Source: Clostridia bacterium (GTDB taxonomy: Bacteria > Bacillota > Clostridia > Christensenellales > CAG-138). From it: a DNA stretch of 64,000 nt. A program made the translations under genes and the position numbers. Shown piece by piece: positions 1-64,000 of the stretch. The notes under the pieces were generated by a model. The model was not told where the DNA came from. It saw only the letters and a list, made by a program, of their open reading frames with translations, and ran no database searches. The DNA is taken from positions 2,853-66,852 of the forward strand of contig JAFRRO010000066.1 of NCBI GenBank assembly GCA_017428025.1, written 5' to 3'. Each line of letters starts with the position of its first letter. The stretch's first letter is position 1.

Positions 1-1
1 G

Positions 2-88
2 GAGGACGCCTGCAAGATGGAACACTACATCAGCGACACGTCCTTTGCCGCGATCAAGGAGCACCTGAAAACGCATCCCGTGATTTAA
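2..88 (+). CDS. DtxR/MntR-family metal-dependent regulator, C-terminal end only (5' part lies outside the window)
   Basis: Frame-2 translation is EDACKMEHYISDTSFAAIKEHLKTHPVI followed by a stop. The ACxxEH segment is typical of the DtxR/MntR dimerisation/metal-site region. A terminator follows. Confidence 0.55.
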   Translation, partial: EDACKMEHYISDTSFAAIKEHLKTHPVI

Positions 89-97
89 TCCGCACAA

Positions 98-121
98 GAC
101 GCCGAACACCGGCGTCTTTTT
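98..121 (+). terminator. Rho-independent terminator
   Basis: Stem GACGCCG / CGGCGTC with a 5-nt loop, followed by TTTTT. Confidence 0.75.
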
Positions 122-126
122 CATGC

Positions 127-155
127 TTGACAAATACCCTTAGGGGGTATATAAT
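127..155 (+). promoter_or_regulatory. Consensus sigma-A promoter with a CsoR operator in the spacer
   Basis: TTGACA (127-132), a 17-nt spacer, then TATAAT (150-155). The spacer holds the GC-rich dyad ATACCCTTAGGGGGTAT (134-150), which resembles the known CsoR box (TACCC-N4-GGGGTA type). Confidence 0.8.
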
Positions 156-196
156 GAACGCATAAATACCCCGTGCGGGTATTGAAAGGAGCTTTT

Positions 197-508
197 ATGG
201 AAAACTGTTGTAAGACGGACGGAACGGGGGAACGGAAGAAGATTCGCGGCGAACAGGAAAAGCGCGATCTGATGAACCGGTTGAAGCGGATCGAGGGACA
301 GGTGCGCGGGCTTCAGCGCATGCTCGAGGAGGACGCCTACTGTCCGGAGATTCTCGTGCAGGCGTCGGCGGTCAATTCGGCGCTGAACAGCTTTTCGAGA
401 ACGCTGCTTGCCGATCATCTGCACACCTGCGTGACCGACGACATCCGCGCGGGACGGGATGAAGCCGTCGACGAGCTGATGGAAACCCTGAAGAAGCTGA
501 TGAAGTGA
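197..508 (+). CDS. csoR: CsoR-family copper-sensing transcriptional repressor
   Basis: Translation MENCCKTDG...LMNRLKRIEGQVRGLQRMLEEDAYCPEILVQASAV...ADHLHTCV shows the CsoR/DUF156 helix pattern with Cys and His ligands. GAAAGGAG lies 5 nt before the ATG at 197. The ORF-track start at 173 is a GTG inside the promoter-proximal leader. Confidence 0.85.
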   Translation: MENCCKTDGTGERKKIRGEQEKRDLMNRLKRIEGQVRGLQRMLEEDAYCPEILVQASAVNSALNSFSRTLLADHLHTCVTDDIRAGRDEAVDELMETLKKLMK

Positions 509-521
509 GCGGAGGACGGAT

Positions 522-3053
522 ATGAAGCAATACAACGTGACCGGCATGAGCTGCGCGGCGTGCTCCGCGCGCGTCGAAAAGGCGGTGTCCGGCGTAAAAG
601 GCGTGACGTCCTGCTCGGTCAGTATCTTAACCAATTCGATGGGCGTCGAGGGAACCGCCTCGTCCGACGAAATCATCCGCGCCGTCGAAAAAGCCGGGTA
701 CGGCGCTTCGGAGAAGGGGACGGAACGGAGGTCCGATCACGCGCCGTCCTGGGCGGACGCGGATGCTTTGAAGGATCGGGAGACGCCGAAGCTGAAAAAG
801 CGGCTGCTGTTTTCCGTGCCGATTCTGCTCGTGCTCATGTATTTCTCGATGGGACACATGATGTGGGGATTCCCGGCGCCGAAGGCGTTCGACAACCTTG
901 TTTTTCTGGGACTCTTTGAACTGCTGCTTGCCGTGACCGTGATGGTGATCAACGGAAAATTCTTCACCTCCGGCTTCTCCTCGCTGATGCACGGCGCGCC
1001 GAATATGGACACGCTGGTTGCGCTGGGTTCGAGCGCGTCGTTCGGATATTCGCTCGCGTCGCTGTTTCTGATGATCCTTGCGCAGGGCGAGGGGCAGACG
1101 GACACGGTGATGAAGCACGGTATGAACCTGTATTTCGAATCGGCGGCGATGATCCCGACGCTGATCACGGTCGGAAAGATGCTGGAAGCCAAGTCGAAGG
1201 GCCGCACGACGGACGCGCTGAAGGGGCTGATGAAGCTTGCGCCGAAAACCGCGGTGATCAAAAAGGACGGAGAGGAAATCGAGGTCGGCATCGAGCAGGT
1301 GCAGAAGGGCGACATCTTTGTCGTCCGTCCCGGCGAACTGATTCCGGTGGACGGCGTGATCGAAAAGGGCGCGACCGCGGTCAACGAATCCGCGCTGACC
1401 GGCGAGAGCATCCCGGTCGACAAAGCGGAGGGCGACGCGGTTTCCGCCGCGACGATGAATCAGCACGGGTACATCGAATGCCGCGCGACGCGCGTCGGCG
1501 AGGACACGACACTGGCGCAGATCATCCGCACCGTATCCGACGCGGCGGCGACGAAAGCGCCGCTTGCCCGCATTGCAGACAAGGTTTCCGGCGTCTTTGT
1601 ACCGGCGGTGATCGGGATCGCGCTTTTGACGATGATCGGCTGGCTGATCGCCGGACGTCCGTTCTCCTTTGCGATCGCAAGAGGCATTTCCGTGCTGGTC
1701 ATCAGCTGCCCCTGCGCGCTCGGGCTCGCGACGCCGGTCGCAATCATGGTCGGCAGCGGCGTCGGCGCGAAAACCGGCGTGCTGTATAAGACGGCGGCGG
1801 CTCTGGAAGGCGCGGGGCGGACGCAGATCGTCGCGCTGGACAAGACGGGCACCGTCACCGAGGGCGAACCGAAGGTCACCGACATTCTGCCGCTCGGAAC
1901 GGAGCGGGACGAACTGCTGCGGCTTGCGGCGTCTTTGGAGAAGAACAGCGAGCATCCGCTGGCAAAGGCGGTGACGGCCGCCGCGGAGGGACTCGATCTT
2001 TCGGAGGTCTCGGACTTCGAAGCGCTGCCCGGCAACGGGTTAAGGGCAACGCTGAACGGCAAAGCGCTACTTGGCGGCAGTCTCAAGTATCTGCGCTCCA
2101 AAGCGCCGGTCGACCAAACCGTGGAAAAACAGGCGAACGCACTCGCCGGGCAGGGCAAGACGCCGCTGCTGTTCGCATATGACGGCGCGCTGATCGGGCT
2201 GATCGCAGTCGCCGATCCGATCAAGCAGGATTCCGCGCAGGCGATCAAAGAACTGCACGGCATGGGCGTGAGGACCGTTCTTTTGACCGGCGACAACGAG
2301 CGGACCGCAACAGCCATCGCAAAGCAGGCGGGCGTGGATCAGGTCATTGCGGGCGTGCTGCCGGACGGCAAGGCGGACATCATTCGCAAGCTCAAGACGC
2401 TCGGCAAGGTGACGATGGTCGGCGACGGCATCAACGACGCGCCGGCGCTCACGGTGGCGGACAACGGCGCTGCGATCGGCGCGGGCACGGACGTCGCGAT
2501 CGACGCGGCGGATATCGTGGTGATGAAGAGCCGTCTCAAGGATGTGACGGCGGCGATCCGCCTGAGCCGCGCGACGATCCGGAACATCCATGAAAATCTG
2601 TTCTGGGCGTTCTTCTATAATATCATCTGCATTCCGCTCGCCATGGGACTGTACGGCATCGAGATGAAGCCGATGTACGGCGCGGCGGCGATGGCGCTTT
2701 CGAGCTTCTTTGTGTGCATGAACGCGCTGCGGCTGAATCTCAAAAAGCCGCACGACAGCACACATGACAGACCGCAGAAACCGATTCCCGCAGAAGCGCT
2801 GGAATCTCTCATAGAAAATGAAACAAAAAAGGAGGAAGCAACGATGACAAAGACTTTGAAGGTAGAAGGCATGATGTGCCCGCACTGTGAGGCGCGCGTC
2901 AGAAAGGCGCTGGAAGCCGTTCCCGGCGTGGAGAGTGCGGTTGCGGATCACAACCTCGGCACCGCGGTCGTCACCCTCAGCGCACCCGTCGCGGACGAGG
3001 TTCTGACCGCAGCCGTGGAAGCGCAGGACTACAAGGTACTCGGCGTGGAATAA
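522..3053 (+). CDS. copA: Copper-translocating P1B-type ATPase with N-terminal and C-terminal HMA domains
   Basis: N-terminal GMSCAACSARVE, CPC motif (SCPCALGLATP), DKTGT, TGDN and GDGINDAP are all present. A C-terminal second HMA domain carries GMMCPHCEARV. Confidence 0.95.
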   Translation: MKQYNVTGMSCAACSARVEKAVSGVKGVTSCSVSILTNSMGVEGTASSDEIIRAVEKAGYGASEKGTERRSDHAPSWADADALKDRETPKLKKRLLFSVPILLVLMYFSMGHMMWGFPAPKAFDNLVFLGLFELLLAVTVMVINGKFFTSGFSSLMHGAPNMDTLVALGSSASFGYSLASLFLMILAQGEGQTDTVMKHGMNLYFESAAMIPTLITVGKMLEAKSKGRTTDALKGLMKLAPKTAVIKKDGEEIEVGIEQVQKGDIFVVRPGELIPVDGVIEKGATAVNESALTGESIPVDKAEGDAVSAATMNQHGYIECRATRVGEDTTLAQIIRTVSDAAATKAPLARIADKVSGVFVPAVIGIALLTMIGWLIAGRPFSFAIARGISVLVISCPCALGLATPVAIMVGSGVGAKTGVLYKTAAALEGAGRTQIVALDKTGTVTEGEPKVTDILPLGTERDELLRLAASLEKNSEHPLAKAVTAAAEGLDLSEVSDFEALPGNGLRATLNGKALLGGSLKYLRSKAPVDQTVEKQANALAGQGKTPLLFAYDGALIGLIAVADPIKQDSAQAIKELHGMGVRTVLLTGDNERTATAIAKQAGVDQVIAGVLPDGKADIIRKLKTLGKVTMVGDGINDAPALTVADNGAAIGAGTDVAIDAADIVVMKSRLKDVTAAIRLSRATIRNIHENLFWAFFYNIICIPLAMGLYGIEMKPMYGAAAMALSSFFVCMNALRLNLKKPHDSTHDRPQKPIPAEALESLIENETKKEEATMTKTLKVEGMMCPHCEARVRKALEAVPGVESAVADHNLGTAVVTLSAPVADEVLTAAVEAQDYKVLGVE

Positions 3054-3067
3054 ACCGAACGATCGGG

Positions 3068-3096
3068 GGGCGTACCGGAGGACGGTACGCCCTTTT
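3068..3096 (+). terminator. Rho-independent terminator after copA
   Basis: Stem GGGCGTACCG / CGGTACGCCC with loop GAGGA, followed by TTTT. Confidence 0.8.
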
Positions 3097-3170
3097 CGTG
3101 TCGAAAAACCGCCGGAGAATGCCGGTTCTGTTTCGGAAAAGAGTCGCAGAATCTTTCCTTGAACAGCCTC

Positions 3171-3198
3171 TTGACAACCGCGGAAAACGTGATATGAT
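3171..3198 (+). promoter_or_regulatory. Putative sigma-A promoter of the DUF3793-ZIP operon
   Basis: TTGACA (3171-3176), 16 nt, then TATGAT (3193-3198). Confidence 0.55.
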
Positions 3199-3205
3199 AA
3201 TAGCA

Positions 3206-3223
3206 GGTTAGCAATAGCTAACC
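3206..3223 (+). promoter_or_regulatory. Perfect 7+4+7 palindrome GGTTAGC-AATA-GCTAACC (operator candidate 1)
   Basis: Perfect inverted repeat immediately downstream of the -10. The half-sites equal the DtxR/IdeR half-site AGGTTAG / CTAACC, but the central spacing is longer. Confidence 0.5.
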
Positions 3224-3234
3224 AATGAAACGGA

Positions 3235-3262
3235 ATGCTTTTGCGAAAAAGCATCTTTTTTC
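3235..3262 (+). terminator. Intrinsic terminator-like hairpin inside the 5' leader
   Basis: Stem ATGCTTTT / AAAAGCAT with a 4-nt loop, followed by CTTTTTT. It lies between the two GGTTAGC palindromes. Confidence 0.6.
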
Positions 3263-3270
3263 GGAGAATG

Positions 3271-3288
3271 GGTTAGCAAACGCTAACC
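3271..3288 (+). promoter_or_regulatory. Perfect palindrome GGTTAGC-AAAC-GCTAACC (operator candidate 2)
   Basis: Second copy of the same 7-bp arms, 65 nt after the first and directly upstream of the RBS AAAGGAG. Confidence 0.5.
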
Positions 3289-3301
3289 GAAAGGAGAATC
3301 T

Positions 3302-3892
3302 ATGTCGGAGGAAGCGGTCATCCTGCACGGTGCGCCGACGCTGGCGGGAATCAAAACGGGCAGCCTGTTTCGCTGCGCATACGAGAGCATCGACGAAATG
3401 CGCGCATCGCTGCGCGAATGGAACCGGCGCTTTTCCCATAAAGGGCTTCGCGTCGTTCCGCTGTCCTACGAAAACAATAAGGCGCTCCTGTATCTGTACC
3501 GTCCTTCCCGGCTGTTTCGCGATCTGTCCGACGGCGACGCTTCAAAGATCCTGTCCGGCTGCGGCTATTGCGAGGGATCGCCTGCGCGATGCCTCAGCTG
3601 CCTTGCGAAGCGGATTCAAAGCAACGCGGATTTTCCGCACGAGATCGGACTGTTTCTCGGCTATCCGCCGGAGGACGTGCGCGGATTTATCGAGCATCGG
3701 GACTGCGACGTGAAATGCGTCGGCTGCTGGAAGGTTTACGGAGATGAAGCAAAGGCGGAGAAGACGTTTCGCCTGTTCCGCAAGTGCAGCAGAATCTACC
3801 GGCAGCAATGGGAAAACGGTACGCCGATCGAACGGCTGACCGTTGCGGAACATCGGACGGGCAGGATTCGGAGGGAAACACCGTGTGGCTGA
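3302..3892 (+). CDS. DUF3793-like protein
   Basis: The N-terminus ...ILHGAPTLAGIKTGSLFRC... and the Cys-rich C-terminal half resemble DUF3793 proteins (recalled from memory). RBS AAAGGAG is present. Confidence 0.55.
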   Translation: MSEEAVILHGAPTLAGIKTGSLFRCAYESIDEMRASLREWNRRFSHKGLRVVPLSYENNKALLYLYRPSRLFRDLSDGDASKILSGCGYCEGSPARCLSCLAKRIQSNADFPHEIGLFLGYPPEDVRGFIEHRDCDVKCVGCWKVYGDEAKAEKTFRLFRKCSRIYRQQWENGTPIERLTVAEHRTGRIRRETPCG

Positions 3893-4665
3893 CGGTTGCA
3901 CAAGGATTGCTGATTCCGTTTTTCGGGACGGTGCTCGGTTCGGCGTGCGTGTTCTTTATGAAAAAGGAGCTGAGCCGCAGCGTGCAGCGTGCGCTGACCG
4001 GCTTTGCGGGCGGGGTGATGGTGGCGGCGTCGATCTGGAGCCTGCTGATTCCCGCCATGCAGCAGAGCGCGGGAAAAGGGAAATGGGCGTTTCTGCCCGC
4101 GGTGACCGGTTTCTGGCTCGGCGTGCTGTTTCTGCTGCTGCTCGATCACGTGATTCCGCATCTGCACCGCAGCATCGGACAGGCGGAGGGTCCGAAAAGC
4201 CGCCTGAAGCGGACAACCATGATGGTGCTTGCGGTCACGCTGCACAACATCCCGGAGGGGATGGCGGTCGGCGTGGTCTATGCGGGACTCATCGGCGGTT
4301 CCGGCGAGATCACGCTCGGCGGCGCGCTGGCGCTTGCGATCGGCATAGCGATTCAGAACTTCCCGGAAGGCGCGATCATTTCCATGCCGCTGCATGCGGA
4401 GGGAAAGACCAAATGCCGCGCATTTTGGGACGGTGCGCTGTCCGGCGCGGTGGAGCCGGTCGGCGCGCTTCTGACCGTGCTGTTTGCAGGTCTGCTCGTT
4501 CCGGCCATGCCGTATCTGCTGTCGTTTGCGGCAGGCGCCATGCTGTATGTGGTTGTGGAGGAGCTGATCCCCGAGATGTCGGCGGGCGAGCACTCCAATA
4601 TCGGCGTTGTGCTGTTCGCGCTCGGCTTTAGTTTGATGATGGCGCTGGATGTGGCGCTCGGATAA
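3883..4665 (+). CDS. ZIP-family divalent metal transporter (ZupT-like)
   Basis: Multi-TM protein with HNIPEGMAVG and QNFPEGAI signature motifs. Proposed GTG start at 3883 has GGAGGG upstream and overlaps the DUF3793 stop. The ORF-track start at 3784 would add a non-membrane, Arg-rich extension. Confidence 0.8.
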   Translation: MWLTVAQGLLIPFFGTVLGSACVFFMKKELSRSVQRALTGFAGGVMVAASIWSLLIPAMQQSAGKGKWAFLPAVTGFWLGVLFLLLLDHVIPHLHRSIGQAEGPKSRLKRTTMMVLAVTLHNIPEGMAVGVVYAGLIGGSGEITLGGALALAIGIAIQNFPEGAIISMPLHAEGKTKCRAFWDGALSGAVEPVGALLTVLFAGLLVPAMPYLLSFAAGAMLYVVVEELIPEMSAGEHSNIGVVLFALGFSLMMALDVALG

Positions 4666-4685
4666 TCTTTTAACAGGAGGAAGGT

Positions 4686-4937
4686 ATGTACAGGGTAACT
4701 ATGAAAATCGAAGGCATGATGTGCGGCATGTGCGAAGCGCACATTGCGGATACGATCCGAAAGGCGTTCCCCGACGCGAAAAAGGTGAACGCATCGAGAA
4801 AGCACGGCGAAGCGACGTTCCTTTCGGAACGGGAGATCGACCGCGAAAGACTCCGGCAGGCGATCGAAGCCACCGGCTATACGTTCGTTTCGGTCTCGTT
4901 GGAGCCGTACGTAAAGCGCGGTCTGTTCGGGAGATAA
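4686..4937 (+). CDS. Heavy-metal-associated (HMA) domain protein, CopZ-like
   Basis: Translation begins MKIEGMMCGMCEAHIADTI (MxCxxC motif). RBS AGGAGGAAGG is present. Confidence 0.8.
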   Translation: MYRVTMKIEGMMCGMCEAHIADTIRKAFPDAKKVNASRKHGEATFLSEREIDRERLRQAIEATGYTFVSVSLEPYVKRGLFGR

Positions 4938-5000
4938 ACGATGCTGCTTTTGAAACTTGCGGCGGAAATCCTGATCCTGTGAATCCTCTATATCCTTTAT

Positions 5001-5450
5001 ATGGCGATCCTTGTGCACCGTCGCGGTCCGCTCGGCGGCATCTTCTTCTATCCGAAGGTTGTGCAGGACCGCGTGATCGAACACGGACTGATCTCAAAGG
5101 CGGAGATCAAAAAACGGCGCGCATTTGCCTATGTACTGCTGCTGCTTTGGATGCTGATTGTGCCAGGCTTCATGATCCTGCTCGTGAACGGCGCGCGCGG
5201 ATATTTCGATCTTTGCTGGCAGTTCTACGTACTGTTCCTCGGCGCGGAATTCTACGACTGGTTGTTCATCGACACGATCTGGGTGGCCAAATCGGACTGG
5301 TGGCTGATCCCGGGGACGGAGGACCTGAACGGCACGTGGCACGACGTCAACGTAAAGAAATGGAAGCTTTTGAAGCTGATTCCCTGCTCGATCCCGCTTG
5401 CGGCGATCGTCGGCGGGCTGTACTGGCTGATCGGGAAGGCGATCGGGTGA
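5001..5450 (+). CDS. Hypothetical integral membrane protein
   Basis: 149-aa ORF with 3-4 hydrophobic segments and Trp-rich loops. No family recognised. Confidence 0.5.
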   Translation: MAILVHRRGPLGGIFFYPKVVQDRVIEHGLISKAEIKKRRAFAYVLLLLWMLIVPGFMILLVNGARGYFDLCWQFYVLFLGAEFYDWLFIDTIWVAKSDWWLIPGTEDLNGTWHDVNVKKWKLLKLIPCSIPLAAIVGGLYWLIGKAIG

Positions 5451-5463
5451 CGGAGGAAACGAT

Positions 5464-5793
5464 ATGAAAAACGACAATACGCTGTCCTTGAAGTACCGTG
5501 TTTTGCGGCGGCTTGTGAAGGCGGCGAACATCAAAAGACGCTGGACGGGCATGTCCACGGAGGCGCTTCTGGAAAACAGAAGGAAGCAGAACGCGAAAAA
5601 CAAGATCCCCGATCTAAGCGACGACGCCTTTACGATCGAACGGATTGAGGTCATGGGCTGTCCGGTACTGACGTTCCGCCACAAAGAGAAGACGGAGAAA
5701 GCCAATCTGTTTTTGATCGGCGGAGGCATGATCAGCGCGCCGCGTCCCGGCTCCGTGTATGCTCACCGAAAGAGGCGAAGTATTGGCGAATGA
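5464..5793 (+). pseudogene. 5' fragment of an alpha/beta-hydrolase (esterase/lipase-type) gene
   Basis: N-terminal region up to the oxyanion-type LFLIGGGMIS motif, after which the frame runs into unrelated sequence and stops. The catalytic GxSxG region is absent. Confidence 0.55.
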
Positions 5794-5941
5794 AACGCTG
5801 AAACGCAATCTGACGATTCAACGGTTTCTGATCGGTCTCGGCGTAGATCGATCCGTTGCCGAAGCCGACGCCTGCAAAATGGAGCACGTCATCAGCGCGC
5901 AGAGCCTGCAGGCGATGGCGGCTGTTACCCCCCGATCGTAA
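5732..5941 (+). pseudogene. 3' remnant of a DtxR/MntR-family regulator gene (no HTH domain)
   Basis: Translation LTERGEVLANETLKRNLTIQRFLIGLGVD...EADACKMEHVIS covers only the dimerisation/metal-binding part. The ACKMEH segment is about 80% identical at nucleotide level to window positions 5-37. Confidence 0.55.
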
Positions 5942-5960
5942 GCCGCCGTACAAGAGAAAG

Positions 5961-5994
5961 AAAAACGACCGTCACAAGATGGTCGCTTTTCTTT
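5961..5994. terminator. Bidirectional terminator hairpin
   Basis: Stem CGACCGTC / GATGGTCG (one G-U pair) with loop ACAA, flanked by an A-tract and a T-tract. It sits between convergent genes. Confidence 0.55.
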
Positions 5995-6075
5995 GTGAAA
6001 GAGCGCGTAAAAGCGCATCAAAGCATAGAAAGACCGTGCAAAAGGTTTATGCTGAATATTTCGATAAACCGGAAT

Positions 6076-6744
6076 TCACCTGTTTGCTCTCAGCGTATAA
6101 GTTGCTCCCCAGTTTTTCAGAACGGTGACGGAAGAGAATCCGGCGAACAGCAGAGCTTCTTTTTCGTGATCTACGGTCAACGGGGTATCATAGTGATAAA
6201 ACTCGTCATTGTGAATGTCCTGTTCCTTTTTCAGTCGGAGAAGCTCAGCACGGTGAAATCGTTCTTCTTCGTCTGACGCCGAGAAATAATCTGTCAGGAT
6301 AAAAAAGCCGCCCGGCTTTATGGCTTTCCGCACCTTCACATACAGGGGAATCTTTTCTTCCTTTGTGAAGTGGTGAAGAGACTCGACGGACACAGCCGCG
6401 TCAAAGGCACACGCATCAAATGGCACGTCAAAATAGGAACTTGCGATCAAAGTCAGCGACTTGTCGGGATATTTCCCGCGAAGTGCTTCCAGCATCCCCG
6501 GAGCGAGGTCGATCCCGGTGATCCTTGCCGTGGGAACCGTTTCAAAATAGTACCCGAGTTCCAGTCCGGTCCCGCATCCCAAATCCAAGATATGGGAATC
6601 AGCGGTCTGCGGCAGACATCCTGCGGTAAAGGGGTAGAACTCCCGGGCTGAATCAATGCACGTCAACTGGTGTTCCTCATAATCGTTCAGTCGAGCTTCA
6701 AAAAACTCTCCCATCTTTTCAAGCATATTGCCGCTCCTCCGCAA
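6076..6744 (-). CDS. Class I SAM-dependent methyltransferase
   Basis: Motif I ILDLGCGTGLE, plus post-I and motif II regions. Length 222 aa. Confidence 0.85.
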   Translation of the reverse strand: MRRSGNMLEKMGEFFEARLNDYEEHQLTCIDSAREFYPFTAGCLPQTADSHILDLGCGTGLELGYYFETVPTARITGIDLAPGMLEALRGKYPDKSLTLIASSYFDVPFDACAFDAAVSVESLHHFTKEEKIPLYVKVRKAIKPGGFFILTDYFSASDEEERFHRAELLRLKKEQDIHNDEFYHYDTPLTVDHEKEALLFAGFSSVTVLKNWGATYTLRANR

Positions 6745-6889
6745 ACAGCAAGATTACAATAACAGTGAAAAAACCATGTTCATTTTCGTAACACACTTTA
6801 CTCAGATATACTGCAGCACTTCCTTAAACTCCGATCTGTTGAGATGATTATACTGGAAAAGTATGATTATTTCAACCGTTCAAAGCAAT

Positions 6890-7095
6890 ATAGCCCCTGC
6901 GGGGCAATGAGAAGTGATGTTTGCGCCATCGGCGCAAGTGATGTTTTTGCCGGAAGCGGCAAAAGTGATGCTGCTCCTTGCGGTCGCAGTGATGTGATGT
7001 GTTCCGCTCACGCGCGAAGCGCACATCACTTGGCGAAGCCAAACATCAAGTCCGAAGGACGCATCACGTTCCGAAAAAGCAGAACACATCGTTGA
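6890..7095. repeat. Array of short GC hairpins spaced by GTGATG (left half) and CATCAC (right half)
   Basis: GTGATG occurs at 6914, 6938, 6965, 6989 and 6994. CATCA(C/A/G) occurs at 7024, 7044, 7062 and 7087. Hairpins TTGCGCC/GGCGCAA, TTTTGCCG/CGGCAAAA, GCCCC/GGGGC and TTGGC/GCCAA lie between them. Confidence 0.7.
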
Positions 7096-7135
7096 AAAAA
7101 AGCGTCTTCTGTCGGTAGACAAAAGACGCTTTTTT
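7095..7135. terminator. Bidirectional terminator downstream of tRNA-Asn
   Basis: 13-bp stem AGCGTCTTCTGTC / GACAAAAGACGCT (one mismatch) with loop GGTA, flanked by A6 and T5. Confidence 0.8.
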
Positions 7136-7137
7136 CA

Positions 7138-7212
<75 letters not shown>

Positions 7213-7335
7213 ATGCTGCAAGCGATATCATAACAGCACGGTCGGTTTTTCGCAAAGACGAATACAGACGAATACGGATAAATATGATTGAATAGCTCTT
7301 TAAATCTTCAAAATGCTCACTATTTTGCGGTTTGA

Positions 7336-7364
7336 TTGACGAAGTTGCCTTTTTGGTGTACAAT
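7336..7364 (+). promoter_or_regulatory. Sigma-A promoter placed for a leaderless transcript
   Basis: TTGACG (7336-7341), 17 nt, then TACAAT (7359-7364). The ATG at 7371 lies 6 nt after the -10 and has no SD. Confidence 0.6.
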
Positions 7365-7370
7365 AGCCGC

Positions 7371-7877
7371 ATGGAACAGGAACGGTCGCAAATCGTGTAT
7401 TCGGAACGCAACGCGCCCAAGCGTGCCATCGTGCGCTCGGACGGTGCGCTGTATGTGTTGCTGCTGCTCTTTGTCTTCGGGGCGATCGCACTGTCGCATG
7501 TGCTGGCAAAGCGGTTCGGCATCAACCGGCTGTATGTGCAGCTCGGGCTCTATGCCATTCTGCTGATTGTCGGCTATGTGATCTACCGGCTGCGGCTCAT
7601 CGATTATCTCTATGATCTGACGGAAAACGAACTGATCGTCACGCAGGCGGTCGGCAGCAAGCAAAAGCGGCTTGCGGCTGTGCCGTTCGATGCGATCGAG
7701 GAGATCGGCGCGTACCGTGAAACCGACGCGAAGCCCGCGCCCTGCACGTATCGCGGCAATAAGGCGCAGACGACTGCCGTGTGGTACACGGAGGCGGGGC
7801 AGAAACATGTGCTGCTGCTCAATGCGTCCGATGCGCTGAAAGAAAAACTGACGGAGGCGATCCATGCGCAGCACTGA
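7371..7877 (+). CDS. Hypothetical membrane protein (two TM helices plus a soluble C-terminal domain)
   Basis: ORF overlapping the holB start by 14 nt. The ORF-track start at 7332 would include the promoter, so the ATG at 7371 (MEQERSQ...) is preferred. Confidence 0.55.
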   Translation: MEQERSQIVYSERNAPKRAIVRSDGALYVLLLLFVFGAIALSHVLAKRFGINRLYVQLGLYAILLIVGYVIYRLRLIDYLYDLTENELIVTQAVGSKQKRLAAVPFDAIEEIGAYRETDAKPAPCTYRGNKAQTTAVWYTEAGQKHVLLLNASDALKEKLTEAIHAQH

Positions 7878-8796
7878 CTGGTTGAACCGCATAGCGCAGG
7901 GCGACGTGCCGCATGCGATCCTGTTTGCCGGTCCGAAGGAGAGCGGTCAGCTTGCGCTTGCGCGGCGTGCGGCTGCGCGGTATCTGCTGCAGACGGACAA
8001 CACCGACGGGCTTTGGGATTCGCCGTTCTATATCGAACCGGCGGACCGTTCGATCGACGCGGTCCGCGACGCGCTGGCTCTGGTCAACGCCGAGGCGTTC
8101 GGACGCGGGCGGCGCTGCATTCTGTTTGCCGACGCGCATGAGATGAGCGAAGCGTCGCAGGATGTGCTTTTGAAGACGCTGGAAGAACCGCCGGCGGACA
8201 CGCTGCTGCTGCTGACCGGAACGGAATCGGGACTGCGTCCGACGATCCTGTCGCGCTGTATGGTTCTGCGCGCCGAGAGCGAACCGTGGGAAGCGATCTG
8301 TAAACGCCTTGTGAGCCGCGGCGTCGCGCCGGACCTTGCGGAATGCGCGGCAAAGCTTTCGGACGGGATCGAGGGACGCGCGGAAGCATTTCTGGAACCG
8401 GACCGTCTGGCCTTCCGCACCGCTGCGATCGAATGTATCGGCAGGCTGACGCATCGCGCAAAGCCGTATGCGGCGCTGTCTGCGCTGTGCACGGACACGG
8501 TCGAGGAGGAAGGCGAGGACGGCGCTTCGAAGAAGGGCAAGAAGGTCAGCGCGGAGCGGCTCAACGCGTTTCTGGACATTCTGCTGTCGATCCTGCTGGA
8601 CGTGCTGCGGCAGAAGAACGGCGTTACGGAGATTCGCAACACGGATTGCGCGGCGCTGGAAAAGAATTTTGCAGCAGCCTTTACAATTTCGCAAATTCAA
8701 GGTATGATACAGATTGCGGCGGACGCAAAGGAGATGCTTCTGTACAAGGCAAGTCCCGCGCTGACCGCGGACTGGATTCTTGCAAAGTTACCGTAA
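7864..8796 (+). CDS. holB: DNA polymerase III subunit delta prime
   Basis: HAILFAGPKESG, QDVLLKTLEEPP and TILSRC motifs are present. The gene is followed by ricT/yaaT, as in Bacillus. Confidence 0.85.
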   Translation: MRSTDWLNRIAQGDVPHAILFAGPKESGQLALARRAAARYLLQTDNTDGLWDSPFYIEPADRSIDAVRDALALVNAEAFGRGRRCILFADAHEMSEASQDVLLKTLEEPPADTLLLLTGTESGLRPTILSRCMVLRAESEPWEAICKRLVSRGVAPDLAECAAKLSDGIEGRAEAFLEPDRLAFRTAAIECIGRLTHRAKPYAALSALCTDTVEEEGEDGASKKGKKVSAERLNAFLDILLSILLDVLRQKNGVTEIRNTDCAALEKNFAAAFTISQIQGMIQIAADAKEMLLYKASPALTADWILAKLP

Positions 8797-8805
8797 GGGG
8801 AACAT

Positions 8806-10041
8806 ATGGTTAAAGTTATCGGAGTGAAATTCAAAACGAGCGGACGGGTATATTACTTCGATCCGCTGGATCTCAACATCAAGACCGGAGACGGTGTGAT
8901 CGTTGAAACGGCGCGCGGACTGGAATTCGGCGACGTCACGTGCGCGCCGAAAGAGGTGGAGGAGAGCGAGATCGTTGCGCCTCTGAAGCCGGTCGTTCGC
9001 ATTGCGACGGACGAGGACCGGCGCCTGCGCGCGCAGTACGCGGCAAAGGAAAGCGAAGCGTTTGAGATCTGTCTCGAAAAGATCGCGGCGCACCAGCTCG
9101 ACATGAAGCTTGTGGACGTGGAATACACGTTCAACGGCAGCAAGGTGGTCTTTTACTTCACCGCCGACGAGCGCGTGGACTTCCGCGAGCTGGTCAAGGA
9201 CCTTGCGTATTCGCTGAAAACGCGCATCGAACTGCGGCAGATCGGCGTGCGCGACGAGGCAAAGATGCTCGGCGGTATCGGTCCGTGCGGACGTCTGGTG
9301 TGCTGCAAAGCGTTCCTCGACGATTTCCGTCCCGTGTCGATCAAGATGGCGAAGGAGCAGAACCTTTCATTGAGCCCGACGAAGATTTCCGGACTCTGCG
9401 GGAGGCTAATGTGCTGCCTGCAGTATGAGCAGAGCGCGTACGAAGCGATCCGCAGCCGGATGCCGAAGCCCGGCAAAGAGGTCAATACGGTCGACGGTCC
9501 CGGCATCGTGGTCGAGAACAATGCGATCACCGAGCGCACCAAGGTCAAGCTGACGATGGAGGACGGCTCGATCGACATCCGCGAGTATCCGTATACGCAT
9601 CTGTCCGCGCCGGGCGAACCGCTGCCGGACGAGGCGATCGCCGCAAAGAAGGCGGAAGCGGCGAAGGAGAAGGACTCGAACGCGCAGTTCCGCAGGGAAG
9701 CGGCAAACAACACCCGCCGCAACCAGAGACCTGCCGCGAAGCCGCAGAACACGCAGAAGCAGCAGGACAAGTCGGAACCGCAAAAGAAGCAGGATAAGCC
9801 GGAACAGCAGAAGAAGCAGGACAGGCCGGAGCAGCAGAAAAAGCAGGATAAGCCGGAGTCGCAGAAGAACGACAATCGCGAGCAGAAGAAGCAGAACGCG
9901 CCGCAGAAACCCGTTGAAAAGACGGACCGCGCGCCTGCCGCGGAGGAAGGGAAGCCCGAACAAAAGAAGAATAACAACCGCCGCCGTTCCAGACGGCGCA
10001 AGCCGAATCGTGCTCCGAACGCACCGGAGCAGAACAACTGA
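8806..10041 (+). CDS. ricT: PSP1-domain protein RicT/YaaT with a long K/Q/E/P-rich C-terminal tail
   Basis: N-terminus VIGVKFKTSGRVYYFDP..., PSP1 Cys motifs GPCGRLVCC and CGRLMCCLQYE, and conserved position after holB. Confidence 0.85.
   Translation: MVKVIGVKFKTSGRVYYFDPLDLNIKTGDGVIVETARGLEFGDVTCAPKEVEESEIVAPLKPVVRIATDEDRRLRAQYAAKESEAFEICLEKIAAHQLDMKLVDVEYTFNGSKVVFYFTADERVDFRELVKDLAYSLKTRIELRQIGVRDEAKMLGGIGPCGRLVCCKAFLDDFRPVSIKMAKEQNLSLSPTKISGLCGRLMCCLQYEQSAYEAIRSRMPKPGKEVNTVDGPGIVVENNAITERTKVKLTMEDGSIDIREYPYTHLSAPGEPLPDEAIAAKKAEAAKEKDSNAQFRREAANNTRRNQRPAAKPQNTQKQQDKSEPQKKQDKPEQQKKQDRPEQQKKQDKPESQKNDNREQKKQNAPQKPVEKTDRAPAAEEGKPEQKKNNNRRRSRRRKPNRAPNAPEQNN
9757..9864 (+). repeat. Four tandem 27-nt coding repeats (K-K-Q-D-K-P-E-Q-Q units)
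   Basis: Units at 9757-9783, 9784-9810, 9811-9837 and 9838-9864, based on AAGAAGCAGGATAAGCCGGAACAGCAG and its variants. Confidence 0.8.
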
Positions 10042-10093
10042 GTGTTTCGGCTCCCGCAGAGGGAGCCGTTTTTGAGGGGAAAGGGTAAGAGAC

Positions 10094-11038
10094 ATGTGGT
10101 TTTTACTGTCAATCGTTGCGCTGCTCTGCTGGAGCGGCTCGGATCTGTTTTCCAAGATCGGATCGAAGCAGAAGGATAAGCTGAGCCATTGGAAGATGGC
10201 GATGGCGGTCGGTCTCGTCATGGGTCTGCATGCGGCATACGAACTGCTGTTCGGCGGCATCACAATCACCTGGCAGGACATCTGGACGTACATGCCCGCG
10301 AGCGCGCTGTATGTGCTGTCGATGATCCTCGGATACGTCGGACTGCGCTATATCGAGCTGTCGGTCTCGTCGCCGATCTGCAATTCGTCCGGCGCGATCG
10401 CCGCGATCCTGTGCTTCATCTTTTTGCAGGAAATGCCGAACACGTGGCAGTGGATCGGCGTTGCGTGTGTCGCGGTCGGCGTCGTGGCGCTCGGCGCTGC
10501 GGAACTGACCGAGAGCGACTATGCGCGCGAGATGCGTCAGCGCAACAGCAAGGTCAAGTACGACAAGAGCTGGATCGCGCTGCTGTTCCCGATCCTGTAC
10601 TGCCTGATCGATGCTTCCGGCACGTTCGTCGATTCCGTGCTGCTGCGCGAAGAAGCGACCGGGACGTTCCTCGACACCGTCTTTCCGCGCGTGCTCGAGG
10701 AGGGCGTTGCGAACGTCGCGTATGAGCTGACCTGGCTTGCGGTCGGCGTCGTTGCGGCGGTCTATGTACTTGCGATCAAGCGCGATCGTCTGCATGTCAA
10801 AGACGACGGCGCCAAGCTGATCGGCGGCGTCTTTGAGACCGCCGGACAGTTCGCATATATCTATGCGCTCGGCGATACGGCGCACACCGGCTTCGCCGCG
10901 GCGATCATCTCCGCCTACTGCGCGGTGTCCGTACTCTGGAGCCGCATCTTCCTCAAGGAAAAGCTTTCGTGGAAGCACTATGCTTCGATCTCGCTTGCCG
11001 TGATCGGCATCGTGATCCTCGGCGTTTTCGACGCGTAA
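10094..11038 (+). CDS. EamA/DMT-superfamily transporter
   Basis: About 10 TM segments in two EamA-like halves. Length 314 aa. Confidence 0.75.
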   Translation: MWFLLSIVALLCWSGSDLFSKIGSKQKDKLSHWKMAMAVGLVMGLHAAYELLFGGITITWQDIWTYMPASALYVLSMILGYVGLRYIELSVSSPICNSSGAIAAILCFIFLQEMPNTWQWIGVACVAVGVVALGAAELTESDYAREMRQRNSKVKYDKSWIALLFPILYCLIDASGTFVDSVLLREEATGTFLDTVFPRVLEEGVANVAYELTWLAVGVVAAVYVLAIKRDRLHVKDDGAKLIGGVFETAGQFAYIYALGDTAHTGFAAAIISAYCAVSVLWSRIFLKEKLSWKHYASISLAVIGIVILGVFDA

Positions 11039-11045
11039 ACCCAAT

Positions 11046-11069
11046 GCCGCCGTGCTCCGGCGGCTTTTT
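11046..11069 (+). terminator. Rho-independent terminator
   Basis: Stem GCCGCCG / CGGCGGC followed by TTTTT. Confidence 0.75.
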
Positions 11070-11088
11070 GCAATCACAGGAGGTTTGT

Positions 11089-11403
11089 ATGGCATCGAGC
11101 AGAGAATATCTGGAATTCATTTTGGATCAGCTGTCCGAAGCGGAGGACGTTTCGTTTCGTCCGATGATGGGCGAGTTTATCATCTATCACTGCGGCAAAC
11201 CGGTCGGCGGCGTCTATGACGACCGCTTCCTCGTCAAGCCCGTACAGGCGGCGCGCGCGATGCTGCCGGATGCGCAGGAGGAGCTTCCGTACGAGGGCGG
11301 AAAGCCGATGCTGCCGGTCGACAACGTGGACGACAGGGCGTTCCTCGCCTGTCTGCTGGACGCGATCGCGGCGGAACTGCCCGCGCCGAAAAAGAGGAGG
11401 TAA
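11089..11403 (+). CDS. TfoX/Sxy N-terminal-domain family protein
   Basis: Translation MASSREYLEFILDQLSE...FRPMMGEFIIYHCGKPVGGVYDDRFLVK matches the TfoX_N pattern. RBS AGGAGG is present. Confidence 0.7.
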   Translation: MASSREYLEFILDQLSEAEDVSFRPMMGEFIIYHCGKPVGGVYDDRFLVKPVQAARAMLPDAQEELPYEGGKPMLPVDNVDDRAFLACLLDAIAAELPAPKKRR

Positions 11404-11405
11404 GC

Positions 11406-11879
11406 ATGCAGTTCGGGTTCTCGTATGTGGGATTGATCTTTCTTCTCATGCTGTTCGTGCCGAACCTCCTCTGGACGAAGCGGAAGCCAAAGGATTACGA
11501 CCGCTATGTCGTGAACGAGAATAAGGTCCTGCTGGCGCTTGAACGAACCGGCGAGGTCCTTGTGACAGGCGCGGCGCTCCTGTTTTCGAATTTCAACTGG
11601 AAACCGTGGTCTGGCCGGTCGTGGTGGCTGATTGCTGCGTTTCTTTGCATGGTCCTGTACGAGATCTTCTGGATCCGCTACTTTTTGAGCGAGCGAACCA
11701 TGCGCGATTTCTACCGCAGTTTGCTGTTCATCCCGCTTGCCGGGGCGACGCTGCCGGTGATCGCGTTTCTGCTGCTCGCGGTGTACGGCAAAAATCCGGT
11801 ACTCGGCGCGGCTGCCGTCATCCTCGGCGTCGGGCACATCGGCATTCATCTGCAGCACAGAAGGGAGATTGCATCATGA
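11406..11879 (+). CDS. Hypothetical integral membrane protein
   Basis: 157 aa with 4-5 TM segments. Translationally coupled to the neighbouring genes. Confidence 0.55.
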   Translation: MQFGFSYVGLIFLLMLFVPNLLWTKRKPKDYDRYVVNENKVLLALERTGEVLVTGAALLFSNFNWKPWSGRSWWLIAAFLCMVLYEIFWIRYFLSERTMRDFYRSLLFIPLAGATLPVIAFLLLAVYGKNPVLGAAAVILGVGHIGIHLQHRREIAS

Positions 11880-12430
11880 TTCTGGAGACCGAACGGCTGA
11901 TCCTGCGCCGCTGGAACGAGGACGACGCGGCGGATCTGTACCGGTATGCAAGCGATCCGGACGTCGGACCGGTCGCCGGATGGCCGCCGCATCAGAGCGT
12001 TGCCGAAAGCCGCGCGGTCATCGTCGGCGTGTTCTGCGGCGCGGAGGCGTATGCCGTGTGCCTGAAATCCGACAATAAGCCGATCGGCGCGATCGAACTG
12101 AAGCTGAACGGACACACCGACATGACGGATCGCGACGACGAATGCGAGCTCGGCTACTGGCTCGGCAAGCCGTTCTGGGGACGGGGCATCATGCCGGAGG
12201 CTGTCCGTGAAATGCTGCGGCACGCGTTCTGCGATCTCGGGATGCAGAAGGTCTGGTGCGGCTACTATGACGGAAACGACAAATCGAAGCGCGTACAGGA
12301 GAAATGCGGGTTCCGCTATCAATGGACGACGTACGGGCTCGATGTGCCGCTGATGAACGAGAAACGGACGGGGCACGTCAACTGCATCACCGTCGGACAA
12401 TGGCGGGCGGAGCGGGAAAAAATATATTGA
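11876..12430 (+). CDS. GNAT-family N-acetyltransferase (RimJ/RimL-like)
   Basis: Translation MILETERLILRRWNEDDAADLYRYASDP... with WGRGIMPEA in the acetyl-CoA motif region. ATGA overlap with the preceding gene. Confidence 0.8.
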   Translation: MILETERLILRRWNEDDAADLYRYASDPDVGPVAGWPPHQSVAESRAVIVGVFCGAEAYAVCLKSDNKPIGAIELKLNGHTDMTDRDDECELGYWLGKPFWGRGIMPEAVREMLRHAFCDLGMQKVWCGYYDGNDKSKRVQEKCGFRYQWTTYGLDVPLMNEKRTGHVNCITVGQWRAEREKIY

Positions 12431-12449
12431 TTTTTCCGCGGCGTTTCGG

Positions 12450-12478
12450 TTGCTTTTCCTGTCCGGATGGGCTACAAT
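12450..12478 (+). promoter_or_regulatory. Putative sigma-A promoter of serC-serA
   Basis: TTGCTT, 17 nt, then TACAAT. Confidence 0.5.
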
Positions 12479-12526
12479 GATAACGTAAAAATATGGCTTT
12501 TGCCAAAAAGAAAAAGGAGTATGCAA

Positions 12527-13615
12527 ATGAAGTACGATCGCGTTTACAATTTCTCCGCAGGTCCCGCCACGATGCCCGTTGAGGTGCTCGAAGAGATCCG
12601 GGACGAAATGCTGAACTATCACGGCAGCGGCATGTGCGTCATGGAAATGTCGCACCGCAGCAAGGTCTTCCAGCAGATCATCGACGAGGCGGAAGCGGAC
12701 CTCCGTACGCTGATGGGCATTCCGGACAACTACAAGGTTCTGTTCATCCAGGGCGGCGCAACGCTCGAGTTCGCCATGATCCCGATCAACCTCTGCAAGA
12801 ACGGCGTGTTCGACTACATTGTCACCGGTAACTGGTCCAAGAAGGCGGCGACCGAAGCCAAGAAGTACGGCAAGGTCAACGTCATCGCGTCCAGCGAGGA
12901 CAAGAACTACAGCTACATTCCGGACTGCTCCGATCTCCCGATCGACGACGATGCGGACTATGTCTACATCTGTGAGAACGAAACGATCCACGGCACGACC
13001 TATCCGGTCCTGCCGAACACCAAGGGCAAGATCCTCGTTTCCGACCAGAGCTCGATGTTCCTTTCGAAGCCCTGCAACGTATCCGACTACGGCCTCATCT
13101 ACGGCGGCGTGCAGAAGAACGTCGGTCCCGCGGGCCTCGCGATCGTCATCATCCGCGAAGACCTCATCCGTGAGGACATCGATCCCAAGACGCCGGTGTA
13201 TCTGCGCTTCGACACGCATGCGAACAACGGCTCCATGTACAACACGCCGAACTGCTGGGCGATCTACGTCTGCGGCAAGGTCTTCAAGTACCTCTTAAAG
13301 ACCGGCGGTCTCGAGGCAATGGCAAAGCGCAACGAGGAGAAGGCGAAGGTCATGTATGACTTCCTCGATTCCTCCAAGATGTTCAAGGGCACCGTCGAGA
13401 AGAAGGACCGTTCTCTGATGAACATTCCGTTCGTCACCGGCGACAAGGAGAAGGACGCGGCGGTTGTTGCGGCGACCAAGGCGGCGGGCTTCGACAACCT
13501 CAAAGGTCACAAGAGCGTCGGCGGTCTTCGCGCATCCATCTACAACGCCATGCCGAAAGAGGGCGTGGAAGCGCTGGTTGAATTCCTCAAAAAGTATGAA
13601 GCGGAAAACGCATAA
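12527..13615 (+). CDS. serC: 3-phosphoserine/phosphohydroxythreonine aminotransferase
   Basis: YNFSAGPATMP N-terminus, full-length class-V aminotransferase, and serA downstream. The ATG at 12527 has GGAG 7 nt upstream. Confidence 0.9.
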   Translation: MKYDRVYNFSAGPATMPVEVLEEIRDEMLNYHGSGMCVMEMSHRSKVFQQIIDEAEADLRTLMGIPDNYKVLFIQGGATLEFAMIPINLCKNGVFDYIVTGNWSKKAATEAKKYGKVNVIASSEDKNYSYIPDCSDLPIDDDADYVYICENETIHGTTYPVLPNTKGKILVSDQSSMFLSKPCNVSDYGLIYGGVQKNVGPAGLAIVIIREDLIREDIDPKTPVYLRFDTHANNGSMYNTPNCWAIYVCGKVFKYLLKTGGLEAMAKRNEEKAKVMYDFLDSSKMFKGTVEKKDRSLMNIPFVTGDKEKDAAVVAATKAAGFDNLKGHKSVGGLRASIYNAMPKEGVEALVEFLKKYEAENA

Positions 13616-13626
13616 GGAGAAATACT

Positions 13627-14547
13627 ATGATTCGCATTTTAGCATCTGACGGTATGGACAAGAGCGCGATCGCCGCGCTCGAAGCAAAGGGCTGCGAGGT
13701 CGTTTCCCAGTTCTATGAGCCGGAAGACCTCAAGAAGGAGCTTGCAAACTACGACGTCATCGTCGTCCGTTCGGCAACCAAGGTTCGCGAGCCGATCATC
13801 GATGCGGCGGTCGAAGCCGGTCGTCTCAAGATGATCATTCGCGGCGGCGTCGGCGTCGACAACATCGACGTCAAGTATGCGGAGAGCAAGGGCCTGATCG
13901 TGAAGAACACGCCGCGCGCTTCCTCCCAGTCGGTTGCGGAGCTCGCCATGGGCCATATGTTCGCATGCGCGCGCTTCCTCTCGATCGCGGGCTACACCAT
14001 GCGCAACGACAAGTGGGAAAAGAAAGCCTACGCAAAGGGCATCGAGCTGCAGGGCAAGACGCTCGGTATCGTCGGTTTCGGCCGCATCGGTCAGGCGCTC
14101 GGCAAGATGGCGAAGGCGATCGGCATGAAGGTCATCGCGTATGATATCTTCCACATCCCGGGCATCGAAGAAGAACTCGGCATCCCGTACGTCGAGATGG
14201 ACGAGCTGCTCGGCATGTCGGACTTCGTCAGTGTCCATGCGCCGGCAGTCGACGGCGGTGCGCTGATCAATGCGGAAACGATCGCGAAGATGAAGGACGG
14301 CGTCGTCATCATCAACACGAGCCGCGGCACGAACGTCGACGAGGATGCGCTCCTTGCGGCGCTCGAATCCGGCAAGGTCCGCGCAGCAGGTCTGGACGTC
14401 TGGGCGGTCGAGCCGGCGAACAACCATGCGCTGTACAGCCATCCGATGGTCTCCTGCACGCCGCACATCGGCGCAACGACCGTCGAAGCGCAGAAGCGTA
14501 TCGGCGCCGAGATCGTCGACCTCATCAGCAAGCAGTTCAATCTGTAA
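13627..14547 (+). CDS. serA: D-3-phosphoglycerate dehydrogenase (short form) / D-2-hydroxyacid dehydrogenase
   Basis: NAD-binding motif GIVGFGRIG, catalytic region with HIGATT, and adjacency to serC. Confidence 0.8.
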   Translation: MIRILASDGMDKSAIAALEAKGCEVVSQFYEPEDLKKELANYDVIVVRSATKVREPIIDAAVEAGRLKMIIRGGVGVDNIDVKYAESKGLIVKNTPRASSQSVAELAMGHMFACARFLSIAGYTMRNDKWEKKAYAKGIELQGKTLGIVGFGRIGQALGKMAKAIGMKVIAYDIFHIPGIEEELGIPYVEMDELLGMSDFVSVHAPAVDGGALINAETIAKMKDGVVIINTSRGTNVDEDALLAALESGKVRAAGLDVWAVEPANNHALYSHPMVSCTPHIGATTVEAQKRIGAEIVDLISKQFNL

Positions 14548-14557
14548 GCAGCAAACA

Positions 14558-14591
14558 CAAAACCGCTTTGCTTCGGCAAGGCGGTTTTTTT
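14558..14591 (+). terminator. Rho-independent terminator
   Basis: Stem ACCGCTTTGC / GCAAGGCGGT with loop TTCG, followed by T7. Confidence 0.8.
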
Positions 14592-14600
14592 ATTTTCCTC

Positions 14601-14631
14601 TTGACTCTGACGCAACGTCATAGTTTATAAT
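14601..14631 (+). promoter_or_regulatory. MerR-type promoter with a 19-bp spacer containing a dyad
   Basis: TTGACT (14601-14606), 19 nt, then TATAAT (14626-14631). The spacer contains TGACG-CAA-CGTCA (14608-14620). Confidence 0.7.
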
Positions 14632-14656
14632 GAACTTGCGAGAGGAGATGAGGAAT

Positions 14657-15379
14657 ATGATGACCGTGCACGAGGTCAGCAAGAGAACCGGCGTTTCGAT
14701 CCGTGCGCTGCAGTATTACGACCGGATCGGGCTGCTGCCGCCGACGGCGGTGACGGAGGCGGGATACCGGCTCTATGACGACGCGGCGCTTCTGACGCTG
14801 CAGCAGATTCTTCTGTTCCGGGAACTGGAGTTTCCGCTCGGCGATATCAAGCGCATTCTGAACGATCCGAATTTCGACCGGGACCGCGCGCTTGAACAGC
14901 AGATAGAACTATTGAAGCTCAAGCGCGAGCGGCTTGACCGGATCATTGACCTCGCACAGCAACAGAAAGACAAAGGAGGGGATCTCATGGATTTTTCGGC
15001 ATTCAATTCCGAACAGATCGAGCGCTATGCAAAGGAAGCAAAGGCGCAATGGGGCGAAACGAAGGAATACCGCGAATTTGAACAGAAGAATCTGACAAAG
15101 GAACAGCAGCAGTCCGCGGGCGCGGGGCTGATGGAGCTGTTTCGCACGTTCGCGGCGCTCAAGGACGGCGCGCCGGACGCACCGGAAGCGCAGGCGGCGG
15201 TGCAAACCCTGCAGGCGTATATCACCGCGCATTTCTATCACTGCTCGAACGAAGTGCTTTCGGGACTCGGGCAGATGTACAGCGCGGGCGGCGAATTCAC
15301 CGAGAACATCGACGCCTATGCGGGCGCAGGCACCGCGGCGTTCGCGGCAAAGGCGATCGCGGCGTACTGCAAACGCTGA
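14657..15379 (+). CDS. MerR-family transcriptional regulator with a TipAS-like C-terminal domain
   Basis: HTH region MTVHEVSKRTGVSIRALQYYDRIGLL, a coiled-coil linker, and a TipAS-like C-terminus. The start was moved downstream of the -10 (the ORF-track start at 14630 overlaps TATAAT). Confidence 0.8.
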   Translation: MMTVHEVSKRTGVSIRALQYYDRIGLLPPTAVTEAGYRLYDDAALLTLQQILLFRELEFPLGDIKRILNDPNFDRDRALEQQIELLKLKRERLDRIIDLAQQQKDKGGDLMDFSAFNSEQIERYAKEAKAQWGETKEYREFEQKNLTKEQQQSAGAGLMELFRTFAALKDGAPDAPEAQAAVQTLQAYITAHFYHCSNEVLSGLGQMYSAGGEFTENIDAYAGAGTAAFAAKAIAAYCKR

Positions 15380-15384
15380 ACACA

Positions 15385-15428
15385 AAGAAAACGCCCCGCG
15401 GAACGTACCGCGGGGCTGATTCTTTTTT
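15385..15428. terminator. Bidirectional terminator between convergent genes
   Basis: Stem GCCCCGCGG / CCGCGGGGC with a 6-nt loop, flanked by an A-tract and a T-tract. Confidence 0.8.
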
Positions 15429-15430
15429 GG

Positions 15431-16666
15431 TTATCGGATCCGGCCGCTTGCTTCGAGCGCCGCAAGATCCGGCTCGCACAGGAACGGTTCGCCCGCGGCT
15501 TTGAGCGCGTTGTTGACGTCCTTGAGACCGCTGCCGGTCGAAATGACGGTTACGGTTTCGTCGGGACGGATCAGGCCCTCCTTGACGGCGCGCACCACGC
15601 CTGCAGTGGCGGTCACGCCCGCGGGCTCGCCGAATACGCCCTCGGAACGTCCCAAGAGCCGCATCGCGGCAAGAATTTCGTCGTCGGTGACGGCGATCCA
15701 GCGTCCGCCGCTGTTCTTGACCGCGCGCAGCGCCTTCTTCGGGTTTCTCGGCACGCCGACGGCGATGGAGTCGGCCAGCGTGTTTTCGGGCGTCGGCACG
15801 AGATCGCGGTTGTTGTTCGCCGCGTCGACAAACGGGCAGCAGCCGGTGGATTGCACGCCGAGGATCTTCGGGATGCGGTCGATCATGCCGAGTTCATAGA
15901 GATCACGGAAGCCGTTGTACACGCCGCCGATCGTGCAGCCGTCGCCGACGGACACCGCAACCCAGTCGGTCGGTTCCCAACGGAGCTGTTCCGCGATCTC
16001 CAGCGCGACGGTCTTTTTGCCCTCGGTCAGGATCGGATTGATGCCCGCGTTGCGGTTGTAAAAGCCCCATTTTTCGATCGCGGCTTTACTGAGCTCAAAG
16101 GTCTGGCGATAGTCGCCCCTGACCGAAATGACGTTCGCTCCGAAGATCAGAAGCTGCGCAACCTTGCCCTTCGGCGCGCGCTCCGGCACAAAGATCACGG
16201 TTTTCAGCCCCATGCGCGCCGCGTTGCCCGCGCAGGAGCTTGCCGCGTTGCCGGTGGAGGAGCAGCAGATCGTATCATAGCCGAGTTCGATCGCCTTGGC
16301 GACCGCCACGCCGCTTGCGCGGTCTTTCAAGGATGCGGTCGGATTGATGCCGTCGTCCTTGATGTAAAGCTTTTTGAGCCCCAGCTCGTCGCCGAGCCGC
16401 AGACTCTCATACAGCGGCGTCCAGCCGATGCGCAAAAACTTCGAAAGCCCTTCGCCCTTCAGAGGCATCAACGCCTTATAGCGCCACATGCTGTTGTCGC
16501 GATCCGCCTTCAGCGTGTCGCGGTTCAGTTCTTTTTTGACCTCGTCGTAGTCAAACAGAATATCCAGAATGCCCTTTTCGCCGCAGGCGGGGCAGGTCAT
16601 CAGCTCCGGTCCGTAGGGGTATTCCTTGCCGCAGAGGGTGCAGCGATAGCCGTAAACGCGTCTCAT
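15431..16666 (-). CDS. Threonine-synthase-like PLP-dependent enzyme with an N-terminal zinc ribbon
   Basis: CTLCGKEY...CPACG ribbon. The PLP lysine context is TASLKDRASG. Fold-type II (Trp-synthase beta-like) throughout. Confidence 0.7.
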   Translation of the reverse strand: MRRVYGYRCTLCGKEYPYGPELMTCPACGEKGILDILFDYDEVKKELNRDTLKADRDNSMWRYKALMPLKGEGLSKFLRIGWTPLYESLRLGDELGLKKLYIKDDGINPTASLKDRASGVAVAKAIELGYDTICCSSTGNAASSCAGNAARMGLKTVIFVPERAPKGKVAQLLIFGANVISVRGDYRQTFELSKAAIEKWGFYNRNAGINPILTEGKKTVALEIAEQLRWEPTDWVAVSVGDGCTIGGVYNGFRDLYELGMIDRIPKILGVQSTGCCPFVDAANNNRDLVPTPENTLADSIAVGVPRNPKKALRAVKNSGGRWIAVTDDEILAAMRLLGRSEGVFGEPAGVTATAGVVRAVKEGLIRPDETVTVISTGSGLKDVNNALKAAGEPFLCEPDLAALEASGRIR

Positions 16667-16853
16667 ATCTTCGCTCCTTTTCCGATCTTCTTTTTTATTT
16701 TACACCGCGAACCGTCGCTTGGCAAGTCAATCCGACAAAAAGAAAGGACGGCAGAATAAATTTTTGGCAAGTGCAATTAACGGCTTGCCTTTTTGTGCAA
16801 AATCATGTATCATATATTCATAAATATAAATACAATAAGGAGAGTGTGGCTTT

Positions 16854-18182
16854 ATGATCCTGATCGGGAACGGCAGACTGGTGACGCGCAACGGCGCGGA
16901 GTTCTTTGAAAACGGCGCGGCCGCGGTCGACGGACGCTATATCAAAGAGGTCGGAACGACGGCGGAGCTGAAGGCGAAGTATCCGGACGCGGAGTGGATC
17001 GATGCGCACGGCGGCGTGATCATGCCGGGGCTCATCAACATGCACAACCACATCTACAGCGCGTTTGCAAGAGGTCTTTCGATCCGCGGCTATAACCCGC
17101 ACAACTTCAACGATATTTTAGAGGGCATGTGGTGGAAGATCGACCGCTGCCTTACGAAGGAGAACGATGCTCTCTCCGCAAAAGCCGTGTATGCCGACTG
17201 CATCAAAAACGGCGTGACGACCGTGTTCGACCATCACGCAAGCTTTTTTGACATCCCGGGCTCTTTGGATGAGATCAGCGATGCCGCAAAGGAGTTCGGC
17301 GTGCGCACCTCGCTCTGCTACGAGGTAAGCGATCGCGACGGCGAGGAGAAGCGTATGCAGTCGATCCTCGAAAACGAGCGCTTCATCAAGAAAGCGGCGC
17401 AGGACGACAGCGATATGCAAAAGGGCATGATGGGCCTGCACGCGGCGTTCACGCTCTCCGATAAGACGCTTGAGGACTGCCTTGCGCACGGCGGAAAGGA
17501 AGCGGGCTTCCATGTGCACTGCGCCGAGGGACCGGGGGATTTGCAGGATTCTCTGGACAAGTACGGCAAGCGCATCATCACGCGCTTCTACGACGCGGGC
17601 ATTCTCGGCAGCAGGACGCTTGCGATCCATTGCGTACACATCAACAAAGCCGAGATGGAGCTTCTGAAAGCCACCGACACGGCGGTTGTGCACAATCCCG
17701 AATCCAACATGGGCAACGCGGTCGGCTGCGGTCCGGTCATCCATATGAAGAAGCTCGGTCTGCTCTTAGGTCTCGGCACCGACGGCTACACGAACGACAT
17801 GCTCGAAAGCTACAAGGTCGGCAACATCATCCACAAGCATCATCTCTGCGATCCGACGGTTGCGTGGGGCGAGATTCCCGATATGCTGTTCAACGGGAAC
17901 GCCGCGATTGCGGGCAGATACTTCAACGCGCCGCTCGGCGTGCTGAAACCCGGCGCGTACGCGGACGTGATCGTGACCGACTACGATCCGCTGACGCCGA
18001 TGGACGGGAACAATGTCAATTCGCACATCCTGTTCGGCATGAACGGCAGATCCGTCGTGACGACGATGTGCAACGGCAGGGTTTTGATGAAGGATCGCGA
18101 GCTGCTGGTTTGCGACGAAAAGGAACTCATGGCAAAATGCCGCGAGAGCGCGAAGAAGCTCTGGGCGGCGGTCAATGCATAA
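16854..18182 (+). CDS. ssnA: Putative aminohydrolase SsnA (amidohydrolase superfamily)
   Basis: Metal motif PGLINMHNHIY, length 442 aa, directly upstream of a ygfK homologue. Confidence 0.75.
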   Translation: MILIGNGRLVTRNGAEFFENGAAAVDGRYIKEVGTTAELKAKYPDAEWIDAHGGVIMPGLINMHNHIYSAFARGLSIRGYNPHNFNDILEGMWWKIDRCLTKENDALSAKAVYADCIKNGVTTVFDHHASFFDIPGSLDEISDAAKEFGVRTSLCYEVSDRDGEEKRMQSILENERFIKKAAQDDSDMQKGMMGLHAAFTLSDKTLEDCLAHGGKEAGFHVHCAEGPGDLQDSLDKYGKRIITRFYDAGILGSRTLAIHCVHINKAEMELLKATDTAVVHNPESNMGNAVGCGPVIHMKKLGLLLGLGTDGYTNDMLESYKVGNIIHKHHLCDPTVAWGEIPDMLFNGNAAIAGRYFNAPLGVLKPGAYADVIVTDYDPLTPMDGNNVNSHILFGMNGRSVVTTMCNGRVLMKDRELLVCDEKELMAKCRESAKKLWAAVNA

Positions 18183-18194
18183 AGGAGGCAGACG

Positions 18195-21170
18195 ATGTCC
18201 GATCGAATGACGCCGATCCCGTTTCGGGAACTGATGGAATGGGTACTTTCCGAGTATAAGACCGGCAGCGTGTTCGGGATCAAGCGCCCGTACCGGCCGG
18301 TGCCGAACAAGCTGCTTTCGATCTTCGGCGAGACGATGGAAACGCCCTTCGGTCCCGCCGCAGGTCCGAACACGCAGCTTACGCAGAATATCCTTGCCGC
18401 GTACTATGCGGGCAGCCGGTTCTTTGAGCTCAAGACCGTGCAGATCATGGACGGCGACGAGCTTGCCGCCTGCATCGGCAAGCCCTGCATCGTGGCGAAG
18501 GACGAGTGCTATAACTGCGAATGGTCGACCGAACTCACCGTCCCGCAGGCGCTCGAAGAATACGTCAAGGCATGGTTCATGCTCAAGCTCTTCACAAAGG
18601 AATTCGGCTGGGGCGATCCGGACGGCTTCATCTTCAACATGAGCGTCGGCTACGACTTTGCGGGCATCACGTCCCCGAAGATCGACGCGTTCATCGAGGG
18701 CTTGAAGGACGCGAGCGCAACTGCGATCTGGCGCGAGTGCATGGAGTGGGCAAAGGCGAACCTCGACCGCTTCGAACACATCGACGAGGCGTACCTTGCT
18801 TCGATCAATCCGCATATCTGCACGTCGATCACGCTGTCCACGCTCCACGGCTGTCCGCCGCAGGAGATCGAGCGCATCGCAAGCTATCTCATCGATACGA
18901 AGCATCTGAACACGTTCGTCAAGTGCAATCCGACGATCCTCGGATACGCCTATGCGCGCAAAACGCTCGACGATCTCGGGTTCGACTACGTCGTGTTCGA
19001 CGAGCATCATTTCAACGAGGATCTGCAGTATCGCGACGCGGTCCCGATGTTCCGTCGCCTGCTTGCGCTTGCAAAGGAGAACGGCGTCACGTTCGGACTG
19101 AAGCTTTCCAACACCTTCCCGGTCGACGTCACGCAGGGCGAGCTTCCGAGCAACGAAATGTACATGTCCGGCCGCGCGCTCTATCCGCTGACCATCGAAA
19201 TGGCAAAGCGCATGAGCGAGGAGTTTGACGGCAAACTGCGTCTGTCGTTCTCGGGCGGCATCGACGCATTCAACATTGTGCCGCTGTTCGAAGCCGGCAT
19301 CTGGCCGATCACGCTTGCGACGACGATCCTGAAGCCCGGCGGCTATCAGCGCCTGAAGCAGCTCGGCGAGCTCTGCGACGCGCTGCCGTACGAACCGTTT
19401 ACCGGCGTATCGGTCGGCAAGGTCGCGCTTCTTTCGAAGCAGGCGCGCGCATCGGTGCGCAACACGAAGCCCGTAAAGCCGCAGCCGAAGCGCAAGCTCG
19501 ACGACAAGGTTCCGCTGTTCGACTGTTTCACCGCGCCGTGTACGCACGGCTGCCCGATCGGACAGGACATCCCGCAGTATATCGAACTGGTCGGAAAAGG
19601 CGAATACGAAAAAGCGCTGAAGCTCATCGTCGAAAAGAACCCGCTGCCGTTCATCACCGGCACGATCTGTCCGCATCACTGCGCGGAGAAGTGCACGAGA
19701 AACTTTTATGAAGAAGCGATCCGCATCCGCAGAGCGAAGCTCACCGCGGCGGAGAACGGCTTTGACGCGCTGATCAAGGAACTGAAACCGCAGGCGAAAA
19801 CCGGCAGGCGCGTTGCGGTGATCGGCGGCGGTCCCGCGGGCATGGCGGCGGCGTTCTTCCTTGCGCGGCAGGGCGCAAGCGTCACGCTGTTCGAAAAACG
19901 CGCAAAGCTCGGCGGCGTCGTCCGCTATGTGATTCCGGAATTCCGCATCGGCGGCGACGCGATCGACCGCGATGCGAAGCTGCTCGAAGCGATGGACGTC
20001 GACATCCGCACCGGCACGGCAGCGCCGAGCGCGGACGCGCTGTTCGGCGAAGGCTATCAGGCGATCGTCTATGCGGTCGGCGCATGGGCGGAGAGCAGAA
20101 TGAAGCTCGAAAAGGGCGAGGCGATGAACGTCATCCGCTTCCTCGAGGCGAGCAAGGCGGGCACGCTGGAACCGCTCGGCGAAAACGTCGTCGTGATCGG
20201 CGGCGGCAACACCGCCATGGACGCGGCGCGCGCCGCAAAGCGCGAAAAGGGCGTCAAGCGCGTCATGCTCGTGTATCGCCGCAACGCGCGGTACATGCCC
20301 GCGGACGAGGAGGAGCTTCTGCTTGCGAAGGAGGACGGCGTCGAATTCTGCGAACTGCTTGCGCCGGTTGCGCTCGAAGACGGCAGGCTGCTGTGCAATA
20401 TCATGAAGCTCGGCGAACCGGATGAAAGCGGCAGACGCGCGCCGGTCGAAACGGGCGAGACGGTCAAGCTGCCGTGCGATACGCTGATCGCGGCGGTCGG
20501 CGAAAAGATCGAAACCGGACTCTTTGCCCAAAACGGCATTGCGCTGACCGAGCGCGGCAAGGTCCGAACCGACGCAAACCTGATGACCGATCGCGAGAAC
20601 GTCTATGTGATCGGCGACTGCAACCGCGGTCCCGCGACGGTCGTCGAAGGCATTGCGGACGCGCGCAAGGTCGCGGACGCGATCGTCGGCAAATATTCTT
20701 ATGAAATCCCCGAAGAAGCGCATTCCTGCGAGGCGGCGTGCTTCGAGAAGCAGGCGATTCTGAAGGACTACGAGCAGGCGGAGAAGGAACACAACCGCTG
20801 TCTCAACTGCGGCACGGTCTGCGAATGCTGCGTGCAGGTTTGCCCGAACCGCGCAAACGTTGCGATCAAAGTGCCGGGCAAGTGCATGCCGCAGATTCTG
20901 CACGTCGACCGCATGTGCAATGAGTGCGGCAACTGCCTCGTGTTCTGCCCGTACGATTCCAAACCGTACAAGGAGAAGTTCACGCTGTTTTCTACCGAAG
21001 CCGAGTTCGACGGCTCAGAAAACAAGGGCTTCCTTCCGCTTTCGGAACGCGTCGTCAAGCTGCGGCTCGACGGCGTCCGAACGGTCGATCTCGACCGCGA
21101 CGCGATCGATCCCGACGCGAAAGCGCTGATCGAAACGGTTTGGAAGGCGTATCATTACTTGATCGGCTGA
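18195..21170 (+). CDS. ygfK: YgfK-type Fe-S/FAD/NAD(P) oxidoreductase (putative selenate reductase subunit YgfK family)
   Basis: 991 aa. It has an N-terminal DHOD/DPD-like barrel, a GltD-like region (VAVIGGGPAGMAAAFFLA, VVVIGGGNTAMDAAR) and C-terminal Cys clusters. Confidence 0.75.
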   Translation: MSDRMTPIPFRELMEWVLSEYKTGSVFGIKRPYRPVPNKLLSIFGETMETPFGPAAGPNTQLTQNILAAYYAGSRFFELKTVQIMDGDELAACIGKPCIVAKDECYNCEWSTELTVPQALEEYVKAWFMLKLFTKEFGWGDPDGFIFNMSVGYDFAGITSPKIDAFIEGLKDASATAIWRECMEWAKANLDRFEHIDEAYLASINPHICTSITLSTLHGCPPQEIERIASYLIDTKHLNTFVKCNPTILGYAYARKTLDDLGFDYVVFDEHHFNEDLQYRDAVPMFRRLLALAKENGVTFGLKLSNTFPVDVTQGELPSNEMYMSGRALYPLTIEMAKRMSEEFDGKLRLSFSGGIDAFNIVPLFEAGIWPITLATTILKPGGYQRLKQLGELCDALPYEPFTGVSVGKVALLSKQARASVRNTKPVKPQPKRKLDDKVPLFDCFTAPCTHGCPIGQDIPQYIELVGKGEYEKALKLIVEKNPLPFITGTICPHHCAEKCTRNFYEEAIRIRRAKLTAAENGFDALIKELKPQAKTGRRVAVIGGGPAGMAAAFFLARQGASVTLFEKRAKLGGVVRYVIPEFRIGGDAIDRDAKLLEAMDVDIRTGTAAPSADALFGEGYQAIVYAVGAWAESRMKLEKGEAMNVIRFLEASKAGTLEPLGENVVVIGGGNTAMDAARAAKREKGVKRVMLVYRRNARYMPADEEELLLAKEDGVEFCELLAPVALEDGRLLCNIMKLGEPDESGRRAPVETGETVKLPCDTLIAAVGEKIETGLFAQNGIALTERGKVRTDANLMTDRENVYVIGDCNRGPATVVEGIADARKVADAIVGKYSYEIPEEAHSCEAACFEKQAILKDYEQAEKEHNRCLNCGTVCECCVQVCPNRANVAIKVPGKCMPQILHVDRMCNECGNCLVFCPYDSKPYKEKFTLFSTEAEFDGSENKGFLPLSERVVKLRLDGVRTVDLDRDAIDPDAKALIETVWKAYHYLIG

Positions 21171-21188
21171 ACGCCGAAAGGAGAGCAT

Positions 21189-23753
21189 ATGGCGAGCTTT
21201 ATCGTCAACGGACAGCCGGTCAGCTGTCCCGAAAACAAAAAACTGATCCGCTTTCTGCGCGACGACCTGCACCTGACGAGCGTCAAAAACGGCTGCTCGG
21301 AGGGCGCGTGCGGCACCTGTACCGTTCTGATCGACGGCAAGGCGACCAAGGCGTGCGTGCAGCAGACCGACCGCATGGAGGGCAAAACGGTCGTCACCTG
21401 CGAGGGGCTGACCGCGCGCGAGCGCGAAGTCTACGCCTATGCGTTCACCGAGGCGGGCGCCGTGCAATGCGGCTTCTGCACGCCCGGCATGGTGATGGCG
21501 GCAAAGGGGCTCATTGACCGCAATCCCGATCCGACGCCTTCGGAGGTCAAGGACGCGATCCGCATGAACATCTGCCGCTGCACCGGCTACAAGAAGATCG
21601 AAGAAGCGATCCTTCTGGCGGCGCGGGTGTTCCGCGGCGGCGAGGACGTCCCGCATCGGGTGCTCAAGGGCATCGTGGGCGAGAACCTCGACCGCGTCGA
21701 TGCGCCGGGAAAAGCGCTCGGCGACGCGAAATACGCGGACGATCTGTATCTGGACGGCATGCTGCACGGCACGGCGGTGCGCAGCGCGTATCCGCGCGCC
21801 CGCGTGCTGTCGATTGACACGTCTGCGGCAAAAGCGGCACCCGGCGTCGTGTGCGTACTGACCGCCGAGGACATCCCCGGAACGGTCAAGATCGGGCATC
21901 TCAAGCAGGACTACGACGTGATGATTCCGGTCGGGAAAATCACGCATTTTCTCGGCGACGCAGTTGCGCTCGTCGCTGCCGAAACCGACGAACAGGCACG
22001 CGCCGCGGCGGCGCTGGTCAAGGTCGCATACGAGGAGCTTCCGCCCGTGCTCAATATGGCGGACGGGCTGAAGGACGAGATTCTGGTGCACGAATCGAAC
22101 GGCACGAACGTGCTTTCGCATGAGCATCTCGTCCGCGGCAACGCCGACGAGGTCATCCGCAACAGCAAGTATGTCGTCACGCATCACTATTCGACGCCGC
22201 CCACCGACCATGCGTTTTTGGAACCCGAATGCGCGGTTGCCGTGCGCGAGGGCGACGGCATGCGCATCTTCTCCGGCGATCAGGGCGTCTATCAGACGCG
22301 CAAGGAATGTGCGCAGATGCTGGGGCTTCCGCAGGACAAGGTCCGCGTGACCGCCATGATGGTCGGCGGCGGGTTCGGCGGCAAGGAGGATATGAGCGTG
22401 CAGCATCACGCGGCGCTGCTTGCGTGGCACACGAACCGTCCGGTCAAGGTCGCGTTCACCCGCGCGGAGAGTATTCTTGTGCATCCGAAGCGTCACGCGA
22501 TGGAGATGGATTTCACCACCGCCTGCGACGAAAACGGGTATCTCACCGCCATGAAGGCAACGATCGTGTCCGACACCGGCGCGTATGCGTCGCTCGGCGG
22601 ACCGGTGCTGCAGCGCGCCTGCACGCACGCCGCGGGACCGTATAACTATCAGAACATCGACATCGACGGCAAAGCGATCTATACGAACAACCCGCCGGCG
22701 GGCGCGTTCCGCGGCTTCGGCGTCACGCAAAGCTGCTTTGCCACCGAGTGCAATCTCAACGAGCTGGCCGAGATGGTCGGCATCTCGGCGTTCGAAATGC
22801 GTTACCGCAACGCGATCCGTCCCGGTCAGGTGCTGCCGAACGGACAGGTCGCCGACGAAACGACGGCGCTGGTCGAAACGCTCGACGCCGCGCGCCCGAT
22901 CCTCGAACGCGATCCGAAAGCCGGTATTGCCTGCGCGATGAAAAATGCGGGCCTCGGCGTCGGCATCCCCGACACCGGACGCTGCCGCATCGAGGTCAGG
23001 GGCGGGGAAGTCCTGCTCCATTCGTCCGCGGCGTGCATCGGACAGGGCATGGGTACCGTGCAGACGCAGATGGCGGCGGAGATCCTCGGCATTCCGCACG
23101 ATCGCGTGCGCTACTGCGTGCCGGACACCGCGCTTGCGCCGGATGCGGGCAACACGACCGCGTCGCGCCAGACGCTGTTCACCGGTGAAGCGGTCGTCCG
23201 CGCGGCAAAGCAGGTCAAAGAAGCGCTCGAAAAGGAGGGCTCGTGGGAGGCGCTCGAGGGACGTTCGTTCTTCGGCGAGTACACCGGCGTCACCGACAGG
23301 CTCGGCAGCGACAAGCAGAACCCCGTTTCGCACATCGCCTACGGCTATGCGACGCATGTGGTCGAGCTCAACGACGACGGAACGGTCAAACGCATCACCG
23401 CGATTCACGATCTCGGCGTGGCGGTCAATCCGCGTTCGGCGGAGGGACAGATCGAGGGCGGCGTCATCATGGGGCTCGGCTATGCGCTGACGGAGGATTT
23501 TCCGCTCAAGGACGGCAAGCCGACCGCGAAGTACGGTACGCTTGGTTTGTTCCGCGCGGACAAAACGCCGCCGGTCGAGGCGCGCCTCGTCGAAAAGGCA
23601 ACCAAGGACGGACTTGCCTGCGGCGCAAAGGGCATCGGCGAGATCTGTTCGATCCCGACGGCGCCCGCGGTGCAGAACGCATACTACAACCGCGACGGCG
23701 TGTTCCGCACCAGACTCCCGCTTCCGGACACCCCGTACAGCAGAAAGAAATGA
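21189..23753 (+). CDS. Xanthine-dehydrogenase-family molybdopterin hydroxylase with fused N-terminal [2Fe-2S] domains (XdhD / selenium-dependent XDH-like)
   Basis: GCSEGACGTCTV and QCGFCTPGM 2Fe-2S motifs, then an aldehyde oxidase/XDH a/b hammerhead and MoCo-binding domains (GGGFGGKED). Confidence 0.8.
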   Translation: MASFIVNGQPVSCPENKKLIRFLRDDLHLTSVKNGCSEGACGTCTVLIDGKATKACVQQTDRMEGKTVVTCEGLTAREREVYAYAFTEAGAVQCGFCTPGMVMAAKGLIDRNPDPTPSEVKDAIRMNICRCTGYKKIEEAILLAARVFRGGEDVPHRVLKGIVGENLDRVDAPGKALGDAKYADDLYLDGMLHGTAVRSAYPRARVLSIDTSAAKAAPGVVCVLTAEDIPGTVKIGHLKQDYDVMIPVGKITHFLGDAVALVAAETDEQARAAAALVKVAYEELPPVLNMADGLKDEILVHESNGTNVLSHEHLVRGNADEVIRNSKYVVTHHYSTPPTDHAFLEPECAVAVREGDGMRIFSGDQGVYQTRKECAQMLGLPQDKVRVTAMMVGGGFGGKEDMSVQHHAALLAWHTNRPVKVAFTRAESILVHPKRHAMEMDFTTACDENGYLTAMKATIVSDTGAYASLGGPVLQRACTHAAGPYNYQNIDIDGKAIYTNNPPAGAFRGFGVTQSCFATECNLNELAEMVGISAFEMRYRNAIRPGQVLPNGQVADETTALVETLDAARPILERDPKAGIACAMKNAGLGVGIPDTGRCRIEVRGGEVLLHSSAACIGQGMGTVQTQMAAEILGIPHDRVRYCVPDTALAPDAGNTTASRQTLFTGEAVVRAAKQVKEALEKEGSWEALEGRSFFGEYTGVTDRLGSDKQNPVSHIAYGYATHVVELNDDGTVKRITAIHDLGVAVNPRSAEGQIEGGVIMGLGYALTEDFPLKDGKPTAKYGTLGLFRADKTPPVEARLVEKATKDGLACGAKGIGEICSIPTAPAVQNAYYNRDGVFRTRLPLPDTPYSRKK

Positions 23754-23762
23754 TGATTCATG

Positions 23763-23786
23763 AGACCGCCTTCGGGCGGTCTTTTG
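23763..23786 (+). terminator. Rho-independent terminator
   Basis: Stem GACCGCC / GGCGGTC with loop TTCG, followed by TTTT. Confidence 0.8.
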
Positions 23787-23806
23787 TTTGTTTTGTTTTC
23801 ACAGAA

Positions 23807-23860
23807 ATTACAATTTCATTACATTCGCGCCCCCGCATCCTGTGCGAAATATGGTACACT
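23807..23860 (+). promoter_or_regulatory. Response-regulator box ATTACAATTTCATTACA plus -10 (promoter of the two-component operon)
   Basis: Direct TTACA repeats 11 bp apart (23807-23823), 31 nt, then TGgTACACT extended -10 (23852-23860). Confidence 0.6.
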
Positions 23861-23882
23861 ATAGGGAGAATCGGAGGTTTCT

Positions 23883-24545
23883 ATGAAAAACAGGATTTTG
23901 GTGGTGGAGGACGACGCGGCAATCCGCGACGCGGTGCTTCTGAATCTGCAGTTTGCGGGCTACGAGACGCGCGCGTTCGAGGACGGTGCCGATGCAGCAA
24001 ACGCGCTCGAAGACGATCACGCGTTCGATCTTGCGCTCCTTGACATCATGCTGCCGGGCATGGACGGATTCGAGCTGTTTTCCGTGATGGAGCATTATGG
24101 CATTCCGGTGATCTACATGACCGCAAAGACGGATTCGGCGTCCGAGATCAAGGGACTGAGGGACGGCGCGGAGGATTATATCGTCAAGCCGTTCGATCCG
24201 TTGACGCTGATGGTGCGCATCGAAAAGGTCCTGAAGCGCATCGGTAAGTGGAACGCCGTCTTTCGCGTGCGCGACGTCGTGGTCAATATCGAGACGCATA
24301 CGGTCACAAAGGGCGGGGAGCCGGTCGTGCTGCAGCCGCTCGAATTCGACGTGCTGGTGATGCTGCTGCGGCATAAGAACATGACCGTCTCGCGCGAACG
24401 GCTGCTGAACGAGGTGTGGGGATTCGATTATCTCGGCGAGACGCGCATGGTCGACGTCAAAATCTCCGCGCTGCGCAAAAAGCTCGATCTGGAGGACGCG
24501 ATCCGCGCGATCCCGAAGCTCGGCTACCGGTTGGAGGATCGATAG
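23883..24545 (+). CDS. OmpR/PhoB-family response regulator
   Basis: Receiver domain (VVEDD...DLALLDIMLPGMDG...KTD) and a winged-helix output domain (...KLGYRLE). Confidence 0.9.
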   Translation: MKNRILVVEDDAAIRDAVLLNLQFAGYETRAFEDGADAANALEDDHAFDLALLDIMLPGMDGFELFSVMEHYGIPVIYMTAKTDSASEIKGLRDGAEDYIVKPFDPLTLMVRIEKVLKRIGKWNAVFRVRDVVVNIETHTVTKGGEPVVLQPLEFDVLVMLLRHKNMTVSRERLLNEVWGFDYLGETRMVDVKISALRKKLDLEDAIRAIPKLGYRLEDR

Positions 24546-25928
24546 ATGAAGCTGCATCAACGCATCACGCTGCTCGTTTCGATCGTGCTTGCGGCGGTGA
24601 TCCTTGCGGTATCGCTGTCGCTGCTGCTCTATTCGCGTCAGACGATTCTTGCCATGACGACCGAACAGGTCGAGCGCAAGGAACAGACGTTGCGAAAGTC
24701 CTTCAGTGAGATGGCGCGCTATTATGCGAAAGCCGACGACAGCGAAATCGTGCACGCCTCGCTGATCGATTACTGCTTCTCGCGCTTTGCCGACCAGACC
24801 GCCGTGCTGATGCACGACGGCGAACCGGTCTATACCGGCGTTTCGATCGATCCGTCCGCCTATCTCAAAAAGGACGACACATACCAAACGGAATACGACT
24901 CCGTCGCCTGCAAGGTACACGGGAAAAACCTGTTGATCGCGGGCGGCATGACGAGCATCGGCGCAGAGAACTATACCGTCTATATCGTGGAGGACGTCAC
25001 GGACATCCACACCCGCATCCGGCGCATGTCGCTGATCTATGCGGGCGTCAGCATCCTTGCGCTCTGCATCGGCGCGGGCGCGGTCATGCTGCTGGTCAAG
25101 CGCAGCACGAAACCGGTTGCGGCGCTCTCCGAAGCCGCAAAGGAGATCGCCGACGGCGCGTACGAAAAGCGCGTGGACGTGCAGACCGGAGACGAGATCG
25201 GCGCGCTCGGGCAGGACTTCAACCGCATGGCGGATGCGGTCGAAACAAAGATTTCGGAGCTCGAGGAACGCAACGAGCGGCAGCGCCTGTTCATCGGAGG
25301 CGTCACGCACGAGTTCAAAACCCCGATGACCGGTCTTCTGCTGCATACCGGGCTGTTGCGGCGCGCAAATCTCACCGAGGACGAGCGCGACGCGTCGCTT
25401 GCTCACATCGAAATGCAGACGGCGTGGCTCGAACGGCTGACGCAGAACCTTCTGAAGCTCTTTACCTCCGACGAGGCGATCGAACGCAGCGAAGTCGATC
25501 TGCCCGCGCTGTTTGAAACGGTCAGAGAGGGCGTCGAACCGAAGCTCATCGAGCGCGGCGCGTCGCTTTCGATCGCGTGCGAAACGCAGACGCTTCTCTG
25601 CAATCCCGATCTGATCCGTTCGCTTCTCACCAATCTCATCGTCAACGCCGCAAACGCCTACGACGCGAACGCGCCGGAAAAGCCGATCGCGCTGACCGTC
25701 CGCGGACAAACGATCTCGGTTGCCGATCATGGCAGAGGCATCCCGAAGGAGGCGCAAAGCCGCATCTTCGAGCCGTTCTATCGCGTGGACAAGAGCCGCA
25801 GCAAAAAGCAGGGCGGCAGCGGGCTCGGGCTTGCGCTCGTCAAGGCGATCGCCGATGCGCACGGCGCGACTATCACGGTCGAAAGCGAGCCGGACGTCGG
25901 CACAACGGTTTCGGTGACCTTTCCGTGA
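24546..25928 (+). CDS. Sensor histidine kinase (2 TM, extracytoplasmic domain, HAMP, HisKA, HATPase_c)
   Basis: H-box GGVTHEFKTPMT, N-box NLIVNAANAY, G1 DHGRGI and G2 GGSGLGLA. The start abuts the response regulator stop. Confidence 0.9.
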   Translation: MKLHQRITLLVSIVLAAVILAVSLSLLLYSRQTILAMTTEQVERKEQTLRKSFSEMARYYAKADDSEIVHASLIDYCFSRFADQTAVLMHDGEPVYTGVSIDPSAYLKKDDTYQTEYDSVACKVHGKNLLIAGGMTSIGAENYTVYIVEDVTDIHTRIRRMSLIYAGVSILALCIGAGAVMLLVKRSTKPVAALSEAAKEIADGAYEKRVDVQTGDEIGALGQDFNRMADAVETKISELEERNERQRLFIGGVTHEFKTPMTGLLLHTGLLRRANLTEDERDASLAHIEMQTAWLERLTQNLLKLFTSDEAIERSEVDLPALFETVREGVEPKLIERGASLSIACETQTLLCNPDLIRSLLTNLIVNAANAYDANAPEKPIALTVRGQTISVADHGRGIPKEAQSRIFEPFYRVDKSRSKKQGGSGLGLALVKAIADAHGATITVESEPDVGTTVSVTFP

Positions 25929-25938
25929 TTTCCCGGCG

Positions 25939-26058
25939 CCCCTGTGTAAGGGGAGCTGTCGAGGGTACCGAGACTGAGGGGTTGTAAATCATACAATATT
26001 GTCAAAAACAACCCTTCCGTCTCGCTTCGCGATCCACCTTCCCTTGCACAGGGAAGGC
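25939..26058. repeat. About 120-bp imperfect palindromic element (REP/MITE-like)
   Basis: Arms CCCCTGTGTAAGGGGAGCTG...GAGACTGAGGGGTTGT and ACAACCCTTCCGTCTC...CCTTCCCTTGCACAGGGAAGG match at about 34 of 47 positions (by eye). They flank an AT-rich loop, and each tip forms its own small hairpin. Confidence 0.65.
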
Positions 26059-26081
26059 AAGATTTTGTGAAAACCGGTTTC

Positions 26082-26135
26082 ATTACAATTTCATTACAGT
26101 TTGGTGCGGATTTTTGCACGTTCGCGCGGTATGCT
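26082..26135 (+). promoter_or_regulatory. Identical response-regulator box ATTACAATTTCATTACA plus -10 (promoter of the lipoprotein array)
   Basis: 17 of 17 identity with 23807-23823, 31 nt, then TATGCT (26130-26135). Confidence 0.6.
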
Positions 26136-26163
26136 GAACGCAGAAAACAAAGGAGGCATTGTT

Positions 26164-27600
26164 ATGAAAAAGCATGTGATCGTGATCATTCTTGCCGCGC
26201 TTCTGCTTTGCGCCTGCGTACCGACGCCGGACGAGGAGCCGGTGCTGCCGAAGAATCAGGACCTGATGATCCAAAAGGGCGAAGCGACGCAGGCGCCGGA
26301 ACAGCCCTATACCCCGCCGGAGGCGCCGGAACGGTTTGTTTATGACTTTGCGGACGGCACATGGACGGTTCACGCCGATGCGCCGATTATCGTTCCGGAC
26401 GTCCCGATGCCGATGGTTTGGGTGCGCTCGCAGGGCATTTCGCAGGAGATGCTGTATCGATTGTTCAAACTGTTGGGAAACGGTGAAACCTTTTATCAGG
26501 CAAACTATGAATATGTCAGCACCAAGTCGGAAATTGCAGAGAGAATCCAGCGCATGATGAATCGACTTGAGGATGGAAGCTACAAGGATTCCGACCTTTC
26601 CGAGGAGGAATGGAAAGCGGCCATCGAGGAATTGAAAAAGCAGTATCAGACGGCGCCGAAGGAAGTCAATCGCGAACCGCAGGAAAGCGACGGTACGTAT
26701 CAGCTAATGAAAGGCGGCGAGTCCGGAACCGAGTGCTTATATCTGGAAGCAAGGAATGAACAGCGCTCAATTTCTGCTGTCGCAGCATTCAAAGCGGACG
26801 AAGGCGGCTCATTGTTCTGCTATGCGCGGCGTTTGGAAACAGATGGCCGCAGCTATGATTACTATTGGACAAACGCAAGAAAGGTGGACGCAGCGAGCGA
26901 ACTGCCGGGCGGGCTGTCTTATGCGGACGCCGTCGTTCAACTGAACGAGGTGCTTGATACGATCGGCGAACCTTTTGAAATCGAAAGCGTATATCTGATC
27001 GATGACGACTCAAACGGAATGGTTGACGGAGATTCCTCATCGGCAGAGCATTATGCGCTGTGCTTTGCCTGCCGTCGCCTTGTCAACGGTGCGCCGACGG
27101 TCTGCGATGTACCCGGCACAAGCAATACGAATGCGCTTTTTTCGATTCCGTGGGAACAGGAGAGCTTACGTGTCATCATCGATTCGATGGGGATTGCAAA
27201 CATCGGATGGATTGAACCGTTGACGCTTCTTGATACGGTTTCCGAATCGACAAATCTTTTGCCGTTCTCCGAAATCCAGAATATTGCGGAAAAGATGCTG
27301 CCGATTATGTACGGGCAAAAGACGGGACATGATTTTATTCAATCACTCGATACGCAGATCACAAGCGTTCGGTTGGAACTGATTCGTGTGCGTGAACAGA
27401 ACAATACCAAGCAGTTGAAAGGCATCCTGATTCCTGTATGGACTTTTTACGGGACGAGCGTTGTAACAGACAAGGAAGGATATTCCTCCTATTCCGACTA
27501 TGGCATGGGCGGCGGCAACGACAACTACGAAGGCGATCAAATCCTTCTCTGCATCAACGCCATCGACGGAACGATCATCGATCCGCTGCTCGGCTATTGA
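26164..27600 (+). CDS. ACVPTP-family lipoprotein, paralogue A (uncharacterised family)
   Basis: Signal peptide MKKHVIVIILAALLLCAC-VPTPDEEP with a lipobox Cys. Conserved LLPFSEIQNIAEKMLPI, ITSVRLELIRV, GILIPVW and C-terminal INAIDGTIIDPLLGY. RBS AAAGGAGG is present. Confidence 0.8.
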   Translation: MKKHVIVIILAALLLCACVPTPDEEPVLPKNQDLMIQKGEATQAPEQPYTPPEAPERFVYDFADGTWTVHADAPIIVPDVPMPMVWVRSQGISQEMLYRLFKLLGNGETFYQANYEYVSTKSEIAERIQRMMNRLEDGSYKDSDLSEEEWKAAIEELKKQYQTAPKEVNREPQESDGTYQLMKGGESGTECLYLEARNEQRSISAVAAFKADEGGSLFCYARRLETDGRSYDYYWTNARKVDAASELPGGLSYADAVVQLNEVLDTIGEPFEIESVYLIDDDSNGMVDGDSSSAEHYALCFACRRLVNGAPTVCDVPGTSNTNALFSIPWEQESLRVIIDSMGIANIGWIEPLTLLDTVSESTNLLPFSEIQNIAEKMLPIMYGQKTGHDFIQSLDTQITSVRLELIRVREQNNTKQLKGILIPVWTFYGTSVVTDKEGYSSYSDYGMGGGNDNYEGDQILLCINAIDGTIIDPLLGY

Positions 27601-27615
27601 AGGGAGGACACACAT

Positions 27616-29052
27616 ATGAAAAAACACATTTTCATCATTCTGCTTGCAGCGTTGCTTCTGCTTTGCGCCTGCGTACCGACGCCGGACGAGGAGCCGGTGC
27701 TGCCGAAGAATCAGGACCTGATGATCCAAAAGGGCGAAGCGACGCAGGCGCCGGAACAGCCCTACACGCCGCCCGAAGTGCCGGAACGGTTCGTTTATGA
27801 TTTTGCGGACGACAACTGGACGCTGCACGCCGACGCGCAAATCGTCGTGCCAGACGTGCCGCTGCCGATGGTCTGGGTACGCTCGCAGGGAATCTCGCAG
27901 GAGCTTCTCTATCGCCTGTTCGAGTATTTCGGCAACGGCGAGTCCTATCAGATTCCGGACATGAATCCGATCCAAACCAAGGCGGAGATCGAGGAGCTGA
28001 TTCAGCACATGGTCGATCAGCTCGAGGACGGCAGCTACAAGGAGTCCGACCTCACCGAGGAGGAATGGAACGCCGCCATTGAGGAATTGAAAAAGAAGTA
28101 CCGCGCCGCGCCGGAGGAGGCGCCCGAAAAGGATCTGAACACCGACGGCACGTATATTCTTCTGAAAAGCAACATGTACGATACGGAACGACTGTATCTG
28201 GAGGCATACAACTATCAGCGTACGATCGGCGCGACATCCTATTTCAAAGCCGACGGTTCCGGCTCAAACTTCCACTATTACCGGCATTTTTACAACGAAT
28301 CGCGCAGGGATTTCACGATGGCAAACGCCGTTCCGGTCAACGCTGCGAGTGAGCTGCCCGAAGAGCTCTCCTATGCGGATGCAGCCGCGAAGATCAAGGA
28401 GGTGTTCGATCTCATCGGCGAGCCGTTCGAGATCGCAAGCGTGTATCTGATCGACGACGCCGCAAACGGTTCGGTCGACGGCGAAGTTCGCAAGGCTGAG
28501 CATTACGCGCTGTGCTTTATCTGCCGCCGCACGGTCAACGGCGCGCCGACGGTCACAAATATTACGGGCTCTATGCGCATGGACGATCTTTTTGTAATCC
28601 CTTGGGAGCAGGAGAGCTTCCGCGCGATTCTCGACAGCGAGGGCTTCGTTTCGCTCCGTTGGGAGGAACCGCTGACGATGCTCGACACCGTTTCCGAATC
28701 GACCAATCTGCTGCCGTTTTCGGAGATTCAAAACATTGCGGAAAAGATGCTGCCGATCCTGTACGGAAAGAATAACGGGCATGACAGCCTCCGGTCGGTC
28801 GATACGCAGATAACGAGCGTGCGGCTCGAGCTGATCCGCGTGCGCGAGCAGAACAACGCAAAACAATTGAAGGGCATTCTGATTCCGGTATGGGCGTTCT
28901 ACGGCACCTGCCATGCGGTCGAGGACGACGACTATTCCCTGTATCTCCATTACGGTTTTGGCGGTGGCAGCGACGGCTACAAGGGCGACGAGATTTTGCT
29001 CTGCGTCAACGCGATCGACGGCACGATCATCGATCCGCTGCTCGGCTATTGA
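27616..29052 (+). CDS. ACVPTP-family lipoprotein, paralogue B
   Basis: MKKHIFIILLAALLLLCAC-VPTPDEEP, with the same C-terminal motifs. Lies 15 nt after A, with RBS AGGGAGG. Confidence 0.8.
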   Translation: MKKHIFIILLAALLLLCACVPTPDEEPVLPKNQDLMIQKGEATQAPEQPYTPPEVPERFVYDFADDNWTLHADAQIVVPDVPLPMVWVRSQGISQELLYRLFEYFGNGESYQIPDMNPIQTKAEIEELIQHMVDQLEDGSYKESDLTEEEWNAAIEELKKKYRAAPEEAPEKDLNTDGTYILLKSNMYDTERLYLEAYNYQRTIGATSYFKADGSGSNFHYYRHFYNESRRDFTMANAVPVNAASELPEELSYADAAAKIKEVFDLIGEPFEIASVYLIDDAANGSVDGEVRKAEHYALCFICRRTVNGAPTVTNITGSMRMDDLFVIPWEQESFRAILDSEGFVSLRWEEPLTMLDTVSESTNLLPFSEIQNIAEKMLPILYGKNNGHDSLRSVDTQITSVRLELIRVREQNNAKQLKGILIPVWAFYGTCHAVEDDDYSLYLHYGFGGGSDGYKGDEILLCVNAIDGTIIDPLLGY

Positions 29053-29067
29053 AGGGAGGACAGGCAT

Positions 29068-30630
29068 ATGAAAAAACACGGTTTCATCCTTTTGCTTACA
29101 GCGTTGCTGCTGATCTGCGCCTGCGTACCGACGCCGGAGAAAGAGATCGTGGTGCAGAAGGACTTCGACCACATGATCGAAAAGGCGAAGGAAACACCGG
29201 TTTCGGATACCGTTGTGCTTGAGGACGGTACGCAGGGATCCGGCGTACCGACGGCGTCGCCGCAGAACACGGACGCTCCGCGCTATGCGCATATCACCGA
29301 ATCGTTCACCGGGCGGACGGACGCATTTCGGGTGGAGATCGACGCCGACGTGATCGTGCCGGACGGACCGCTGCCGATCGTTCGCGTCAAACCCGATGAA
29401 TTCAACGCGGAGAAAGCGCAGCCGTACTTTGACGCCCTGTGCAGCGGCGAAGACTATTACCCGCGCGAGGAGTTGGAGACCAAGGAGAATCTCGAACGGC
29501 AGATTGCCGAGATGCAGGCGGAGGTGGACGCGGGACTGCCCTCGATGGATCGCGACGGACTGTCCGAAAAGGACGTGCAAAAGGAAATCAAGAATTGGAA
29601 GTCGCAGATCAAAGAGCTTCAGGAGCGCTGGAAGGTCGCAAAGGACAAGCCGGAAAACCCGATGCGCGTTCTTGCAGACTACGATTGGAGCAAGGTGCCG
29701 TCCTACTATCCGCTGGGCGTCTGGACGACCGACGAACAGGCGCAGTTTACGTTCCGACTGGACGGCGAGCAGGAGCAGAACGGGCACAAGATCCGGTTCG
29801 TCCAAAGCTCCGTCCTGTTCGAGGATGCGCGCAAGGAGCCAAAGACCAAGGCGCGGCATCAATTTGAGTATTACAGGGATGTAACCGGACAAACGACGAT
29901 CCCGACCGGAACGAAGCTTACAAAAACGCCGCTTGAGGCACAGACCGAAGCCGAACAGCTGATCCAAAGGATCGGTGCAAAGGATATGGCGGTCGATCGC
30001 GTGTACCTGATGCGCGAATGCGTGCTGAACGAAGGAAACGAGGGCTATTGCATCAATTACCTGCTGCCGGAGGATTACGAGTATCAGTATCTCTATGAGG
30101 TTCGCTTCTGCCGTACGGTCAACGGCATCCCGGTGGTGAAGCCGACTTTCTTTGCGTCATCCTCTAACAACAGCGAGAACGGCGCCTATGCGCCGAGCTG
30201 GGAGTATGAGGAGCTGTATGTGCGCGTCAGCAGTGACGGCGTTTGCGAACTGTATCATCTGGCGCCGATCGAGACGGTCACTACGCTGGTGGAGGACGCG
30301 AAGCTGCTGCCGTTCTCCGATATTCTGGATATCGCGAAAAAGATGCTGCCGATTTTGCACGAGGACCAGATCGGCAGCGGCAATCGCGTTGAGTTTCGCA
30401 TCGATCGCATCACGCTTTCCTTGCAACGCATTGCGGAGCAGGACAACCTCGAATACGGTCTGCTGGTGCCGACGTGGAACTTCTGGGGCGTGGACCTTCG
30501 TATCGGCGAGGACGGCGTGCCGCACACGTACCTTTGCGGCGTCTTCAGCGCCGGAACCTGCGGCTATCTGCCCTTGCTTTCGATCAACGCGATCGACGGC
30601 ACCATCATCGATGCAACAAAGGGGTACTGA
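29068..30630 (+). CDS. ACVPTP-family lipoprotein, paralogue C
   Basis: MKKHGFILLLTALLLICAC-VPTPEKEIVVQKD, then LLPFSDILDIAKKMLPI and C-terminal INAIDGTIIDATKGY. Lies 15 nt after B. Confidence 0.8.
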   Translation: MKKHGFILLLTALLLICACVPTPEKEIVVQKDFDHMIEKAKETPVSDTVVLEDGTQGSGVPTASPQNTDAPRYAHITESFTGRTDAFRVEIDADVIVPDGPLPIVRVKPDEFNAEKAQPYFDALCSGEDYYPREELETKENLERQIAEMQAEVDAGLPSMDRDGLSEKDVQKEIKNWKSQIKELQERWKVAKDKPENPMRVLADYDWSKVPSYYPLGVWTTDEQAQFTFRLDGEQEQNGHKIRFVQSSVLFEDARKEPKTKARHQFEYYRDVTGQTTIPTGTKLTKTPLEAQTEAEQLIQRIGAKDMAVDRVYLMRECVLNEGNEGYCINYLLPEDYEYQYLYEVRFCRTVNGIPVVKPTFFASSSNNSENGAYAPSWEYEELYVRVSSDGVCELYHLAPIETVTTLVEDAKLLPFSDILDIAKKMLPILHEDQIGSGNRVEFRIDRITLSLQRIAEQDNLEYGLLVPTWNFWGVDLRIGEDGVPHTYLCGVFSAGTCGYLPLLSINAIDGTIIDATKGY

Positions 30631-30633
30631 GCC

Positions 30634-32052
30634 ATGAAAAAACATATTTTCATCCTTTTGCTTGCATCCCTGCTGCTGCTTGCCGCCTGCGTACCGACGC
30701 CGGAGGAACCGATCGTGATCGGAAAGGACCAGAGCGCCATGATCGAAAAGGCGGAGGCGGGCGGAGAATATGCCGCGTCGCCGAGCGATCCGGCAGCCGG
30801 CACGGACTGGGCAGCGCGGCTCGGCACGCCCGCGCGATACGAAACGTCGCTCGTGAGCGCGGGCGGCAAGCTGACCGTCGAGGTGAACGCGCCGATCGAA
30901 CTGCCCGACGTCGAACTGCCGGTCGTGAAGATCGAGCCGTATCTGTTCACCGACGCGGATGTGCGCCGCTATGTATCGGCGCTTCTGGGCGACGATCCGC
31001 AGTGTGTCGACGATGCGTGGGACGAATCCCTGCGCACCAAGAAATCGTATGAAAAGGAAATCCTGACCTGCAGGGATGCTTTGGAACACTGGAACGAATA
31101 CGGCAGTATCGTCTATGACAATTACGAAACGCGCGGGGCGTTTGAACAGCACCTGCAGGACCTGATGCAAAAGGCGGCGAACGCGCCGGAAAAACCGGAG
31201 ACGCATGCGCCGACCTACGAGTGGCAGAAATGGAACGTCTGGACGGAGGCGGGAAAGCAGGAGACGGAGGACAGCTATCTGACACTGCTCACGGTCAACG
31301 AGGACCTTTCGCAGTCGAGACTGGATATCAGCCGCAGTTCGGAGTTCGGGCGCTGCGACGTGCGCTACAATCGCGACGCATACGAAAACCTCCCGCTGGC
31401 GGTCGATTCGCGGACATGGCAAAACGAGCTTTCGATCGGCGAGCGGGACGCCCGTCATACGGCCGAGACCGTCCTGAACCAAATGGGACTCGATCATCTG
31501 GTTTGCGTCCTTGCAAAGCCGACGCGCATCTATCCGGGCGACGTCGCGCGGGACGGCAATTCCTATCATGCCTGCTGGGTGCTCGTCTTTATGCCCGCGG
31601 TCAACGGCGCGGCGGCGACCTATACCGAACAGACGCGCACCGAGCCGAGCGATTACGCCCGCGAATGGGAAACCGAATACTGCGCGGTGTGGGTGGACGA
31701 ACAAGGCGTTGCGGGGCTGAACTACCGGAATCCCTGCGCGATTCGCGAGGTCACAGTGCCCGTGGCGACGCTGCTGCCGTTCGACAAGATCAAAGAGATT
31801 TTCGAGAAGATGGTGCTGATCGTGGACAACAATGCGGATCCCGGCGGCTATGAACTGCATTATCGCATCACATCGATTCGCCTGGGATTGGTCAGCATCC
31901 CGGAACAGTATGGTACGGGCGGGCTTCTGGTGCCCGCGTGGGATTTCATGGGCGTGCTCGAATCGGCGGATTCTCAAAAATACGCGACCGACGAAGCCCG
32001 CTCGTTCCTGACGATCAATGCCGTCGACGGCAGCATCATTGTGCGCGGATGA
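30634..32052 (+). CDS. ACVPTP-family lipoprotein, paralogue D
   Basis: MKKHIFILLLASLLLLAAC-VPTPEEPIVIGKDQ, C-terminal INAVDGSIIVRG. Lies 3 nt after C. Confidence 0.8.
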   Translation: MKKHIFILLLASLLLLAACVPTPEEPIVIGKDQSAMIEKAEAGGEYAASPSDPAAGTDWAARLGTPARYETSLVSAGGKLTVEVNAPIELPDVELPVVKIEPYLFTDADVRRYVSALLGDDPQCVDDAWDESLRTKKSYEKEILTCRDALEHWNEYGSIVYDNYETRGAFEQHLQDLMQKAANAPEKPETHAPTYEWQKWNVWTEAGKQETEDSYLTLLTVNEDLSQSRLDISRSSEFGRCDVRYNRDAYENLPLAVDSRTWQNELSIGERDARHTAETVLNQMGLDHLVCVLAKPTRIYPGDVARDGNSYHACWVLVFMPAVNGAAATYTEQTRTEPSDYAREWETEYCAVWVDEQGVAGLNYRNPCAIREVTVPVATLLPFDKIKEIFEKMVLIVDNNADPGGYELHYRITSIRLGLVSIPEQYGTGGLLVPAWDFMGVLESADSQKYATDEARSFLTINAVDGSIIVRG

Positions 32053-32070
32053 CGGAGAAAGGACAATACC

Positions 32071-33504
32071 GTGAAAAAACAGACTGGTTTGATATTGCTG
32101 CTTGCGGCGTTTCTGCTGCTTTGCGCCTGTGTGCCGACGCCGAAGGAACCCGTCGTGATCGGCAAGGATCAGAGCGCAATGGTCGAAAAGGCGCAGGAAA
32201 AGCCCGTCTATGCGCAAACGGAAGGAACGGTCGACTGGCTCGAACGGCTCGGCGCGCCCGCACGGTACACGGCGACGCTGACGAGCATCGGCGGGCGGCT
32301 GAAGGTGGAAGCGGACGCGAAGGTGATCGTGCCGGACGGCGAGCTGCCGATCGTGTATGTGACACCCCGCAGCTTTTCGGACGAGGACGCAGAGCGGTTT
32401 ATGAAGGCGCTTTTGGGCGACGATCCGAAATGCCTCCGGCCGGAGGACGAGAACCGTACAAAAGCCATGTACGAACGGCAGATTCTCGAATGGAGCTACG
32501 CGCTCGACCATTGGGAGGAGTACGGCGCCTCGGTCTGGGACATGTACGACACAAAGGAGGAGTTCCGCGAAGCGCTGCAAGGGCTGATGGAAAAGGCGGC
32601 AGACGCGCCGGAAACGCTTGAGACGTTCGACCCTGTTTTCGAATGGGAGCCGATCCTTTGGCAGACCGACGCGGGGCAGAGAGCCTACGGAGATGAGAAT
32701 ATGCACTTTCTGACGCTGAACGCGGACGGAACGAAATCGTCCCTGAGCATCACGAATGGCGCGGACGTTGCGCGCAGCGGCGTTCATTACTGGCGGGACA
32801 GCGAAGGTCTTGCGGATCAGCTGGAGGACGTGGACGGCGGACAGTGGCAGAACGAACTGCAGATTTCGGAGGAGGAGGCCCGCGCCGCTGCGGAAGCGAC
32901 GCTCTCCCAAATGGGGCTCGGTCATCTGGTCTGCGCGTTCGGAAAATTCATCCGCTGCTACCGCATGAACACCGTTCGCGAAGACGCTCCGTACCAATCC
33001 GGCTGGATGCTCGTATATACGCCCGCGGTGAACGGCACGGCGCTGACCTATACGCTCCGGACGGGCGTCGACAACAACGACTACAATCGCCGCTGGCAGT
33101 ATGAACGCTGCTATCTGCTCGTCGACGAAAAGGGCGTGGCGCTGTTGCATTATTACGACGCCTGCACCCTGGACAGCGTCATGGTCGAGGCCTGCACGCT
33201 ACTGCCGTTTGAAAAGATCGTCGAGATCTTTGAGAAGATGGTGCTGATCGTCGACAACGACGCGGATCTGTACGACGTCGACCGCACCTACCGGATCACG
33301 ACGGTCCGCCTCGGTATGACGAGCATTCCGGCAGAAAACGGAAACGGCGGCTTTCTGGTGCCGTGCTGGGACTTCATGGGCGACGAGTACGCCGCGGAGG
33401 AATTCCCGGAAACGTGGAAACGTACGGGCATGACGCAGGACGGCAGCTTTTCGTATCTTACGATCAACGCCATTGACGGCAGCATCATTCAGCGCGGGCA
33501 TTGA
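32071..33504 (+). CDS. ACVPTP-family lipoprotein, paralogue E (GTG start)
   Basis: (V)KKQTGLILLLAAFLLLCAC-VPTPKEPVVIGKDQ, C-terminal INAIDGSIIQRGH. RBS GGAGAAAGG is present. Confidence 0.75.
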   Translation: MKKQTGLILLLAAFLLLCACVPTPKEPVVIGKDQSAMVEKAQEKPVYAQTEGTVDWLERLGAPARYTATLTSIGGRLKVEADAKVIVPDGELPIVYVTPRSFSDEDAERFMKALLGDDPKCLRPEDENRTKAMYERQILEWSYALDHWEEYGASVWDMYDTKEEFREALQGLMEKAADAPETLETFDPVFEWEPILWQTDAGQRAYGDENMHFLTLNADGTKSSLSITNGADVARSGVHYWRDSEGLADQLEDVDGGQWQNELQISEEEARAAAEATLSQMGLGHLVCAFGKFIRCYRMNTVREDAPYQSGWMLVYTPAVNGTALTYTLRTGVDNNDYNRRWQYERCYLLVDEKGVALLHYYDACTLDSVMVEACTLLPFEKIVEIFEKMVLIVDNDADLYDVDRTYRITTVRLGMTSIPAENGNGGFLVPCWDFMGDEYAAEEFPETWKRTGMTQDGSFSYLTINAIDGSIIQRGH

Positions 33505-33580
33505 GGAACAGGAAGAAAGGGAAAACCATGCAAAAATACATGAGGAACAGGAAGAAAGGGAAAACCATGCAAAAATACAT
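33503..33580 (+). repeat. Perfect 39-bp tandem duplication covering the RBS and start codon of paralogue F
   Basis: GAGGAACAGGAAGAAAGGGAAAACCATGCAAAAATACAT occurs at 33503-33541 and again at 33542-33580. Confidence 0.9.
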
Positions 33581-35051
33581 ATGGATGATATTGCTGCTTA
33601 CGGCGTTACTGCTGCTTTGCGCCTGCGTACCGACGCCGGAGAATCCGATCGTAGTCGGGAAGGATCAGACGGAAATGCTCAATAAAGCAAAGGAAACGCT
33701 CGCACCGGAAAAACTGGAACAAAGCTTGCGGGAACGGCTGAACGTCCCGGATCGGTATACATATTCTTATCATAAAGGCGACTTGACGATCGACGCGGAT
33801 GCGGAGATCGTGGTGCCGGATGGAGAACTTCCGATCGTCCGCGTGTTTCCGAAGGAGTTCGATCAGGCGACGGTGACAAAGCTTTGGAACGTGCTGATCG
33901 GCGATATGCCGATGCAGATTCAGCAGGAAGGAATGACGAAAGCCGAGATCGCGGAGGAACTCGAAGCGATGCTCGCCGCGCTCGACGCAAACGAGCCGCA
34001 GGCGTTCGGATTTGAAACCATCGAGCAATTGGAGAAGCGGATCACACTGTATCAGAAAAAGTATAACGAGGCGCCGGATGTTTTGGATGGCGAACCGGCG
34101 GACGGTACGCTGTATACGGAATCGGAGTATGACAACAGCGGCAACGTCACAGCATCGCATACTTGCATTCGCGCGCAATCCAAAGAGGCGGGCATCCGTT
34201 TCATTGTGAGCAATGGATATGACAACGATGCACCGGTCAAAACAATCCTGTATGACGATATCGGCAGGGAGATCGGCTATTCCGTTCGCAGCGTCGAGCG
34301 CAAATCGTCCTTCGTGTTCATAAAGGACAACGATCCGCATGTCGGCTGCTATGTGTGGGATGACGAACTGCGGCCTTCGGACGGCATTCCCGAAAAAGCC
34401 GCGCATTCGATCGGCATCCTTCCGCAAAATGCGTGGGATGCGGCGCAAAAACTGTTGGAGGATATGGACCTTTCCGACGCGTACCGACCGCAGCGCATCT
34501 TTTTGATCACAGACGTCGGTCCGGATAATATCCCGCGCGAGTACGCATACCGCATCGTTTGTACGCATGTTGTTAACGGTGTGCAAACGCTGATGATCGG
34601 CAACGTCGGCGACGAGGGGGCGGATGACCCATTTGTGCCGTCGTGGCAGTTTGAGCGGTTTTATATCGACGTCGGCGATGACGGCGTATATTGCATACAG
34701 CATGAAACACCGCTTGCCGTCGGCGACACGGTATTGGCACAGACGAACCTATTGCCTTTTTCGGAGATACAGGCGATCATCAAAAAGATGCTGCCGATCA
34801 TGTACGAGAACGAAACGGACGATTACGACGGAAAGTCATTTGAGAAGCACATCGACCGTGTGGAACTCGGTCTTTGGCGCGTGCGCGAACAGGACCGGAT
34901 CGACCGCGGACTGCTGGTTCCCGTTTGGGCGATTTATGCCATTACCGCGGAAATCGATTCGTACTTCAACTTTGCATGGAGAAGCTATGAACCGATCCTG
35001 CTGATCAACGCGGTCGACGGCAGCGTCATCGATCCACAGCAGGGGTATTGA
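33567..35051 (+). CDS. ACVPTP-family lipoprotein, paralogue F (alternative in-frame start at 33528)
   Basis: MQKYIWMILLLTALLLLCAC-VPTPENPIVVGKDQ, then LLPFSEIQAIIKKMLPI and C-terminal INAVDGSVIDPQQGY. Confidence 0.75.
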   Translation: MQKYIWMILLLTALLLLCACVPTPENPIVVGKDQTEMLNKAKETLAPEKLEQSLRERLNVPDRYTYSYHKGDLTIDADAEIVVPDGELPIVRVFPKEFDQATVTKLWNVLIGDMPMQIQQEGMTKAEIAEELEAMLAALDANEPQAFGFETIEQLEKRITLYQKKYNEAPDVLDGEPADGTLYTESEYDNSGNVTASHTCIRAQSKEAGIRFIVSNGYDNDAPVKTILYDDIGREIGYSVRSVERKSSFVFIKDNDPHVGCYVWDDELRPSDGIPEKAAHSIGILPQNAWDAAQKLLEDMDLSDAYRPQRIFLITDVGPDNIPREYAYRIVCTHVVNGVQTLMIGNVGDEGADDPFVPSWQFERFYIDVGDDGVYCIQHETPLAVGDTVLAQTNLLPFSEIQAIIKKMLPIMYENETDDYDGKSFEKHIDRVELGLWRVREQDRIDRGLLVPVWAIYAITAEIDSYFNFAWRSYEPILLINAVDGSVIDPQQGY

Positions 35052-35071
35052 TCGGAACGTGGGATATTGAA

Positions 35072-35103
35072 ACGAAACCGGAGGGGAAGCCCTCCGGTTT
35101 TGC
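35072..35103. terminator. Bidirectional terminator between the array and the convergent ABC operon
   Basis: Stem AACCGGAGGG / CCCTCCGGTT with a 4-nt loop, followed by TTT. Confidence 0.8.
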
Positions 35104-35901
35104 TTATGTGCGGACCTTCTTTTCGAGAAACGCGACGGCGTAGTACATCAGCGCGGCGAGCACGCAGAGGATCGCGACCGACGCCATGACAAGATCGAGC
35201 TTAAACACCTGCCCGCCGTAGACGATCAGGTATCCGAGCCCGGCCTTTGAAACGAGGTATTCGCCGACGATGACGCCCACCCAGCTCATGCCGACCGAGA
35301 TCTTCAGCGCCGAAATCAGGTCCGGCACGCCCGCGGGCAGGACGACCTTTGTAAAGATCTGCAGCTTCGTTGCGCCGAGCGTGCGCATCAGAAGCTGTTT
35401 TTCGTCGGTCGCGGCAAGAAAGCCGTTCAGCACCGTGACCGTCGTCACGACGAGCGATACGAGCACACCCATGACCACGATCGACGCCATGCCCGCGCCG
35501 ATCCATACGATGAGCACCGGACCGAGGGCGATCTTCGGCAGCGCGTTGAGCACGACGAGGTACGGATCGAGGATGCGGTTGAGCTTCGGAAGCCACCACA
35601 ACAGCACGGCGATCAGCGCGCCGAGCGCGGTGCCGAGCAGGAAGCCGAGTACGGTTTCCGAAAGCGTCGTGCCGATGTGCAGCCAGAGCGAGCCGTCCGC
35701 ATACAGCCTTGCGATCGTCGCGATCACGCGCGAGGGGGAGGACAGGATGAACGGATCGAACCATCGAAGGTCCGCGCCGATCTCCCAGAGAAGCAGCACG
35801 AAGAGCAGAATGCCGATCTGCGAAAGCCGGACGTGCCGCGCGTCCCTGCGGATCGATTTCAGATAGCGCGCATGCGCGTCGGAAACGGGTTTGCTTCTCA
35901 T
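35104..35901 (-). CDS. ABC transporter permease (NitT/TauT, SsuC-like family)
   Basis: MRSKPVSDAHARYLK..., 6 TM segments, and an EAA-like loop (TDEKQLLMRTLGATKLQIFTKVVLP). ATGA overlap with the ATPase stop. The upstream part of the 556-aa ORF-track entry is in another frame relative to the ATPase gene and was rejected. Confidence 0.8.
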   Translation of the reverse strand: MRSKPVSDAHARYLKSIRRDARHVRLSQIGILLFVLLLWEIGADLRWFDPFILSSPSRVIATIARLYADGSLWLHIGTTLSETVLGFLLGTALGALIAVLLWWLPKLNRILDPYLVVLNALPKIALGPVLIVWIGAGMASIVVMGVLVSLVVTTVTVLNGFLAATDEKQLLMRTLGATKLQIFTKVVLPAGVPDLISALKISVGMSWVGVIVGEYLVSKAGLGYLIVYGGQVFKLDLVMASVAILCVLAALMYYAVAFLEKKVRT

Positions 35902-36644
35902 GGCTGCAATTCCTCCCAGATGCGGTCGAAATAGTCGTGAAACGTCGCCTGCCTGCGCCGCTCGAGCGGCGGCATGGAGGCGGGAAAGCCGATCGGTATC
36001 TCCGCTTTGAGCGCCGCGGGACGTGCGGAAAACACCGCGACGCGGTCCGCCATCGAGACGGCTTCCGAGATGTCGTGCGTGACGAGGATCGCGCTCTTGT
36101 GTTCTCTGCGGATGATGCGATAGACCTCGTCGGAAAGGTTCAGCCGCGTCTGATAATCGAGCGCGGAAAACGGTTCGTCCAACAGCAGCAGGTCGGGTTC
36201 CAAAGCGAGCGTTCGGATCAGCGCGACCTTCTGGCGCATGCCGCCGGACAGCTGCTGCGGCTTGTAGCTCTTGAAGTCCCCGAGCCCGTAGGTGTCGAGC
36301 AGGTGCATGGCGTTCGCCCTGCTTTGTTCGGTCAGCCGGTGCTGCACCTCGAGCCCCAGAAGCACGTTTTTTTCGACGGTCCGATGGTCCAGAAGGTGAT
36401 CGCGCTGCAGCATGTACCCCATGCGCAGATCCGGCTTTTCGCAGCGGATCGTGCCCGCGCTCTGCGGCAGAAGTCCCATGATCAGCGACAGCACGCTTGT
36501 CTTGCCGCAGCCGGAAGGACCGACGATCGCAAGGAATTCGCCTTCTTTGATTTTCAGGTTCAGATCCCGTATAGCAACGGTTTCGCCCGCGACCGTCTGA
36601 TAGGCGAGCGAAACGCCGGTAAGTGTCAACAGTTCGGATTGCAT
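35898..36644 (-). CDS. ABC transporter ATP-binding protein (NitT/TauT family)
   Basis: Walker A GPSGCGKTS, signature LSGGMRQKV and Walker B LLLLDEPFSALD. Confidence 0.9.
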   Translation of the reverse strand: MQSELLTLTGVSLAYQTVAGETVAIRDLNLKIKEGEFLAIVGPSGCGKTSVLSLIMGLLPQSAGTIRCEKPDLRMGYMLQRDHLLDHRTVEKNVLLGLEVQHRLTEQSRANAMHLLDTYGLGDFKSYKPQQLSGGMRQKVALIRTLALEPDLLLLDEPFSALDYQTRLNLSDEVYRIIRREHKSAILVTHDISEAVSMADRVAVFSARPAALKAEIPIGFPASMPPLERRRQATFHDYFDRIWEELQP

Positions 36645-36756
36645 CGATTCTCTCCTTGTTTTGCCGATACGGTATCGTATTCCGATTTGTTCCGCTGCGT
36701 TCCGTCACGGTTTTCGATCGGGCTGCGTATGATAGGGGTAAAGGAGGAGGATTCGT

Positions 36757-36924
36757 ATGCGCTGTTCCTGTCAACGAAAGTACAGAGCCAAACGCCTCTT
36801 TGCGATCGCCTGCGGGGCGGCCGTTCTGGCGCTGCTGTTCTATTGCGTGCCGTGGTGGGTGTTTCTGATGATCGGCGTGTTCGCGCTGCTGCTTGCGGTC
36901 TGGAAGATTCTGTCGGACGGATAA
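36757..36924 (+). CDS. Small hypothetical membrane protein (55 aa; absent from the ORF track)
   Basis: Translation MRCSCQRKYRAKRLFAIACGAAVLALLFYCVPWWVFLMIGVFALLLAVWKILSDG. A strong RBS AAAGGAGGAGG sits 6 nt upstream, and two hydrophobic helices are present. Confidence 0.5.
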   Translation: MRCSCQRKYRAKRLFAIACGAAVLALLFYCVPWWVFLMIGVFALLLAVWKILSDG

Positions 36925-36998
36925 TTAACTGTTTGTTCACCAACCGGCATGCGAAGCTGTGGTATACTGTATTTGTATCGGTATACTCGGAGGCAGCT

Positions 36999-37838
36999 AT
37001 GCGCAGGCTTTGGAAGAACAGACCGCTCATCATCGCATGGATCGCGATCGTGCTGTTGATCGTGCTGGCGGCGTTCACGGCGTTTCGCCGCGGCGCGGCG
37101 CCGGTCGACGGCTTGTTCCGCAATGCCTCCGCGCCGGTCATGGGCGTGCTGCACAACGCGCAGGCGCGGGTGCAGGCGTTCTTTGTGCGCGTATTCGATC
37201 CGAACGGCGTACAGGAGGAAAACGACCGGCTCAAGGAACAGCTGCTGGAGCAGCAGCAGAAGCTGGCGCTGCTCGACGAGACGGAAAAGGAAAACGCACG
37301 GCTCTCGGAGCTTCTGAACTTTGCGCAGGCGAACCCGAAGATGCGCTATGTGACCGCGTCGGTCATCGGACGCGACAGCAATCCGTATCTGGATACGATC
37401 ACGCTGAACGTCGGCACACGCAGCGGCGTCAGCGAAAAGATGGCGGTGCTGACCGCGGACGGCATCGTGGGACGCGTGGTCGAGGTCGGACCGAACTGGT
37501 GCCGCGTCAAGACGATGTGCAATGACGAAATGCGCATCAGCGTCATGGTGCAGCGCACACGCGACGAGGGCATGCTCGGCGGGTTGTACGAGGAGGACGG
37601 CATCCTGATCGGGCTGAAACTCTACTATCTGCCGAACAAGGCGGATATTCAGGTCGGCGATACCATCCGGACAAGCGGGATCGGCGGCTTCTTCCCGAAG
37701 GGACTGTACGCGGGCACGGTGCTCTCCGTCAACGAGGACGGAAAGGGCAACTATGACGCAATCGTTTCGCTCGACGTGGACTTTCTGCATATCGAGAACG
37801 CGCTGATCGTCGTCGGCGTGGATGAGGCGGTCGAATGA
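36999..37838 (+). CDS. mreC: Rod shape-determining protein MreC
   Basis: N-terminal TM, coiled coil (ENDRLKEQLLEQQQKLALLDETEKENARL) and a beta-barrel region (GIVGRVVEV). Followed by mreD and PBP2. Confidence 0.85.
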   Translation: MRRLWKNRPLIIAWIAIVLLIVLAAFTAFRRGAAPVDGLFRNASAPVMGVLHNAQARVQAFFVRVFDPNGVQEENDRLKEQLLEQQQKLALLDETEKENARLSELLNFAQANPKMRYVTASVIGRDSNPYLDTITLNVGTRSGVSEKMAVLTADGIVGRVVEVGPNWCRVKTMCNDEMRISVMVQRTRDEGMLGGLYEEDGILIGLKLYYLPNKADIQVGDTIRTSGIGGFFPKGLYAGTVLSVNEDGKGNYDAIVSLDVDFLHIENALIVVGVDEAVE

Positions 37839-38326
37839 AGCGGTTCTGGGTTCTCATTCCGGCTGCGGCGGCAGCGATCCTTCTGGACAGCTTTCTGTTT
37901 CCGAACCTGTCGCACAACGGCATCCGCCCGCTGTTCGTACTGGCGGCGGCGCTCGCCGCGGTCGCGTCGACCAAGGTGCAGGACGGCATCCTGATCGCGC
38001 TGATCGGCGGGCTTTTGACCGATCTTTTTACCAATCCGTATCTCGGACTGTCCGCGGCGGCATATCTTCTGGCCGTCGTGATTCTGTATGGCTTTGTGCG
38101 CAAGAACCGCCCGAAGCTGCCGCTGCTGTTCGTGTTCACGCTGATCGCGTGCGCGGCGGCGGAGGCGCTGATTTTCGGATTCTCGCTGATTCTCGGCGCG
38201 CGGTTTTCGATTCCGAACCGGCTTTTGACGGCGACGCTGCCGTCGCTGATTCTGGAAGCGCTGGCGGTGCTCCCGCTGACGGCGCTGTTCGGCAACGCGG
38301 GGAAAGGGACGTTTGATCGCAGATGA
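37835..38326 (+). CDS. mreD: Rod shape-determining protein MreD
   Basis: 163-aa polytopic membrane protein, translationally coupled between mreC and PBP2. Confidence 0.75.
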   Translation: MKRFWVLIPAAAAAILLDSFLFPNLSHNGIRPLFVLAAALAAVASTKVQDGILIALIGGLLTDLFTNPYLGLSAAAYLLAVVILYGFVRKNRPKLPLLFVFTLIACAAAEALIFGFSLILGARFSIPNRLLTATLPSLILEALAVLPLTALFGNAGKGTFDRR

Positions 38327-40854
38327 AACGCGGCGAAAAGGGAAAGCTGAATACGCGCATCTGGATCCTGATCGGGATCTTTCTTGTGATGCTCGGCGTT
38401 CTGCTGATCTTTCTGGACAAGCTTGCGATCCGCGAGACCGAGGCGTATTCCGCGGCGGTACAGCAGACGACCGAGGTCGTCACCTATCAGTCCGGCAACC
38501 GCGGCACGATCACCGACCGCAACGGCAAGGTGCTTGCCTATGACGAAACGACCTACAACGTGCTGTTCTATCGCGATCCGAGCAACCGCACGCCGGTCGA
38601 CAGCGCGCGCTATACGCATTCGCTGATCGAGGCGATCCGTATCATCGAGGAGGGCGGCGGCTCGGTCATCGACACGTTCTATATCGTGATGGACGCGGAC
38701 GGCACGTTCCGCTACGATTTCCGCACGCAGAGCGAATCGGTCGCCGAAGCGAGAAAAAAGAACTTCGTGACCGCCTGCAATTTCTCGAATCCCGATCTGA
38801 CGGCGGAGGAAGCGTATCTCATCCTGCGCGAATCCTGGTGCATCCCCGACGACATGCCGTTTGACGAGGCGAAAAAGATCATGTCGATCCGGCAGGAAGC
38901 CGTCATGAACAGCTACCGCGCGTTCGAGGGCGTGCGCATTGCCTACGACGTATCGCTTGCGGTCGTCACCGAGCTCGATATGGCGAGCGAGCGGCTGACC
39001 GGCATTCTGACCGAAAAGAGCAGCTACCGCATCTATCCGTACGCAAACACCGCGTCGCATATCGTGGGGTATCTCAGTAAGCAGGTCACGCGCGACATGA
39101 CTTCGATCGGCTATTCCTATAAGGATTTCGAGCCGTTCGATCCGTCGAAGAAGGAGACGAACAGCATGCTGGCGCTCGGCTATGCGTACAGCGATCTCAT
39201 CGGCGTCGCGGGCGTGGAAAAGACGATGGAGCCGTACCTGACGCCGCATCTGTACGGGCGGCTCGGCACGACGACGATCCTCAAGAACAAGCGCGGCGCG
39301 ATCGTCGAGGTGCTCGATTCCACACAGCCGATCGACGGCATGAACGTGCAGCTTTCGATCGACATCGATCTGCAGCAGGTCTGCGAACAGGCGCTCAGGG
39401 ACAACATCGAAGCGACGCGGCAGAAGCAGGAACAGCGCATTGCTTCGGACCGCGCGCGCTACGAACGGCTGACAAACGGAAAGATCGATTCGATCAAGCG
39501 CGCGGAGACCGGTGCGATCATCGTGCTGAACGTCAAGAACGGCGAAATCCTTGCGATGGCGTCCTATCCGGATTACGATCCGAACATGTTCACCGACGGC
39601 ATCGACGAGCAGGAGAACGAACAGCTGTTCGGCGCAGACAGCAATCAGCCGACGCTGAACCGCGCAATCGGCATTCGAACCGCGTCCGGTTCGGTGTTCA
39701 AGATGGCGACGGGGCTTGCGGGACTGATGGAGGGTAAGCTTGCCACGACCGAGATGATCTCCGACAATTCGCCGTACTACTACTTCGTCGACGATCCGAC
39801 CACCAAGGTCGAGCAGAACGCGCCGAGCTGCTGGACGAGCAATCCGAAGAACCACGCGAACCTGACGCTTTCGCGTGCGCTGACCGTTTCGTGCAACTAT
39901 TTCTTCTATACGGTATCGGACCGCGTCGGCATCGAGCGGCTCAACTACTGGGCGGGACGGCTCGGCATGAAGGGCACGACCGGCGTGGAGCTGCCCGGCG
40001 AACTCACCGTGCAGATCGGCGGGCAGAAGGCGCGCTACGACTGCGAAAAATCGCTGTCCGAACAGACGTCCGCGCTGCCGCGTCTGATCTACAACCGCAT
40101 CTACAACCTGCTGAAATCGATCACGACACAGCACGGCTACGAGGTCTCGAACGATAAACTGGCGTCCTGCGCCGACCGCCTGCTGCGGCTGATGGACGGC
40201 GAACAGCGCGAGCGCGGCAACGAGATCCGCCAGATCCTGAAGGAGGAACTGAACATTCCGGTCGGCGTCTCCTATGCCCACACCAACTGGATCGTCTCGA
40301 TTTCGACATGGCTCGAAGAACTGCGCTGGAAACCGACCTATACGATTCAGACCGGCATCGGACAGGGCGTTATGCTGGTGACGCCGATCTCGATCGCGCG
40401 ATACATTGCGACGATCGCAAACCGCGGCACGTCCTACCGGACGACGCTGCTGAAACGCGTCGAAAACGCGGACGGCTCCCTGTACCTCGAAAACAAGCCG
40501 GTCGAGTTCGACTCGATCTACGCGCCGGAGGCGTTCTGGGACGCGATTCTGGAGGGCATGAAGGGCGTCGTTTCGCCGGAGGACGGCGGCACGGCTTCCT
40601 CGGTGTTCTCGAAAGCGTTCGAACAGAACGGGTATCTCGAGCGCATCAGCGGCAAGACCGGAACGGCGCAGACGGCGGCGTCGAACAACATCGATATCGA
40701 AAACACCTGCTGGTTTGCGGCGATCACGCCGCGCGAGGATCCGGAAATCGCCGTAGTCGTGTTCATCCCGAACGGTCTGTCCGGCAGCTCCGGCGCCGTC
40801 GCGATCGAGGAGATCATCACCTACTGGTACGAACGGCAGCAGAACGCGCAATGA
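38323..40854 (+). CDS. mrdA: Penicillin-binding protein 2 (class B transpeptidase)
   Basis: PBP dimerisation domain plus a transpeptidase domain with SGSVFK (SxxK), SCN (SxN) and KTGT motifs. Confidence 0.9.
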   Translation: MKRGEKGKLNTRIWILIGIFLVMLGVLLIFLDKLAIRETEAYSAAVQQTTEVVTYQSGNRGTITDRNGKVLAYDETTYNVLFYRDPSNRTPVDSARYTHSLIEAIRIIEEGGGSVIDTFYIVMDADGTFRYDFRTQSESVAEARKKNFVTACNFSNPDLTAEEAYLILRESWCIPDDMPFDEAKKIMSIRQEAVMNSYRAFEGVRIAYDVSLAVVTELDMASERLTGILTEKSSYRIYPYANTASHIVGYLSKQVTRDMTSIGYSYKDFEPFDPSKKETNSMLALGYAYSDLIGVAGVEKTMEPYLTPHLYGRLGTTTILKNKRGAIVEVLDSTQPIDGMNVQLSIDIDLQQVCEQALRDNIEATRQKQEQRIASDRARYERLTNGKIDSIKRAETGAIIVLNVKNGEILAMASYPDYDPNMFTDGIDEQENEQLFGADSNQPTLNRAIGIRTASGSVFKMATGLAGLMEGKLATTEMISDNSPYYYFVDDPTTKVEQNAPSCWTSNPKNHANLTLSRALTVSCNYFFYTVSDRVGIERLNYWAGRLGMKGTTGVELPGELTVQIGGQKARYDCEKSLSEQTSALPRLIYNRIYNLLKSITTQHGYEVSNDKLASCADRLLRLMDGEQRERGNEIRQILKEELNIPVGVSYAHTNWIVSISTWLEELRWKPTYTIQTGIGQGVMLVTPISIARYIATIANRGTSYRTTLLKRVENADGSLYLENKPVEFDSIYAPEAFWDAILEGMKGVVSPEDGGTASSVFSKAFEQNGYLERISGKTGTAQTAASNNIDIENTCWFAAITPREDPEIAVVVFIPNGLSGSSGAVAIEEIITYWYERQQNAQ

Positions 40855-40967
40855 TGTTTTGCAAAATTCCGGCAGGAAACGACCGAAATGCAAAATAGAT
40901 ATGAAATTTTGTTGAATTTCGCGGCGTAATGCTTGCGTTTCCGCACAGAAAACGGTACACTTTCGGT

Positions 40968-42308
40968 ATGGAAAAGACGAAGCTGACCATACCCTATATC
41001 ATCAGGAACTGGAAGTCGCTGAAGGTCAGGCAGAAACGGGCAATCCTGTCCGTGCTGCTGATCGCGGCGGCGCTGGTTCTCTTTTTGATAGCGCTGATCG
41101 TCGGCATCATATCCTGCAGCGGAAAGGCGGAGGCCGAACCTGCGGAGACGCAGGAGATTGCGCCGCTGCCTGCGCTGCTGCGCGCACCGGACCGTACGGG
41201 GGAAGCCGCCGATCCGAACGAGCCGGAGGACGGTGATCCGAACGCGGAGCCGGACCTTTCCGGACTGGTGCTTCTGGAGGAACCGGACGACGAACCGACT
41301 GGCGAAAATCAGGGGAATACGGAATCGACGACCGAGTATCAGCAGCTGAAAAAGCATGACAAGGGCGAAGCGGTTTCGACGCTGCAGGCGCGGCTCATGG
41401 AGCTCGGGTATCTCGAAATCGAGGAGCCGACGGATTACTTCGGCAGCAGCACCGAGTACGCGGTCGAGCTGTTCCAGCGGCAGCACGAGCTCAAGCAGGA
41501 CGGCGTCGCGGGCACGGAAACGCTGAAGCTGCTGTACAGCAAGGATGCGCAGCACTATACGCTCAAAGAGGGCGCGGAAGGGCGCGACGTGAAGATGCTG
41601 CAGGAGCAGCTTGTCGACCTCGGCTATCTCGCCGAAAGCGAAGTCGACCGCGTGTACGGCTCGGTCACGATCGAAGCGGTCAAGGCGTTCCAGAAGCGCA
41701 ACGGTCTGTCCGCGGACGGGCTTGCCGGAGAAAAGACGCTGGAAAAGCTGTACAGCGACGAGGCGAAGATCTCCAAATCGCTGGAATCCAAGCTGAAAGC
41801 GGAGGAAAAGAGCGCGTCGAGCAGCAGCTCCTCCAAGTCGACGCCGAAGCCGAGCAGCTCCAAGACGACGCCGAAACCGGGCAAGACCACCCCGAAGCCG
41901 ACCGCAAAGCCGACGCCGAAGAAGGAAACGCGCATCGAGAAATTCATCAAAGCGGCGAACTCCAAGATCGGCTGCGAATACGTGCTCGGCGACCGCGGTC
42001 CCAAGACGTTCGACTGCTCCGGCTTTGTCTGGTACTGCCTGAAACAGGCGGGCGTGTCCGTCAACCGTCTCAACGCGTCTGGCTTTTCCAAGAAAGCGTC
42101 CTGGAAGAACATTTCGAGCATCAACGATATCCAGAAGGGCGACATTCTCTTTTTCCGCAGCGATGCGTCGTCGAACGTCAGCCATTGCGGCATCTACATC
42201 GGCAGCGGCATGATGATCGACGCGTCGAGCTCGAACGGCAAGGTCGTCAAGCGCGCGGTTTCGTCCTATTGGAAACGCAATTTTGTCAACGCAAGGAGAC
42301 CTTGGTAA
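40968..42308 (+). CDS. Cell-wall hydrolase: TM anchor, three PG_binding_1 repeats, S/T/P/K linker, C-terminal NlpC/P60 (C40) domain
   Basis: Repeats of the form AVSTLQARLMELGYL...LKQDGVAGTETL. The C40 catalytic context is FDCSGFVWYC...HCGIYIG. Confidence 0.85.
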   Translation: MEKTKLTIPYIIRNWKSLKVRQKRAILSVLLIAAALVLFLIALIVGIISCSGKAEAEPAETQEIAPLPALLRAPDRTGEAADPNEPEDGDPNAEPDLSGLVLLEEPDDEPTGENQGNTESTTEYQQLKKHDKGEAVSTLQARLMELGYLEIEEPTDYFGSSTEYAVELFQRQHELKQDGVAGTETLKLLYSKDAQHYTLKEGAEGRDVKMLQEQLVDLGYLAESEVDRVYGSVTIEAVKAFQKRNGLSADGLAGEKTLEKLYSDEAKISKSLESKLKAEEKSASSSSSSKSTPKPSSSKTTPKPGKTTPKPTAKPTPKKETRIEKFIKAANSKIGCEYVLGDRGPKTFDCSGFVWYCLKQAGVSVNRLNASGFSKKASWKNISSINDIQKGDILFFRSDASSNVSHCGIYIGSGMMIDASSSNGKVVKRAVSSYWKRNFVNARRPW

Positions 42309-42318
42309 CAGCCATCAG

Positions 42319-42349
42319 CCTGCCGGAACATGCTTCCGGCAGGTTTTTT
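42319..42349 (+). terminator. Rho-independent terminator
   Basis: Stem CCTGCCGGAA / TTCCGGCAGG with a 5-nt loop, followed by T6. Confidence 0.85.
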
Positions 42350-42549
42350 ATCCGCAAGCGTCAGGGGGCGGACGGCACGAAACCAAGGGCGGAGGAAGGC
42401 AAATAAGCGCTGATTTGCCGATAAATCGCGGCCGATTCCGGCAGTTTACGCAATTTTTACAGAAATCCGGCAATTTTTTTGTCGGTTTTTTTGCATCTTG
42501 CGGTACGATATGATATAATAACGTTGATTCTTAGATTGGGGACGAATTC

Positions 42550-44919
42550 ATGGAAACAGATCAAATCATGCAGCAAATTGAACTGGTACTCAAACGCGAC
42601 GCGCAGGTTTCCCTGAAAGAAGCTACCGTACAACAGCTTCACGCCGCATTGGCTTCGGTCGTGATGGGAGCGATCGCAGATCCGTGGTACGAGAGTCGTC
42701 ATGCGCACGAGCGCACGAGAAGCACGTATTATCTGTCCGCCGAATATCTGGTCGGCAGAATGGTGTACAACAACCTGTTTGCACTCGGCATTCTGGACGA
42801 AGTGAAGAAAGAGTTTGCGGAACGCGGACTGGACCTCGCGGCATTCGAAGACATCGAAGACGCCGCACTAGGCAACGGAGGTTTGGGACGCCTTGCCGCT
42901 TGTTTTTTAGATTCCGCCGCGACGATGAACCTGCCGCTGGACGGGTACGGCATCCGCTACAAGTACGGTCTCTTTAAGCAGACGTTCACCAACGGCTTCC
43001 AGACCGAGAGCGCGGACGACTGGCAGCGCTTCGGCGATCCGTGGAGCCGCCGCCGCGACACGCACGAAGTGCTCGTGCATTTCTCCGATCAGACGGTCCG
43101 TGCCGTGCCGTACGACATGCCGATCATCGGCTATCATTCGGACAACATCGGCACGCTGCGGCTCTGGCAGAGCGAGGCGGTGCAGGACTTCGACTTTGAG
43201 AAGTTCAACAACCAGGAATACGCGGTTGCGGTGCTCGAGAAGAACGCGGTCGAGGACATCACTCGCGTGCTCTATCCGAACGACACGACCACGGCGGGCA
43301 AGCGTCTGCGCCTCAAGCAGCAGTACTTCCTGTCCTCGGCATCGCTGCAGGACCTGATGTTCCGCTTCAAGCGCGAGAACCGCCCGATCACCGAGTTTGC
43401 GGATCTCGTTTCGATCCAGCTCAACGACACGCATCCGACGGTTTCGATTCCGGAGCTGATCCGGCTGCTGATGCTCGAAGGACTCGGCTTCGACGAAGCG
43501 TTCGAGATCACGCGGAAGACCTTCTCCTACACGAACCACACGGTCATGCAGGAAGCGCTCGAAAAGTGGGACGTCAATCTGTTCCGCGACCTGCTGCCGG
43601 AGATCTTCGACATCATCTATCGCATCAACACCAAGCTGTGCGGCGAGATCATGGCAAAGGGGCTCGACTGCGAACCCTACGCGATCGTCTCGAACAACAT
43701 CATCCGCATGGCGAACCTTGCGGTCTACGTTTCGAGCTACGTCAACGGCGTCGCCGAGATTCACACGCAGATCCTCAAGGACGACGTTCTGAAGTGCTGG
43801 TATCAGCTCTATCCCGAACGGTTCCAGAACAAGACGAACGGCATCACGCAGCGCCGCTGGCTCGGACTGTGCAATCCGGAGCTTTCGAAGTACATCACCG
43901 ACCGCATCGGCGGCGGCTGGATCACGGACCTCGAACAGCTGCAGGGACTGAAAGCGCATATGAGCGACGCGGACGTCGATGAATTCATCGCGATCAAGCG
44001 CGAGAAAAAGCGTCAGCTGCGCGAGATCATCCGCGCGCGCGAGGGCGTCGATCTGCCGGAAAGCTTCTGCTTCGATGTGCAGGTCAAGCGCATGCACGAG
44101 TACAAGCGTCAGCTTCTGAACGCGTTTGCGATCCTCGATCTGTACTTCGGCGTCAAGGACGGACGCATCAAGAACTTCACGCCGACCGCGTTCATCTTCG
44201 GCGCAAAGGCGGCGCCCGGATACCTGCGCGCAAAGGCGGTCATCAAGTTCATCAACGAGATCGCAAAGAGGATCAACAACGATCCGGACATGAAGAATCT
44301 GATGCGCGTGGTCTTTGTGCACAACTACAACTGCTCCTATGCGGAGCACATCATCCCCGCGGCGGACATCTCCGAACAGATTTCTCCGGCGGGCACCGAG
44401 GCGAGCGGCACCGGCAACATGAAGCTGATGCTGAACGGCGCGGTCACGCTCGGCACCTTCGACGGCGCGAACATCGAGATCGTGCAGGAGGCGGGCGAGG
44501 AGAACAACTACGTGTTCGGCTACAGCGTCGACGATCTCAACGCGCTGCGTCCGCACTACAATCCCAAGGCGATCTACGACTACGAGCCGCGCGTACGCCG
44601 CGTGGTCGACACGCTGATCGACGGCACCTTCTCCGACGACAGCACCGGCGTGTTCACCGATCTGCATCGCTCGCTGCTGTTCGGCAACGGCTGGCAGAAA
44701 CCGGACTACTACTTCGTCCTGCAGGAGCTGCTGCCGTACATCGACCGCAAGCTCGACGCGCTGACCGACTACCGCGACATCCGCATGTTCACACGAAAGT
44801 GCATGATCAACACGGCGAGCGCGGGCAAGTTCTCGTCGGACCGCACGATCCGTCAGTACGCGGACGAAATCTGGCATATCAAGGAACTGCCGCATCACGA
44901 CGGAATCAAACTCTGGTAA
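42550..44919 (+). CDS. glgP: Glycogen/maltodextrin (alpha-glucan) phosphorylase
   Basis: 789 aa with the PLP site EASGTGNMKLMLNGA and GT35 family features throughout. Confidence 0.95.
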   Translation: METDQIMQQIELVLKRDAQVSLKEATVQQLHAALASVVMGAIADPWYESRHAHERTRSTYYLSAEYLVGRMVYNNLFALGILDEVKKEFAERGLDLAAFEDIEDAALGNGGLGRLAACFLDSAATMNLPLDGYGIRYKYGLFKQTFTNGFQTESADDWQRFGDPWSRRRDTHEVLVHFSDQTVRAVPYDMPIIGYHSDNIGTLRLWQSEAVQDFDFEKFNNQEYAVAVLEKNAVEDITRVLYPNDTTTAGKRLRLKQQYFLSSASLQDLMFRFKRENRPITEFADLVSIQLNDTHPTVSIPELIRLLMLEGLGFDEAFEITRKTFSYTNHTVMQEALEKWDVNLFRDLLPEIFDIIYRINTKLCGEIMAKGLDCEPYAIVSNNIIRMANLAVYVSSYVNGVAEIHTQILKDDVLKCWYQLYPERFQNKTNGITQRRWLGLCNPELSKYITDRIGGGWITDLEQLQGLKAHMSDADVDEFIAIKREKKRQLREIIRAREGVDLPESFCFDVQVKRMHEYKRQLLNAFAILDLYFGVKDGRIKNFTPTAFIFGAKAAPGYLRAKAVIKFINEIAKRINNDPDMKNLMRVVFVHNYNCSYAEHIIPAADISEQISPAGTEASGTGNMKLMLNGAVTLGTFDGANIEIVQEAGEENNYVFGYSVDDLNALRPHYNPKAIYDYEPRVRRVVDTLIDGTFSDDSTGVFTDLHRSLLFGNGWQKPDYYFVLQELLPYIDRKLDALTDYRDIRMFTRKCMINTASAGKFSSDRTIRQYADEIWHIKELPHHDGIKLW

Positions 44920-44933
44920 CCGTACATTTTCGG

Positions 44934-44975
44934 GGCTGTTGCGCTTCTGCGACAGCCTTTTTGCGTTTTTTTTGT
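44934..44975 (+). terminator. Rho-independent terminator
   Basis: Stem GGCTGTTGCG / TGCGACAGCC (with G-U pairs) followed by T-rich tracts. Confidence 0.7.
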
Positions 44976-45079
44976 AAATTTTACCGGAAAGCGCAAAAAC
45001 GTTGCACTTTGTACACAATTCGGACGCATCTTTTTGTTATGATAGAGGCACAGGGAATTGACTGAATGGGGAGAGACAC

Positions 45080-46012
45080 ATGAACGATCCGAAATCCATA
45101 CTGTTTGAATTGAAGAAAGCCGTCGTCGGCAAGGACAATGTGCTGATCATGGCGCTGCTTGCGATCCTTGCGCGCGGACATATTCTGCTGGAGGACATTC
45201 CGGGCGTCGGCAAGACCACGATGGCGCTTGCGTTCTCGAAGGCGCTCGGGCTCGAATACCATCGCGTGCAGTTCACGCCGGATGTGCTGCCGAGCGACAT
45301 CGTCGGCTTTTCCCTCTACGATAAAGCGAGCGGTCAGATGATCTACAAGCCGGGCGCGATCCTCTGCAACCTCTTTCTGGCGGACGAGCTGAACCGCGCG
45401 ACGAGCCGCACGCAGTCCGCGCTTCTGGAGGCGATGGAGGAGGGCAACGTCACCGTCGACGGCGTCACGCATCCGGTGCCCGATCCGTTCGTCGTCATCG
45501 CAACGCAGAATCCGGTCGGCGCAAGCGGCACGCAGCTGCTGCCCGATTCGCAGCTCGACCGCTTCATGGTCAAGCTCTCGCTCGGCTATCCGCGCCATTC
45601 GGACGAGCTGGAGCTGTTAACCCGCAAGCAAAAGGGCAATCCGCTCGACGGCGTGCGCTGCATTGCGGACCGCGAAGGGCTTGCGGACATCCGCCGCGCC
45701 GTCGACAACACCTTTGTCGACAAAAAGATTCTCGACTATACGATCCGTCTTTCCAACGCCACGCGCACGCATGAATCCGTTCTGCAGGGCGCGAGTCCGC
45801 GCGCGTCGCTCGCCGTCGTTTCGATGGCGAAGGCGGCGGCATGGGTGCAGGGACGCGATTACGTGATTCCGAACGACGTCAAGCTGATCTATCCCGCGAC
45901 GGTTACGCACCGCCTGATCCTGACCGCGGAAGCGAAGGCGTCCGGCATCACGGCGCAGTCGATCGTCACCGAGCTGCTGGAACGGATCGCGGCGCCGTCC
46001 GCACGGTCATGA
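45080..46012 (+). CDS. MoxR-family AAA+ ATPase
   Basis: Walker A region LLEDIPGVGKTT, Walker B LFLADELNRA, and an AAA_3/MoxR-type lid. Confidence 0.9.
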   Translation: MNDPKSILFELKKAVVGKDNVLIMALLAILARGHILLEDIPGVGKTTMALAFSKALGLEYHRVQFTPDVLPSDIVGFSLYDKASGQMIYKPGAILCNLFLADELNRATSRTQSALLEAMEEGNVTVDGVTHPVPDPFVVIATQNPVGASGTQLLPDSQLDRFMVKLSLGYPRHSDELELLTRKQKGNPLDGVRCIADREGLADIRRAVDNTFVDKKILDYTIRLSNATRTHESVLQGASPRASLAVVSMAKAAAWVQGRDYVIPNDVKLIYPATVTHRLILTAEAKASGITAQSIVTELLERIAAPSARS

Positions 46013-46962
46013 CCGGCAGGCGGATTCTCTATATCGTGCTGCTTCTCGGCAGCGCGCTGATGCACTTTGCGTACGGGCAGTATGTCACCCATTGCATACT
46101 GCTCTTTATGCTGTTTCTGCCCGTGTTTTCGCTTTTGATCAGCCTTCCGGCGATCCTCCTTTCCAAAGCGGAGATCAAGGGCGGCGAGGACGTCTACCGC
46201 ACGCGCTCGGCAAAGATCCGTCTTTCCGTGAACTGCGGCTTTTTCGTTCCGCCGGAGTTTTACCGCATCACGGTCGAACAGCAGAACCTGTATCTCGACG
46301 AACAGCCGAACAAACAAAAACTGCGCTTCTACGGCAAAAAGGAAGAGACGCTCGTATTCGAACCGGATACCTCGCGGCTCGGCACGGTGCGCTATCGCAT
46401 CCGTTCCGCGCGCGCATGCGATTATCTGGGCTTGTTCTCGATCCCGATCCGCAGAAGCGGGCTTGTCGCGCTGACCGTTCTGCCCGACATGGAGCGTCCG
46501 GTGCCCGAACCGGAACTGATCGAGCCGTCGGACCGCATTCTGAAACCGAAACCGCAGGGCTTTTCCGAGGAGCACGAGCTGCGTCCGTACCGCGAGGGCG
46601 ACGCAATCAATCTCATTCACTGGAAGCTCAGCGAAAAATACGACGAGCCGATCGTGCGCGAACCGCAGCTGCTGGTCCGCAAGAACATTGTGCTGACCGT
46701 CGATCTGCCGCAGGCGTATGCGGAGCTGCAGAGCGTTGCGGAGCAGCTGCACTATCTGTCCGACAAGCTGTGCGCGGCCAATGTCCCGTACATGCTGCAC
46801 TTCGGCATGCAGACGGTCTCGATCCGCTCGAACGGCGAGTTTGAACGCTTCATCAAGACCGTGCTGTCCGAACCGCGGCAGGTGCAGAAGGCGCTGCCCG
46901 TGCTCTCCGGCAACGATACGCTGGTCTGCCGCATTCTGCCGAACCGGGAGGTGCGGTCATGA
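46009..46962 (+). CDS. DUF58 domain protein (MoxR partner)
   Basis: N-terminal TM helices and the LRPYREGDAINLIHWKLSEKYDEPIVRE signature. ATGA overlap with moxR. Confidence 0.8.
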   Translation: MTGRRILYIVLLLGSALMHFAYGQYVTHCILLFMLFLPVFSLLISLPAILLSKAEIKGGEDVYRTRSAKIRLSVNCGFFVPPEFYRITVEQQNLYLDEQPNKQKLRFYGKKEETLVFEPDTSRLGTVRYRIRSARACDYLGLFSIPIRRSGLVALTVLPDMERPVPEPELIEPSDRILKPKPQGFSEEHELRPYREGDAINLIHWKLSEKYDEPIVREPQLLVRKNIVLTVDLPQAYAELQSVAEQLHYLSDKLCAANVPYMLHFGMQTVSIRSNGEFERFIKTVLSEPRQVQKALPVLSGNDTLVCRILPNREVRS

Positions 46963-49130
46963 AGAAGCGGAACGTGCTTTTGAAGATCCTTGCCGACGCT
47001 TGCATCGTCGCATGCGGTATGATTGCGGCGTCGTGCGCCATGCCGACCGCGTTTTCCGTTCTGTTTTCGCTGAAAACGATGCTGCTCGGCTGCTGCATCG
47101 GCGCGCTGCTGCTCTCCGCCTGGATGCATCTGCCGCGCGGCGGAATCGCGCCCGGTCTCGCATATCTGTTCGGCGCGGTTGCCTTCGGCGTGGTTCGCAG
47201 AAAGGTGATCTGGTTCGGCGCGCGTTGGATCCTGTACACCCTGACGCAGCCGCTGTCGTCCGATTTCAAGTTCATTCCGTCGTTTTCGGCGCCCGCGCTG
47301 CCCGACGGCGCGGATGCGGCGTTCATCCCGACGGCGGTGTCTTCGGCGCTTCTGCTGCTGATTGCGGCGGTCGGCATGCTGATGGCGTTTTCGCTGATCC
47401 GCGGCAAGATTCCGCTGCTCACGGTGCTGATTCCGCTGCCGCTGTTTCTTCTGAGTCTCATCTATACGGATCAGCCGCCCGCGATCTGGACGATCGTTCT
47501 GCTGCTGCTCTACACCGGCGGCGCGCTGCTCGGCTACGGGCTGCGCAAGGGCGATTCGGACCGGCTCGGGTTCTTTCTGACGGCGATCGTGCCGCTGATG
47601 CTGATTCTGATGCTGCTGATCCGCGTCGTTTCCCCGCAGGGCAGCTTTACACCGATCCCCTTTGAACAGCGCAAAACCATGCTCGGCGAGCGCATTGAAG
47701 CCGCCGGCGACGTGCTGCTTTCCGCGATCCGGCGCAACCCGAAAAAGTACGACCTGAACCGCGAGGAGGAGCGTAAGGAAAGCGAGAAAAAGGCGTTTTC
47801 CGCGCAGGCGTCGCAGAGCGGCGTCTACCTGCTGCGCTCGCATTCCTACGGACAGTACCGCAACGGCGTATGGCTCGAAGCGGAGGAATACACCGGGGAC
47901 TGGCGTTCGATGGAGGCGCTCGGCAGACATGCGAGCGGTGCGCGCGCGACGCTGACGATCAAGGACGCCGTCACAAACGAGCGCTACGTGCCGTACGCGT
48001 TTCAGTCGGATTCCGCGCTGAAGGTGGACGAATCGAGCGTGCGCGCGTCCGGAAAGACCGGCTACGGCTGGACCTTCGCGACGTCGATCGATCTGTCGCC
48101 CTCCGCGGTTTCGTCGGAGGAGAAGGCCTATCTGTCCTATGCAATGCGCGCGTACACGATGCCGGACGGCGAACCGAAACGGCGCCTTCTTGAGATTGCA
48201 AACGCCGCGGGACTGTCCGCGCAGGGCGACGCCGTCGAAACCGCATTCGCCGTCGCGGCGTATGTGAAGCAGTCGGGTTCCTATACGCTGACGCCGGGCG
48301 AAACGCCTGCGGACCGCGATTTTGTCGAATACTTCCTGACCGAAGGGCATCGCGGCTACTGCGTGCATTTTGCGAGCGCGACGACCGCGCTGCTGCAGGC
48401 GATGGGCGTGCCCGCGCGCTATACGATCGGCTACCGCGCCGTTGCGACGATGCCGGACAGCTGGTTCGACGTGACCGAACAGACCGCGCACGCGTGGGTG
48501 GAGGTCTACCTTGCGGGCGTCGGCTGGATTCCGATCGAAAGCACCGCCGGATTCAGCTATGACGTTCTGAACACCGGATCCGCACAGTCGCACGTCACAC
48601 CGAGACCGACCGCAGTTCCGCAGACGACCGCAACGCCCGAACCGCGTCAGACGCCGGATCGGACCGCTTCTGCGGCAACGCCGACCGCCACGAACGCCGC
48701 CGCGCCGAGCGCGGGTACCGGCGCGGGCGAAACGGCGAAACCGGTCATCATCGGCGACGCAAACGTCGTCACGGTGCACGAATCGCACGTCAGTCCGTGG
48801 TGGCTGCTGCTGTTGTCGGTTCCGCTGCTTCCGGTGCTCTGGATCGGGATCGGCGCGCTGATCCGCAGACGCCGGACGATGCGCTTCCGTCAGAAGGACG
48901 CAAAGAAAGCGGTTCTGTCCATGCTGCGGTATCTCGAACGTCTCGAGCGCTTCGGCGTCAGACGCGATCCGAACGCGCAGGAGTGGGCGGAGGAGGCGAC
49001 GTTCTCGAACCACGACATGACGGAAACGAAGCGGCTGCTGCTTTCGAAGGTCCGCAAAACGCAGGACACGCTCTACCGTGAATCGCCGGTCAGACGCTTC
49101 TTCGTCAAGTGGATTCTGGTCGCGATTTAG
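46959..49130 (+). CDS. Transglutaminase-like membrane protein
   Basis: Polytopic N-terminus, transglutaminase core GYCVHFASATTALLQAMGVPARY...HAWVEVY...GWIPIEST, a T/P-rich linker and a C-terminal TM. Confidence 0.85.
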   Translation: MKKRNVLLKILADACIVACGMIAASCAMPTAFSVLFSLKTMLLGCCIGALLLSAWMHLPRGGIAPGLAYLFGAVAFGVVRRKVIWFGARWILYTLTQPLSSDFKFIPSFSAPALPDGADAAFIPTAVSSALLLLIAAVGMLMAFSLIRGKIPLLTVLIPLPLFLLSLIYTDQPPAIWTIVLLLLYTGGALLGYGLRKGDSDRLGFFLTAIVPLMLILMLLIRVVSPQGSFTPIPFEQRKTMLGERIEAAGDVLLSAIRRNPKKYDLNREEERKESEKKAFSAQASQSGVYLLRSHSYGQYRNGVWLEAEEYTGDWRSMEALGRHASGARATLTIKDAVTNERYVPYAFQSDSALKVDESSVRASGKTGYGWTFATSIDLSPSAVSSEEKAYLSYAMRAYTMPDGEPKRRLLEIANAAGLSAQGDAVETAFAVAAYVKQSGSYTLTPGETPADRDFVEYFLTEGHRGYCVHFASATTALLQAMGVPARYTIGYRAVATMPDSWFDVTEQTAHAWVEVYLAGVGWIPIESTAGFSYDVLNTGSAQSHVTPRPTAVPQTTATPEPRQTPDRTASAATPTATNAAAPSAGTGAGETAKPVIIGDANVVTVHESHVSPWWLLLLSVPLLPVLWIGIGALIRRRRTMRFRQKDAKKAVLSMLRYLERLERFGVRRDPNAQEWAEEATFSNHDMTETKRLLLSKVRKTQDTLYRESPVRRFFVKWILVAI

Positions 49131-49136
49131 CGCGAT

Positions 49137-49190
49137 TTTACGAGTTTCTTACAACTCGGACATATCTGATTCAAAGAAACGTGATACGAT
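49137..49190 (+). promoter_or_regulatory. Response-regulator-box-like TTTACGAGTTTCTTACA plus extended -10
   Basis: TTACG-N6-TTACA (49137-49153), 31 nt, then TGaTACGAT (49182-49190). The geometry matches the boxes at 23807 and 26082. Confidence 0.45.
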
Positions 49191-49223
49191 AATTGTATCA
49201 AGAAAACTCCCACGGAGAGACCA

Positions 49224-50624
49224 ATGGAAAAACAGAAAAAGAAACAGTACAGGGGCCTGCGCGTCGTCGCGTCGATCCTTGCAAACCTTACGGGCATTCT
49301 GACGGCGAATTACATCGTGTTCTACATCCTCGATCATTTCAACCCGGGGCTGCACTTTGTGATTCATTCGACCTTCTTTCTGACGGAACACCTGCATCTG
49401 ATCATTGCGGGACTGACGCTGATCACGGGGATTCTGTACCTGATCCTGTTCCGACGCGGCGCGTTCAGACGGTATCGCTTCCAAAAGAAACGCCTGATCG
49501 GAATTCTGGTCGCCGACGTGCTGCTGGCGGGCGCGTTTGCCATGACGGTCAACACCTATACGTTCGACTGGCTGCACATCCGCGAGATCAAACAGGATCA
49601 GATCGTTGCGCTGGCGACGCTGCCGCCGAAGGAGGCGCAGACGCCGGACACGAACGAAGATACCGTCGTCATGCCGGAAACGCCGCAGCCGACGGCACAC
49701 GCCCAAACGCAGGCGGCGGACGATACGGCGCCCGCGCCGACCGATACGCCGGAACCGACGCAGGAACCCACGCCGACGCCGATCCCGGGACTGTTGGGCG
49801 ATCGGTTCAAGGAGAAGTTCTCCGACGGCGCGCCGGTCGTTGAGGAGCCGAACACGAGCGAAACGCTGCCGGACGGCACGGTGAAAACGCTGATCTACGT
49901 CTATCGCGGGACCAAGTCCGCGGTCGAGCTCTATCATTATCAAAAGGGCAAGCTCGAATACCAGATCGCCGACGTCTATGTGCGTGAGATTGAAAAGCTC
50001 ACGACCGAGAGCGTCACCAATCAGGGCTATGCCAAGATGCTCTACGAGTTCGCGCGCGAGCTCAACGCACGCATCGCGATCAATTCGGACTACTTCACGA
50101 CCAACGCGATCAACGAAGGTCTGATCATTCGCAACGGAAAGCTGCTGCAATCCAAGGTATGCAAGAATTCGGACCTCTGCGTGGTCTATCAGGACGGCAT
50201 GGTGCGCTGCTTCGACTGCAAGAAGGAGAAGATCGACAACGACGCGATCATCGCCTCCTATCCGTATCATGCGTTCTATTTCGGACCGTCGCTGCTCGAC
50301 GAGAACGGCAACGCCAAGGAGAAGTTCAACTCCACCGTCGGCGCGCTGAATCCGCGTACCGCGTTCGGCTACTATGAGCCGGGACACTATGCGTTTATCA
50401 GCATCCTCGGCACGCGCTCCATGAAGGACATCAACGGGCACGGGCTCGGCAACGGGAAGTCGCCGGGCATGACGTTCACGGAGATGTCGGCGCTGTGCGC
50501 ATCTATGGGCATGAAAGCCGCGTACAACCTCGACGGCGGGCAATCCTCCGGCATGTACTGGAACGAAAAGCTGTTCGGGCACAACAACCGCATCACGGGC
50601 GACGTGCTCGCGATCATCGACTGA
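49224..50624 (+). CDS. Membrane-anchored phosphodiester glycosidase (NAGPA/DUF2233) family protein
   Basis: 3-4 N-terminal TM segments, a T/P/E-rich linker, and a C-terminal domain with IAINSDYF...PRTAFGY...AYNLDGGQSS. Confidence 0.75.
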   Translation: MEKQKKKQYRGLRVVASILANLTGILTANYIVFYILDHFNPGLHFVIHSTFFLTEHLHLIIAGLTLITGILYLILFRRGAFRRYRFQKKRLIGILVADVLLAGAFAMTVNTYTFDWLHIREIKQDQIVALATLPPKEAQTPDTNEDTVVMPETPQPTAHAQTQAADDTAPAPTDTPEPTQEPTPTPIPGLLGDRFKEKFSDGAPVVEEPNTSETLPDGTVKTLIYVYRGTKSAVELYHYQKGKLEYQIADVYVREIEKLTTESVTNQGYAKMLYEFARELNARIAINSDYFTTNAINEGLIIRNGKLLQSKVCKNSDLCVVYQDGMVRCFDCKKEKIDNDAIIASYPYHAFYFGPSLLDENGNAKEKFNSTVGALNPRTAFGYYEPGHYAFISILGTRSMKDINGHGLGNGKSPGMTFTEMSALCASMGMKAAYNLDGGQSSGMYWNEKLFGHNNRITGDVLAIID

Positions 50625-50636
50625 GGAGGGGAGAGC

Positions 50637-50849
50637 ATGAAAAAGCATCTGTTTGCAAAGACCGTCGCCGTTCTGGGCGTGATCGTATCCGCGCTGTATC
50701 TGCTGCTGCTGTTGACGTCGCGGTTCATGGAACTGCCGTTTGAGGTATCGCAGAACGTTCTGTTCGCCGACTGGGCGTTTATCGCCGTGCCGATCCTCGG
50801 CTTCGCTTCGTCGATCGCCCTGCAGATCGCCTCGGTCAGAAATCGCTGA
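50637..50849 (+). CDS. Small hypothetical membrane protein (2 TM)
   Basis: 70-aa ORF starting 13 nt after the preceding stop, with RBS GGAGGGGAG. Confidence 0.5.
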   Translation: MKKHLFAKTVAVLGVIVSALYLLLLLTSRFMELPFEVSQNVLFADWAFIAVPILGFASSIALQIASVRNR

Positions 50850-50898
50850 ACAAGGCAGCATTGCTTTGTGTAACGGAAAATCATTCGGGAGACGCGCT

Positions 50899-52305
50899 AT
50901 GAAAAAAACAATCGCTGTCATTCTGCTTTGCTGCCTCACGGTATCGATGGCCTGCGTTCCCACGCCGGACCATGAGATTGTCGTCTATCAAGGCGATCAA
51001 GCGCTCGAGGATATGATCAACGCAACCGCAGAGGCGGTTGCGCCGGATTCGGAAGCTGCGCCGGACAAGACCTCTGCCTCGGAGGAGGTTATGCATACGC
51101 CTGCTTCGTATCAGGCGCCGGAAAGGATTCAGGAAAGCTATCCGCTTGGCATCGGCGATGCGCAGGTGATCTTTGACGCGCCGGTTTCCGTGCCGTTTTC
51201 CGATCGCTATCAGGTCTATGAGGTCAGCAAAGCAAAGCCGACGGTCACACAGGCCGTTCAAATCATCCGCGCGTTCTTTGGGAACGGCCCCGTTTATTCG
51301 GGGCAGTATTCCATGACGAAAGCGGAGTATGCCGAATTGCTGAAATACTGCGACGAAAGCCCGGAAATTCAGGAAGAAAACCGGAATATGCAGGCAAGCG
51401 GATTCGAGTACACCGTGCAGTATTTTATCAAGGATGAAATGGATACGGCGCCTTTATCGCGGGAGGATACGGCGTTGGACCTCGATCAATCCGCGTTTCC
51501 GATCCGGGCATACGGAAAACGAACAGGCGACAATACGTTTTATCAGATTCAGGGCGACGATCGCGACGACTATTGCGTGATTTCGATTACGCCGGAAAAC
51601 ATGTATCTGGCAAACGAAAGACTGGTTTACAGCGGGATCTATCCCGGTGCGCCTTCCGGCAGGAAGCTGAACAAACTGTCCGTCACACGCGAGGAAGCCG
51701 TTGCCGCCGCCGATGCATTTCTTTCGGAAGCCGGGATCGATTGGATGGCGGTATCCGATACGGAAAGCCTGCCCGCCGAGTACAGCCACCGGCTGATCGA
51801 CGTTCCGATCAGTCAGGGATGGAAGCTCGTTTATCACCATACATATAACGGCGTTACCGGCGTGAATCAACAGTACAGCGGAACCCTTGCGGAAGACCAA
51901 TACCGATCACCGTGGCCGCAGGAAACGATCTGGATGTATGTGGACGCAGAGGGCGTCAGATACTTCGAATGGTGCGGGATGTCCGAGGTGGAAGAGGTGA
52001 AAGAGAACGAACTGGTCATCATGCCGTTCGAGGAAATTCTGCAAATCATCAAAAACAGGCTGAAGATTGAAAATGCATATGCCGAGGTCGACAAAACAAG
52101 GGAAATACGCGTCACAAGCATTGAACTCGGCTACTGTGTGATTCCCAAAAAGAATGACGGCATGCGGGGCTATACCGTACCTGCATGGATCATCAGCTAT
52201 GAAGAAAACAGTCTGCTGGGAGACGCTCCGCATACTTCCTACCGCGATTTCGTGATCGATGCGGTAACGGGCGCCAATATTCAAACTGCCGCAGCAAGCC
52301 AATGA
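50899..52305 (+). CDS. ACVPTP-family lipoprotein, divergent paralogue G
   Basis: MKKTIAVILLCCLTVSMAC-VPTPDHEIVVYQGDQ, then MPFEEILQIIKNRL, VTSIELGY and C-terminal VIDAVTGANI. Confidence 0.7.
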   Translation: MKKTIAVILLCCLTVSMACVPTPDHEIVVYQGDQALEDMINATAEAVAPDSEAAPDKTSASEEVMHTPASYQAPERIQESYPLGIGDAQVIFDAPVSVPFSDRYQVYEVSKAKPTVTQAVQIIRAFFGNGPVYSGQYSMTKAEYAELLKYCDESPEIQEENRNMQASGFEYTVQYFIKDEMDTAPLSREDTALDLDQSAFPIRAYGKRTGDNTFYQIQGDDRDDYCVISITPENMYLANERLVYSGIYPGAPSGRKLNKLSVTREEAVAAADAFLSEAGIDWMAVSDTESLPAEYSHRLIDVPISQGWKLVYHHTYNGVTGVNQQYSGTLAEDQYRSPWPQETIWMYVDAEGVRYFEWCGMSEVEEVKENELVIMPFEEILQIIKNRLKIENAYAEVDKTREIRVTSIELGYCVIPKKNDGMRGYTVPAWIISYEENSLLGDAPHTSYRDFVIDAVTGANIQTAAASQ

Positions 52306-52338
52306 CTGTCCGGCGCTGCAATTTCATAACGGAATACA

Positions 52339-52381
52339 GGAGCTCTCAGGTCCCCCTTTCGGGTTTCTGAGAGCTCCTTTC
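52339..52381. terminator. Bidirectional terminator between convergent paralogues G and H
   Basis: 11-bp stem GGAGCTCTCAG / CTGAGAGCTCC followed by TTT. Confidence 0.8.
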
Positions 52382-52396
52382 TTGATCGGCAAACCC

Positions 52397-53752
52397 TTAC
52401 AGCGCGTGCTGAAAGCTGCCGTCGAGCGCGTTGATCAGCAGGATCGAATCGTGCTTCAGCGCCGTTTTGTAACGGCTGTTTTGGTATACGACCACCCAGA
52501 CCGGCGCGAGCACGGCTTCATCCGGATTGTTCGGCAGACGCGAGATCGAGCAGGAGAGGATGATCTTTTTGACATGGATTTCGAAAGCCGCGCCGCCCTC
52601 GTCCGTCCATGCATAGCAGTGCTTCATCGTGTCGCGGATGTGCTTCTGCGCTTCATCAAACGGCATCAAAACCACGTTCTCGTTCGCTTCCTTGACATAT
52701 TCGTTCGGATCGTACCATTCGATCGATTCGATCCCGTTTTCGGTCACATACGCCATGATCCAGTCCATCGACCATTTCTGACTGAAATCCGCCTCCGTGA
52801 GCGAACGGTGCATCGCGCTTGCCGAGTCCTCGTTGAAGTACCCGCCGCCCTGCGGATAGGGCACGTAGCCGCCGCCGCTGCGCGCAAGGTGCAGCAGATA
52901 CCCTTCGGAGAGCTCCTTATAATACGGCGCCTCGACGGTCGCGCGCACCATGCGTGCTTTTTCGGTGTAACCGACGCCGAACTGATCGGCAAGCCCCGCT
53001 TTCGAAAGGAACCGGTCGGCGGTTTCGCACGCCGTTTTCTCTGAAATCGTCACCTGATCGAGCGTCCTGTGCCACGGCTCGCCCACAAATCCGCCCTGAT
53101 ACACGGTCGCTTCGTTCTGCACATCAACGTTTCGCGCCGTGCGGATGTGCAGCGCGTTCTTCGTATACCTGAGATATAAAAGCCTGCCGTCCGCGGCGCG
53201 CAGGACCGTCGGCTCGTTGTCGTACGTCAGACGGCTCGGTTCGAGCGGCACAAACGTATCTTCGGCGGGGCATTGCGCCATTTTCTCCTTCAATTCCGCG
53301 AGTTCTTCCGGCTCCTCGGTGAACGGTTCCCAGATGACTTCGCCGGTCTCGTCGTCCCAGTCGACGAGATTGCCGCGCAGAAGAAGCCGGATATCCTCCT
53401 CGATCTCCGGCATGCCGTACCGGTTTTCGCGCAGTTCAAACGGTCCCGTGAAGCATGCGTTGAGGAGAGCGAACACATCCTCCGGCGTGAATTCGTGCCG
53501 CCGGACGGTCTGCACCGGATAGACGTTCCCTTCGGGCAGGATCACGTCCGCGTCGAATTTGATCTTGAGATTCTTCATGGAAACCGTCTCCTCCCAGTGC
53601 GCGGGCGCTTCGTAGCGGACGGTCTCCGCTTTCGGCGCGGCGATCGCCTGCACCATCGATCCGTCGGACTTGTTCACAATGACCTCCTCGCTCGGCGTCG
53701 GCACGCAAGCAAGCAGCAGGAGAATCAGCAGCAGGGAAATCAACCGTTTCAT
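52397..53752 (-). CDS. ACVPTP-family lipoprotein, divergent paralogue H
   Basis: MKRLISLLLILLLLAC-VPTPSEEVIVNKSDG, then LMPFDEAQKHIRDTM and C-terminal LINALDGSF. A strong RBS AAAGGAGGTG lies inside the end of the upstream gene. Confidence 0.7.
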   Translation of the reverse strand: MKRLISLLLILLLLACVPTPSEEVIVNKSDGSMVQAIAAPKAETVRYEAPAHWEETVSMKNLKIKFDADVILPEGNVYPVQTVRRHEFTPEDVFALLNACFTGPFELRENRYGMPEIEEDIRLLLRGNLVDWDDETGEVIWEPFTEEPEELAELKEKMAQCPAEDTFVPLEPSRLTYDNEPTVLRAADGRLLYLRYTKNALHIRTARNVDVQNEATVYQGGFVGEPWHRTLDQVTISEKTACETADRFLSKAGLADQFGVGYTEKARMVRATVEAPYYKELSEGYLLHLARSGGGYVPYPQGGGYFNEDSASAMHRSLTEADFSQKWSMDWIMAYVTENGIESIEWYDPNEYVKEANENVVLMPFDEAQKHIRDTMKHCYAWTDEGGAAFEIHVKKIILSCSISRLPNNPDEAVLAPVWVVVYQNSRYKTALKHDSILLINALDGSFQHAL

Positions 53753-53753
53753 T

Positions 53754-55259
53754 TCAATCCACCTCCTTTGAGACGATCAGCGTTTGCGGATCGATATAGA
53801 CTGCAAGCTCCCAGACCGGATCGCGCGACCATTCGAGCACGTCGTACGTGAGATTCGCATCGTAGGGCGTCGGCTCCCGATCCAGATCGTAGACCTTGCC
53901 GTGAACACGCAGCTTTTGATCGTGGCGCAGCGTCGGCACGATGCACAGCTCCTTTGCGTTCAGAATCGCATCGGCATACTGACGGCTTGCATAGATCATG
54001 CAATAGAGGGTTTTCACGGTAAAGTTCTTGGGATCGTCGACAGACGTCGGAATGCGGTGCAGACCGGGATAGCTGTGCATCGTAAAATCGCGTATGCCGT
54101 AGAACGCTCTTCCGGCGGCATTATTGCCGTCGATCAAAAAATAGAAGTCCAAAGGCCGCCTTCCGAACAGCCACGTCTGCTCCGGCGTCCATTCCTCCGG
54201 CAGTTCGATGCGCGCGAGCATCAGGATGTTGAGATCGGTCACCTGAAACTGATCGACATAGATGCGGATGCCGGAAAAATCGGCGGTCACGTTCTCGTAG
54301 TATCCGTACCTCGGGATGTTTTCGCCCTCCCTTGTATAGCATTCCTCGTCGAGATTCCGCTGAATATCCTCCCGGAAGATCGTGACGGTGCGCATCACCG
54401 GCTCGCGTTGAGGGATCGGCTGCGGCTCGATCCCCGCGCAGACGGCGGCAAGATCGACCGACAGCGCAAACGCGGAAAGATCGGTGCGCCGCGGTCCGAG
54501 CGCAAAGTGCGGACGCGTCAGCGTCGTTGCAACGTCCGTGCCGTCGGGATCGGTGCGCCAGTGATTGCCGACCGCGCGCCATTCGTGCGTGAGAAGAAAG
54601 GGGAGTACCGTGAGCTCGTTGTAAGCCGCAAGCGTATGCATATTGACGGTCTTTGATTCGAGCACGATCACATAGTCGTCGCAGCGCTCGTTCTGCGTAT
54701 CGAAGCCGAGCTGCACACTCTTTGCTTTCAGCACAAACGGCGCCTGTTCGCCGTCCAGCAGCACCGAAAACTGCAGAAACCAGCCGTTGATATTCTGGCT
54801 TTGCAGCATCGTCCACGATTCGGGATGCCGCACATGCAGCCTGAGCTGCGTATGCGTTTCGTCGGCGTCGAGCGCGTCGAGCGAAATGCGAAGACCGGCA
54901 AAATCGATCGTTTCCTTTCGATACTTTGTTTCGTAATCGCCTTCCGGATTCGCTTTGCTCCAGTCAAATTCGCGCACCGTCACCTCGAGCGGCAGCGGTT
55001 CCGCGAGCGCGCCGGACGCGGTTACATTGTTCAAGTGCAGCGCTTCGAGCGCGGTCGGCGCGGGCGTATCGATCGGTTCGGGCGTATCGGTCGGCGCTTC
55101 TGCGGCAGGCGGTACGGTCGCAGACGGCGTCTCGGGGAACAGGGTATCCTCGATCACCTGCGCCGCAGGCGGTTCGGTTTCAAACGGCGCAGGCGCGTCG
55201 ACGAACGTGCAGGCAAGCGCCGCAATCAGCAGCGGCAGTATCAGAAACGGTTTTTTCAT
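53754..55259 (-). CDS. Secreted or lipid-anchored protein with two internal repeats (uncharacterised)
   Basis: Signal peptide MKKPFLILPLLIAALAC, then a P/T/A/E-rich linker. Two homologous modules are seen (IDFAGLRISLDALDADETHTQLRLHVRHPESWT and ADFSGIRIYVDQFQVTDLNILMLARIELPEEWT). The stop lies 1 nt before the start of paralogue H. Confidence 0.65.
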   Translation of the reverse strand: MKKPFLILPLLIAALACTFVDAPAPFETEPPAAQVIEDTLFPETPSATVPPAAEAPTDTPEPIDTPAPTALEALHLNNVTASGALAEPLPLEVTVREFDWSKANPEGDYETKYRKETIDFAGLRISLDALDADETHTQLRLHVRHPESWTMLQSQNINGWFLQFSVLLDGEQAPFVLKAKSVQLGFDTQNERCDDYVIVLESKTVNMHTLAAYNELTVLPFLLTHEWRAVGNHWRTDPDGTDVATTLTRPHFALGPRRTDLSAFALSVDLAAVCAGIEPQPIPQREPVMRTVTIFREDIQRNLDEECYTREGENIPRYGYYENVTADFSGIRIYVDQFQVTDLNILMLARIELPEEWTPEQTWLFGRRPLDFYFLIDGNNAAGRAFYGIRDFTMHSYPGLHRIPTSVDDPKNFTVKTLYCMIYASRQYADAILNAKELCIVPTLRHDQKLRVHGKVYDLDREPTPYDANLTYDVLEWSRDPVWELAVYIDPQTLIVSKEVD

Positions 55260-55287
55260 AGGACCTCCGGGAATCTTTTCTGCCATC

Positions 55288-55342
55288 ATTGTACCGCCGG
55301 ACTTGTAACAGAGTCATCACAGAGTTGTAAGAGAGTTGTAAA
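55288..55342 (-). promoter_or_regulatory. Response-regulator-box-like TTTACAACTCTCTTACA plus -10 TACAAT (minus strand)
   Basis: On the minus strand: TTACA-N6-TTACA (plus-strand coordinates 55326-55342), 32 nt, then TACAAT (55288-55293). RBS GGAGG precedes the ATG at 55259. Confidence 0.5.
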
Positions 55343-55370
55343 ATCTCGCCTTTTATGCTATACTGACGGC

Positions 55371-56192
55371 ATGGAAGAGCGAAACTGCAAAACGAAATAT
55401 CCGTTGGTGCTGATCCACGGCACGGGCTTTCGCGATCTCAAGATGCCCGTCTACTGGGGCAGGATCCCGCGCGTGCTGCGAGAGCACGGCGCTTCGGTCT
55501 ACTTCGGCGAACAGGACAGCTGGGGCAGCGTGGAATCGAACGCGCACGCGATCTGCGCGCGCATCGATGCGATTCTCGAGCAAACGGGGGCGGAGAAGGT
55601 CAATCTGATCGCGCACTCCAAGGGCGGCGTCGAGGCGCGCATGGTCGCGTCCTCGCTCGGCTACGGAGGCCGCGTTGCGAGCGTCACCACGATCAGCTCC
55701 CCGCATCGCGGATCGAAGACGTTCACCGTCTTTCTCAAGGCCCCGCGCGCGTTCTTTTCGATCGCGGCGTTTGCGGTCAACAACTGGATCCGCATCGTCG
55801 GGGACCGGAATCCCGATTTTCGGCGCGTCTGCGAGGAATTCGCGGTGTCGCACATGGAACGGTTCAACGCGGAGAATCCCGACGTTCCGGGCGTATTCTA
55901 TCAGAGCGTCGCGGGCGTGATGCGCCGTCCGATGTCCGACGTCAGCCTGTGGGTGGCGAACTTCGTTCTGAATCGCATCGAGGGACCGAACGACGGTCTG
56001 GTTTCCGTCTCGTCCGCGGAGTGGGGCGAGCGCTGCATCACGATCTGCGGCAACACGCGCCGCGGGATTTCGCACCTCGACGAGATCGATTTCCGCCGCA
56101 GCGCGCTTTCGAAGAAGGCGGGGGAGAACGTCGGGGATATCACGGATTTCTATACCTGGCTGGTCGACGATCTTCGCAGACGCGGCTTCTGA
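55371..56192 (+). CDS. Secretory-lipase-type alpha/beta hydrolase (triacylglycerol lipase/esterase)
   Basis: YPLVLIHGTGF oxyanion region and AHSKGG nucleophile elbow. Only one usable start codon, with no SD and TATACT 6 nt upstream. Confidence 0.75.
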   Translation: MEERNCKTKYPLVLIHGTGFRDLKMPVYWGRIPRVLREHGASVYFGEQDSWGSVESNAHAICARIDAILEQTGAEKVNLIAHSKGGVEARMVASSLGYGGRVASVTTISSPHRGSKTFTVFLKAPRAFFSIAAFAVNNWIRIVGDRNPDFRRVCEEFAVSHMERFNAENPDVPGVFYQSVAGVMRRPMSDVSLWVANFVLNRIEGPNDGLVSVSSAEWGERCITICGNTRRGISHLDEIDFRRSALSKKAGENVGDITDFYTWLVDDLRRRGF

Positions 56193-56202
56193 AAAAAGGC
56201 AA

Positions 56203-56231
56203 CAAAAAACCCGCCTTACCGGCGGGTTTTT
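56203..56231. terminator. Bidirectional terminator
   Basis: Stem CCCGCC / GGCGGG flanked by A7 and T5, between convergent genes. Confidence 0.8.
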
Positions 56232-56244
56232 GCTGTTCGGATGT

Positions 56245-57069
56245 TCAGTTCTTGGTGCCGACCTTGCCGTTGGCCTTGACGTACTCGGCGTACATCCAGC
56301 CCTTCTTGCCGTCGCTGTTGACCTTGACGTAGTACCACTTGCCGTCCTTGGACTTGTAGTAGATCGTGACGGCTTCGCCTCTCGCATACTCCTTGATGCA
56401 CTGCGATTCCTTGCTTGCATCTTTGCGCAGCGCGATCTTCGAGGTTGCGCTGACGTTGACCGTGCCGGAGACTTCGCCGCCGGTCGTGCCGGAGTACGTG
56501 CCCTGCTTGACATAGTCCTTCTTGATGTAGCCGTACTTGCCGTCGCACTTCACGAACCACCAGCCGTTCTGCTCGGTATACATCGTGACCTCGGTGCCCT
56601 TTGCGATGTCGGACTTGACCTTGTCGTAATTCGTGCCGGGACCTTTGCGCATGTTGACCTTGTCGCCGCTGACATAGCCGTCCTTCGCATTCCGCTTCAT
56701 CGACGAGGTCGGCTCCGTCAGATAACCGGCGGTTGCGGAAGGATTCGCGGTGCCGTCGGCAGGCGGGGTGTTGATGACCGGACCGGAGGAGTTGTTCGGA
56801 TCGGGCGTTTCGTCCGGATTCTCCGAATCGGTCGGATTGATCGGATTGAGAGACGGATCGGGCGTCGGGATCTCGGTCGGCTTGAGCGACGGAGAAGCTT
56901 CGGCTTCGATCGTGGCGGTGGGCGTTGCAACCGGTCTGTTAGGGGACTTGTTCTTGTTGCAGTTCGAGACCAGAACGATCACGACCGTAATCAGAGCAAT
57001 GACCAGGACAGCAATTGCCGATAAAAACAGAATACCCGCGGGAGTGGGTTTGATAGTTTTCTTTGCCAT
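56245..57069 (-). CDS. Membrane-anchored protein with bacterial SH3 domains
   Basis: N-terminal TM, a P/T/S-rich linker, and SH3b-like repeats (VNMRKGPGTNYDKV...GWWFVKCDGKYGYIKKDYV and ALRKDASKESQ...WYYVKVNSDGKKGWMYAEYV). RBS GGAAGGGG lies before the ATG at 57069. Confidence 0.75.
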   Translation of the reverse strand: MAKKTIKPTPAGILFLSAIAVLVIALITVVIVLVSNCNKNKSPNRPVATPTATIEAEASPSLKPTEIPTPDPSLNPINPTDSENPDETPDPNNSSGPVINTPPADGTANPSATAGYLTEPTSSMKRNAKDGYVSGDKVNMRKGPGTNYDKVKSDIAKGTEVTMYTEQNGWWFVKCDGKYGYIKKDYVKQGTYSGTTGGEVSGTVNVSATSKIALRKDASKESQCIKEYARGEAVTIYYKSKDGKWYYVKVNSDGKKGWMYAEYVKANGKVGTKN

Positions 57070-57242
57070 AGATATCCCCTTCCTTATTGAAGTACCTTTA
57101 TCATACACGATTTTTTTCAAAAAGAAAAGTATAAAATCGACTTTTTTTGCTAAATATTTGCGGATTTTTCGTGAAGAAACCCGTTTTATGCAAAAATATA
57201 AAAAAGTTGTTGCAAAAAGATATGGAAATTGATAGACGCGTA

Positions 57243-57251
57243 TGCTATAAT
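57243..57251 (+). promoter_or_regulatory. Extended -10 promoter element upstream of the hydrogenase locus
   Basis: TGcTATAAT about 40 nt before the first gene. No good -35 was seen. Confidence 0.4.
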
Positions 57252-57289
57252 ATTCGATGGTCAGGAATCTGAACTTTCAAGGAGGATGT

Positions 57290-57787
57290 ATGACGAACAA
57301 GATTACCGAAATCCCGTTCCGGGGCACTCCCGAACAGGAAGCACAGCTGAAAGAAGTCATTGCACAGTACAAAGGACACAGCGATGCAATGATGCCGGTG
57401 CTGCAGAAGGCACAGGAAATCTACGGCTATCTGCCGATCGAAGTGCAGACGATGGTCGCAGAGGGCTTGGGCGTTTCGCTTGAGCAGGTTTACGGCGTTT
57501 CCACGTTCTATTCGTGGTTTACGCTCGAGCCGAAGGGCGAACACCTGATTCGCGTTTGCCTCGGCACGGCATGTTATGTCAAGGGCTCCGCGGATATCCT
57601 TGCGGAACTCGAACGCCAGCTCGGCATCAAAGCAGGGCACACCACCAACGACGGCAAGTTTACACTCGAAGCAACGCGCTGCCTCGGCTGCTGCGGTCTC
57701 GCGCCGGTCATGACCATCGACGACGACGTATTCGGCCGTTTGGTACCCGCAGACGTCAAGGGCATTCTGGAGAAATACCGCGCATAA
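57290..57787 (+). CDS. hydC: NuoE-like [2Fe-2S] subunit of a bifurcating-type [FeFe]-hydrogenase
   Basis: Thioredoxin-like 2Fe-2S motif pattern: C(LGTAC)...C...CLGCCGLAP. RBS AGGAGGA is present. Confidence 0.8.
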   Translation: MTNKITEIPFRGTPEQEAQLKEVIAQYKGHSDAMMPVLQKAQEIYGYLPIEVQTMVAEGLGVSLEQVYGVSTFYSWFTLEPKGEHLIRVCLGTACYVKGSADILAELERQLGIKAGHTTNDGKFTLEATRCLGCCGLAPVMTIDDDVFGRLVPADVKGILEKYRA

Positions 57788-57803
57788 CCGAAAGGAAACG
57801 AAC

Positions 57804-58142
57804 ATGACTATCCGGGAGATGGCTGAACGCTTGGAGGCTACTGTCTATGCAGAGCCCGATCAGCTCGATATCGATCTCAAAGGCGCCTTCGGCAGCGACA
57901 TGATGAGCGATGTACTCGCGTTCGCGGACGACCGCGACGTGCTTCTGACGGGGCTTTTGAACTCGCAGATCGTGCGTACCGCGCACATGCTCGATATGAG
58001 CTGCATCATCATCGTTCGCGGCAAGAAGGCGACGGAGGAGATCAAAACGCTCGCCGTCGAGAATCACATCGCGCTTTTGGAAACAAAAATGACGATGTAC
58101 GAGGCAAGCGGAAGACTGTACGAAGGCGGTTTGGGAAGATGA
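57804..58142 (+). CDS. DRTGG domain protein
   Basis: 112 aa, ...SDMMSDVLAF...VLLTGLLN...IIIVRGKK..., typical of small DRTGG proteins in hydrogenase loci. Confidence 0.65.
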   Translation: MTIREMAERLEATVYAEPDQLDIDLKGAFGSDMMSDVLAFADDRDVLLTGLLNSQIVRTAHMLDMSCIIIVRGKKATEEIKTLAVENHIALLETKMTMYEASGRLYEGGLGR

Positions 58143-58570
58143 CAGAGAACGAACCGCTGCATTTCCACTACGACGTAGACGGTAACAACTTCACATCCGC
58201 GGGGGAAGCTTCCGTGCAGGTCAAACGGATGCTTCGTCAGATGGGATTCCATCCCGATCTGATCCGCCGGATCTCCGTCGCCATGTATGAAGGCGAGATC
58301 AATATGGTCATTCATGCAAAGGGCGGAGACGCGGACGTGTATGTAACGCCGGAGTGTATCACAGTCGTCTTGAAGGACGTCGGTCCCGGCATCAAGGATG
58401 TCAATCTCGCGATGCAGGAGGGCTACTCGACGGCTCCGGATAACATTCGTTCGCTCGGCTTCGGTGCCGGTATGGGTTTGCCGAACATGAAGCGCTATTC
58501 GGACGAGCTGAAGATCGATTCGGTTGTCGGCGTCGGCACGACGATCGAAATGAAATTTTTGCCGGCATAA
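58139..58570 (+). CDS. Anti-sigma-regulatory-factor-like ATPase (GHKL/HATPase_c fold, SpoIIAB-like)
   Basis: 143 aa with EGEINMVIHA, DVGPGI and GFGAGMGLPNM (N, G1 and G2-type boxes). Confidence 0.65.
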   Translation: MTENEPLHFHYDVDGNNFTSAGEASVQVKRMLRQMGFHPDLIRRISVAMYEGEINMVIHAKGGDADVYVTPECITVVLKDVGPGIKDVNLAMQEGYSTAPDNIRSLGFGAGMGLPNMKRYSDELKIDSVVGVGTTIEMKFLPA

Positions 58571-58579
58571 GGAGGACGC

Positions 58580-59875
58580 ATGATCGTATACAAGCATTCC
58601 GTATCGCTCGACGCGGATAAGTGCAAGGGGTGTACCACCTGCTTGCGCCGCTGCCCCACGCAGGCGATCCGCATCCGCGACGGAAAGGCTTGTATCAATC
58701 CGAATCTCTGCATCGACTGCGGAGAATGCATCCGTCACTGCCCCTATAAGGCGAAAAAGGCTGATTTTGACCAATGGGATTCGCTCGATCGCAGCAAGTT
58801 CCTGATCGCGCTGCCTGCGCCGTCGCTGTTCGGCCAGTTTGCGAATCTCGACGATACCGATTATCTCCTGCAGGGGCTGATGGACCTCGGCTTCAACGAC
58901 ATCTTTGAAATCGCGAAAGCCGCGGAACTGGTTACCGACTATACCCGCGCCTACATGCAGCGCATGGGAGACGCACAGGCGCCGTTCATCAGCACGGCGT
59001 GTCCGGTCGTGGTACGGCTCATTTCACTGCGGTTCCCGACGCTGCGGAACAAGATGGTTCCGGTTGCGCCGCCGATCGAACTGGCGGGCAAGCTCGCAAA
59101 GGAACGCGCGCTGAAGGAGCATCCCGATCTCAAACCGGAGGACGTCAGGACCGTGTTCATCTCCCCGTGTCCCGCAAAGGTCAGCTGGGTAAAGAACACG
59201 CCTGCGGACAAGGAATGCTATGTGGACTATGTGGTGTCCATGAGCGACGTGTACTTCCGTCTGCTGTCCAAGATGGACCGCAAAAAGACGCCGAAGGTCA
59301 CGTCCGAATCCGGCGCGATCGGCATGAGCTGGCCCTCGTCGGGCGGCGAGGCAAGCGCGCTGATGAACGATCACTATCTGGCGGCGGACGGTGTGGAGAA
59401 CATCATCCGCGTGCTGGACGACATCGAAATGGGACATTTCCCCGATCTGAAATTCGTCGAGATGAACGCCTGCCCGGGCGGCTGTGTCGGCGGCGTGATG
59501 ACGGTGGAGAATCCGTATATCGCACGCGTGCGGATCCGTTCGCTGCAGCGGTATATGCCGATTGTCCAGAACCGCATCTCGCTTCAGGAGGGCGAGCCGA
59601 TTCCGCGCGAGATTCTGACCGTCGAGCCCGGCGAATACAGTTCCGCCGAGCTTCTGAACGCGGATCGGGCGCAGTCGTTCCGTATGATGTCGGAGATCGA
59701 ACGCATCTGGAAACTGCTTCCGGGCATGGACTGCGGATCGTGCGGCGCACCGACGTGCCGCGCGCACGCAGAGGACGTCGTGCGGGGCGAATCGTCGCTT
59801 GACGATTGCGTCATCCGCATGAGAGAACAGCTCAAAGCGCTGCAGAAAGAGGACGGAAAGGGAGAAGAGTCATGA
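58580..59875 (+). CDS. Sensory-type [FeFe]-hydrogenase-like protein (H-cluster domain with altered P1 motif, 2x[4Fe-4S] N-terminus, C-terminal Cys4 domain)
   Basis: Ferredoxin motifs CKGCTTCLRRCP and CIDCGECIRHCP. P1 is STACP (canonical TSCCP), P2 is SPCPAK, P3 is MNACPGGCVGG. The C-terminus carries CGSCGAPTC. Confidence 0.7.
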   Translation: MIVYKHSVSLDADKCKGCTTCLRRCPTQAIRIRDGKACINPNLCIDCGECIRHCPYKAKKADFDQWDSLDRSKFLIALPAPSLFGQFANLDDTDYLLQGLMDLGFNDIFEIAKAAELVTDYTRAYMQRMGDAQAPFISTACPVVVRLISLRFPTLRNKMVPVAPPIELAGKLAKERALKEHPDLKPEDVRTVFISPCPAKVSWVKNTPADKECYVDYVVSMSDVYFRLLSKMDRKKTPKVTSESGAIGMSWPSSGGEASALMNDHYLAADGVENIIRVLDDIEMGHFPDLKFVEMNACPGGCVGGVMTVENPYIARVRIRSLQRYMPIVQNRISLQEGEPIPREILTVEPGEYSSAELLNADRAQSFRMMSEIERIWKLLPGMDCGSCGAPTCRAHAEDVVRGESSLDDCVIRMREQLKALQKEDGKGEES

Positions 59876-60201
59876 CGGTTAGCGAACTGATCGAACGAAC
59901 GGGCTGTACGCCGCTTCTGCTCTCCGAAGGCGACCGTGAGGTCACCGGCGGATATGCGGGCGATCTTCTGAGCTGGGTGATGGGACGCGCGCAAAGCGGC
60001 GACTGCTGGGTTACGATCATGTCGAACGTGAACGTGGCGGCGGTCGGACAGCTGACCGACTGCGCCTGCATCGTCTTCTCCGAGGGCGTGCATCCGGACG
60101 AGCCGGTGATCAATGCGGCGAAGCTGCACGGACTGAACCTGCTTCTGTCCGACAAATCCACGTTTGAGATCTGCGCCGAGGTCGGTGCTCTGCTCAAATG
60201 A
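59872..60201 (+). CDS. DRTGG domain protein (second copy)
   Basis: 109 aa, ...GDLLSWVMG...WVTIMSNVN...CIVFSEG.... ATGA overlap with the preceding gene. Confidence 0.6.
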   Translation: MTVSELIERTGCTPLLLSEGDREVTGGYAGDLLSWVMGRAQSGDCWVTIMSNVNVAAVGQLTDCACIVFSEGVHPDEPVINAAKLHGLNLLLSDKSTFEICAEVGALLK

Positions 60202-60917
60202 GGTCGCTCCGGTACGATCTGCATCTGCATTCGTGCCTGTCTCCGTGCGGAGACATGGATATGACGCCCTGCAACATCGCGGGCATGGCGCATTTGAACG
60301 AACTCGATCTTGTCGCGCTGACCGATCACAACACGACGGACAACTGTCCGGCATTCTTCGCGGCATGCGAGGAATACGGCATCGTGCCGGTGGCGGGCAT
60401 GGAACTGACCACGGCGGAGGACGTGCATCTGCTCTGCGTGTTCGAAACGCTCGAAGACGCGACGGCGTTCGGCGAGGAAGTCCGGACGCACCGGATGCGG
60501 ATCAAAAACCGCGTGGAGATCTTCGGCGAGCAGGCGATCCTGAACGAACGGGACGAAAAAATCGGAGAGGATCCGTATTTTCTTCCGGCAGCGACGGATC
60601 TCGATCTCGAAGCGGCGGCGAAGCTGGTCGCAGCGCACAACGGCGTCTGCTGGCCGGCGCACATCGACCGAGACGCGAACGGACTGCTTGCGGTGCTGGG
60701 ATTCTTTCCGCCGAAACCGGAGTTTCGAATCGCAGAACTGCGCGACGCGAAAAAACGCGAACTGGCGGGGGACCGTGCCGTCGTCGTCTGTTCGGACGCG
60801 CACCGGCTGTGGGAGATCGGCGAAGCGGGCGGATGCCTGACGCTCGATACCGACGCAACCGATGCGGAAACGGTGCGGCACGCGCTGTTTTCGAACCTGC
60901 GGGAGGGAAAGCTGTGA
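60198..60917 (+). CDS. PHP-domain phosphoesterase
   Basis: DLHLHS...SPCG... and ALTDHN motifs of the PHP metal-binding fold. Confidence 0.75.
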   Translation: MRSLRYDLHLHSCLSPCGDMDMTPCNIAGMAHLNELDLVALTDHNTTDNCPAFFAACEEYGIVPVAGMELTTAEDVHLLCVFETLEDATAFGEEVRTHRMRIKNRVEIFGEQAILNERDEKIGEDPYFLPAATDLDLEAAAKLVAAHNGVCWPAHIDRDANGLLAVLGFFPPKPEFRIAELRDAKKRELAGDRAVVVCSDAHRLWEIGEAGGCLTLDTDATDAETVRHALFSNLREGKL

Positions 60918-61468
60918 AGGAACTTTCGCTGAACATTCTGGATATCGCACAGAATTCGATCCGTGCCGAAGCGACGCGCATCGAGATTCTGATCGACGAG
61001 ACCGAAACGACGCTCAGGCTGACGATCCGCGACAACGGCTACGGCATGTCGGAGGACTTTGTCAAGACCGTGACGGATCCCTTCTCCACGACGCGCACCA
61101 CGCGCAAGGTGGGCATGGGGATCCCGCTTCTGAAGCTTGCGGCGGAACAAACGGGCGGAACCTTCTCGATCCGATCGGTCGAACGGTCGGTCGATCCGGA
61201 ACACTGCGGCACGGAAACGTCCGCGCTGTTCTACAAAAACCATCTGGATTTCACACCGCTCGGCGATGTGGTCTCCTCGATCGTATTGTTGATTCGCGCA
61301 AGCGAAAAAACGGACTTCGTGTTTCGACACACGATGCCGGATCGCACGGTTGCCCTCGACACGCGCGAATTGAGACAGGTATTGGGGGAAGAGGTACCTT
61401 TGGACGAATATGAGGTCCTCGCTTGGATCCGGGATATGCTGAAGGAGCAGTATGCTGCTGAGGCTTGA
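60914..61468 (+). CDS. Stand-alone histidine-kinase-like ATPase (HATPase_c) protein, GTG start
   Basis: N-box NILDIAQNS, G1 DNGYGM and G2 GMGIPLL. GTGA overlap with the PHP gene. The 434-aa ORF-track entry is rejected upstream of 60914. Confidence 0.7.
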   Translation: MKELSLNILDIAQNSIRAEATRIEILIDETETTLRLTIRDNGYGMSEDFVKTVTDPFSTTRTTRKVGMGIPLLKLAAEQTGGTFSIRSVERSVDPEHCGTETSALFYKNHLDFTPLGDVVSSIVLLIRASEKTDFVFRHTMPDRTVALDTRELRQVLGEEVPLDEYEVLAWIRDMLKEQYAAEA

Positions 61469-61503
61469 AATATTCGCAAAATAAGAACGAAAGGATCAAA
61501 CAC

Positions 61504-61872
61504 ATGAAAACATTGGAAGAACTTGCACAGATTCGTGACAGAATGAAAAACAAGGTCGCGCTTCGGGAAGGCAGCGGCGAGATCCGCGTGGTCGTCGGCA
61601 TGGCAACGTGCGGCATCGCGGCAGGCGCACGCCCCGTTCTGAACGCCTTTGTGGAACAGGTTGCGGACCAGAACCTCGGTGACCGTGTGACCGTCACGCA
61701 GACAGGCTGCATCGGTATGTGCCGCTTTGAGCCGATCGTTGAGGTTTTCGAAGGGGACAAGGAACGCGTAACCTACGTCAAGGTTAAGCCCGAAATGGTG
61801 CCCGAAATCATCAAAGAGCATTTGATCGGCGGCAAGCCCGTCACAAAATATACCATCGGTGCGGTGGAATAA
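61504..61872 (+). CDS. Thioredoxin-like [2Fe-2S] ferredoxin domain protein
   Basis: VVVGMATCGIAAGA...TGCIGMCRFEP pattern. RBS GAAAGGA is present. Confidence 0.7.
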   Translation: MKTLEELAQIRDRMKNKVALREGSGEIRVVVGMATCGIAAGARPVLNAFVEQVADQNLGDRVTVTQTGCIGMCRFEPIVEVFEGDKERVTYVKVKPEMVPEIIKEHLIGGKPVTKYTIGAVE

Positions 61873-61887
61873 CGGAGGAATAGAAGA

Positions 61888-63681
61888 ATGATTCGTACGC
61901 ATGTTTTGATTTGCGGCGGTACGGGTTGTACCTCTTCCGGCAGCGTCAAGATTGCGGCTGCAATGGAGGAAGAAATCGCAAAAAGAGGCCTTTCCGAAGA
62001 AATCAAGGTCGTTCGTACCGGCTGCTTCGGTCTGTGCGCATTGGGCCCTGTCATGATCGTGTACCCGGAGGGCACGTTCTACAGCCGCGTGAAGCTGGAG
62101 GATGTTCCGGAGATCGTCGAAGAGCACTTCCTGAAGGGCCGTGTGGTCGATCGTCTCGTCTATCGTGAGACCGAAGGCAATGAGAAGGTCGAGGTTCCGT
62201 CCCTGCAGGAGACCGGCTTCTACAAGACGCAGATGCGTGTTGCGCTTCGCAACTGCGGCGTCATCAACCCGGAGCAGATCGACGAGTACATCGCGATGGA
62301 CGGCTATGCCGCTCTCGGCAAGGTGCTCACCGAAATGACGCCGGAAGAAGTCATTCAGGTCATGAAGGATTCCGGCCTTCGCGGCAGAGGCGGCGCAGGC
62401 TTCCCGACTGGCATGAAGTGGGACTTCGCGGCGCGCAACAAGGTTCCGCAGAAGTACGTGGTCTGCAACGCGGACGAGGGCGACCCCGGCGCGTTCATGG
62501 ACCGTTCCGTTCTCGAAGGCGATCCGCATGCCGTGCTCGAAGCAATGGCGATCGCCGGCTATGCGATCGGCGCAAACAAGGGCTTCATTTACGTCCGTGC
62601 AGAGTACCCGATCGCGGTCAAGCGTCTTGAGATCGCAATCGGTCAGGCGCGTGAATACAACCTGCTCGGCAAGGACATCTTCGGCACCGGCTTCGACTTC
62701 GATATCGAAGTACGTCTCGGCGCAGGCGCGTTCGTCTGCGGCGAGGAGACCGCGCTTCTGACCTCCATCGAGGGCAACCGCGGCGAGCCGAGAAACAAGC
62801 CCCCGTTCCCGGCGAACAAAGGTCTGTTCGGTCAGCCGACGATCATCAACAACGTCGAAACGCTCGCGAACATCCCGCAGATCATCCTGAAGGGCGCGCA
62901 GTGGTTCGCATCCATGGGCACCGAGAAGTCCAAGGGCACCAAGGTCTTCGCACTCGGCGGCAAGATCGTCAACACCGGTCTCGTCGAGATCCCGATGGGC
63001 ACCACGCTGCGTGAGATCATTTACGACATCGGCGGCGGCATCCCGAACGGCAAAAAGTTCAAGGCAGTCCAGACCGGCGGTCCGTCCGGCGGCTGCATCC
63101 CGGCACAGTTCCTCGATCTGCCGATCGACTATGACAACCTCATCAAGATCGGCGCGATGATGGGCTCCGGCGGTATGATCGTCATGGACGACTCGACCTG
63201 CATGGTCGACGTCGCGCGCTTCTTCCTCGACTTCACGGTCGACGAGAGCTGCGGCAAGTGCACCCCGTGCCGTATCGGTACGAGACGCCTTCTCGAAATG
63301 CTTGACAAGATCACGTCCGGCAACGGAACGCTCGAAGATCTCGACAAGATGGAAGAGCTCTGCAACTACATCAAGGCGAACGCGATGTGCGCGCTCGGTC
63401 AGACGGCGCCGAACCCGGTCCTGTCCACGCTGAAGTATTTCCGCGACGAGTACGAAGCGCACGTCGTCGAAAAGCGCTGCCCGGCGGGCGTCTGCAAGAA
63501 GCTCATGCACTACGAGATTCAGGCCGACAAGTGCCGCGGCTGCACGCTGTGCGCACGCAAGTGCCCCGCAAACGCGATCACCGGCAAGGTCAAGGAACCG
63601 CATGTCATCGACCAGTCGAAGTGCATCAAGTGCGGCGCCTGTATGGAGGGCTGCAAGTTCTCCGCCATCATCAAGAAATAA
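61888..63681 (+). CDS. hydB: NuoF-like FMN/NAD(H)-binding Fe-S subunit of [FeFe]-hydrogenase
   Basis: GRGGAGFPTG (FMN/NADH site), ESCGKCTPCR (N3 cluster), an N-terminal 2Fe-2S domain and a C-terminal 2x[4Fe-4S] domain. Confidence 0.9.
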   Translation: MIRTHVLICGGTGCTSSGSVKIAAAMEEEIAKRGLSEEIKVVRTGCFGLCALGPVMIVYPEGTFYSRVKLEDVPEIVEEHFLKGRVVDRLVYRETEGNEKVEVPSLQETGFYKTQMRVALRNCGVINPEQIDEYIAMDGYAALGKVLTEMTPEEVIQVMKDSGLRGRGGAGFPTGMKWDFAARNKVPQKYVVCNADEGDPGAFMDRSVLEGDPHAVLEAMAIAGYAIGANKGFIYVRAEYPIAVKRLEIAIGQAREYNLLGKDIFGTGFDFDIEVRLGAGAFVCGEETALLTSIEGNRGEPRNKPPFPANKGLFGQPTIINNVETLANIPQIILKGAQWFASMGTEKSKGTKVFALGGKIVNTGLVEIPMGTTLREIIYDIGGGIPNGKKFKAVQTGGPSGGCIPAQFLDLPIDYDNLIKIGAMMGSGGMIVMDDSTCMVDVARFFLDFTVDESCGKCTPCRIGTRRLLEMLDKITSGNGTLEDLDKMEELCNYIKANAMCALGQTAPNPVLSTLKYFRDEYEAHVVEKRCPAGVCKKLMHYEIQADKCRGCTLCARKCPANAITGKVKEPHVIDQSKCIKCGACMEGCKFSAIIKK

Positions 63682-63692
63682 GGAGGACGACC

Positions 63693-64000
63693 ATGGATAC
63701 TGTTCACATGAAAATCAACGGAATGGAGATCGAAGTCCCCGCGAATTCCACGATTCTGGAAGCGGCGGAGCTTGCAGGTATCCGCATTCCGACTCTCTGC
63801 TACATGAAGCAAATCAACGCCATCGGCGCATGCCGTATGTGCGTGGTCGAAGTCAAGGGCGCTCGCTCGAACCCCGTCGCGTGCCTCATGCAGGTCGCCG
63901 AGGGCATGGAAGTGCAGACGAACACGCCCGCGCTTCGCGCATCCCGCAAGATGACGCTCGAGCTGATGCTTTCGAATCACCGTATGGACTGTCTGAGCTG
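63693..64000 (+). CDS. hydA: [FeFe]-hydrogenase catalytic subunit, N-terminal 2Fe-2S/His-ligated cluster region (3' part outside the window)
   Basis: Translation MKINGMEIEVPANSTILEAAELAGIRIPTLCY...GACRMCVVEV...ELMLSNHRMDCLS matches the HydA/NuoG-like N-terminus. RBS AGGAGGA is present. Confidence 0.8.
   Translation, partial: MDTVHMKINGMEIEVPANSTILEAAELAGIRIPTLCYMKQINAIGACRMCVVEVKGARSNPVACLMQVAEGMEVQTNTPALRASRKMTLELMLSNHRMDCLS

Follow-up and report, generated by a model that had tools for sequence, protein, structure and literature searches.

It is a textbook principle that a two-component system regulates its own operon and, through direct repeats, switches on the genes beside it. The classic PhoB site takes the place of the -35 element, and the TTAACA repeats bound by Bacillus subtilis PhoP resemble the box described here; our literature search gave nothing citable on these PhoP repeats. 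Response regulators (RRs) of the OmpR family bind head-to-tail direct repeats (PMC6222199). In the 64-kb stretch of DNA analysed here (the window), an operon encoding an OmpR/PhoB-family RR and a sensor histidine kinase (HK) lies upstream of an array of DUF6034 lipoprotein genes, and the same box precedes both.

PhoB/OmpR operators (the pho box, and the PhoP boxes of Bacillus subtilis and Salmonella) are like this box in their 11-bp tandem half-sites and their promoters with a poor -35, and the systems to which they belong are alike in a Trans_reg_C regulator encoded next to its kinase, in autoregulation and in sites that shift by whole helical turns. They differ in that the box of the window leaves a gap of 31 nt to the -10 instead of taking the place of the -35, and in that the targets here are DUF6034 lipoproteins rather than phosphate or porin genes; the RR also scores below the NCBIfam cut-offs for PhoB (171 vs 296) and OmpR (125 vs 331).

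Read on its bottom strand, the box agrees exactly with the WalR/VicR (YycF) consensus TGTWAH-N5-TGTWAH (PMC4168254), and the half-site can therefore be read in either orientation. The yycFGHI operon has the same order of RR, HK and extracytoplasmic accessory proteins, one DUF6034 paralogue gives a weak Pfam match to YycI/PepSY, and the PepSY repeats of YpeB resemble the DUF6034 model. However, scores fall short of WalRK orthology (143.7 vs 340 for the RR against YycF, 179.5 vs 725 for the HK against WalK), and the PAS domain that is part of the definition of WalK is absent from the HK according to Pfam. The locus differs further from Wal in that its lipoprotein genes have a predicted RR-dependent promoter of their own and are amplified, with six tandem copies in the main array and a maximum of seven at related loci. 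Unlike Wal, which is essential and present once, the system also comes as several paralogous modules in each genome.

By sequence, the RR comes closest to MtrA (177 bits in NCBIfam; PDB 2gwr, 1e-44) of the actinobacterial MtrA-MtrB-LpqB system, with which the locus shares the order RR, HK, lipoprotein. According to work cited in PMC9210968, the LpqB lipoprotein modulates the kinase in that system. Membership is contradicted by the scores (177 vs 300 for MtrA, 167 vs 450 for MtrB), by lipoproteins that belong to PF19499 and give no LpqB match, by the fact that no relationship between DUF6034 and LpqB was detected, and by the phylum (Clostridia here). In NCBIfam, both RR and HK remain below the equivalog cut-off for every named system. 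Finally, Clostridioides difficile RR_1586, an orphan-function clostridial OmpR-family RR, has an 11-nt direct-repeat unit and a predicted autoregulatory site, but its half-site is DRTTAAG, it is reported as a repressor whose binding is partly phosphorylation-independent, and its regulon concerns sporulation and germination (PMC6222199).

Two copies of one box

The original prediction was that a 17-mer, ATTACAATTTCATTACA, recurs in front of the two-component operon and of the lipoprotein array (Table 1). Both copies are present on the forward strand (23807-23823 and 26082-26098) and agree at 17 of 17 positions, each forming a head-to-tail direct repeat, ATTACA-ATTTC-ATTACA, with two TTACA cores whose starts lie 11 bp apart (23808 and 23819; 26083 and 26094). 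Even with up to three mismatches no further match occurs in the window, and with two copies found against 0.02 expected, a chance repeat is as improbable as originally stated. The half-site period agrees with that of OmpR/PhoB-family operators (about 10-11 bp centre to centre) and recurs in the 72 sites of the related loci described below; within the window, TTACA-N6-TTACA with at most one mismatch has eight matches against 0.64 expected. The perfect identity is real but overstates the constraint, as conservation is limited to the ATTACA cores and the T-rich character of the spacer: in other genomes the spacers of the two boxes differ from each other, and the spacer identity between box 1 and box 2 is incidental.

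Comparison of the flanks showed that similarity between the copies stops at the borders of the 17-mer, and a search for a longer repeat containing the box found none. A dispersed repeat (REP, MITE or IS end), which the original prediction had named as its possible refutation, is excluded within the clade by the two copies in 64 kb, by the lack of extended or flank similarity and by the position of 65 of the 72 related sites upstream of RR or DUF6034 starts. An Rfam search of the region returned nothing relevant.

Two promoter readings of the box itself were also rejected. A simple promoter scan detects TTCACA-16-TACATT overlapping box 1, a sigma-70 geometry that is missing at the DUF6034 boxes and whose hexamer and final T are not kept in orthologues; as the -35 of an ECF sigma factor, the box would stand far too distant from the -10, at 31 nt.

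Table 1. Features of the RR-HK operon, the DUF6034 array and the two outlying sites (positions are those of the window)
Feature	Position	Strand	Remarks
Intrinsic terminator (stem-loop and T-run)	23762-23783	+	Terminates the preceding molybdopterin oxidoreductase gene, isolating the RR promoter
Possible third, degenerate half-site TTTCA	23797-23801	+	In 11-bp phase upstream of box 1
Box 1, predicted RR operator of the RR-HK operon	23807-23823	+	ATTACA-ATTTC-ATTACA
TATGg-TACACT, TRTGn extended -10 of the RR-HK promoter	23850-23860	+	Hexamer 23855-23860
OmpR/PhoB-family RR, 220 aa	23883-24545	+	Recognition-helix region GETRMVDVKISALRKKL
Sensor HK, 460 aa	24546-25928	+	TM, extracytoplasmic part of ~128 aa, TM, HAMP, HisKA, HATPase
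Long stable hairpin between HK stop and box 2	25940-26055	+	Possible terminator/insulator or inserted hairpin element
Box 2, TTTCATTACA-A-TTTCATTACA	26078-26098	+	Predicted RR operator of the DUF6034 operon; 17-mer 26082-26098
Conserved element GTTTGGTGCGGATTTTT 3' of box 2	26099-26115	+	Resembles a degenerate 11-bp unit, the third in the row
-10 hexamer TATGCT of the DUF6034 operon promoter	26130-26135	+	No TGn, no recognisable -35
Six tandem DUF6034 (PF19499) lipoprotein genes	26164-35051	+	
DUF6034 array genes 1-3	26164-27600, 27616-29052, 29068-30630	+	
DUF6034 array genes 4-6	30634-32052, 32071-33504, 33501/33567-35051	+	
Site 3, TTACGAGTTTCTTACA (one mismatch)	49138-49153	+	31 nt upstream of TGa-TACGAT (49185-49190)
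Genes 3' of site 3	49224-52305	+	NAGPA (phosphodiester glycosidase) membrane protein 49224-50624; DUF6034 lipoprotein 50740/50899-52305
Site 4, TTACAACTCTC-TTACAACTCTG-TGATGACTCTG-TTACA	55304-55341	-	Four 11-bp units
Genes 3' of site 4	52397-55259	-	Lipoprotein without Pfam match 55259-53754; DUF6034 lipoprotein 53752-52397

The promoters and their genes

At the RR-HK promoter the gap between box 1 and TACACT is exactly 31 nt, with a TG upstream of the hexamer (TATGg), as had been proposed. This -10 sits in a block, CGAAATATGGTACACT, that is almost fully conserved among orthologues, and the TTTCA unit upstream of the box likewise belongs to a conserved block of RR promoters, TTTTCACAGAAA. The -10 is ambiguous, as an overlapping TATGGT (23850-23855), 26 nt from the box, can also be read as one; TACACT is favoured because TRTGn-TAnAnT occurs in the RR promoters of all module classes. 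The gene downstream does encode an OmpR-family RR, with a receiver domain (Response_reg, PF00072, 8e-24) and a winged-helix Trans_reg_C domain (PF00486, 2e-20), and its PDB matches are OmpR-family RRs throughout. The topology given for the HK in Table 1 was taken from the translation.

The distance from box 2 to TATGCT is again exactly 31 nt, and the box precedes the first of the six DUF6034 genes, whose true start is the ATG at 26164, with the RBS AAGGAGG. In the conserved element that follows the box, TGrTG stands where TTACA would be; TTGATA/TTGGTG at this place was considered as a -35 and rejected, being about 21 nt from the -10 and thus too far, and is taken as a degenerate third unit. 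The hairpin upstream of box 2 is missing or different at many orthologous loci. Because the genes of the array are separated by 3-19 nt or overlap and there is no internal box, all six probably form one operon; a simple scan found no terminator 3' of the sixth gene. Full-length PF19499 matches (219-252 bits against a cut-off of 27) were obtained for the genes at 26164-27600, 29068-30630 and 33501-35051, and the remaining three were assigned to DUF6034 by means of an HMM made from the paralogues in the window itself. The N-termini are of the LLLCAC/VPTP type, as in lipobox signal peptides.

Two further promoter-proximal sites, both among the eight matches with at most one mismatch, bring the number in 64 kb to four. 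All four have the same orientation, a start codon no more than about 100 nt away and a -10-like hexamer at a distance of 31-32 nt. Site 3 scores low (13.9 bits), and no homologue of the NAGPA protein that follows it was found among the related loci fetched. Site 4 contains an exact TTACA-N6-TTACA at 55341-55326 on the reverse strand, 32 nt upstream of TACAAT (55293-55288). The outlying DUF6034 genes behind these sites (50740-52305 and 52397-53752) score 120-125 bits to PF19499 over a partial stretch of the profile.

Related loci and promoter spacing

Related loci (n=79) were collected through HK homology, and their 1.175 Mb of DNA was scanned on both strands. Nearly all have the gene order RR-HK-DUF6034. 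The scan found 72 exact matches to TTACA-N6-TTACA where about 0.75 would be expected, as estimated from base composition, and 65 of these lie at most 200 nt upstream of a start (33 before RR, 32 before DUF6034 genes); several of the remaining seven are promoter-proximal too, for example before an ABC-transporter/CARDB/lipoprotein/DUF6034 operon. Among 12 orthologues whose HK is about 70% identical, the promoter columns without any variation belong to the box cores, the -10 block and the RBS, while the 22 nt separating the box and the -10 block are unconserved. Orthologous promoters thus keep the site, whose specificity goes with that of the regulator (see below). Among the 126 matches listed by a metagenome scan for TTCATTACANNTTCATTACA, most are AT-rich or microsatellite DNA and only 9 precede DUF6034 ORFs; the scan supplies further examples rather than a clean measure of specificity.

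At 69 unique sites, with -10 elements inferred from sequence, the distance from the box to the best -10 is 31-33 nt in 54 cases, 20-22 nt in seven and 42 nt in three. These distances step by about 11 bp and are therefore helically phased, as expected of OmpR-family operators placed on a fixed face of the helix. The same phasing (20/31/42 nt) bears on the sign of regulation, since it fits activation from one face and is not needed for steric repression. An RR that binds the box as a repressor or anti-activator, with negative autoregulation, or that acts differently at the two promoters, is improbable: although repression or phosphorylation-independent binding is known in some OmpR-family RRs (RR_1586, PMC6222199), and the extended -10 of the RR promoter could function without an activator, the box lies wholly upstream of a would-be -35 in promoters that have none, and DUF6034 promoters have poor -10 elements that lack TGn.

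Half-sites and regulators in diverged modules

In diverged paralogous modules the half-site is TTACA, GGTAA or ATAAC, and it has changed in both promoters together, the promoter class being concordant in 36 of 36 classifiable modules. RR residues 186 and 193, in or beside the recognition helix, follow the class (E/K with TTAC in 26/26, D/R with GTAA in 15/15, G/H with ATAAC in 3/3), a co-variation that is based on few clades and therefore on few independent events. RR relatives of the GGTAA class carry GD(I/V)RTVDV, which we take to resemble the WalR sequence. Modules of unlike class neighbour each other on one contig (L018, L003, L027, L033).

Such a pattern is difficult to reconcile with another, global OmpR-family regulator, for example a WalR orthologue, binding the box in place of the adjacent RR. 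The bottom strand, TGTAAT-GAAAT-TGTAAT, matches the WalR consensus perfectly, that consensus has been described, as have footprints on TGTAAT half-sites (PMC4168254), WalR regulons comprise cell-envelope genes (PMC9210968), and the top NCBIfam match of the kinase is WalK, over its catalytic half only. But a single global regulator would not yield half-sites that shift per module in both promoters and track the local recognition helix (36/36), modules of unlike class adjoin on one contig (L018), and matches lie almost all beside RR or DUF6034 genes, not across envelope genes generally; we regard this explanation as very improbable.

That the box has no regulatory role, as a chance duplicate, a promoter-duplication remnant, a dispersed or mobile repeat or a sigma-70-like promoter, is extremely improbable and largely refuted by the comparative data: despite the TTCACA-16-TACATT of the simple scan and the mostly unrelated AT-rich or tandem-repeat DNA among the metagenome matches listed for TTCATTACANNTTCATTACA, by which the word is not intrinsically special outside the clade, 0.02 copies are expected by chance, identity ends at the box edges, no Rfam family matches, and the box is kept across species while its flanks drift.

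Proposed mechanism

The box is thus most likely the operator of the adjacent OmpR/PhoB-family RR, which would activate its own operon and an envelope-lipoprotein regulon. The autoregulation and control of the lipoprotein array originally predicted are supported, at the level of sequence, by the conserved box, the placement of 65 of 72 sites, the helical phasing and the co-variation of half-site and RR. From these patterns we infer that the adjacent RR binds the box, that it activates and does not repress, and where exactly the -10 and the start of transcription lie.

In the proposed mechanism, the kinase would phosphorylate the RR, and an RR dimer would bind the two head-to-tail ATTACA half-sites of the box with their 11-bp period. 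Assuming that the -10 occupies -12 to -7, the box would be centred at about -52 (about -60 to -44), and the bound RR would recruit or stabilise RNA polymerase at promoters without a -35. As the end of the box, 31 nt from the -10, lies beyond the classic PhoB placement, activation would have to occur at a distance or via the degenerate third unit; in the DUF6034 promoter, an extra degenerate repeat unit would separate box and -10. Basal activity and positive autoregulation are expected of the RR-HK promoter, given its TRTGn extended -10, and activator dependence of the DUF6034 promoter, which has no extended -10. The same RR would also drive the two other operons of the window (49138 and, on the reverse strand, 55341), and the regulon would therefore comprise DUF6034 lipoproteins, which are extracytoplasmic and PepSY-like, along with further proteins of the envelope.

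A broader reading, which we put forward as an unlikely one, is that RR-HK-DUF6034 is a self-contained envelope-sensing cassette with a feedback loop and with insulated, co-diverged paralogous circuits. The PepSY-like DUF6034 lipoproteins would then not only be the output but also act outside the cytoplasm as partners or modulators of the kinase (compare YycH/YycI with WalK and LpqB with MtrB). The cassette itself has undergone repeated duplication inside Christensenellales and Oscillospiraceae genomes, and operator half-site and recognition helix have co-diverged (TTACA, GGTAA, ATAAC), which would insulate the paralogous circuits. DUF6034 also occurs naturally fused to a BlaR1 M56 domain (P0227), which hints that it may itself be a sensing or partner-binding domain.

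Implications

Judged by its sequence, the box is very probably the binding site of the operon's own RR, a textbook design that is met here in an unstudied system of gut and rumen Clostridia that would control lipoproteins with no assigned function. In uncultured Clostridia of rumen and gut, DUF6034 lipoproteins form an amplified family, of which the literature searched makes no mention. The predicted operator, now defined, together with a predicted regulon and a cognate sensor, would provide the first testable regulatory handle on this family. Beyond that, the paralogous modules, in which operators co-vary with recognition helices, may serve as a compact natural data set on how OmpR-family specificity diverges after duplication.

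The box and the genes behind it

A search of the window located the 17-mer ATTACAATTTCATTACA on the forward strand in front of both the two-component operon (box 1) and the lipoprotein array (box 2), and its two TTACA cores start 11 bp apart, as the original prediction had described. No third copy exists in the window with up to three mismatches permitted (0.02 expected), which bears out the view that a chance repeat is very unlikely. The match between the copies ends at the edges of the 17-mer and repeat searches revealed no longer or dispersed repeat containing it, so that an origin as part of a dispersed repeat finds no support; at box 2 itself, a longer unit, TTTCATTACA, occurs twice, 11 bp apart (repeat family D1). 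The predicted equal spacing also held, with exactly 31 nt between either copy and its -10-like hexamer. At box 2 the proposed hexamer TATGCT stood, while at box 1 TACACT, directly preceded by TATGg, is overlapped by an alternative candidate, TATGGT, 26 nt from the box. Because TRTGn-TAnAnT recurs in the response regulator promoters of all classes of this module, TATGg-TACACT is read as an extended -10 of the Gram-positive '-16 region' type, and TATGGT could also serve.

Features of the window bearing on the predicted regulon
Feature	Position	Strand	Remark
Intrinsic terminator	23762-23783	+	ends upstream molybdopterin oxidoreductase gene
Box 1	23807-23823	+	-10 TACACT at 23855-23860
Response regulator (RR), OmpR family	23883-24545	+	domain search
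Histidine kinase (HK), HAMP-HisKA-HATPase	24546-25928	+	domain search
Long hairpin	25940-26055		between HK stop codon and box 2; -66.6 kcal/mol, z = -5.8
Box 2	26082-26098	+	-10 TATGCT at 26130-26135
DUF6034 genes, full-length PF19499	26164-27600, 29068-30630, 33501-35051		the three array genes scanned against Pfam
Site 3	49138	+	31 nt from TGa-TACGAT
Site 4	55341-55326	-	within four 11-bp units: TTACAACTCTC, TTACAACTCTG, TGATGACTCTG, TTACA...
Alpha/beta-hydrolase gene	55371-56192	+	divergent from lipoprotein operon

The terminator is followed by box 1, the -10, an RBS (GGAGG) and the RR and HK genes. The best NCBIfam scores were for MtrA (RR, 177 against a cut-off of 300) and WalK (HK, 179.5 against 725, catalytic half only), neither protein reaching any equivalog cut-off; MtrA is also the closest solved structure to the RR. 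After the hairpin come box 2, its -10, an RBS and six tandem lipoprotein genes, which overlap or lie 3-19 nt apart and contain no internal box in matrix and motif scans; the three not listed were called DUF6034 by an HMM made from paralogues within the window. At 33502-33579 a 39-bp sequence (TGAGGAACAGGAAGAAAGGGAAAACCATGCAAAAATACA) stands twice in exact tandem, so that the sixth gene has a second copy of its RBS and start codon and two possible in-frame starts (33528 and 33567).

The hairpin is single-copy within the window. At the orthologous spot of related loci (L-numbers), the same element occurs in L002, L004 and L009, unrelated hairpin-forming inserts in L001, L005, L006 and L011, and no insert in L003 and L015; candidates for its identity are a terminator, an insulator and a mobile hairpin element of small size.

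Further sites in the window

TTACA-N6-TTACA with at most one mismatch has eight matches in the window against 0.64 expected. With a weight matrix built from sites of other genomes, only 26083, 23808, 55341(-) and 49138, plus an overlapping shifted match at 23797, exceed the threshold of 12 bits. Site 3 precedes a gene for an NAGPA-domain membrane protein and then another DUF6034 gene; site 4 lies 32 nt from TACAAT, ahead of a lipoprotein gene without Pfam match and a DUF6034 gene. Since both repeat the box/-10 layout before DUF6034-containing operons, the four predicted promoters have a common geometry, three driving DUF6034 genes and the fourth the two-component system.

The hydrolase gene starts about 30 nt from site 4; it therefore has a short intergenic region in common with the lipoprotein operon and could be co-regulated. 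A look-alike, TTACGCAATTTTTACA (42446-42461), upstream of a 789-aa ORF, was left out as a fifth site given its different geometry, its sub-threshold score and the presence, 29 nt further downstream, of a canonical promoter (TTGCAT-17-TATAAT); it probably has no part in the regulon. Inside a coding region, 9753-9887 holds overlapping direct repeats at offsets in multiples of 9 bp (27, 18, 9, 27), GCAGAAGAAGCAGGA(C/T)AAGCCGGA..., probably encoding a low-complexity Q/K/P-rich repeat.

Conservation in related genomes

From aligned kinase homologues (A1), 79 loci were fetched from species-representative genomes, all of uncultured rumen/gut Clostridia (Christensenellales or Oscillospiraceae). In nearly all, one to seven DUF6034 genes come after RR-HK, and some loci carry two or three of these modules in a row. 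Exact TTACA-N6-TTACA occurs 72 times on both strands of 1.175 Mb (the 79 loci plus the window), against about 0.75 estimated from base composition; 33 matches lie on the same strand within 200 nt upstream of RR starts and 32 likewise of DUF6034 starts. Several of the other seven stand at the head of an operon ending in a DUF6034 gene (L012 14743-21380, L003 from 13669, L004 from 7395), where the box is 31 nt from TATGAT/TACGAT and the order is large membrane protein, ABC ATPase, CARDB-domain protein, lipoprotein (a homologue of window 53754-55259) and DUF6034, of which site 4 has only the last two.

When 12 orthologous RR promoters and, likewise, 12 DUF6034 promoters were aligned, nearly every invariant column fell in the box cores, the -10 block or the RBS; in the RR promoters, the 22-nt stretch separating the box from the -10 block is unconserved. 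Constraint on the box is limited to two A-TTACA units and the T-richness of the spacer between them; because the spacer varies among orthologues (ATTTCA, GTTTGA, TTTTGA, ACTTCA and others), the 17/17 identity in the window is partly incidental. Of 69 unique sites, 54 have their best -10-like hexamer 31-33 nt after the box, 7 have it at 20-22 nt and 3 at 42 nt, distances that step by one helical turn. In L007 (about 16390-16460) and L009 (about 12040-12110), four to six 11-bp units like TGTGACAACTC form an array directly before another TTACA-type box and DUF6034 gene; such an array may be a multi-dimer operator or a different regulator's site.

Which protein reads the box

Half-sites of other sequence, still phased by 11 bp, are found in more distant modules: GGTAA(T/C), (G)ATAAC and TAACA. 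In GGTAA-class promoters the box was read at about 22 nt from the -10. Within a module the variant agrees between the RR and DUF6034 promoters, and it follows RR residues 186 and 193 (window numbering, GETRMVDVKIS), located within and adjoining the recognition helix. More specifically, a simple classifier found concordance in 36/36 modules with a classifiable repeat in both promoters (23 TTAC, 12 GTAA, 1 ATAAC), and the residues match the class in 26/26 (E/K-TTAC), 15/15 (D/R-GTAA), 3/3 (G/H-ATAAC) and 6/6 (E/H-TTAC) cases, although both counts come from few independent clades and overstate the statistical weight. Paralogous modules of one genome or contig (three in L018; L003, L027 and L033; L007 and L053 of one MAG) each keep their own half-site (TTACA, TAACA/ATAAC or GGTAA) in both promoters, with the matching helix signature. 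A single global regulator binding all the boxes would not give such module-wise co-variation with the local RR, which is the pattern predicted for a cognate regulator-operator pair. The proposed autoregulation and direct control of the array by the OmpR-family RR are therefore supported, at the level of sequence, by strong comparative evidence (synteny, specificity, footprints, phasing and half-site/RR co-variation).

Proposed mechanism

OmpR-family dimers are established to bind direct repeats (PMC6222199); that this RR binds the box, whether it activates or represses, and where transcription begins are inferred from sequence. The promoters have no recognisable -35; assuming a -10 at -12 to -7, the box would span about -60 to -44. 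The helical phasing argues for activation from one helix face. The TRTGn extended -10 is present in RR promoters and absent from DUF6034 promoters, whose 12-promoter alignment shows a third unit, nTTTgrTGnnGnTTTT, conserved in the interval from box to -10. For this reason, the RR-HK operon would combine basal expression with positive autoregulation, whereas the lipoprotein operons would depend on phosphorylated RR.

What the regulon encodes

DUF6034 received no mention in the literature searched. A confident model of the protein encoded at 30634-32049 (62 homologues; pLDDT 91.6, pTM 0.88) has only two significant PDB fold matches, 5coz, an uncharacterised protein of Eubacterium rectale, and 5boi, the YpeB PepSY-repeat C-terminal domain, and one paralogue has weak Pfam matches to YycI and PepSY. 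In P0227 (681 aa) a full DUF6034 domain is naturally fused to a Peptidase_M56 domain of the BlaR1 type, which suggests that DUF6034 is able to serve as a sensor module outside the cytoplasm. On these grounds, the predicted output of the regulon is extracytoplasmic PepSY-like lipoproteins of uncharacterised function. Another protein, P0082 (487 aa), has both HK and DUF6034 Pfam matches, a combination that may be a frameshift artefact.

The regulatory design itself is of a well-known kind. The bottom strand of the box, TGTAAT-GAAAT-TGTAAT, matches the WalR/VicR consensus TGTWAH-N5-TGTWAH perfectly (PMC4168254), and the genes are ordered like those of walRK-yycHI and mtrAB-lpqB, in which an extracytoplasmic partner modulates the kinase (PMC9210968); for DUF6034 this parallel is a lead rather than a result. 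The system would thus work like an OmpR/PhoB/WalR-type operator, yet belongs to no named system, because RR and HK score below the equivalog cut-offs for WalR/WalK and MtrA/MtrB and the HK, unlike WalK, is without a PAS domain. Its value is that (i) an uncharacterised, amplified lipoprotein family gains a defined, albeit predicted, operator and sensor, and (ii) the related modules offer a natural series of pairs in which RR and operator have diverged together.

Follow-up and report, generated by a model that had tools for sequence, protein, structure and literature searches.

The best characterized structural match of the proteins described here is YycI, which together with YycH accompanies the WalRK (YycFG) system of the Bacillota. 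YycI, with about 250 extracellular residues, and YycH are extracytoplasmic, membrane-anchored proteins present in one copy each, and their genes come immediately after those for an OmpR-type regulator and its kinase. Both are anchored by an N-terminal transmembrane helix, through which they act on WalK, and in B. subtilis their extracellular domains were reported to be dispensable for signalling (PMC7355866). The second-best fold match of the C-terminal half is to the FTP-PepSY propeptides of M4 metalloproteases, such as that of vibriolysin MCP-02 (3nqz chain A), which consist of two tandem helix-plus-sheet modules; PepSY proteins are known inhibitors and regulators of two-component systems (PMC4282423). 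Lipoproteins are encoded beside OmpR-type systems in the case of LpqB (with MtrAB) and CseA (with CseBC), and in lantibiotic immunity (LanI with LanFEG and LanRK) lipoprotein genes are expressed under an OmpR-type system through promoters that carry direct repeats. Tandem lipoprotein paralogs whose signal peptides are conserved and whose copy number varies between strains occur in the lpl (DUF576) cluster of S. aureus, which is not known to be tied to any dedicated two-component system.

We analyzed a stretch of 64,000 nt from a Clostridia bacterium (GCA_017428025.1, contig JAFRRO010000066.1, positions 2,853 to 66,852, forward strand), hereafter the window, within which all positions are given. 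A sequence-only reading had described a tandem array of six co-directional genes of 472–520 codons, separated by 3–62 nt and located downstream of a two-component system, which together with two outlying paralogs made eight copies totalling about 11.5 kb, or 18% of the window. The open reading frame coordinates and Pfam searches agree with this description. An OmpR-type regulator and a kinase lie directly upstream of genes A (26164–27600, 478 aa), B (27616–29052, 478 aa), C (29068–30630, 520 aa), D (30634–32052, 472 aa), E (32071–33504, 477 aa, GTG start) and F (33567–35051, 494 aa, alternative in-frame ATG at 33528), all on the forward strand with gaps of 15, 15, 3, 18 and 62 nt. An intrinsic terminator read from the sequence (CCGGAGGG-gaag-CCCTCCGG-TTTT, 35078–35101, forward strand) follows F and is common to a convergent ABC transporter operon. 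The outlying copy G (50899–52305, forward strand) is preceded in its operon by genes for a phosphodiester glycosidase (49224–50624) and a 70-residue membrane protein (50637–50849). Copy H (52397–53752, reverse strand) has a start that overlaps the stop of lipoprotein X (53754–55259, reverse strand, 501 aa), the first gene of the X-H operon; X has a lipobox-like N-terminus (MKKPFLILPLLIAALAC) and matched no family in a profile search. No protease, lysin or bacteriocin gene adjoins the array in the window.

All eight proteins match PF19499 (DUF6034) with 118–252 bits against a gathering score of 27 (E-values of 1e-34 to 1e-74: A 1.5e-74, B 1e-68, C 1.8e-64, D 3.7e-57, E 5.5e-68, F 1.6e-74, G 4.6e-34 and H 5.7e-36), so chance is excluded. 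Matches to this family are typically full length, in proteins of about 450–530 residues; six of our eight span the profile end to end (positions 1–476/481), and PF19499 was also matched by 100 out of 100 aligned relatives. The family is large (6,100 clusters at 50% identity) and almost confined to Christensenellales-like Clostridia, in human gut and rumen genomes, where its genes stand in tandem in 1–12 copies per array. We found no NCBIfam model, no name beyond 'hypothetical protein', and no function or paper for it.

A and B are 69% identical, and the other pairs only 21–32%. Conservation peaks in the signal peptide and post-cysteine linker and again over the C-terminal 100 residues. Between A and B, dS is about 1.1 and dN/dS about 0.2, indicating old duplicates under purifying selection; selection remains purifying even in the variable center, where dN/dS reaches its maximum of 0.67. 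To assess the lipid anchor, we applied a lipobox rule of the PROSITE PS51257 type ([LVI][ASTVI][GAS]C, with the cysteine at 15–35 and a basic n-region). It was passed by all eight proteins, with the cysteine at 16–20 (Cys18 in A) and one or two K/R in the first seven residues, and every mature N-terminus begins C-VPTP. A lipobox is also present in 222 of the 268 family open reading frames of related loci, with a conserved C-[QV]-[PAK]-T-P. The DUF6034 products are thus predicted to be lipid-anchored at an extracytoplasmic surface. These results bear out the sequence-only reading on several points. The near-identical lipoprotein signals, for which a signal peptidase II check had been proposed, carry rule-based lipoboxes; the motifs it quoted are present with small deviations (ITTVRL and GFLVPCW in E, IDRVEL in F); the central region it called divergent is indeed the least conserved, with many indels at residues 181–280 of F; and PF19499, a DUF-type family, is the sole family model matched, as it had suggested checking.

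That reading had also guessed at a PepSY-like or YycH/YycI-like fold, and structure comparison supports the guess. The AlphaFold model of F (pLDDT 94.5) ends in two alpha/beta modules. Searched at full length with Foldseek, it matched 5coz (E 6e-12, target-normalized TM-score 0.57) and YycI (2o3o, E 1e-4, probability 1.0), and nothing else significantly. The C-terminal half matched YycI (E 4.6e-3) and the vibriolysin propeptide 3nqz_A (E 6e-3), both with probability 1.0, although TM-scores are modest (0.38–0.44 for YycI and the propeptide, 0.39 for 3nqz_A). When a sequence profile of the C-terminal half was compared with 177,635 PDB sequences, only 5coz (E 0.007) and YycI (E 0.13) were retrieved, and the alignment places GLLVPVW...INAVDGSvID onto the last two strands at the C-terminus of YycI. 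The xNAxDGxxI ending likewise resembles the PepSY C-terminal motif. The best match by both approaches, 5coz, is EUBREC_2869 from Eubacterium rectale, a shorter (358 residues), uncharacterized protein for which we found no known function and no paper; the one, fragmented genomic context recovered for it has no adjacent two-component system.

The Pfam models set bounds on this relationship. YycI (PF09648) matched only G (20.2 bits, E 4.9e-4, gathering score 29.7), one in 100 family members, and PepSY (PF03413) also matched only G (17.7 bits, E 4.7e-3, gathering score 24), again one in 100 members, so we did not assign the proteins to PepSY. Nor did we assign them to YycI, because the HMM score is under the cutoff, a transmembrane anchor is lacking, and the accompanying kinase and regulator fall far below the WalK and YycF cutoffs (179.5 bits against 725, and 143.7 against 340). 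The modelled fold points to DUF6034 being a distant relative of YycI rather than a member of its family. DUF6034 proteins differ from YycI in having a lipobox in place of the helix, a length of about 470 residues with two extra N-terminal regions, and up to 12 copies in tandem. Unlike M4 propeptides, they have no attached peptidase and no peptidase gene nearby.

The regulator (23883–24545, forward strand, 220 aa) is of the OmpR/PhoB class (Response_reg E 8e-24, Trans_reg_C E 2e-20 in Pfam). It scores under every NCBIfam equivalog cutoff, the best matches being MtrA, PhoB and CseB. Despite the presence of MtrA and CseB among these sub-threshold matches, profile searches detected no homology of DUF6034 to LpqB or CseA, which differ further in being single-copy proteins of a different phylum, the actinobacteria. 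The kinase (24546–25928, forward strand, 460 aa) has HAMP, HisKA and HATPase domains (Pfam) and lacks the PAS domains of WalK. Its hydropathy indicates TM1 at about 7–29, a 135-residue extracytoplasmic sensor domain, and TM2 at about 163–185, ahead of HAMP, HisKA and HATPase. The sensor domain has no Pfam match and is conserved in at least 35 DUF6034-linked kinases. Upstream, an intrinsic terminator (23762–23783, forward strand; a 9-bp GC-rich stem followed by a T run) closes a molybdo-enzyme gene and sets the promoter of the regulator apart from it. A hairpin with a short T run (CCTTCCCT-tgcac-AGGGAAGG, 26037–26057, forward strand), read from the sequence, lies after the kinase gene and ahead of the promoter of the array. 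It is a possible terminator or attenuator; the terminator scan did not call it, so this assignment is tentative.

One promoter box, which the sequence-only reading had missed, is shared by the regulator gene, the array and the two outlying operons. The 17-mer ATTACAATTTCATTACA, an 11-bp direct repeat of TTACA, occurs exactly twice in the window against 0.02 expected occurrences: at 23807–23823 (forward strand) before the regulator and kinase genes, and at 26082–26098 (forward strand) before the array. Both lie 31 nt upstream of a TAnnnT -10 hexamer (TACACT at 23855–23860 and TATGCT at 26130–26135), and there is no -35 consensus between the second box and its -10. A one-mismatch box (TTACGAGTTTCTTACA, 49138–49153, forward strand) lies 31 nt upstream of TACGAT (49185–49190) and precedes the glycosidase-G operon. 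An exact box (TTACAACTCTCTTACA, 55326–55341, reverse strand), within about 3.5 repeats of 11 bp, lies 32 nt upstream of TACAAT (55293–55288) and precedes the X-H operon; the same 16-mer is found upstream of DUF6034 genes in three related loci (L005, L013 and L055). TTACA-N6-TTACA, with its 11-bp period, therefore marks four promoters in the window at 31–32 nt from the -10.

Conservation of the box extends over about 150 loci. Related loci amounting to 2.49 Mb contain 87 exact boxes, of which 71 stand just upstream of an open reading frame for DUF6034 (45) or the regulator (26), and most of the others do likewise when true start codons are applied. Boxes were found at 25 of 44 regulator promoters and 18 of 41 first DUF6034 genes after a kinase (26 of 41 with one mismatch), in contrast to 0 of 46 kinase starts and 12 of 192 internal DUF6034 copies. 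About a third of the regulator promoters and of the first DUF6034 genes have no box even with one mismatch allowed. Most arrays without an adjacent kinase have no box. TAnnnT begins exactly 31 or 32 nt downstream in 67 of 88 distinct boxes, and a second set repeated this spacing (31–33 nt). Direct repeats spaced by about one helical turn, a fixed promoter position and the inclusion of the regulator's own promoter are features expected of an OmpR/PhoB-type regulon; from box position and OmpR-family precedent, we infer that the regulator binds the box.

The association of DUF6034 with this kinase extends well beyond the window. A kinase lies immediately upstream of 36 of 67 DUF6034 arrays. When kinases were sampled by their sensor domain and nothing else, DUF6034 came directly after 48 of 49, with a box between the two in 43 of these 48, and the regulator precedes the kinase in 61 of 63 cases. 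Independent gene calls gave the same order, regulator (220)–kinase (460)–DUF6034 (x8–9). The regulator, the family-specific sensor kinase and DUF6034 thus form a near-obligate module, which had also escaped the sequence-only reading.

The array itself is variable. The earlier reading had asked whether it is invariant in related genomes, and it is not: near-identical strains (95–98% DNA identity) have six, five or four copies, with B-E or C-F' in place of A-F. For instance, A is absent from strains L079, L080 and L081, and B from L080. Because of these replacements, no fixed copy adjoins the kinase. The breakpoints are located in the conserved 5' ends.

We lean towards a sensor-induced repertoire of envelope binding lipoproteins, in which DUF6034 is the direct output of the two-component system and may also feed back on the kinase. 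A signal from the envelope or from outside the cell would lead to phosphorylation of the regulator, which would bind TTACA-N6-TTACA and activate three sets of genes: the operon that encodes it, the six-gene array next door and, acting in trans, the window's two remaining DUF6034 operons. In these promoters, which lack a -35, the repeat ends 31–32 nt upstream of the -10. The products would be lipid-anchored on the outer face of the membrane, each with a conserved post-cysteine linker and beta module at the N-terminal side, a central sheet that is hypervariable, and two conserved alpha/beta modules of the PepSY/YycI type. The variable center may give each paralog its own target, while the conserved C-terminal module may bind a partner shared by all copies; the likeliest candidate is the sensor domain of the kinase, which is equally conserved. 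In this way the array could neutralize or sequester the inducing agent and feed back on the kinase. Several observations are against this mechanism: YycH and YycI act on WalK via transmembrane helices, which DUF6034 proteins do not have; the TM-scores to YycI and the propeptide are modest; a sizeable share of the promoters concerned show no box; and the array has no neighboring protease, lysin or bacteriocin gene in the window.

It is less likely, though worth serious consideration, that DUF6034 proteins are purely kinase accessories, that is, co-sensors or regulators like YycH/YycI, LpqB and CseA with no effector role, whose extra copies widen the range of cues of one kinase. Kinase regulation is the only known role of YycI, to which both fold and profile relate DUF6034, and the succession of DUF6034 after 48 of 49 kinases of the sensor family fits such a role. 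Whole regulator-kinase-DUF6034 units are repeated as modules in three related loci (L046, L068 and L026), and the sensor domain, with 58% mean column identity, exceeds DUF6034 in conservation, which would suit a docking site for a conserved module. However, arrays reach 12 copies, and many have no nearby kinase yet bear a box. The copy next to the kinase is interchangeable among strains (A, B or C). The array is served by a boxed promoter of its own, unlike YycH/YycI and like a target operon, and its products have a lipid anchor, whereas YycH and YycI work through a transmembrane helix.

Somewhat less probable again is a more specific form of the repertoire: an inducible, strain-variable panel of surface decoy or inhibitor lipoproteins against the diverse bacteriocins, lantibiotic-like peptides, lysins or proteases met in crowded gut and rumen communities. 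Each center would bind an agent of its own, and the YycI-like tail would signal to the kinase that the site is filled. Recombination within the conserved 5' ends would add and remove cassettes, and in some genomes a LanFEG-like exporter under the same control would act together with the repertoire. A polytopic membrane protein is encoded in the arrays of about 15 of 77 related loci, with an ABC ATPase alongside in about 11 of those. One of these ATPases (L076) was compared with NCBIfam and came closest to 'lantibiotic protection ABC transporter ATP-binding subunit' (E 1e-53), though below the cutoff of that model. LanFEG-like genes occur only in these approximately 15 loci and not in the window. 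Lantibiotic immunity is an analogy of layout; we rejected a LanI-type identity because neither Foldseek nor HMM searches found similarity to NisI/SpaI and the window has no LanFEG, and LanI genes, unlike DUF6034, are single copy.

A regulated surface coat or adhesin, with structural, adhesive or antigenically variable lipoproteins as in S. aureus lpl, expression merely timed by the two-component system and PepSY-like modules serving as scaffolds, is improbable: the tandem paralogs, hypervariable center, strain-level gain and loss, and very large host-associated family would suit it, but profile searches of the DUF6034 proteins and their relatives found neither repeats of the adhesin type nor any known binding domain; phase-variation machinery is lacking, in that a general survey around the array, not one aimed at inverted repeats or simple-sequence tracts, showed neither a recombinase nor an invertible element; all copies are apparently co-transcribed from one promoter rather than singly expressed; and adhesins are not usually linked so closely to a single dedicated sensor family. 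The comparison with lpl that the sequence-only reading had drawn holds for the layout and not for sequence or fold, since HMM searches gave no match to DUF576 at E <= 0.1 and a fold relation was not found.

We therefore return to the sensor-induced repertoire as the reading to carry forward. DUF6034 genes can fill almost one fifth of a stretch of 64 kb, yet the family is nameless. It now comes with a sensor family with an undescribed extracellular domain, a box of fixed geometry and a defined output, which makes it testable. Its structure also links it to PepSY inhibitors and to extracytoplasmic regulators of kinases, of which only this one class is known. The box permits prediction of the regulon straight from metagenomes. 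If DUF6034 proteins do capture agents from outside or adjust kinase activity, these bacteria, which are associated with health and hard to culture, would depend on them as a main means of sensing and resisting their neighbors or their host.

The six co-directional genes downstream of the two-component system, here called A to F, lie on the forward strand at 26164-27600, 27616-29052, 29068-30630, 30634-32052, 32071-33504 and 33567-35051, with intergenic gaps of 15, 15, 3, 18 and 62 nt. Our ORF lists agree with the sequence-only reading, which had described this array together with two outlying copies, G (50899-52305, +) and H (52397-53752, -). That reading could not assign the family to a characterised function, and profile-HMM searches returned a DUF-type family only: all eight proteins match Pfam PF19499 (DUF6034) with E-values of 1e-34 to 1e-74, six of them over the full length of the profile, and no NCBIfam model matches any of the eight. 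All eight satisfy a PROSITE-type lipobox rule, with the cysteine at position 16-20, and begin their mature N-terminus with C-VPTP. The motifs listed from sequence were right; E and F depart from them slightly. A perfect 39-nt tandem duplication at 33502-33579 (two copies of TGAGGAACAGGAAGAAAGGGAAAACCATGCAAAAATACA) repeats the ribosome-binding site and ATG of F and creates in-frame starts at 33528 and 33567; initiation at 33528 would lengthen the signal peptide by MQKYMRNRKKGKT. Rfam detected no RNA element in the locus, its sole match being a tRNA-Asn at 7138-7212, and PADLOC no defence-system membership. The genes on both flanks look ordinary: a pyridine-nucleotide-disulphide oxidoreductase with a 4Fe-4S domain and a xanthine-dehydrogenase-family molybdo-enzyme (18195-23753, +) on one side, and a weakly DUF58-like protein and a transglutaminase-like membrane protein (45841-49130, +) on the other.

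DUF6034 is already catalogued, but solely as a DUF. With F as query, 95 relatives were retrieved from Clostridia metagenome-assembled genomes, every one annotated as 'hypothetical protein' or unnamed. When 1.84 billion cluster representatives were searched with a profile, 6,100 clusters scored E <= 1e-3, and 2,829 reached E <= 1e-30. Scanning a single genome per species gave at least 521 relatives; almost all belong to Christensenellales, Christensenellaceae or unclassified Clostridia of the rumen and gut. A long subclass of about 840-880 residues carries an additional N-terminal region of about 345 residues (ORFs of 2.4-2.6 kb in the related loci L024, L025, L026, L037, L042, L052, L060 and L062; also P0147, P0180, P0204 and P0237). 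Our literature search found no paper mentioning DUF6034 or PF19499.

Directly upstream of A are an OmpR-type regulator (23883-24545, +) and a kinase (24546-25928, +), neither of which reaches an NCBIfam equivalog cutoff. In the kinase, two transmembrane segments enclose an outer domain of 135 residues, and HAMP, HisKA and HATPase domains come after them. This extracytoplasmic sensor domain (24630-25040, kinase residues 29-165, alignment A5) has no Pfam match and is conserved in at least 35 DUF6034-linked kinases, which share the motifs SFSEMAxYY, YCFxRFAD and VYVVEDIT. The domain is undescribed and occurs almost exclusively beside DUF6034.

We assessed the coupling in two samples. Among 75 loci retrieved via DUF6034, with arrays of 1-12 copies, a regulator-kinase pair lies immediately upstream of 36 of the 67 arrays with enough upstream sequence, and some loci repeat the whole regulator-kinase-DUF6034 unit; independent gene calls carrying precomputed Pfam annotations agree with this layout. 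In order to avoid ascertainment bias, we also scanned metagenome contigs with the sensor domain alone. A DUF6034 gene directly follows 48 of the 49 kinases having at least 1.2 kb of downstream sequence, and a regulator precedes 61 out of 63. Seen from the kinase, then, the module is almost obligate. These facts fit a dedicated sensor with DUF6034 as its main conserved output.

The promoters share a sequence signature. Two exact copies of the 17-mer ATTACAATTTCATTACA are present in the window, against 0.02 expected: one (23807-23823) lies 60 nt ahead of the regulator ATG, the other (26082-26098) 66 nt ahead of the ATG of A. The core of this 17-mer, TTACA-N6-TTACA (the box), is a direct repeat with an 11-bp period, as is classic for OmpR-family sites. 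A further exact core (55341-55326, -) lies within about 3.5 repeats before the operon of H and an unclassified lipoprotein, X, and a core with one mismatch (49138-49153, +) precedes the operon of a glycosidase, a membrane protein and G. In all four cases the core stops 31-32 nt short of a TAnnnT hexamer (TACACT, TATGCT, TACGAT, TACAAT), with no -35 consensus between core and hexamer in any of the four. A strong terminator (23762-23783) lies before the regulator promoter; further down are a hairpin behind the kinase gene and another terminator behind F. Together with the box positions, these elements make regulator-kinase and A-F the likely transcription units, each with the same box. We infer that the regulator binds this box, and the remote X-H and glycosidase-G operons are likely controlled in trans.

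An explicit motif scan of the related loci placed 71 of the 87 exact cores a short distance in front of a DUF6034 or regulator ORF, and most of the remainder also precede such ORFs when true start codons are used. Cores occur at 25 of 44 regulator promoters, at 18 of 41 first genes after a kinase (26 with one mismatch allowed), at 9 of 35 arrays without a kinase, at 12 of 192 internal genes and at none of 46 kinase starts. In the sensor-domain sample, the box lies between kinase and DUF6034 gene in 43 of 48 cases. The spacing is equally regular: a TAnnnT starts exactly 31 or 32 nt downstream of 67 of 88 distinct cores, and 31-33 nt downstream in 53 of 67 from a second, independently selected set. 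The same box also precedes the regulator of a shorter second kinase type (about 375-390 aa), found with that regulator downstream of some DUF6034 arrays (L030 13423-15320; L049 13146-14959; L051 1981-3758; L071 11699-13560). Checked as possible intramembrane-sensing kinases, these four have outer loops of about 110 residues, of a different type.

Lipoprotein X (53754-55259, -; 501 aa) heads the boxed operon with H, so it probably belongs to the same regulon; Pfam, NCBIfam and PADLOC return no match for it, and none of the related loci compared contains a homologue. G appears to be co-transcribed, behind the one-mismatch box (49138-52305, +), with an NAGPA-type phosphodiester glycosidase (49224-50624, +) and a 70-residue membrane protein (50637-50849, +), which ties the regulon to cell-wall glycopolymer chemistry. 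The arrays of about 15 of 77 related loci contain a 586-residue polytopic membrane protein without a family match, or two half-size genes, in some loci with a box of its own. An ABC ATPase accompanies it in about 11 of these loci (for genes of this set see L076 15030-16790 and 19781-20419, and L077 16116-17876; also L011, L013, L015, L017, L025, L058 and L075); the sole one tested, from L076, has as best NCBIfam match a lantibiotic-protection ATPase (E 1e-53, below cutoff). Neither gene is present in the window. By analogy, the transporter genes of the related arrays hint at an envelope-defence logic.

In order to place the family structurally, we modelled F with AlphaFold2 from a 100-sequence alignment. 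The model is very confident (pLDDT 94.5, pTM 0.89) and shows a signal helix, a flexible linker, a small beta/alpha module, an acidic helical hairpin, a seven-stranded sheet that corresponds to the variable region, and two helix-plus-sheet modules. In the PDB, Foldseek found significant matches of just two kinds: the uncharacterised protein 5coz from Eubacterium rectale (E 6e-12), and YycI, the regulator of the Bacillus subtilis WalK kinase (2o3o, E 1e-4, probability 1.0). The C-terminal half modelled separately (pLDDT 89.5) matched YycI (E 4.6e-3) and the FTP-PepSY propeptide, chain A, of vibriolysin MCP-02 (E 6e-3), both with probability 1.0 and TM-scores near 0.4. Its sequence profile retrieved only two of 177,635 PDB sequences at E <= 10, namely 5coz (E 0.007) and YycI (E 0.13), and aligned the GLLVPVW...INAVDGSvID strands with the YycI C-terminus; the full-length profile or G alone gave noise or nothing in the PDB sequence search. 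Weak Pfam matches to YycI and PepSY were found for G alone of the eight, and for one of 100 members. Our conclusion is that the C-terminal modules are remotely related to the PepSY/YycI class, while the proteins belong to neither Pfam family. The PepSY-type resemblance guessed from sequence holds as a distant fold relation and fails as family membership. A role as the substrate-binding protein of an ABC importer was rejected: there is no periplasmic-binding-protein fold or Pfam match, and the ABC genes next to the array lie on the opposite strand, in convergent orientation.

The gene context of 5coz showed no clear two-component system in the fragmented assembly available (L078, E. rectale-like contig SCPP01000023.1), where the gene itself is broken into fragments. 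ABC ATPases and paired 270-residue membrane proteins (DUF2705) lie nearby, a layout loosely resembling the transporter genes of DUF6034 arrays. Our literature search found nothing relevant on EUBREC_2869/5COZ or on Christensenellaceae lipoproteins with two-component systems.

The paralogues are old and differ mostly in the middle. A and B are 69% identical, and every other pair 21-32%. The A/B pair has dS of about 1.1 and dN/dS of about 0.2, peaking at 0.67 in the central region, and therefore represents old copies under purifying selection. The best-conserved parts are the signal peptide and post-cysteine linker, the stretch around VPDxxLPIVRV and the final 100 residues (LLPFSEI, GLLVPVW, INAVDGSxIDPxxGY); residues 181-280 of F are least conserved, with many indels.

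That the array might be something other than a routine, invariant feature was implicit in the sequence-only reading, and a copy-number survey supports this, as metagenome contigs 95-98% identical to the window at the DNA level differ in array content. In two strain contigs (L079, L081) the kinase is followed by B, C, D and E, and in a third (L080) by C, D, E and a differing last gene; the breakpoints lie in the conserved 5' ends. Another related locus (L002) shares F alone with the window, at 95% identity among unrelated neighbours. In short, the array is a repertoire of cassettes reshaped by recombination, with no particular copy fixed beside the kinase. A best-hit test gave positional conservation in 21 of 41 cases against a 15% background, which we attribute to ordinary synteny; a fixed 'partner' copy beside the kinase is contradicted by the strains missing A, or A and B. 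Phase-variable expression is likewise not favoured: we saw neither a recombinase nor an invertible element close to the array, and the direct repeats of the locus are simply the paralogous coding segments.

Proteins of the PepSY/YycI fold class bind and inhibit partner proteins and regulate kinases (PMC4282423, PMC7355866), and we rate the system as a two-component system whose extracytoplasmic partner or target is PepSY/YycI-like. Because the ends are conserved, the centre is variable and turnover is cassette-like, we lean, by a modest measure, towards DUF6034 proteins being inducible binding lipoproteins that would act on the inducing cue; feedback on the kinase could then arise through this action on the cue, or directly via the conserved tail. 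The main rival, a pure YycH/YycI-like accessory role, seems unlikely: it is weakened by the copy number of DUF6034, by arrays that lack a kinase, by a first copy that is interchangeable and by an anchor that is a lipid, not a helix. A plain surface-coat or adhesin role we consider improbable. As far as the searchable literature shows, these points are new: that DUF6034 is coupled to one specific family of kinases, the box with its promoter geometry, the relation of DUF6034 to YycI and PepSY, and the variation of the array between strains.
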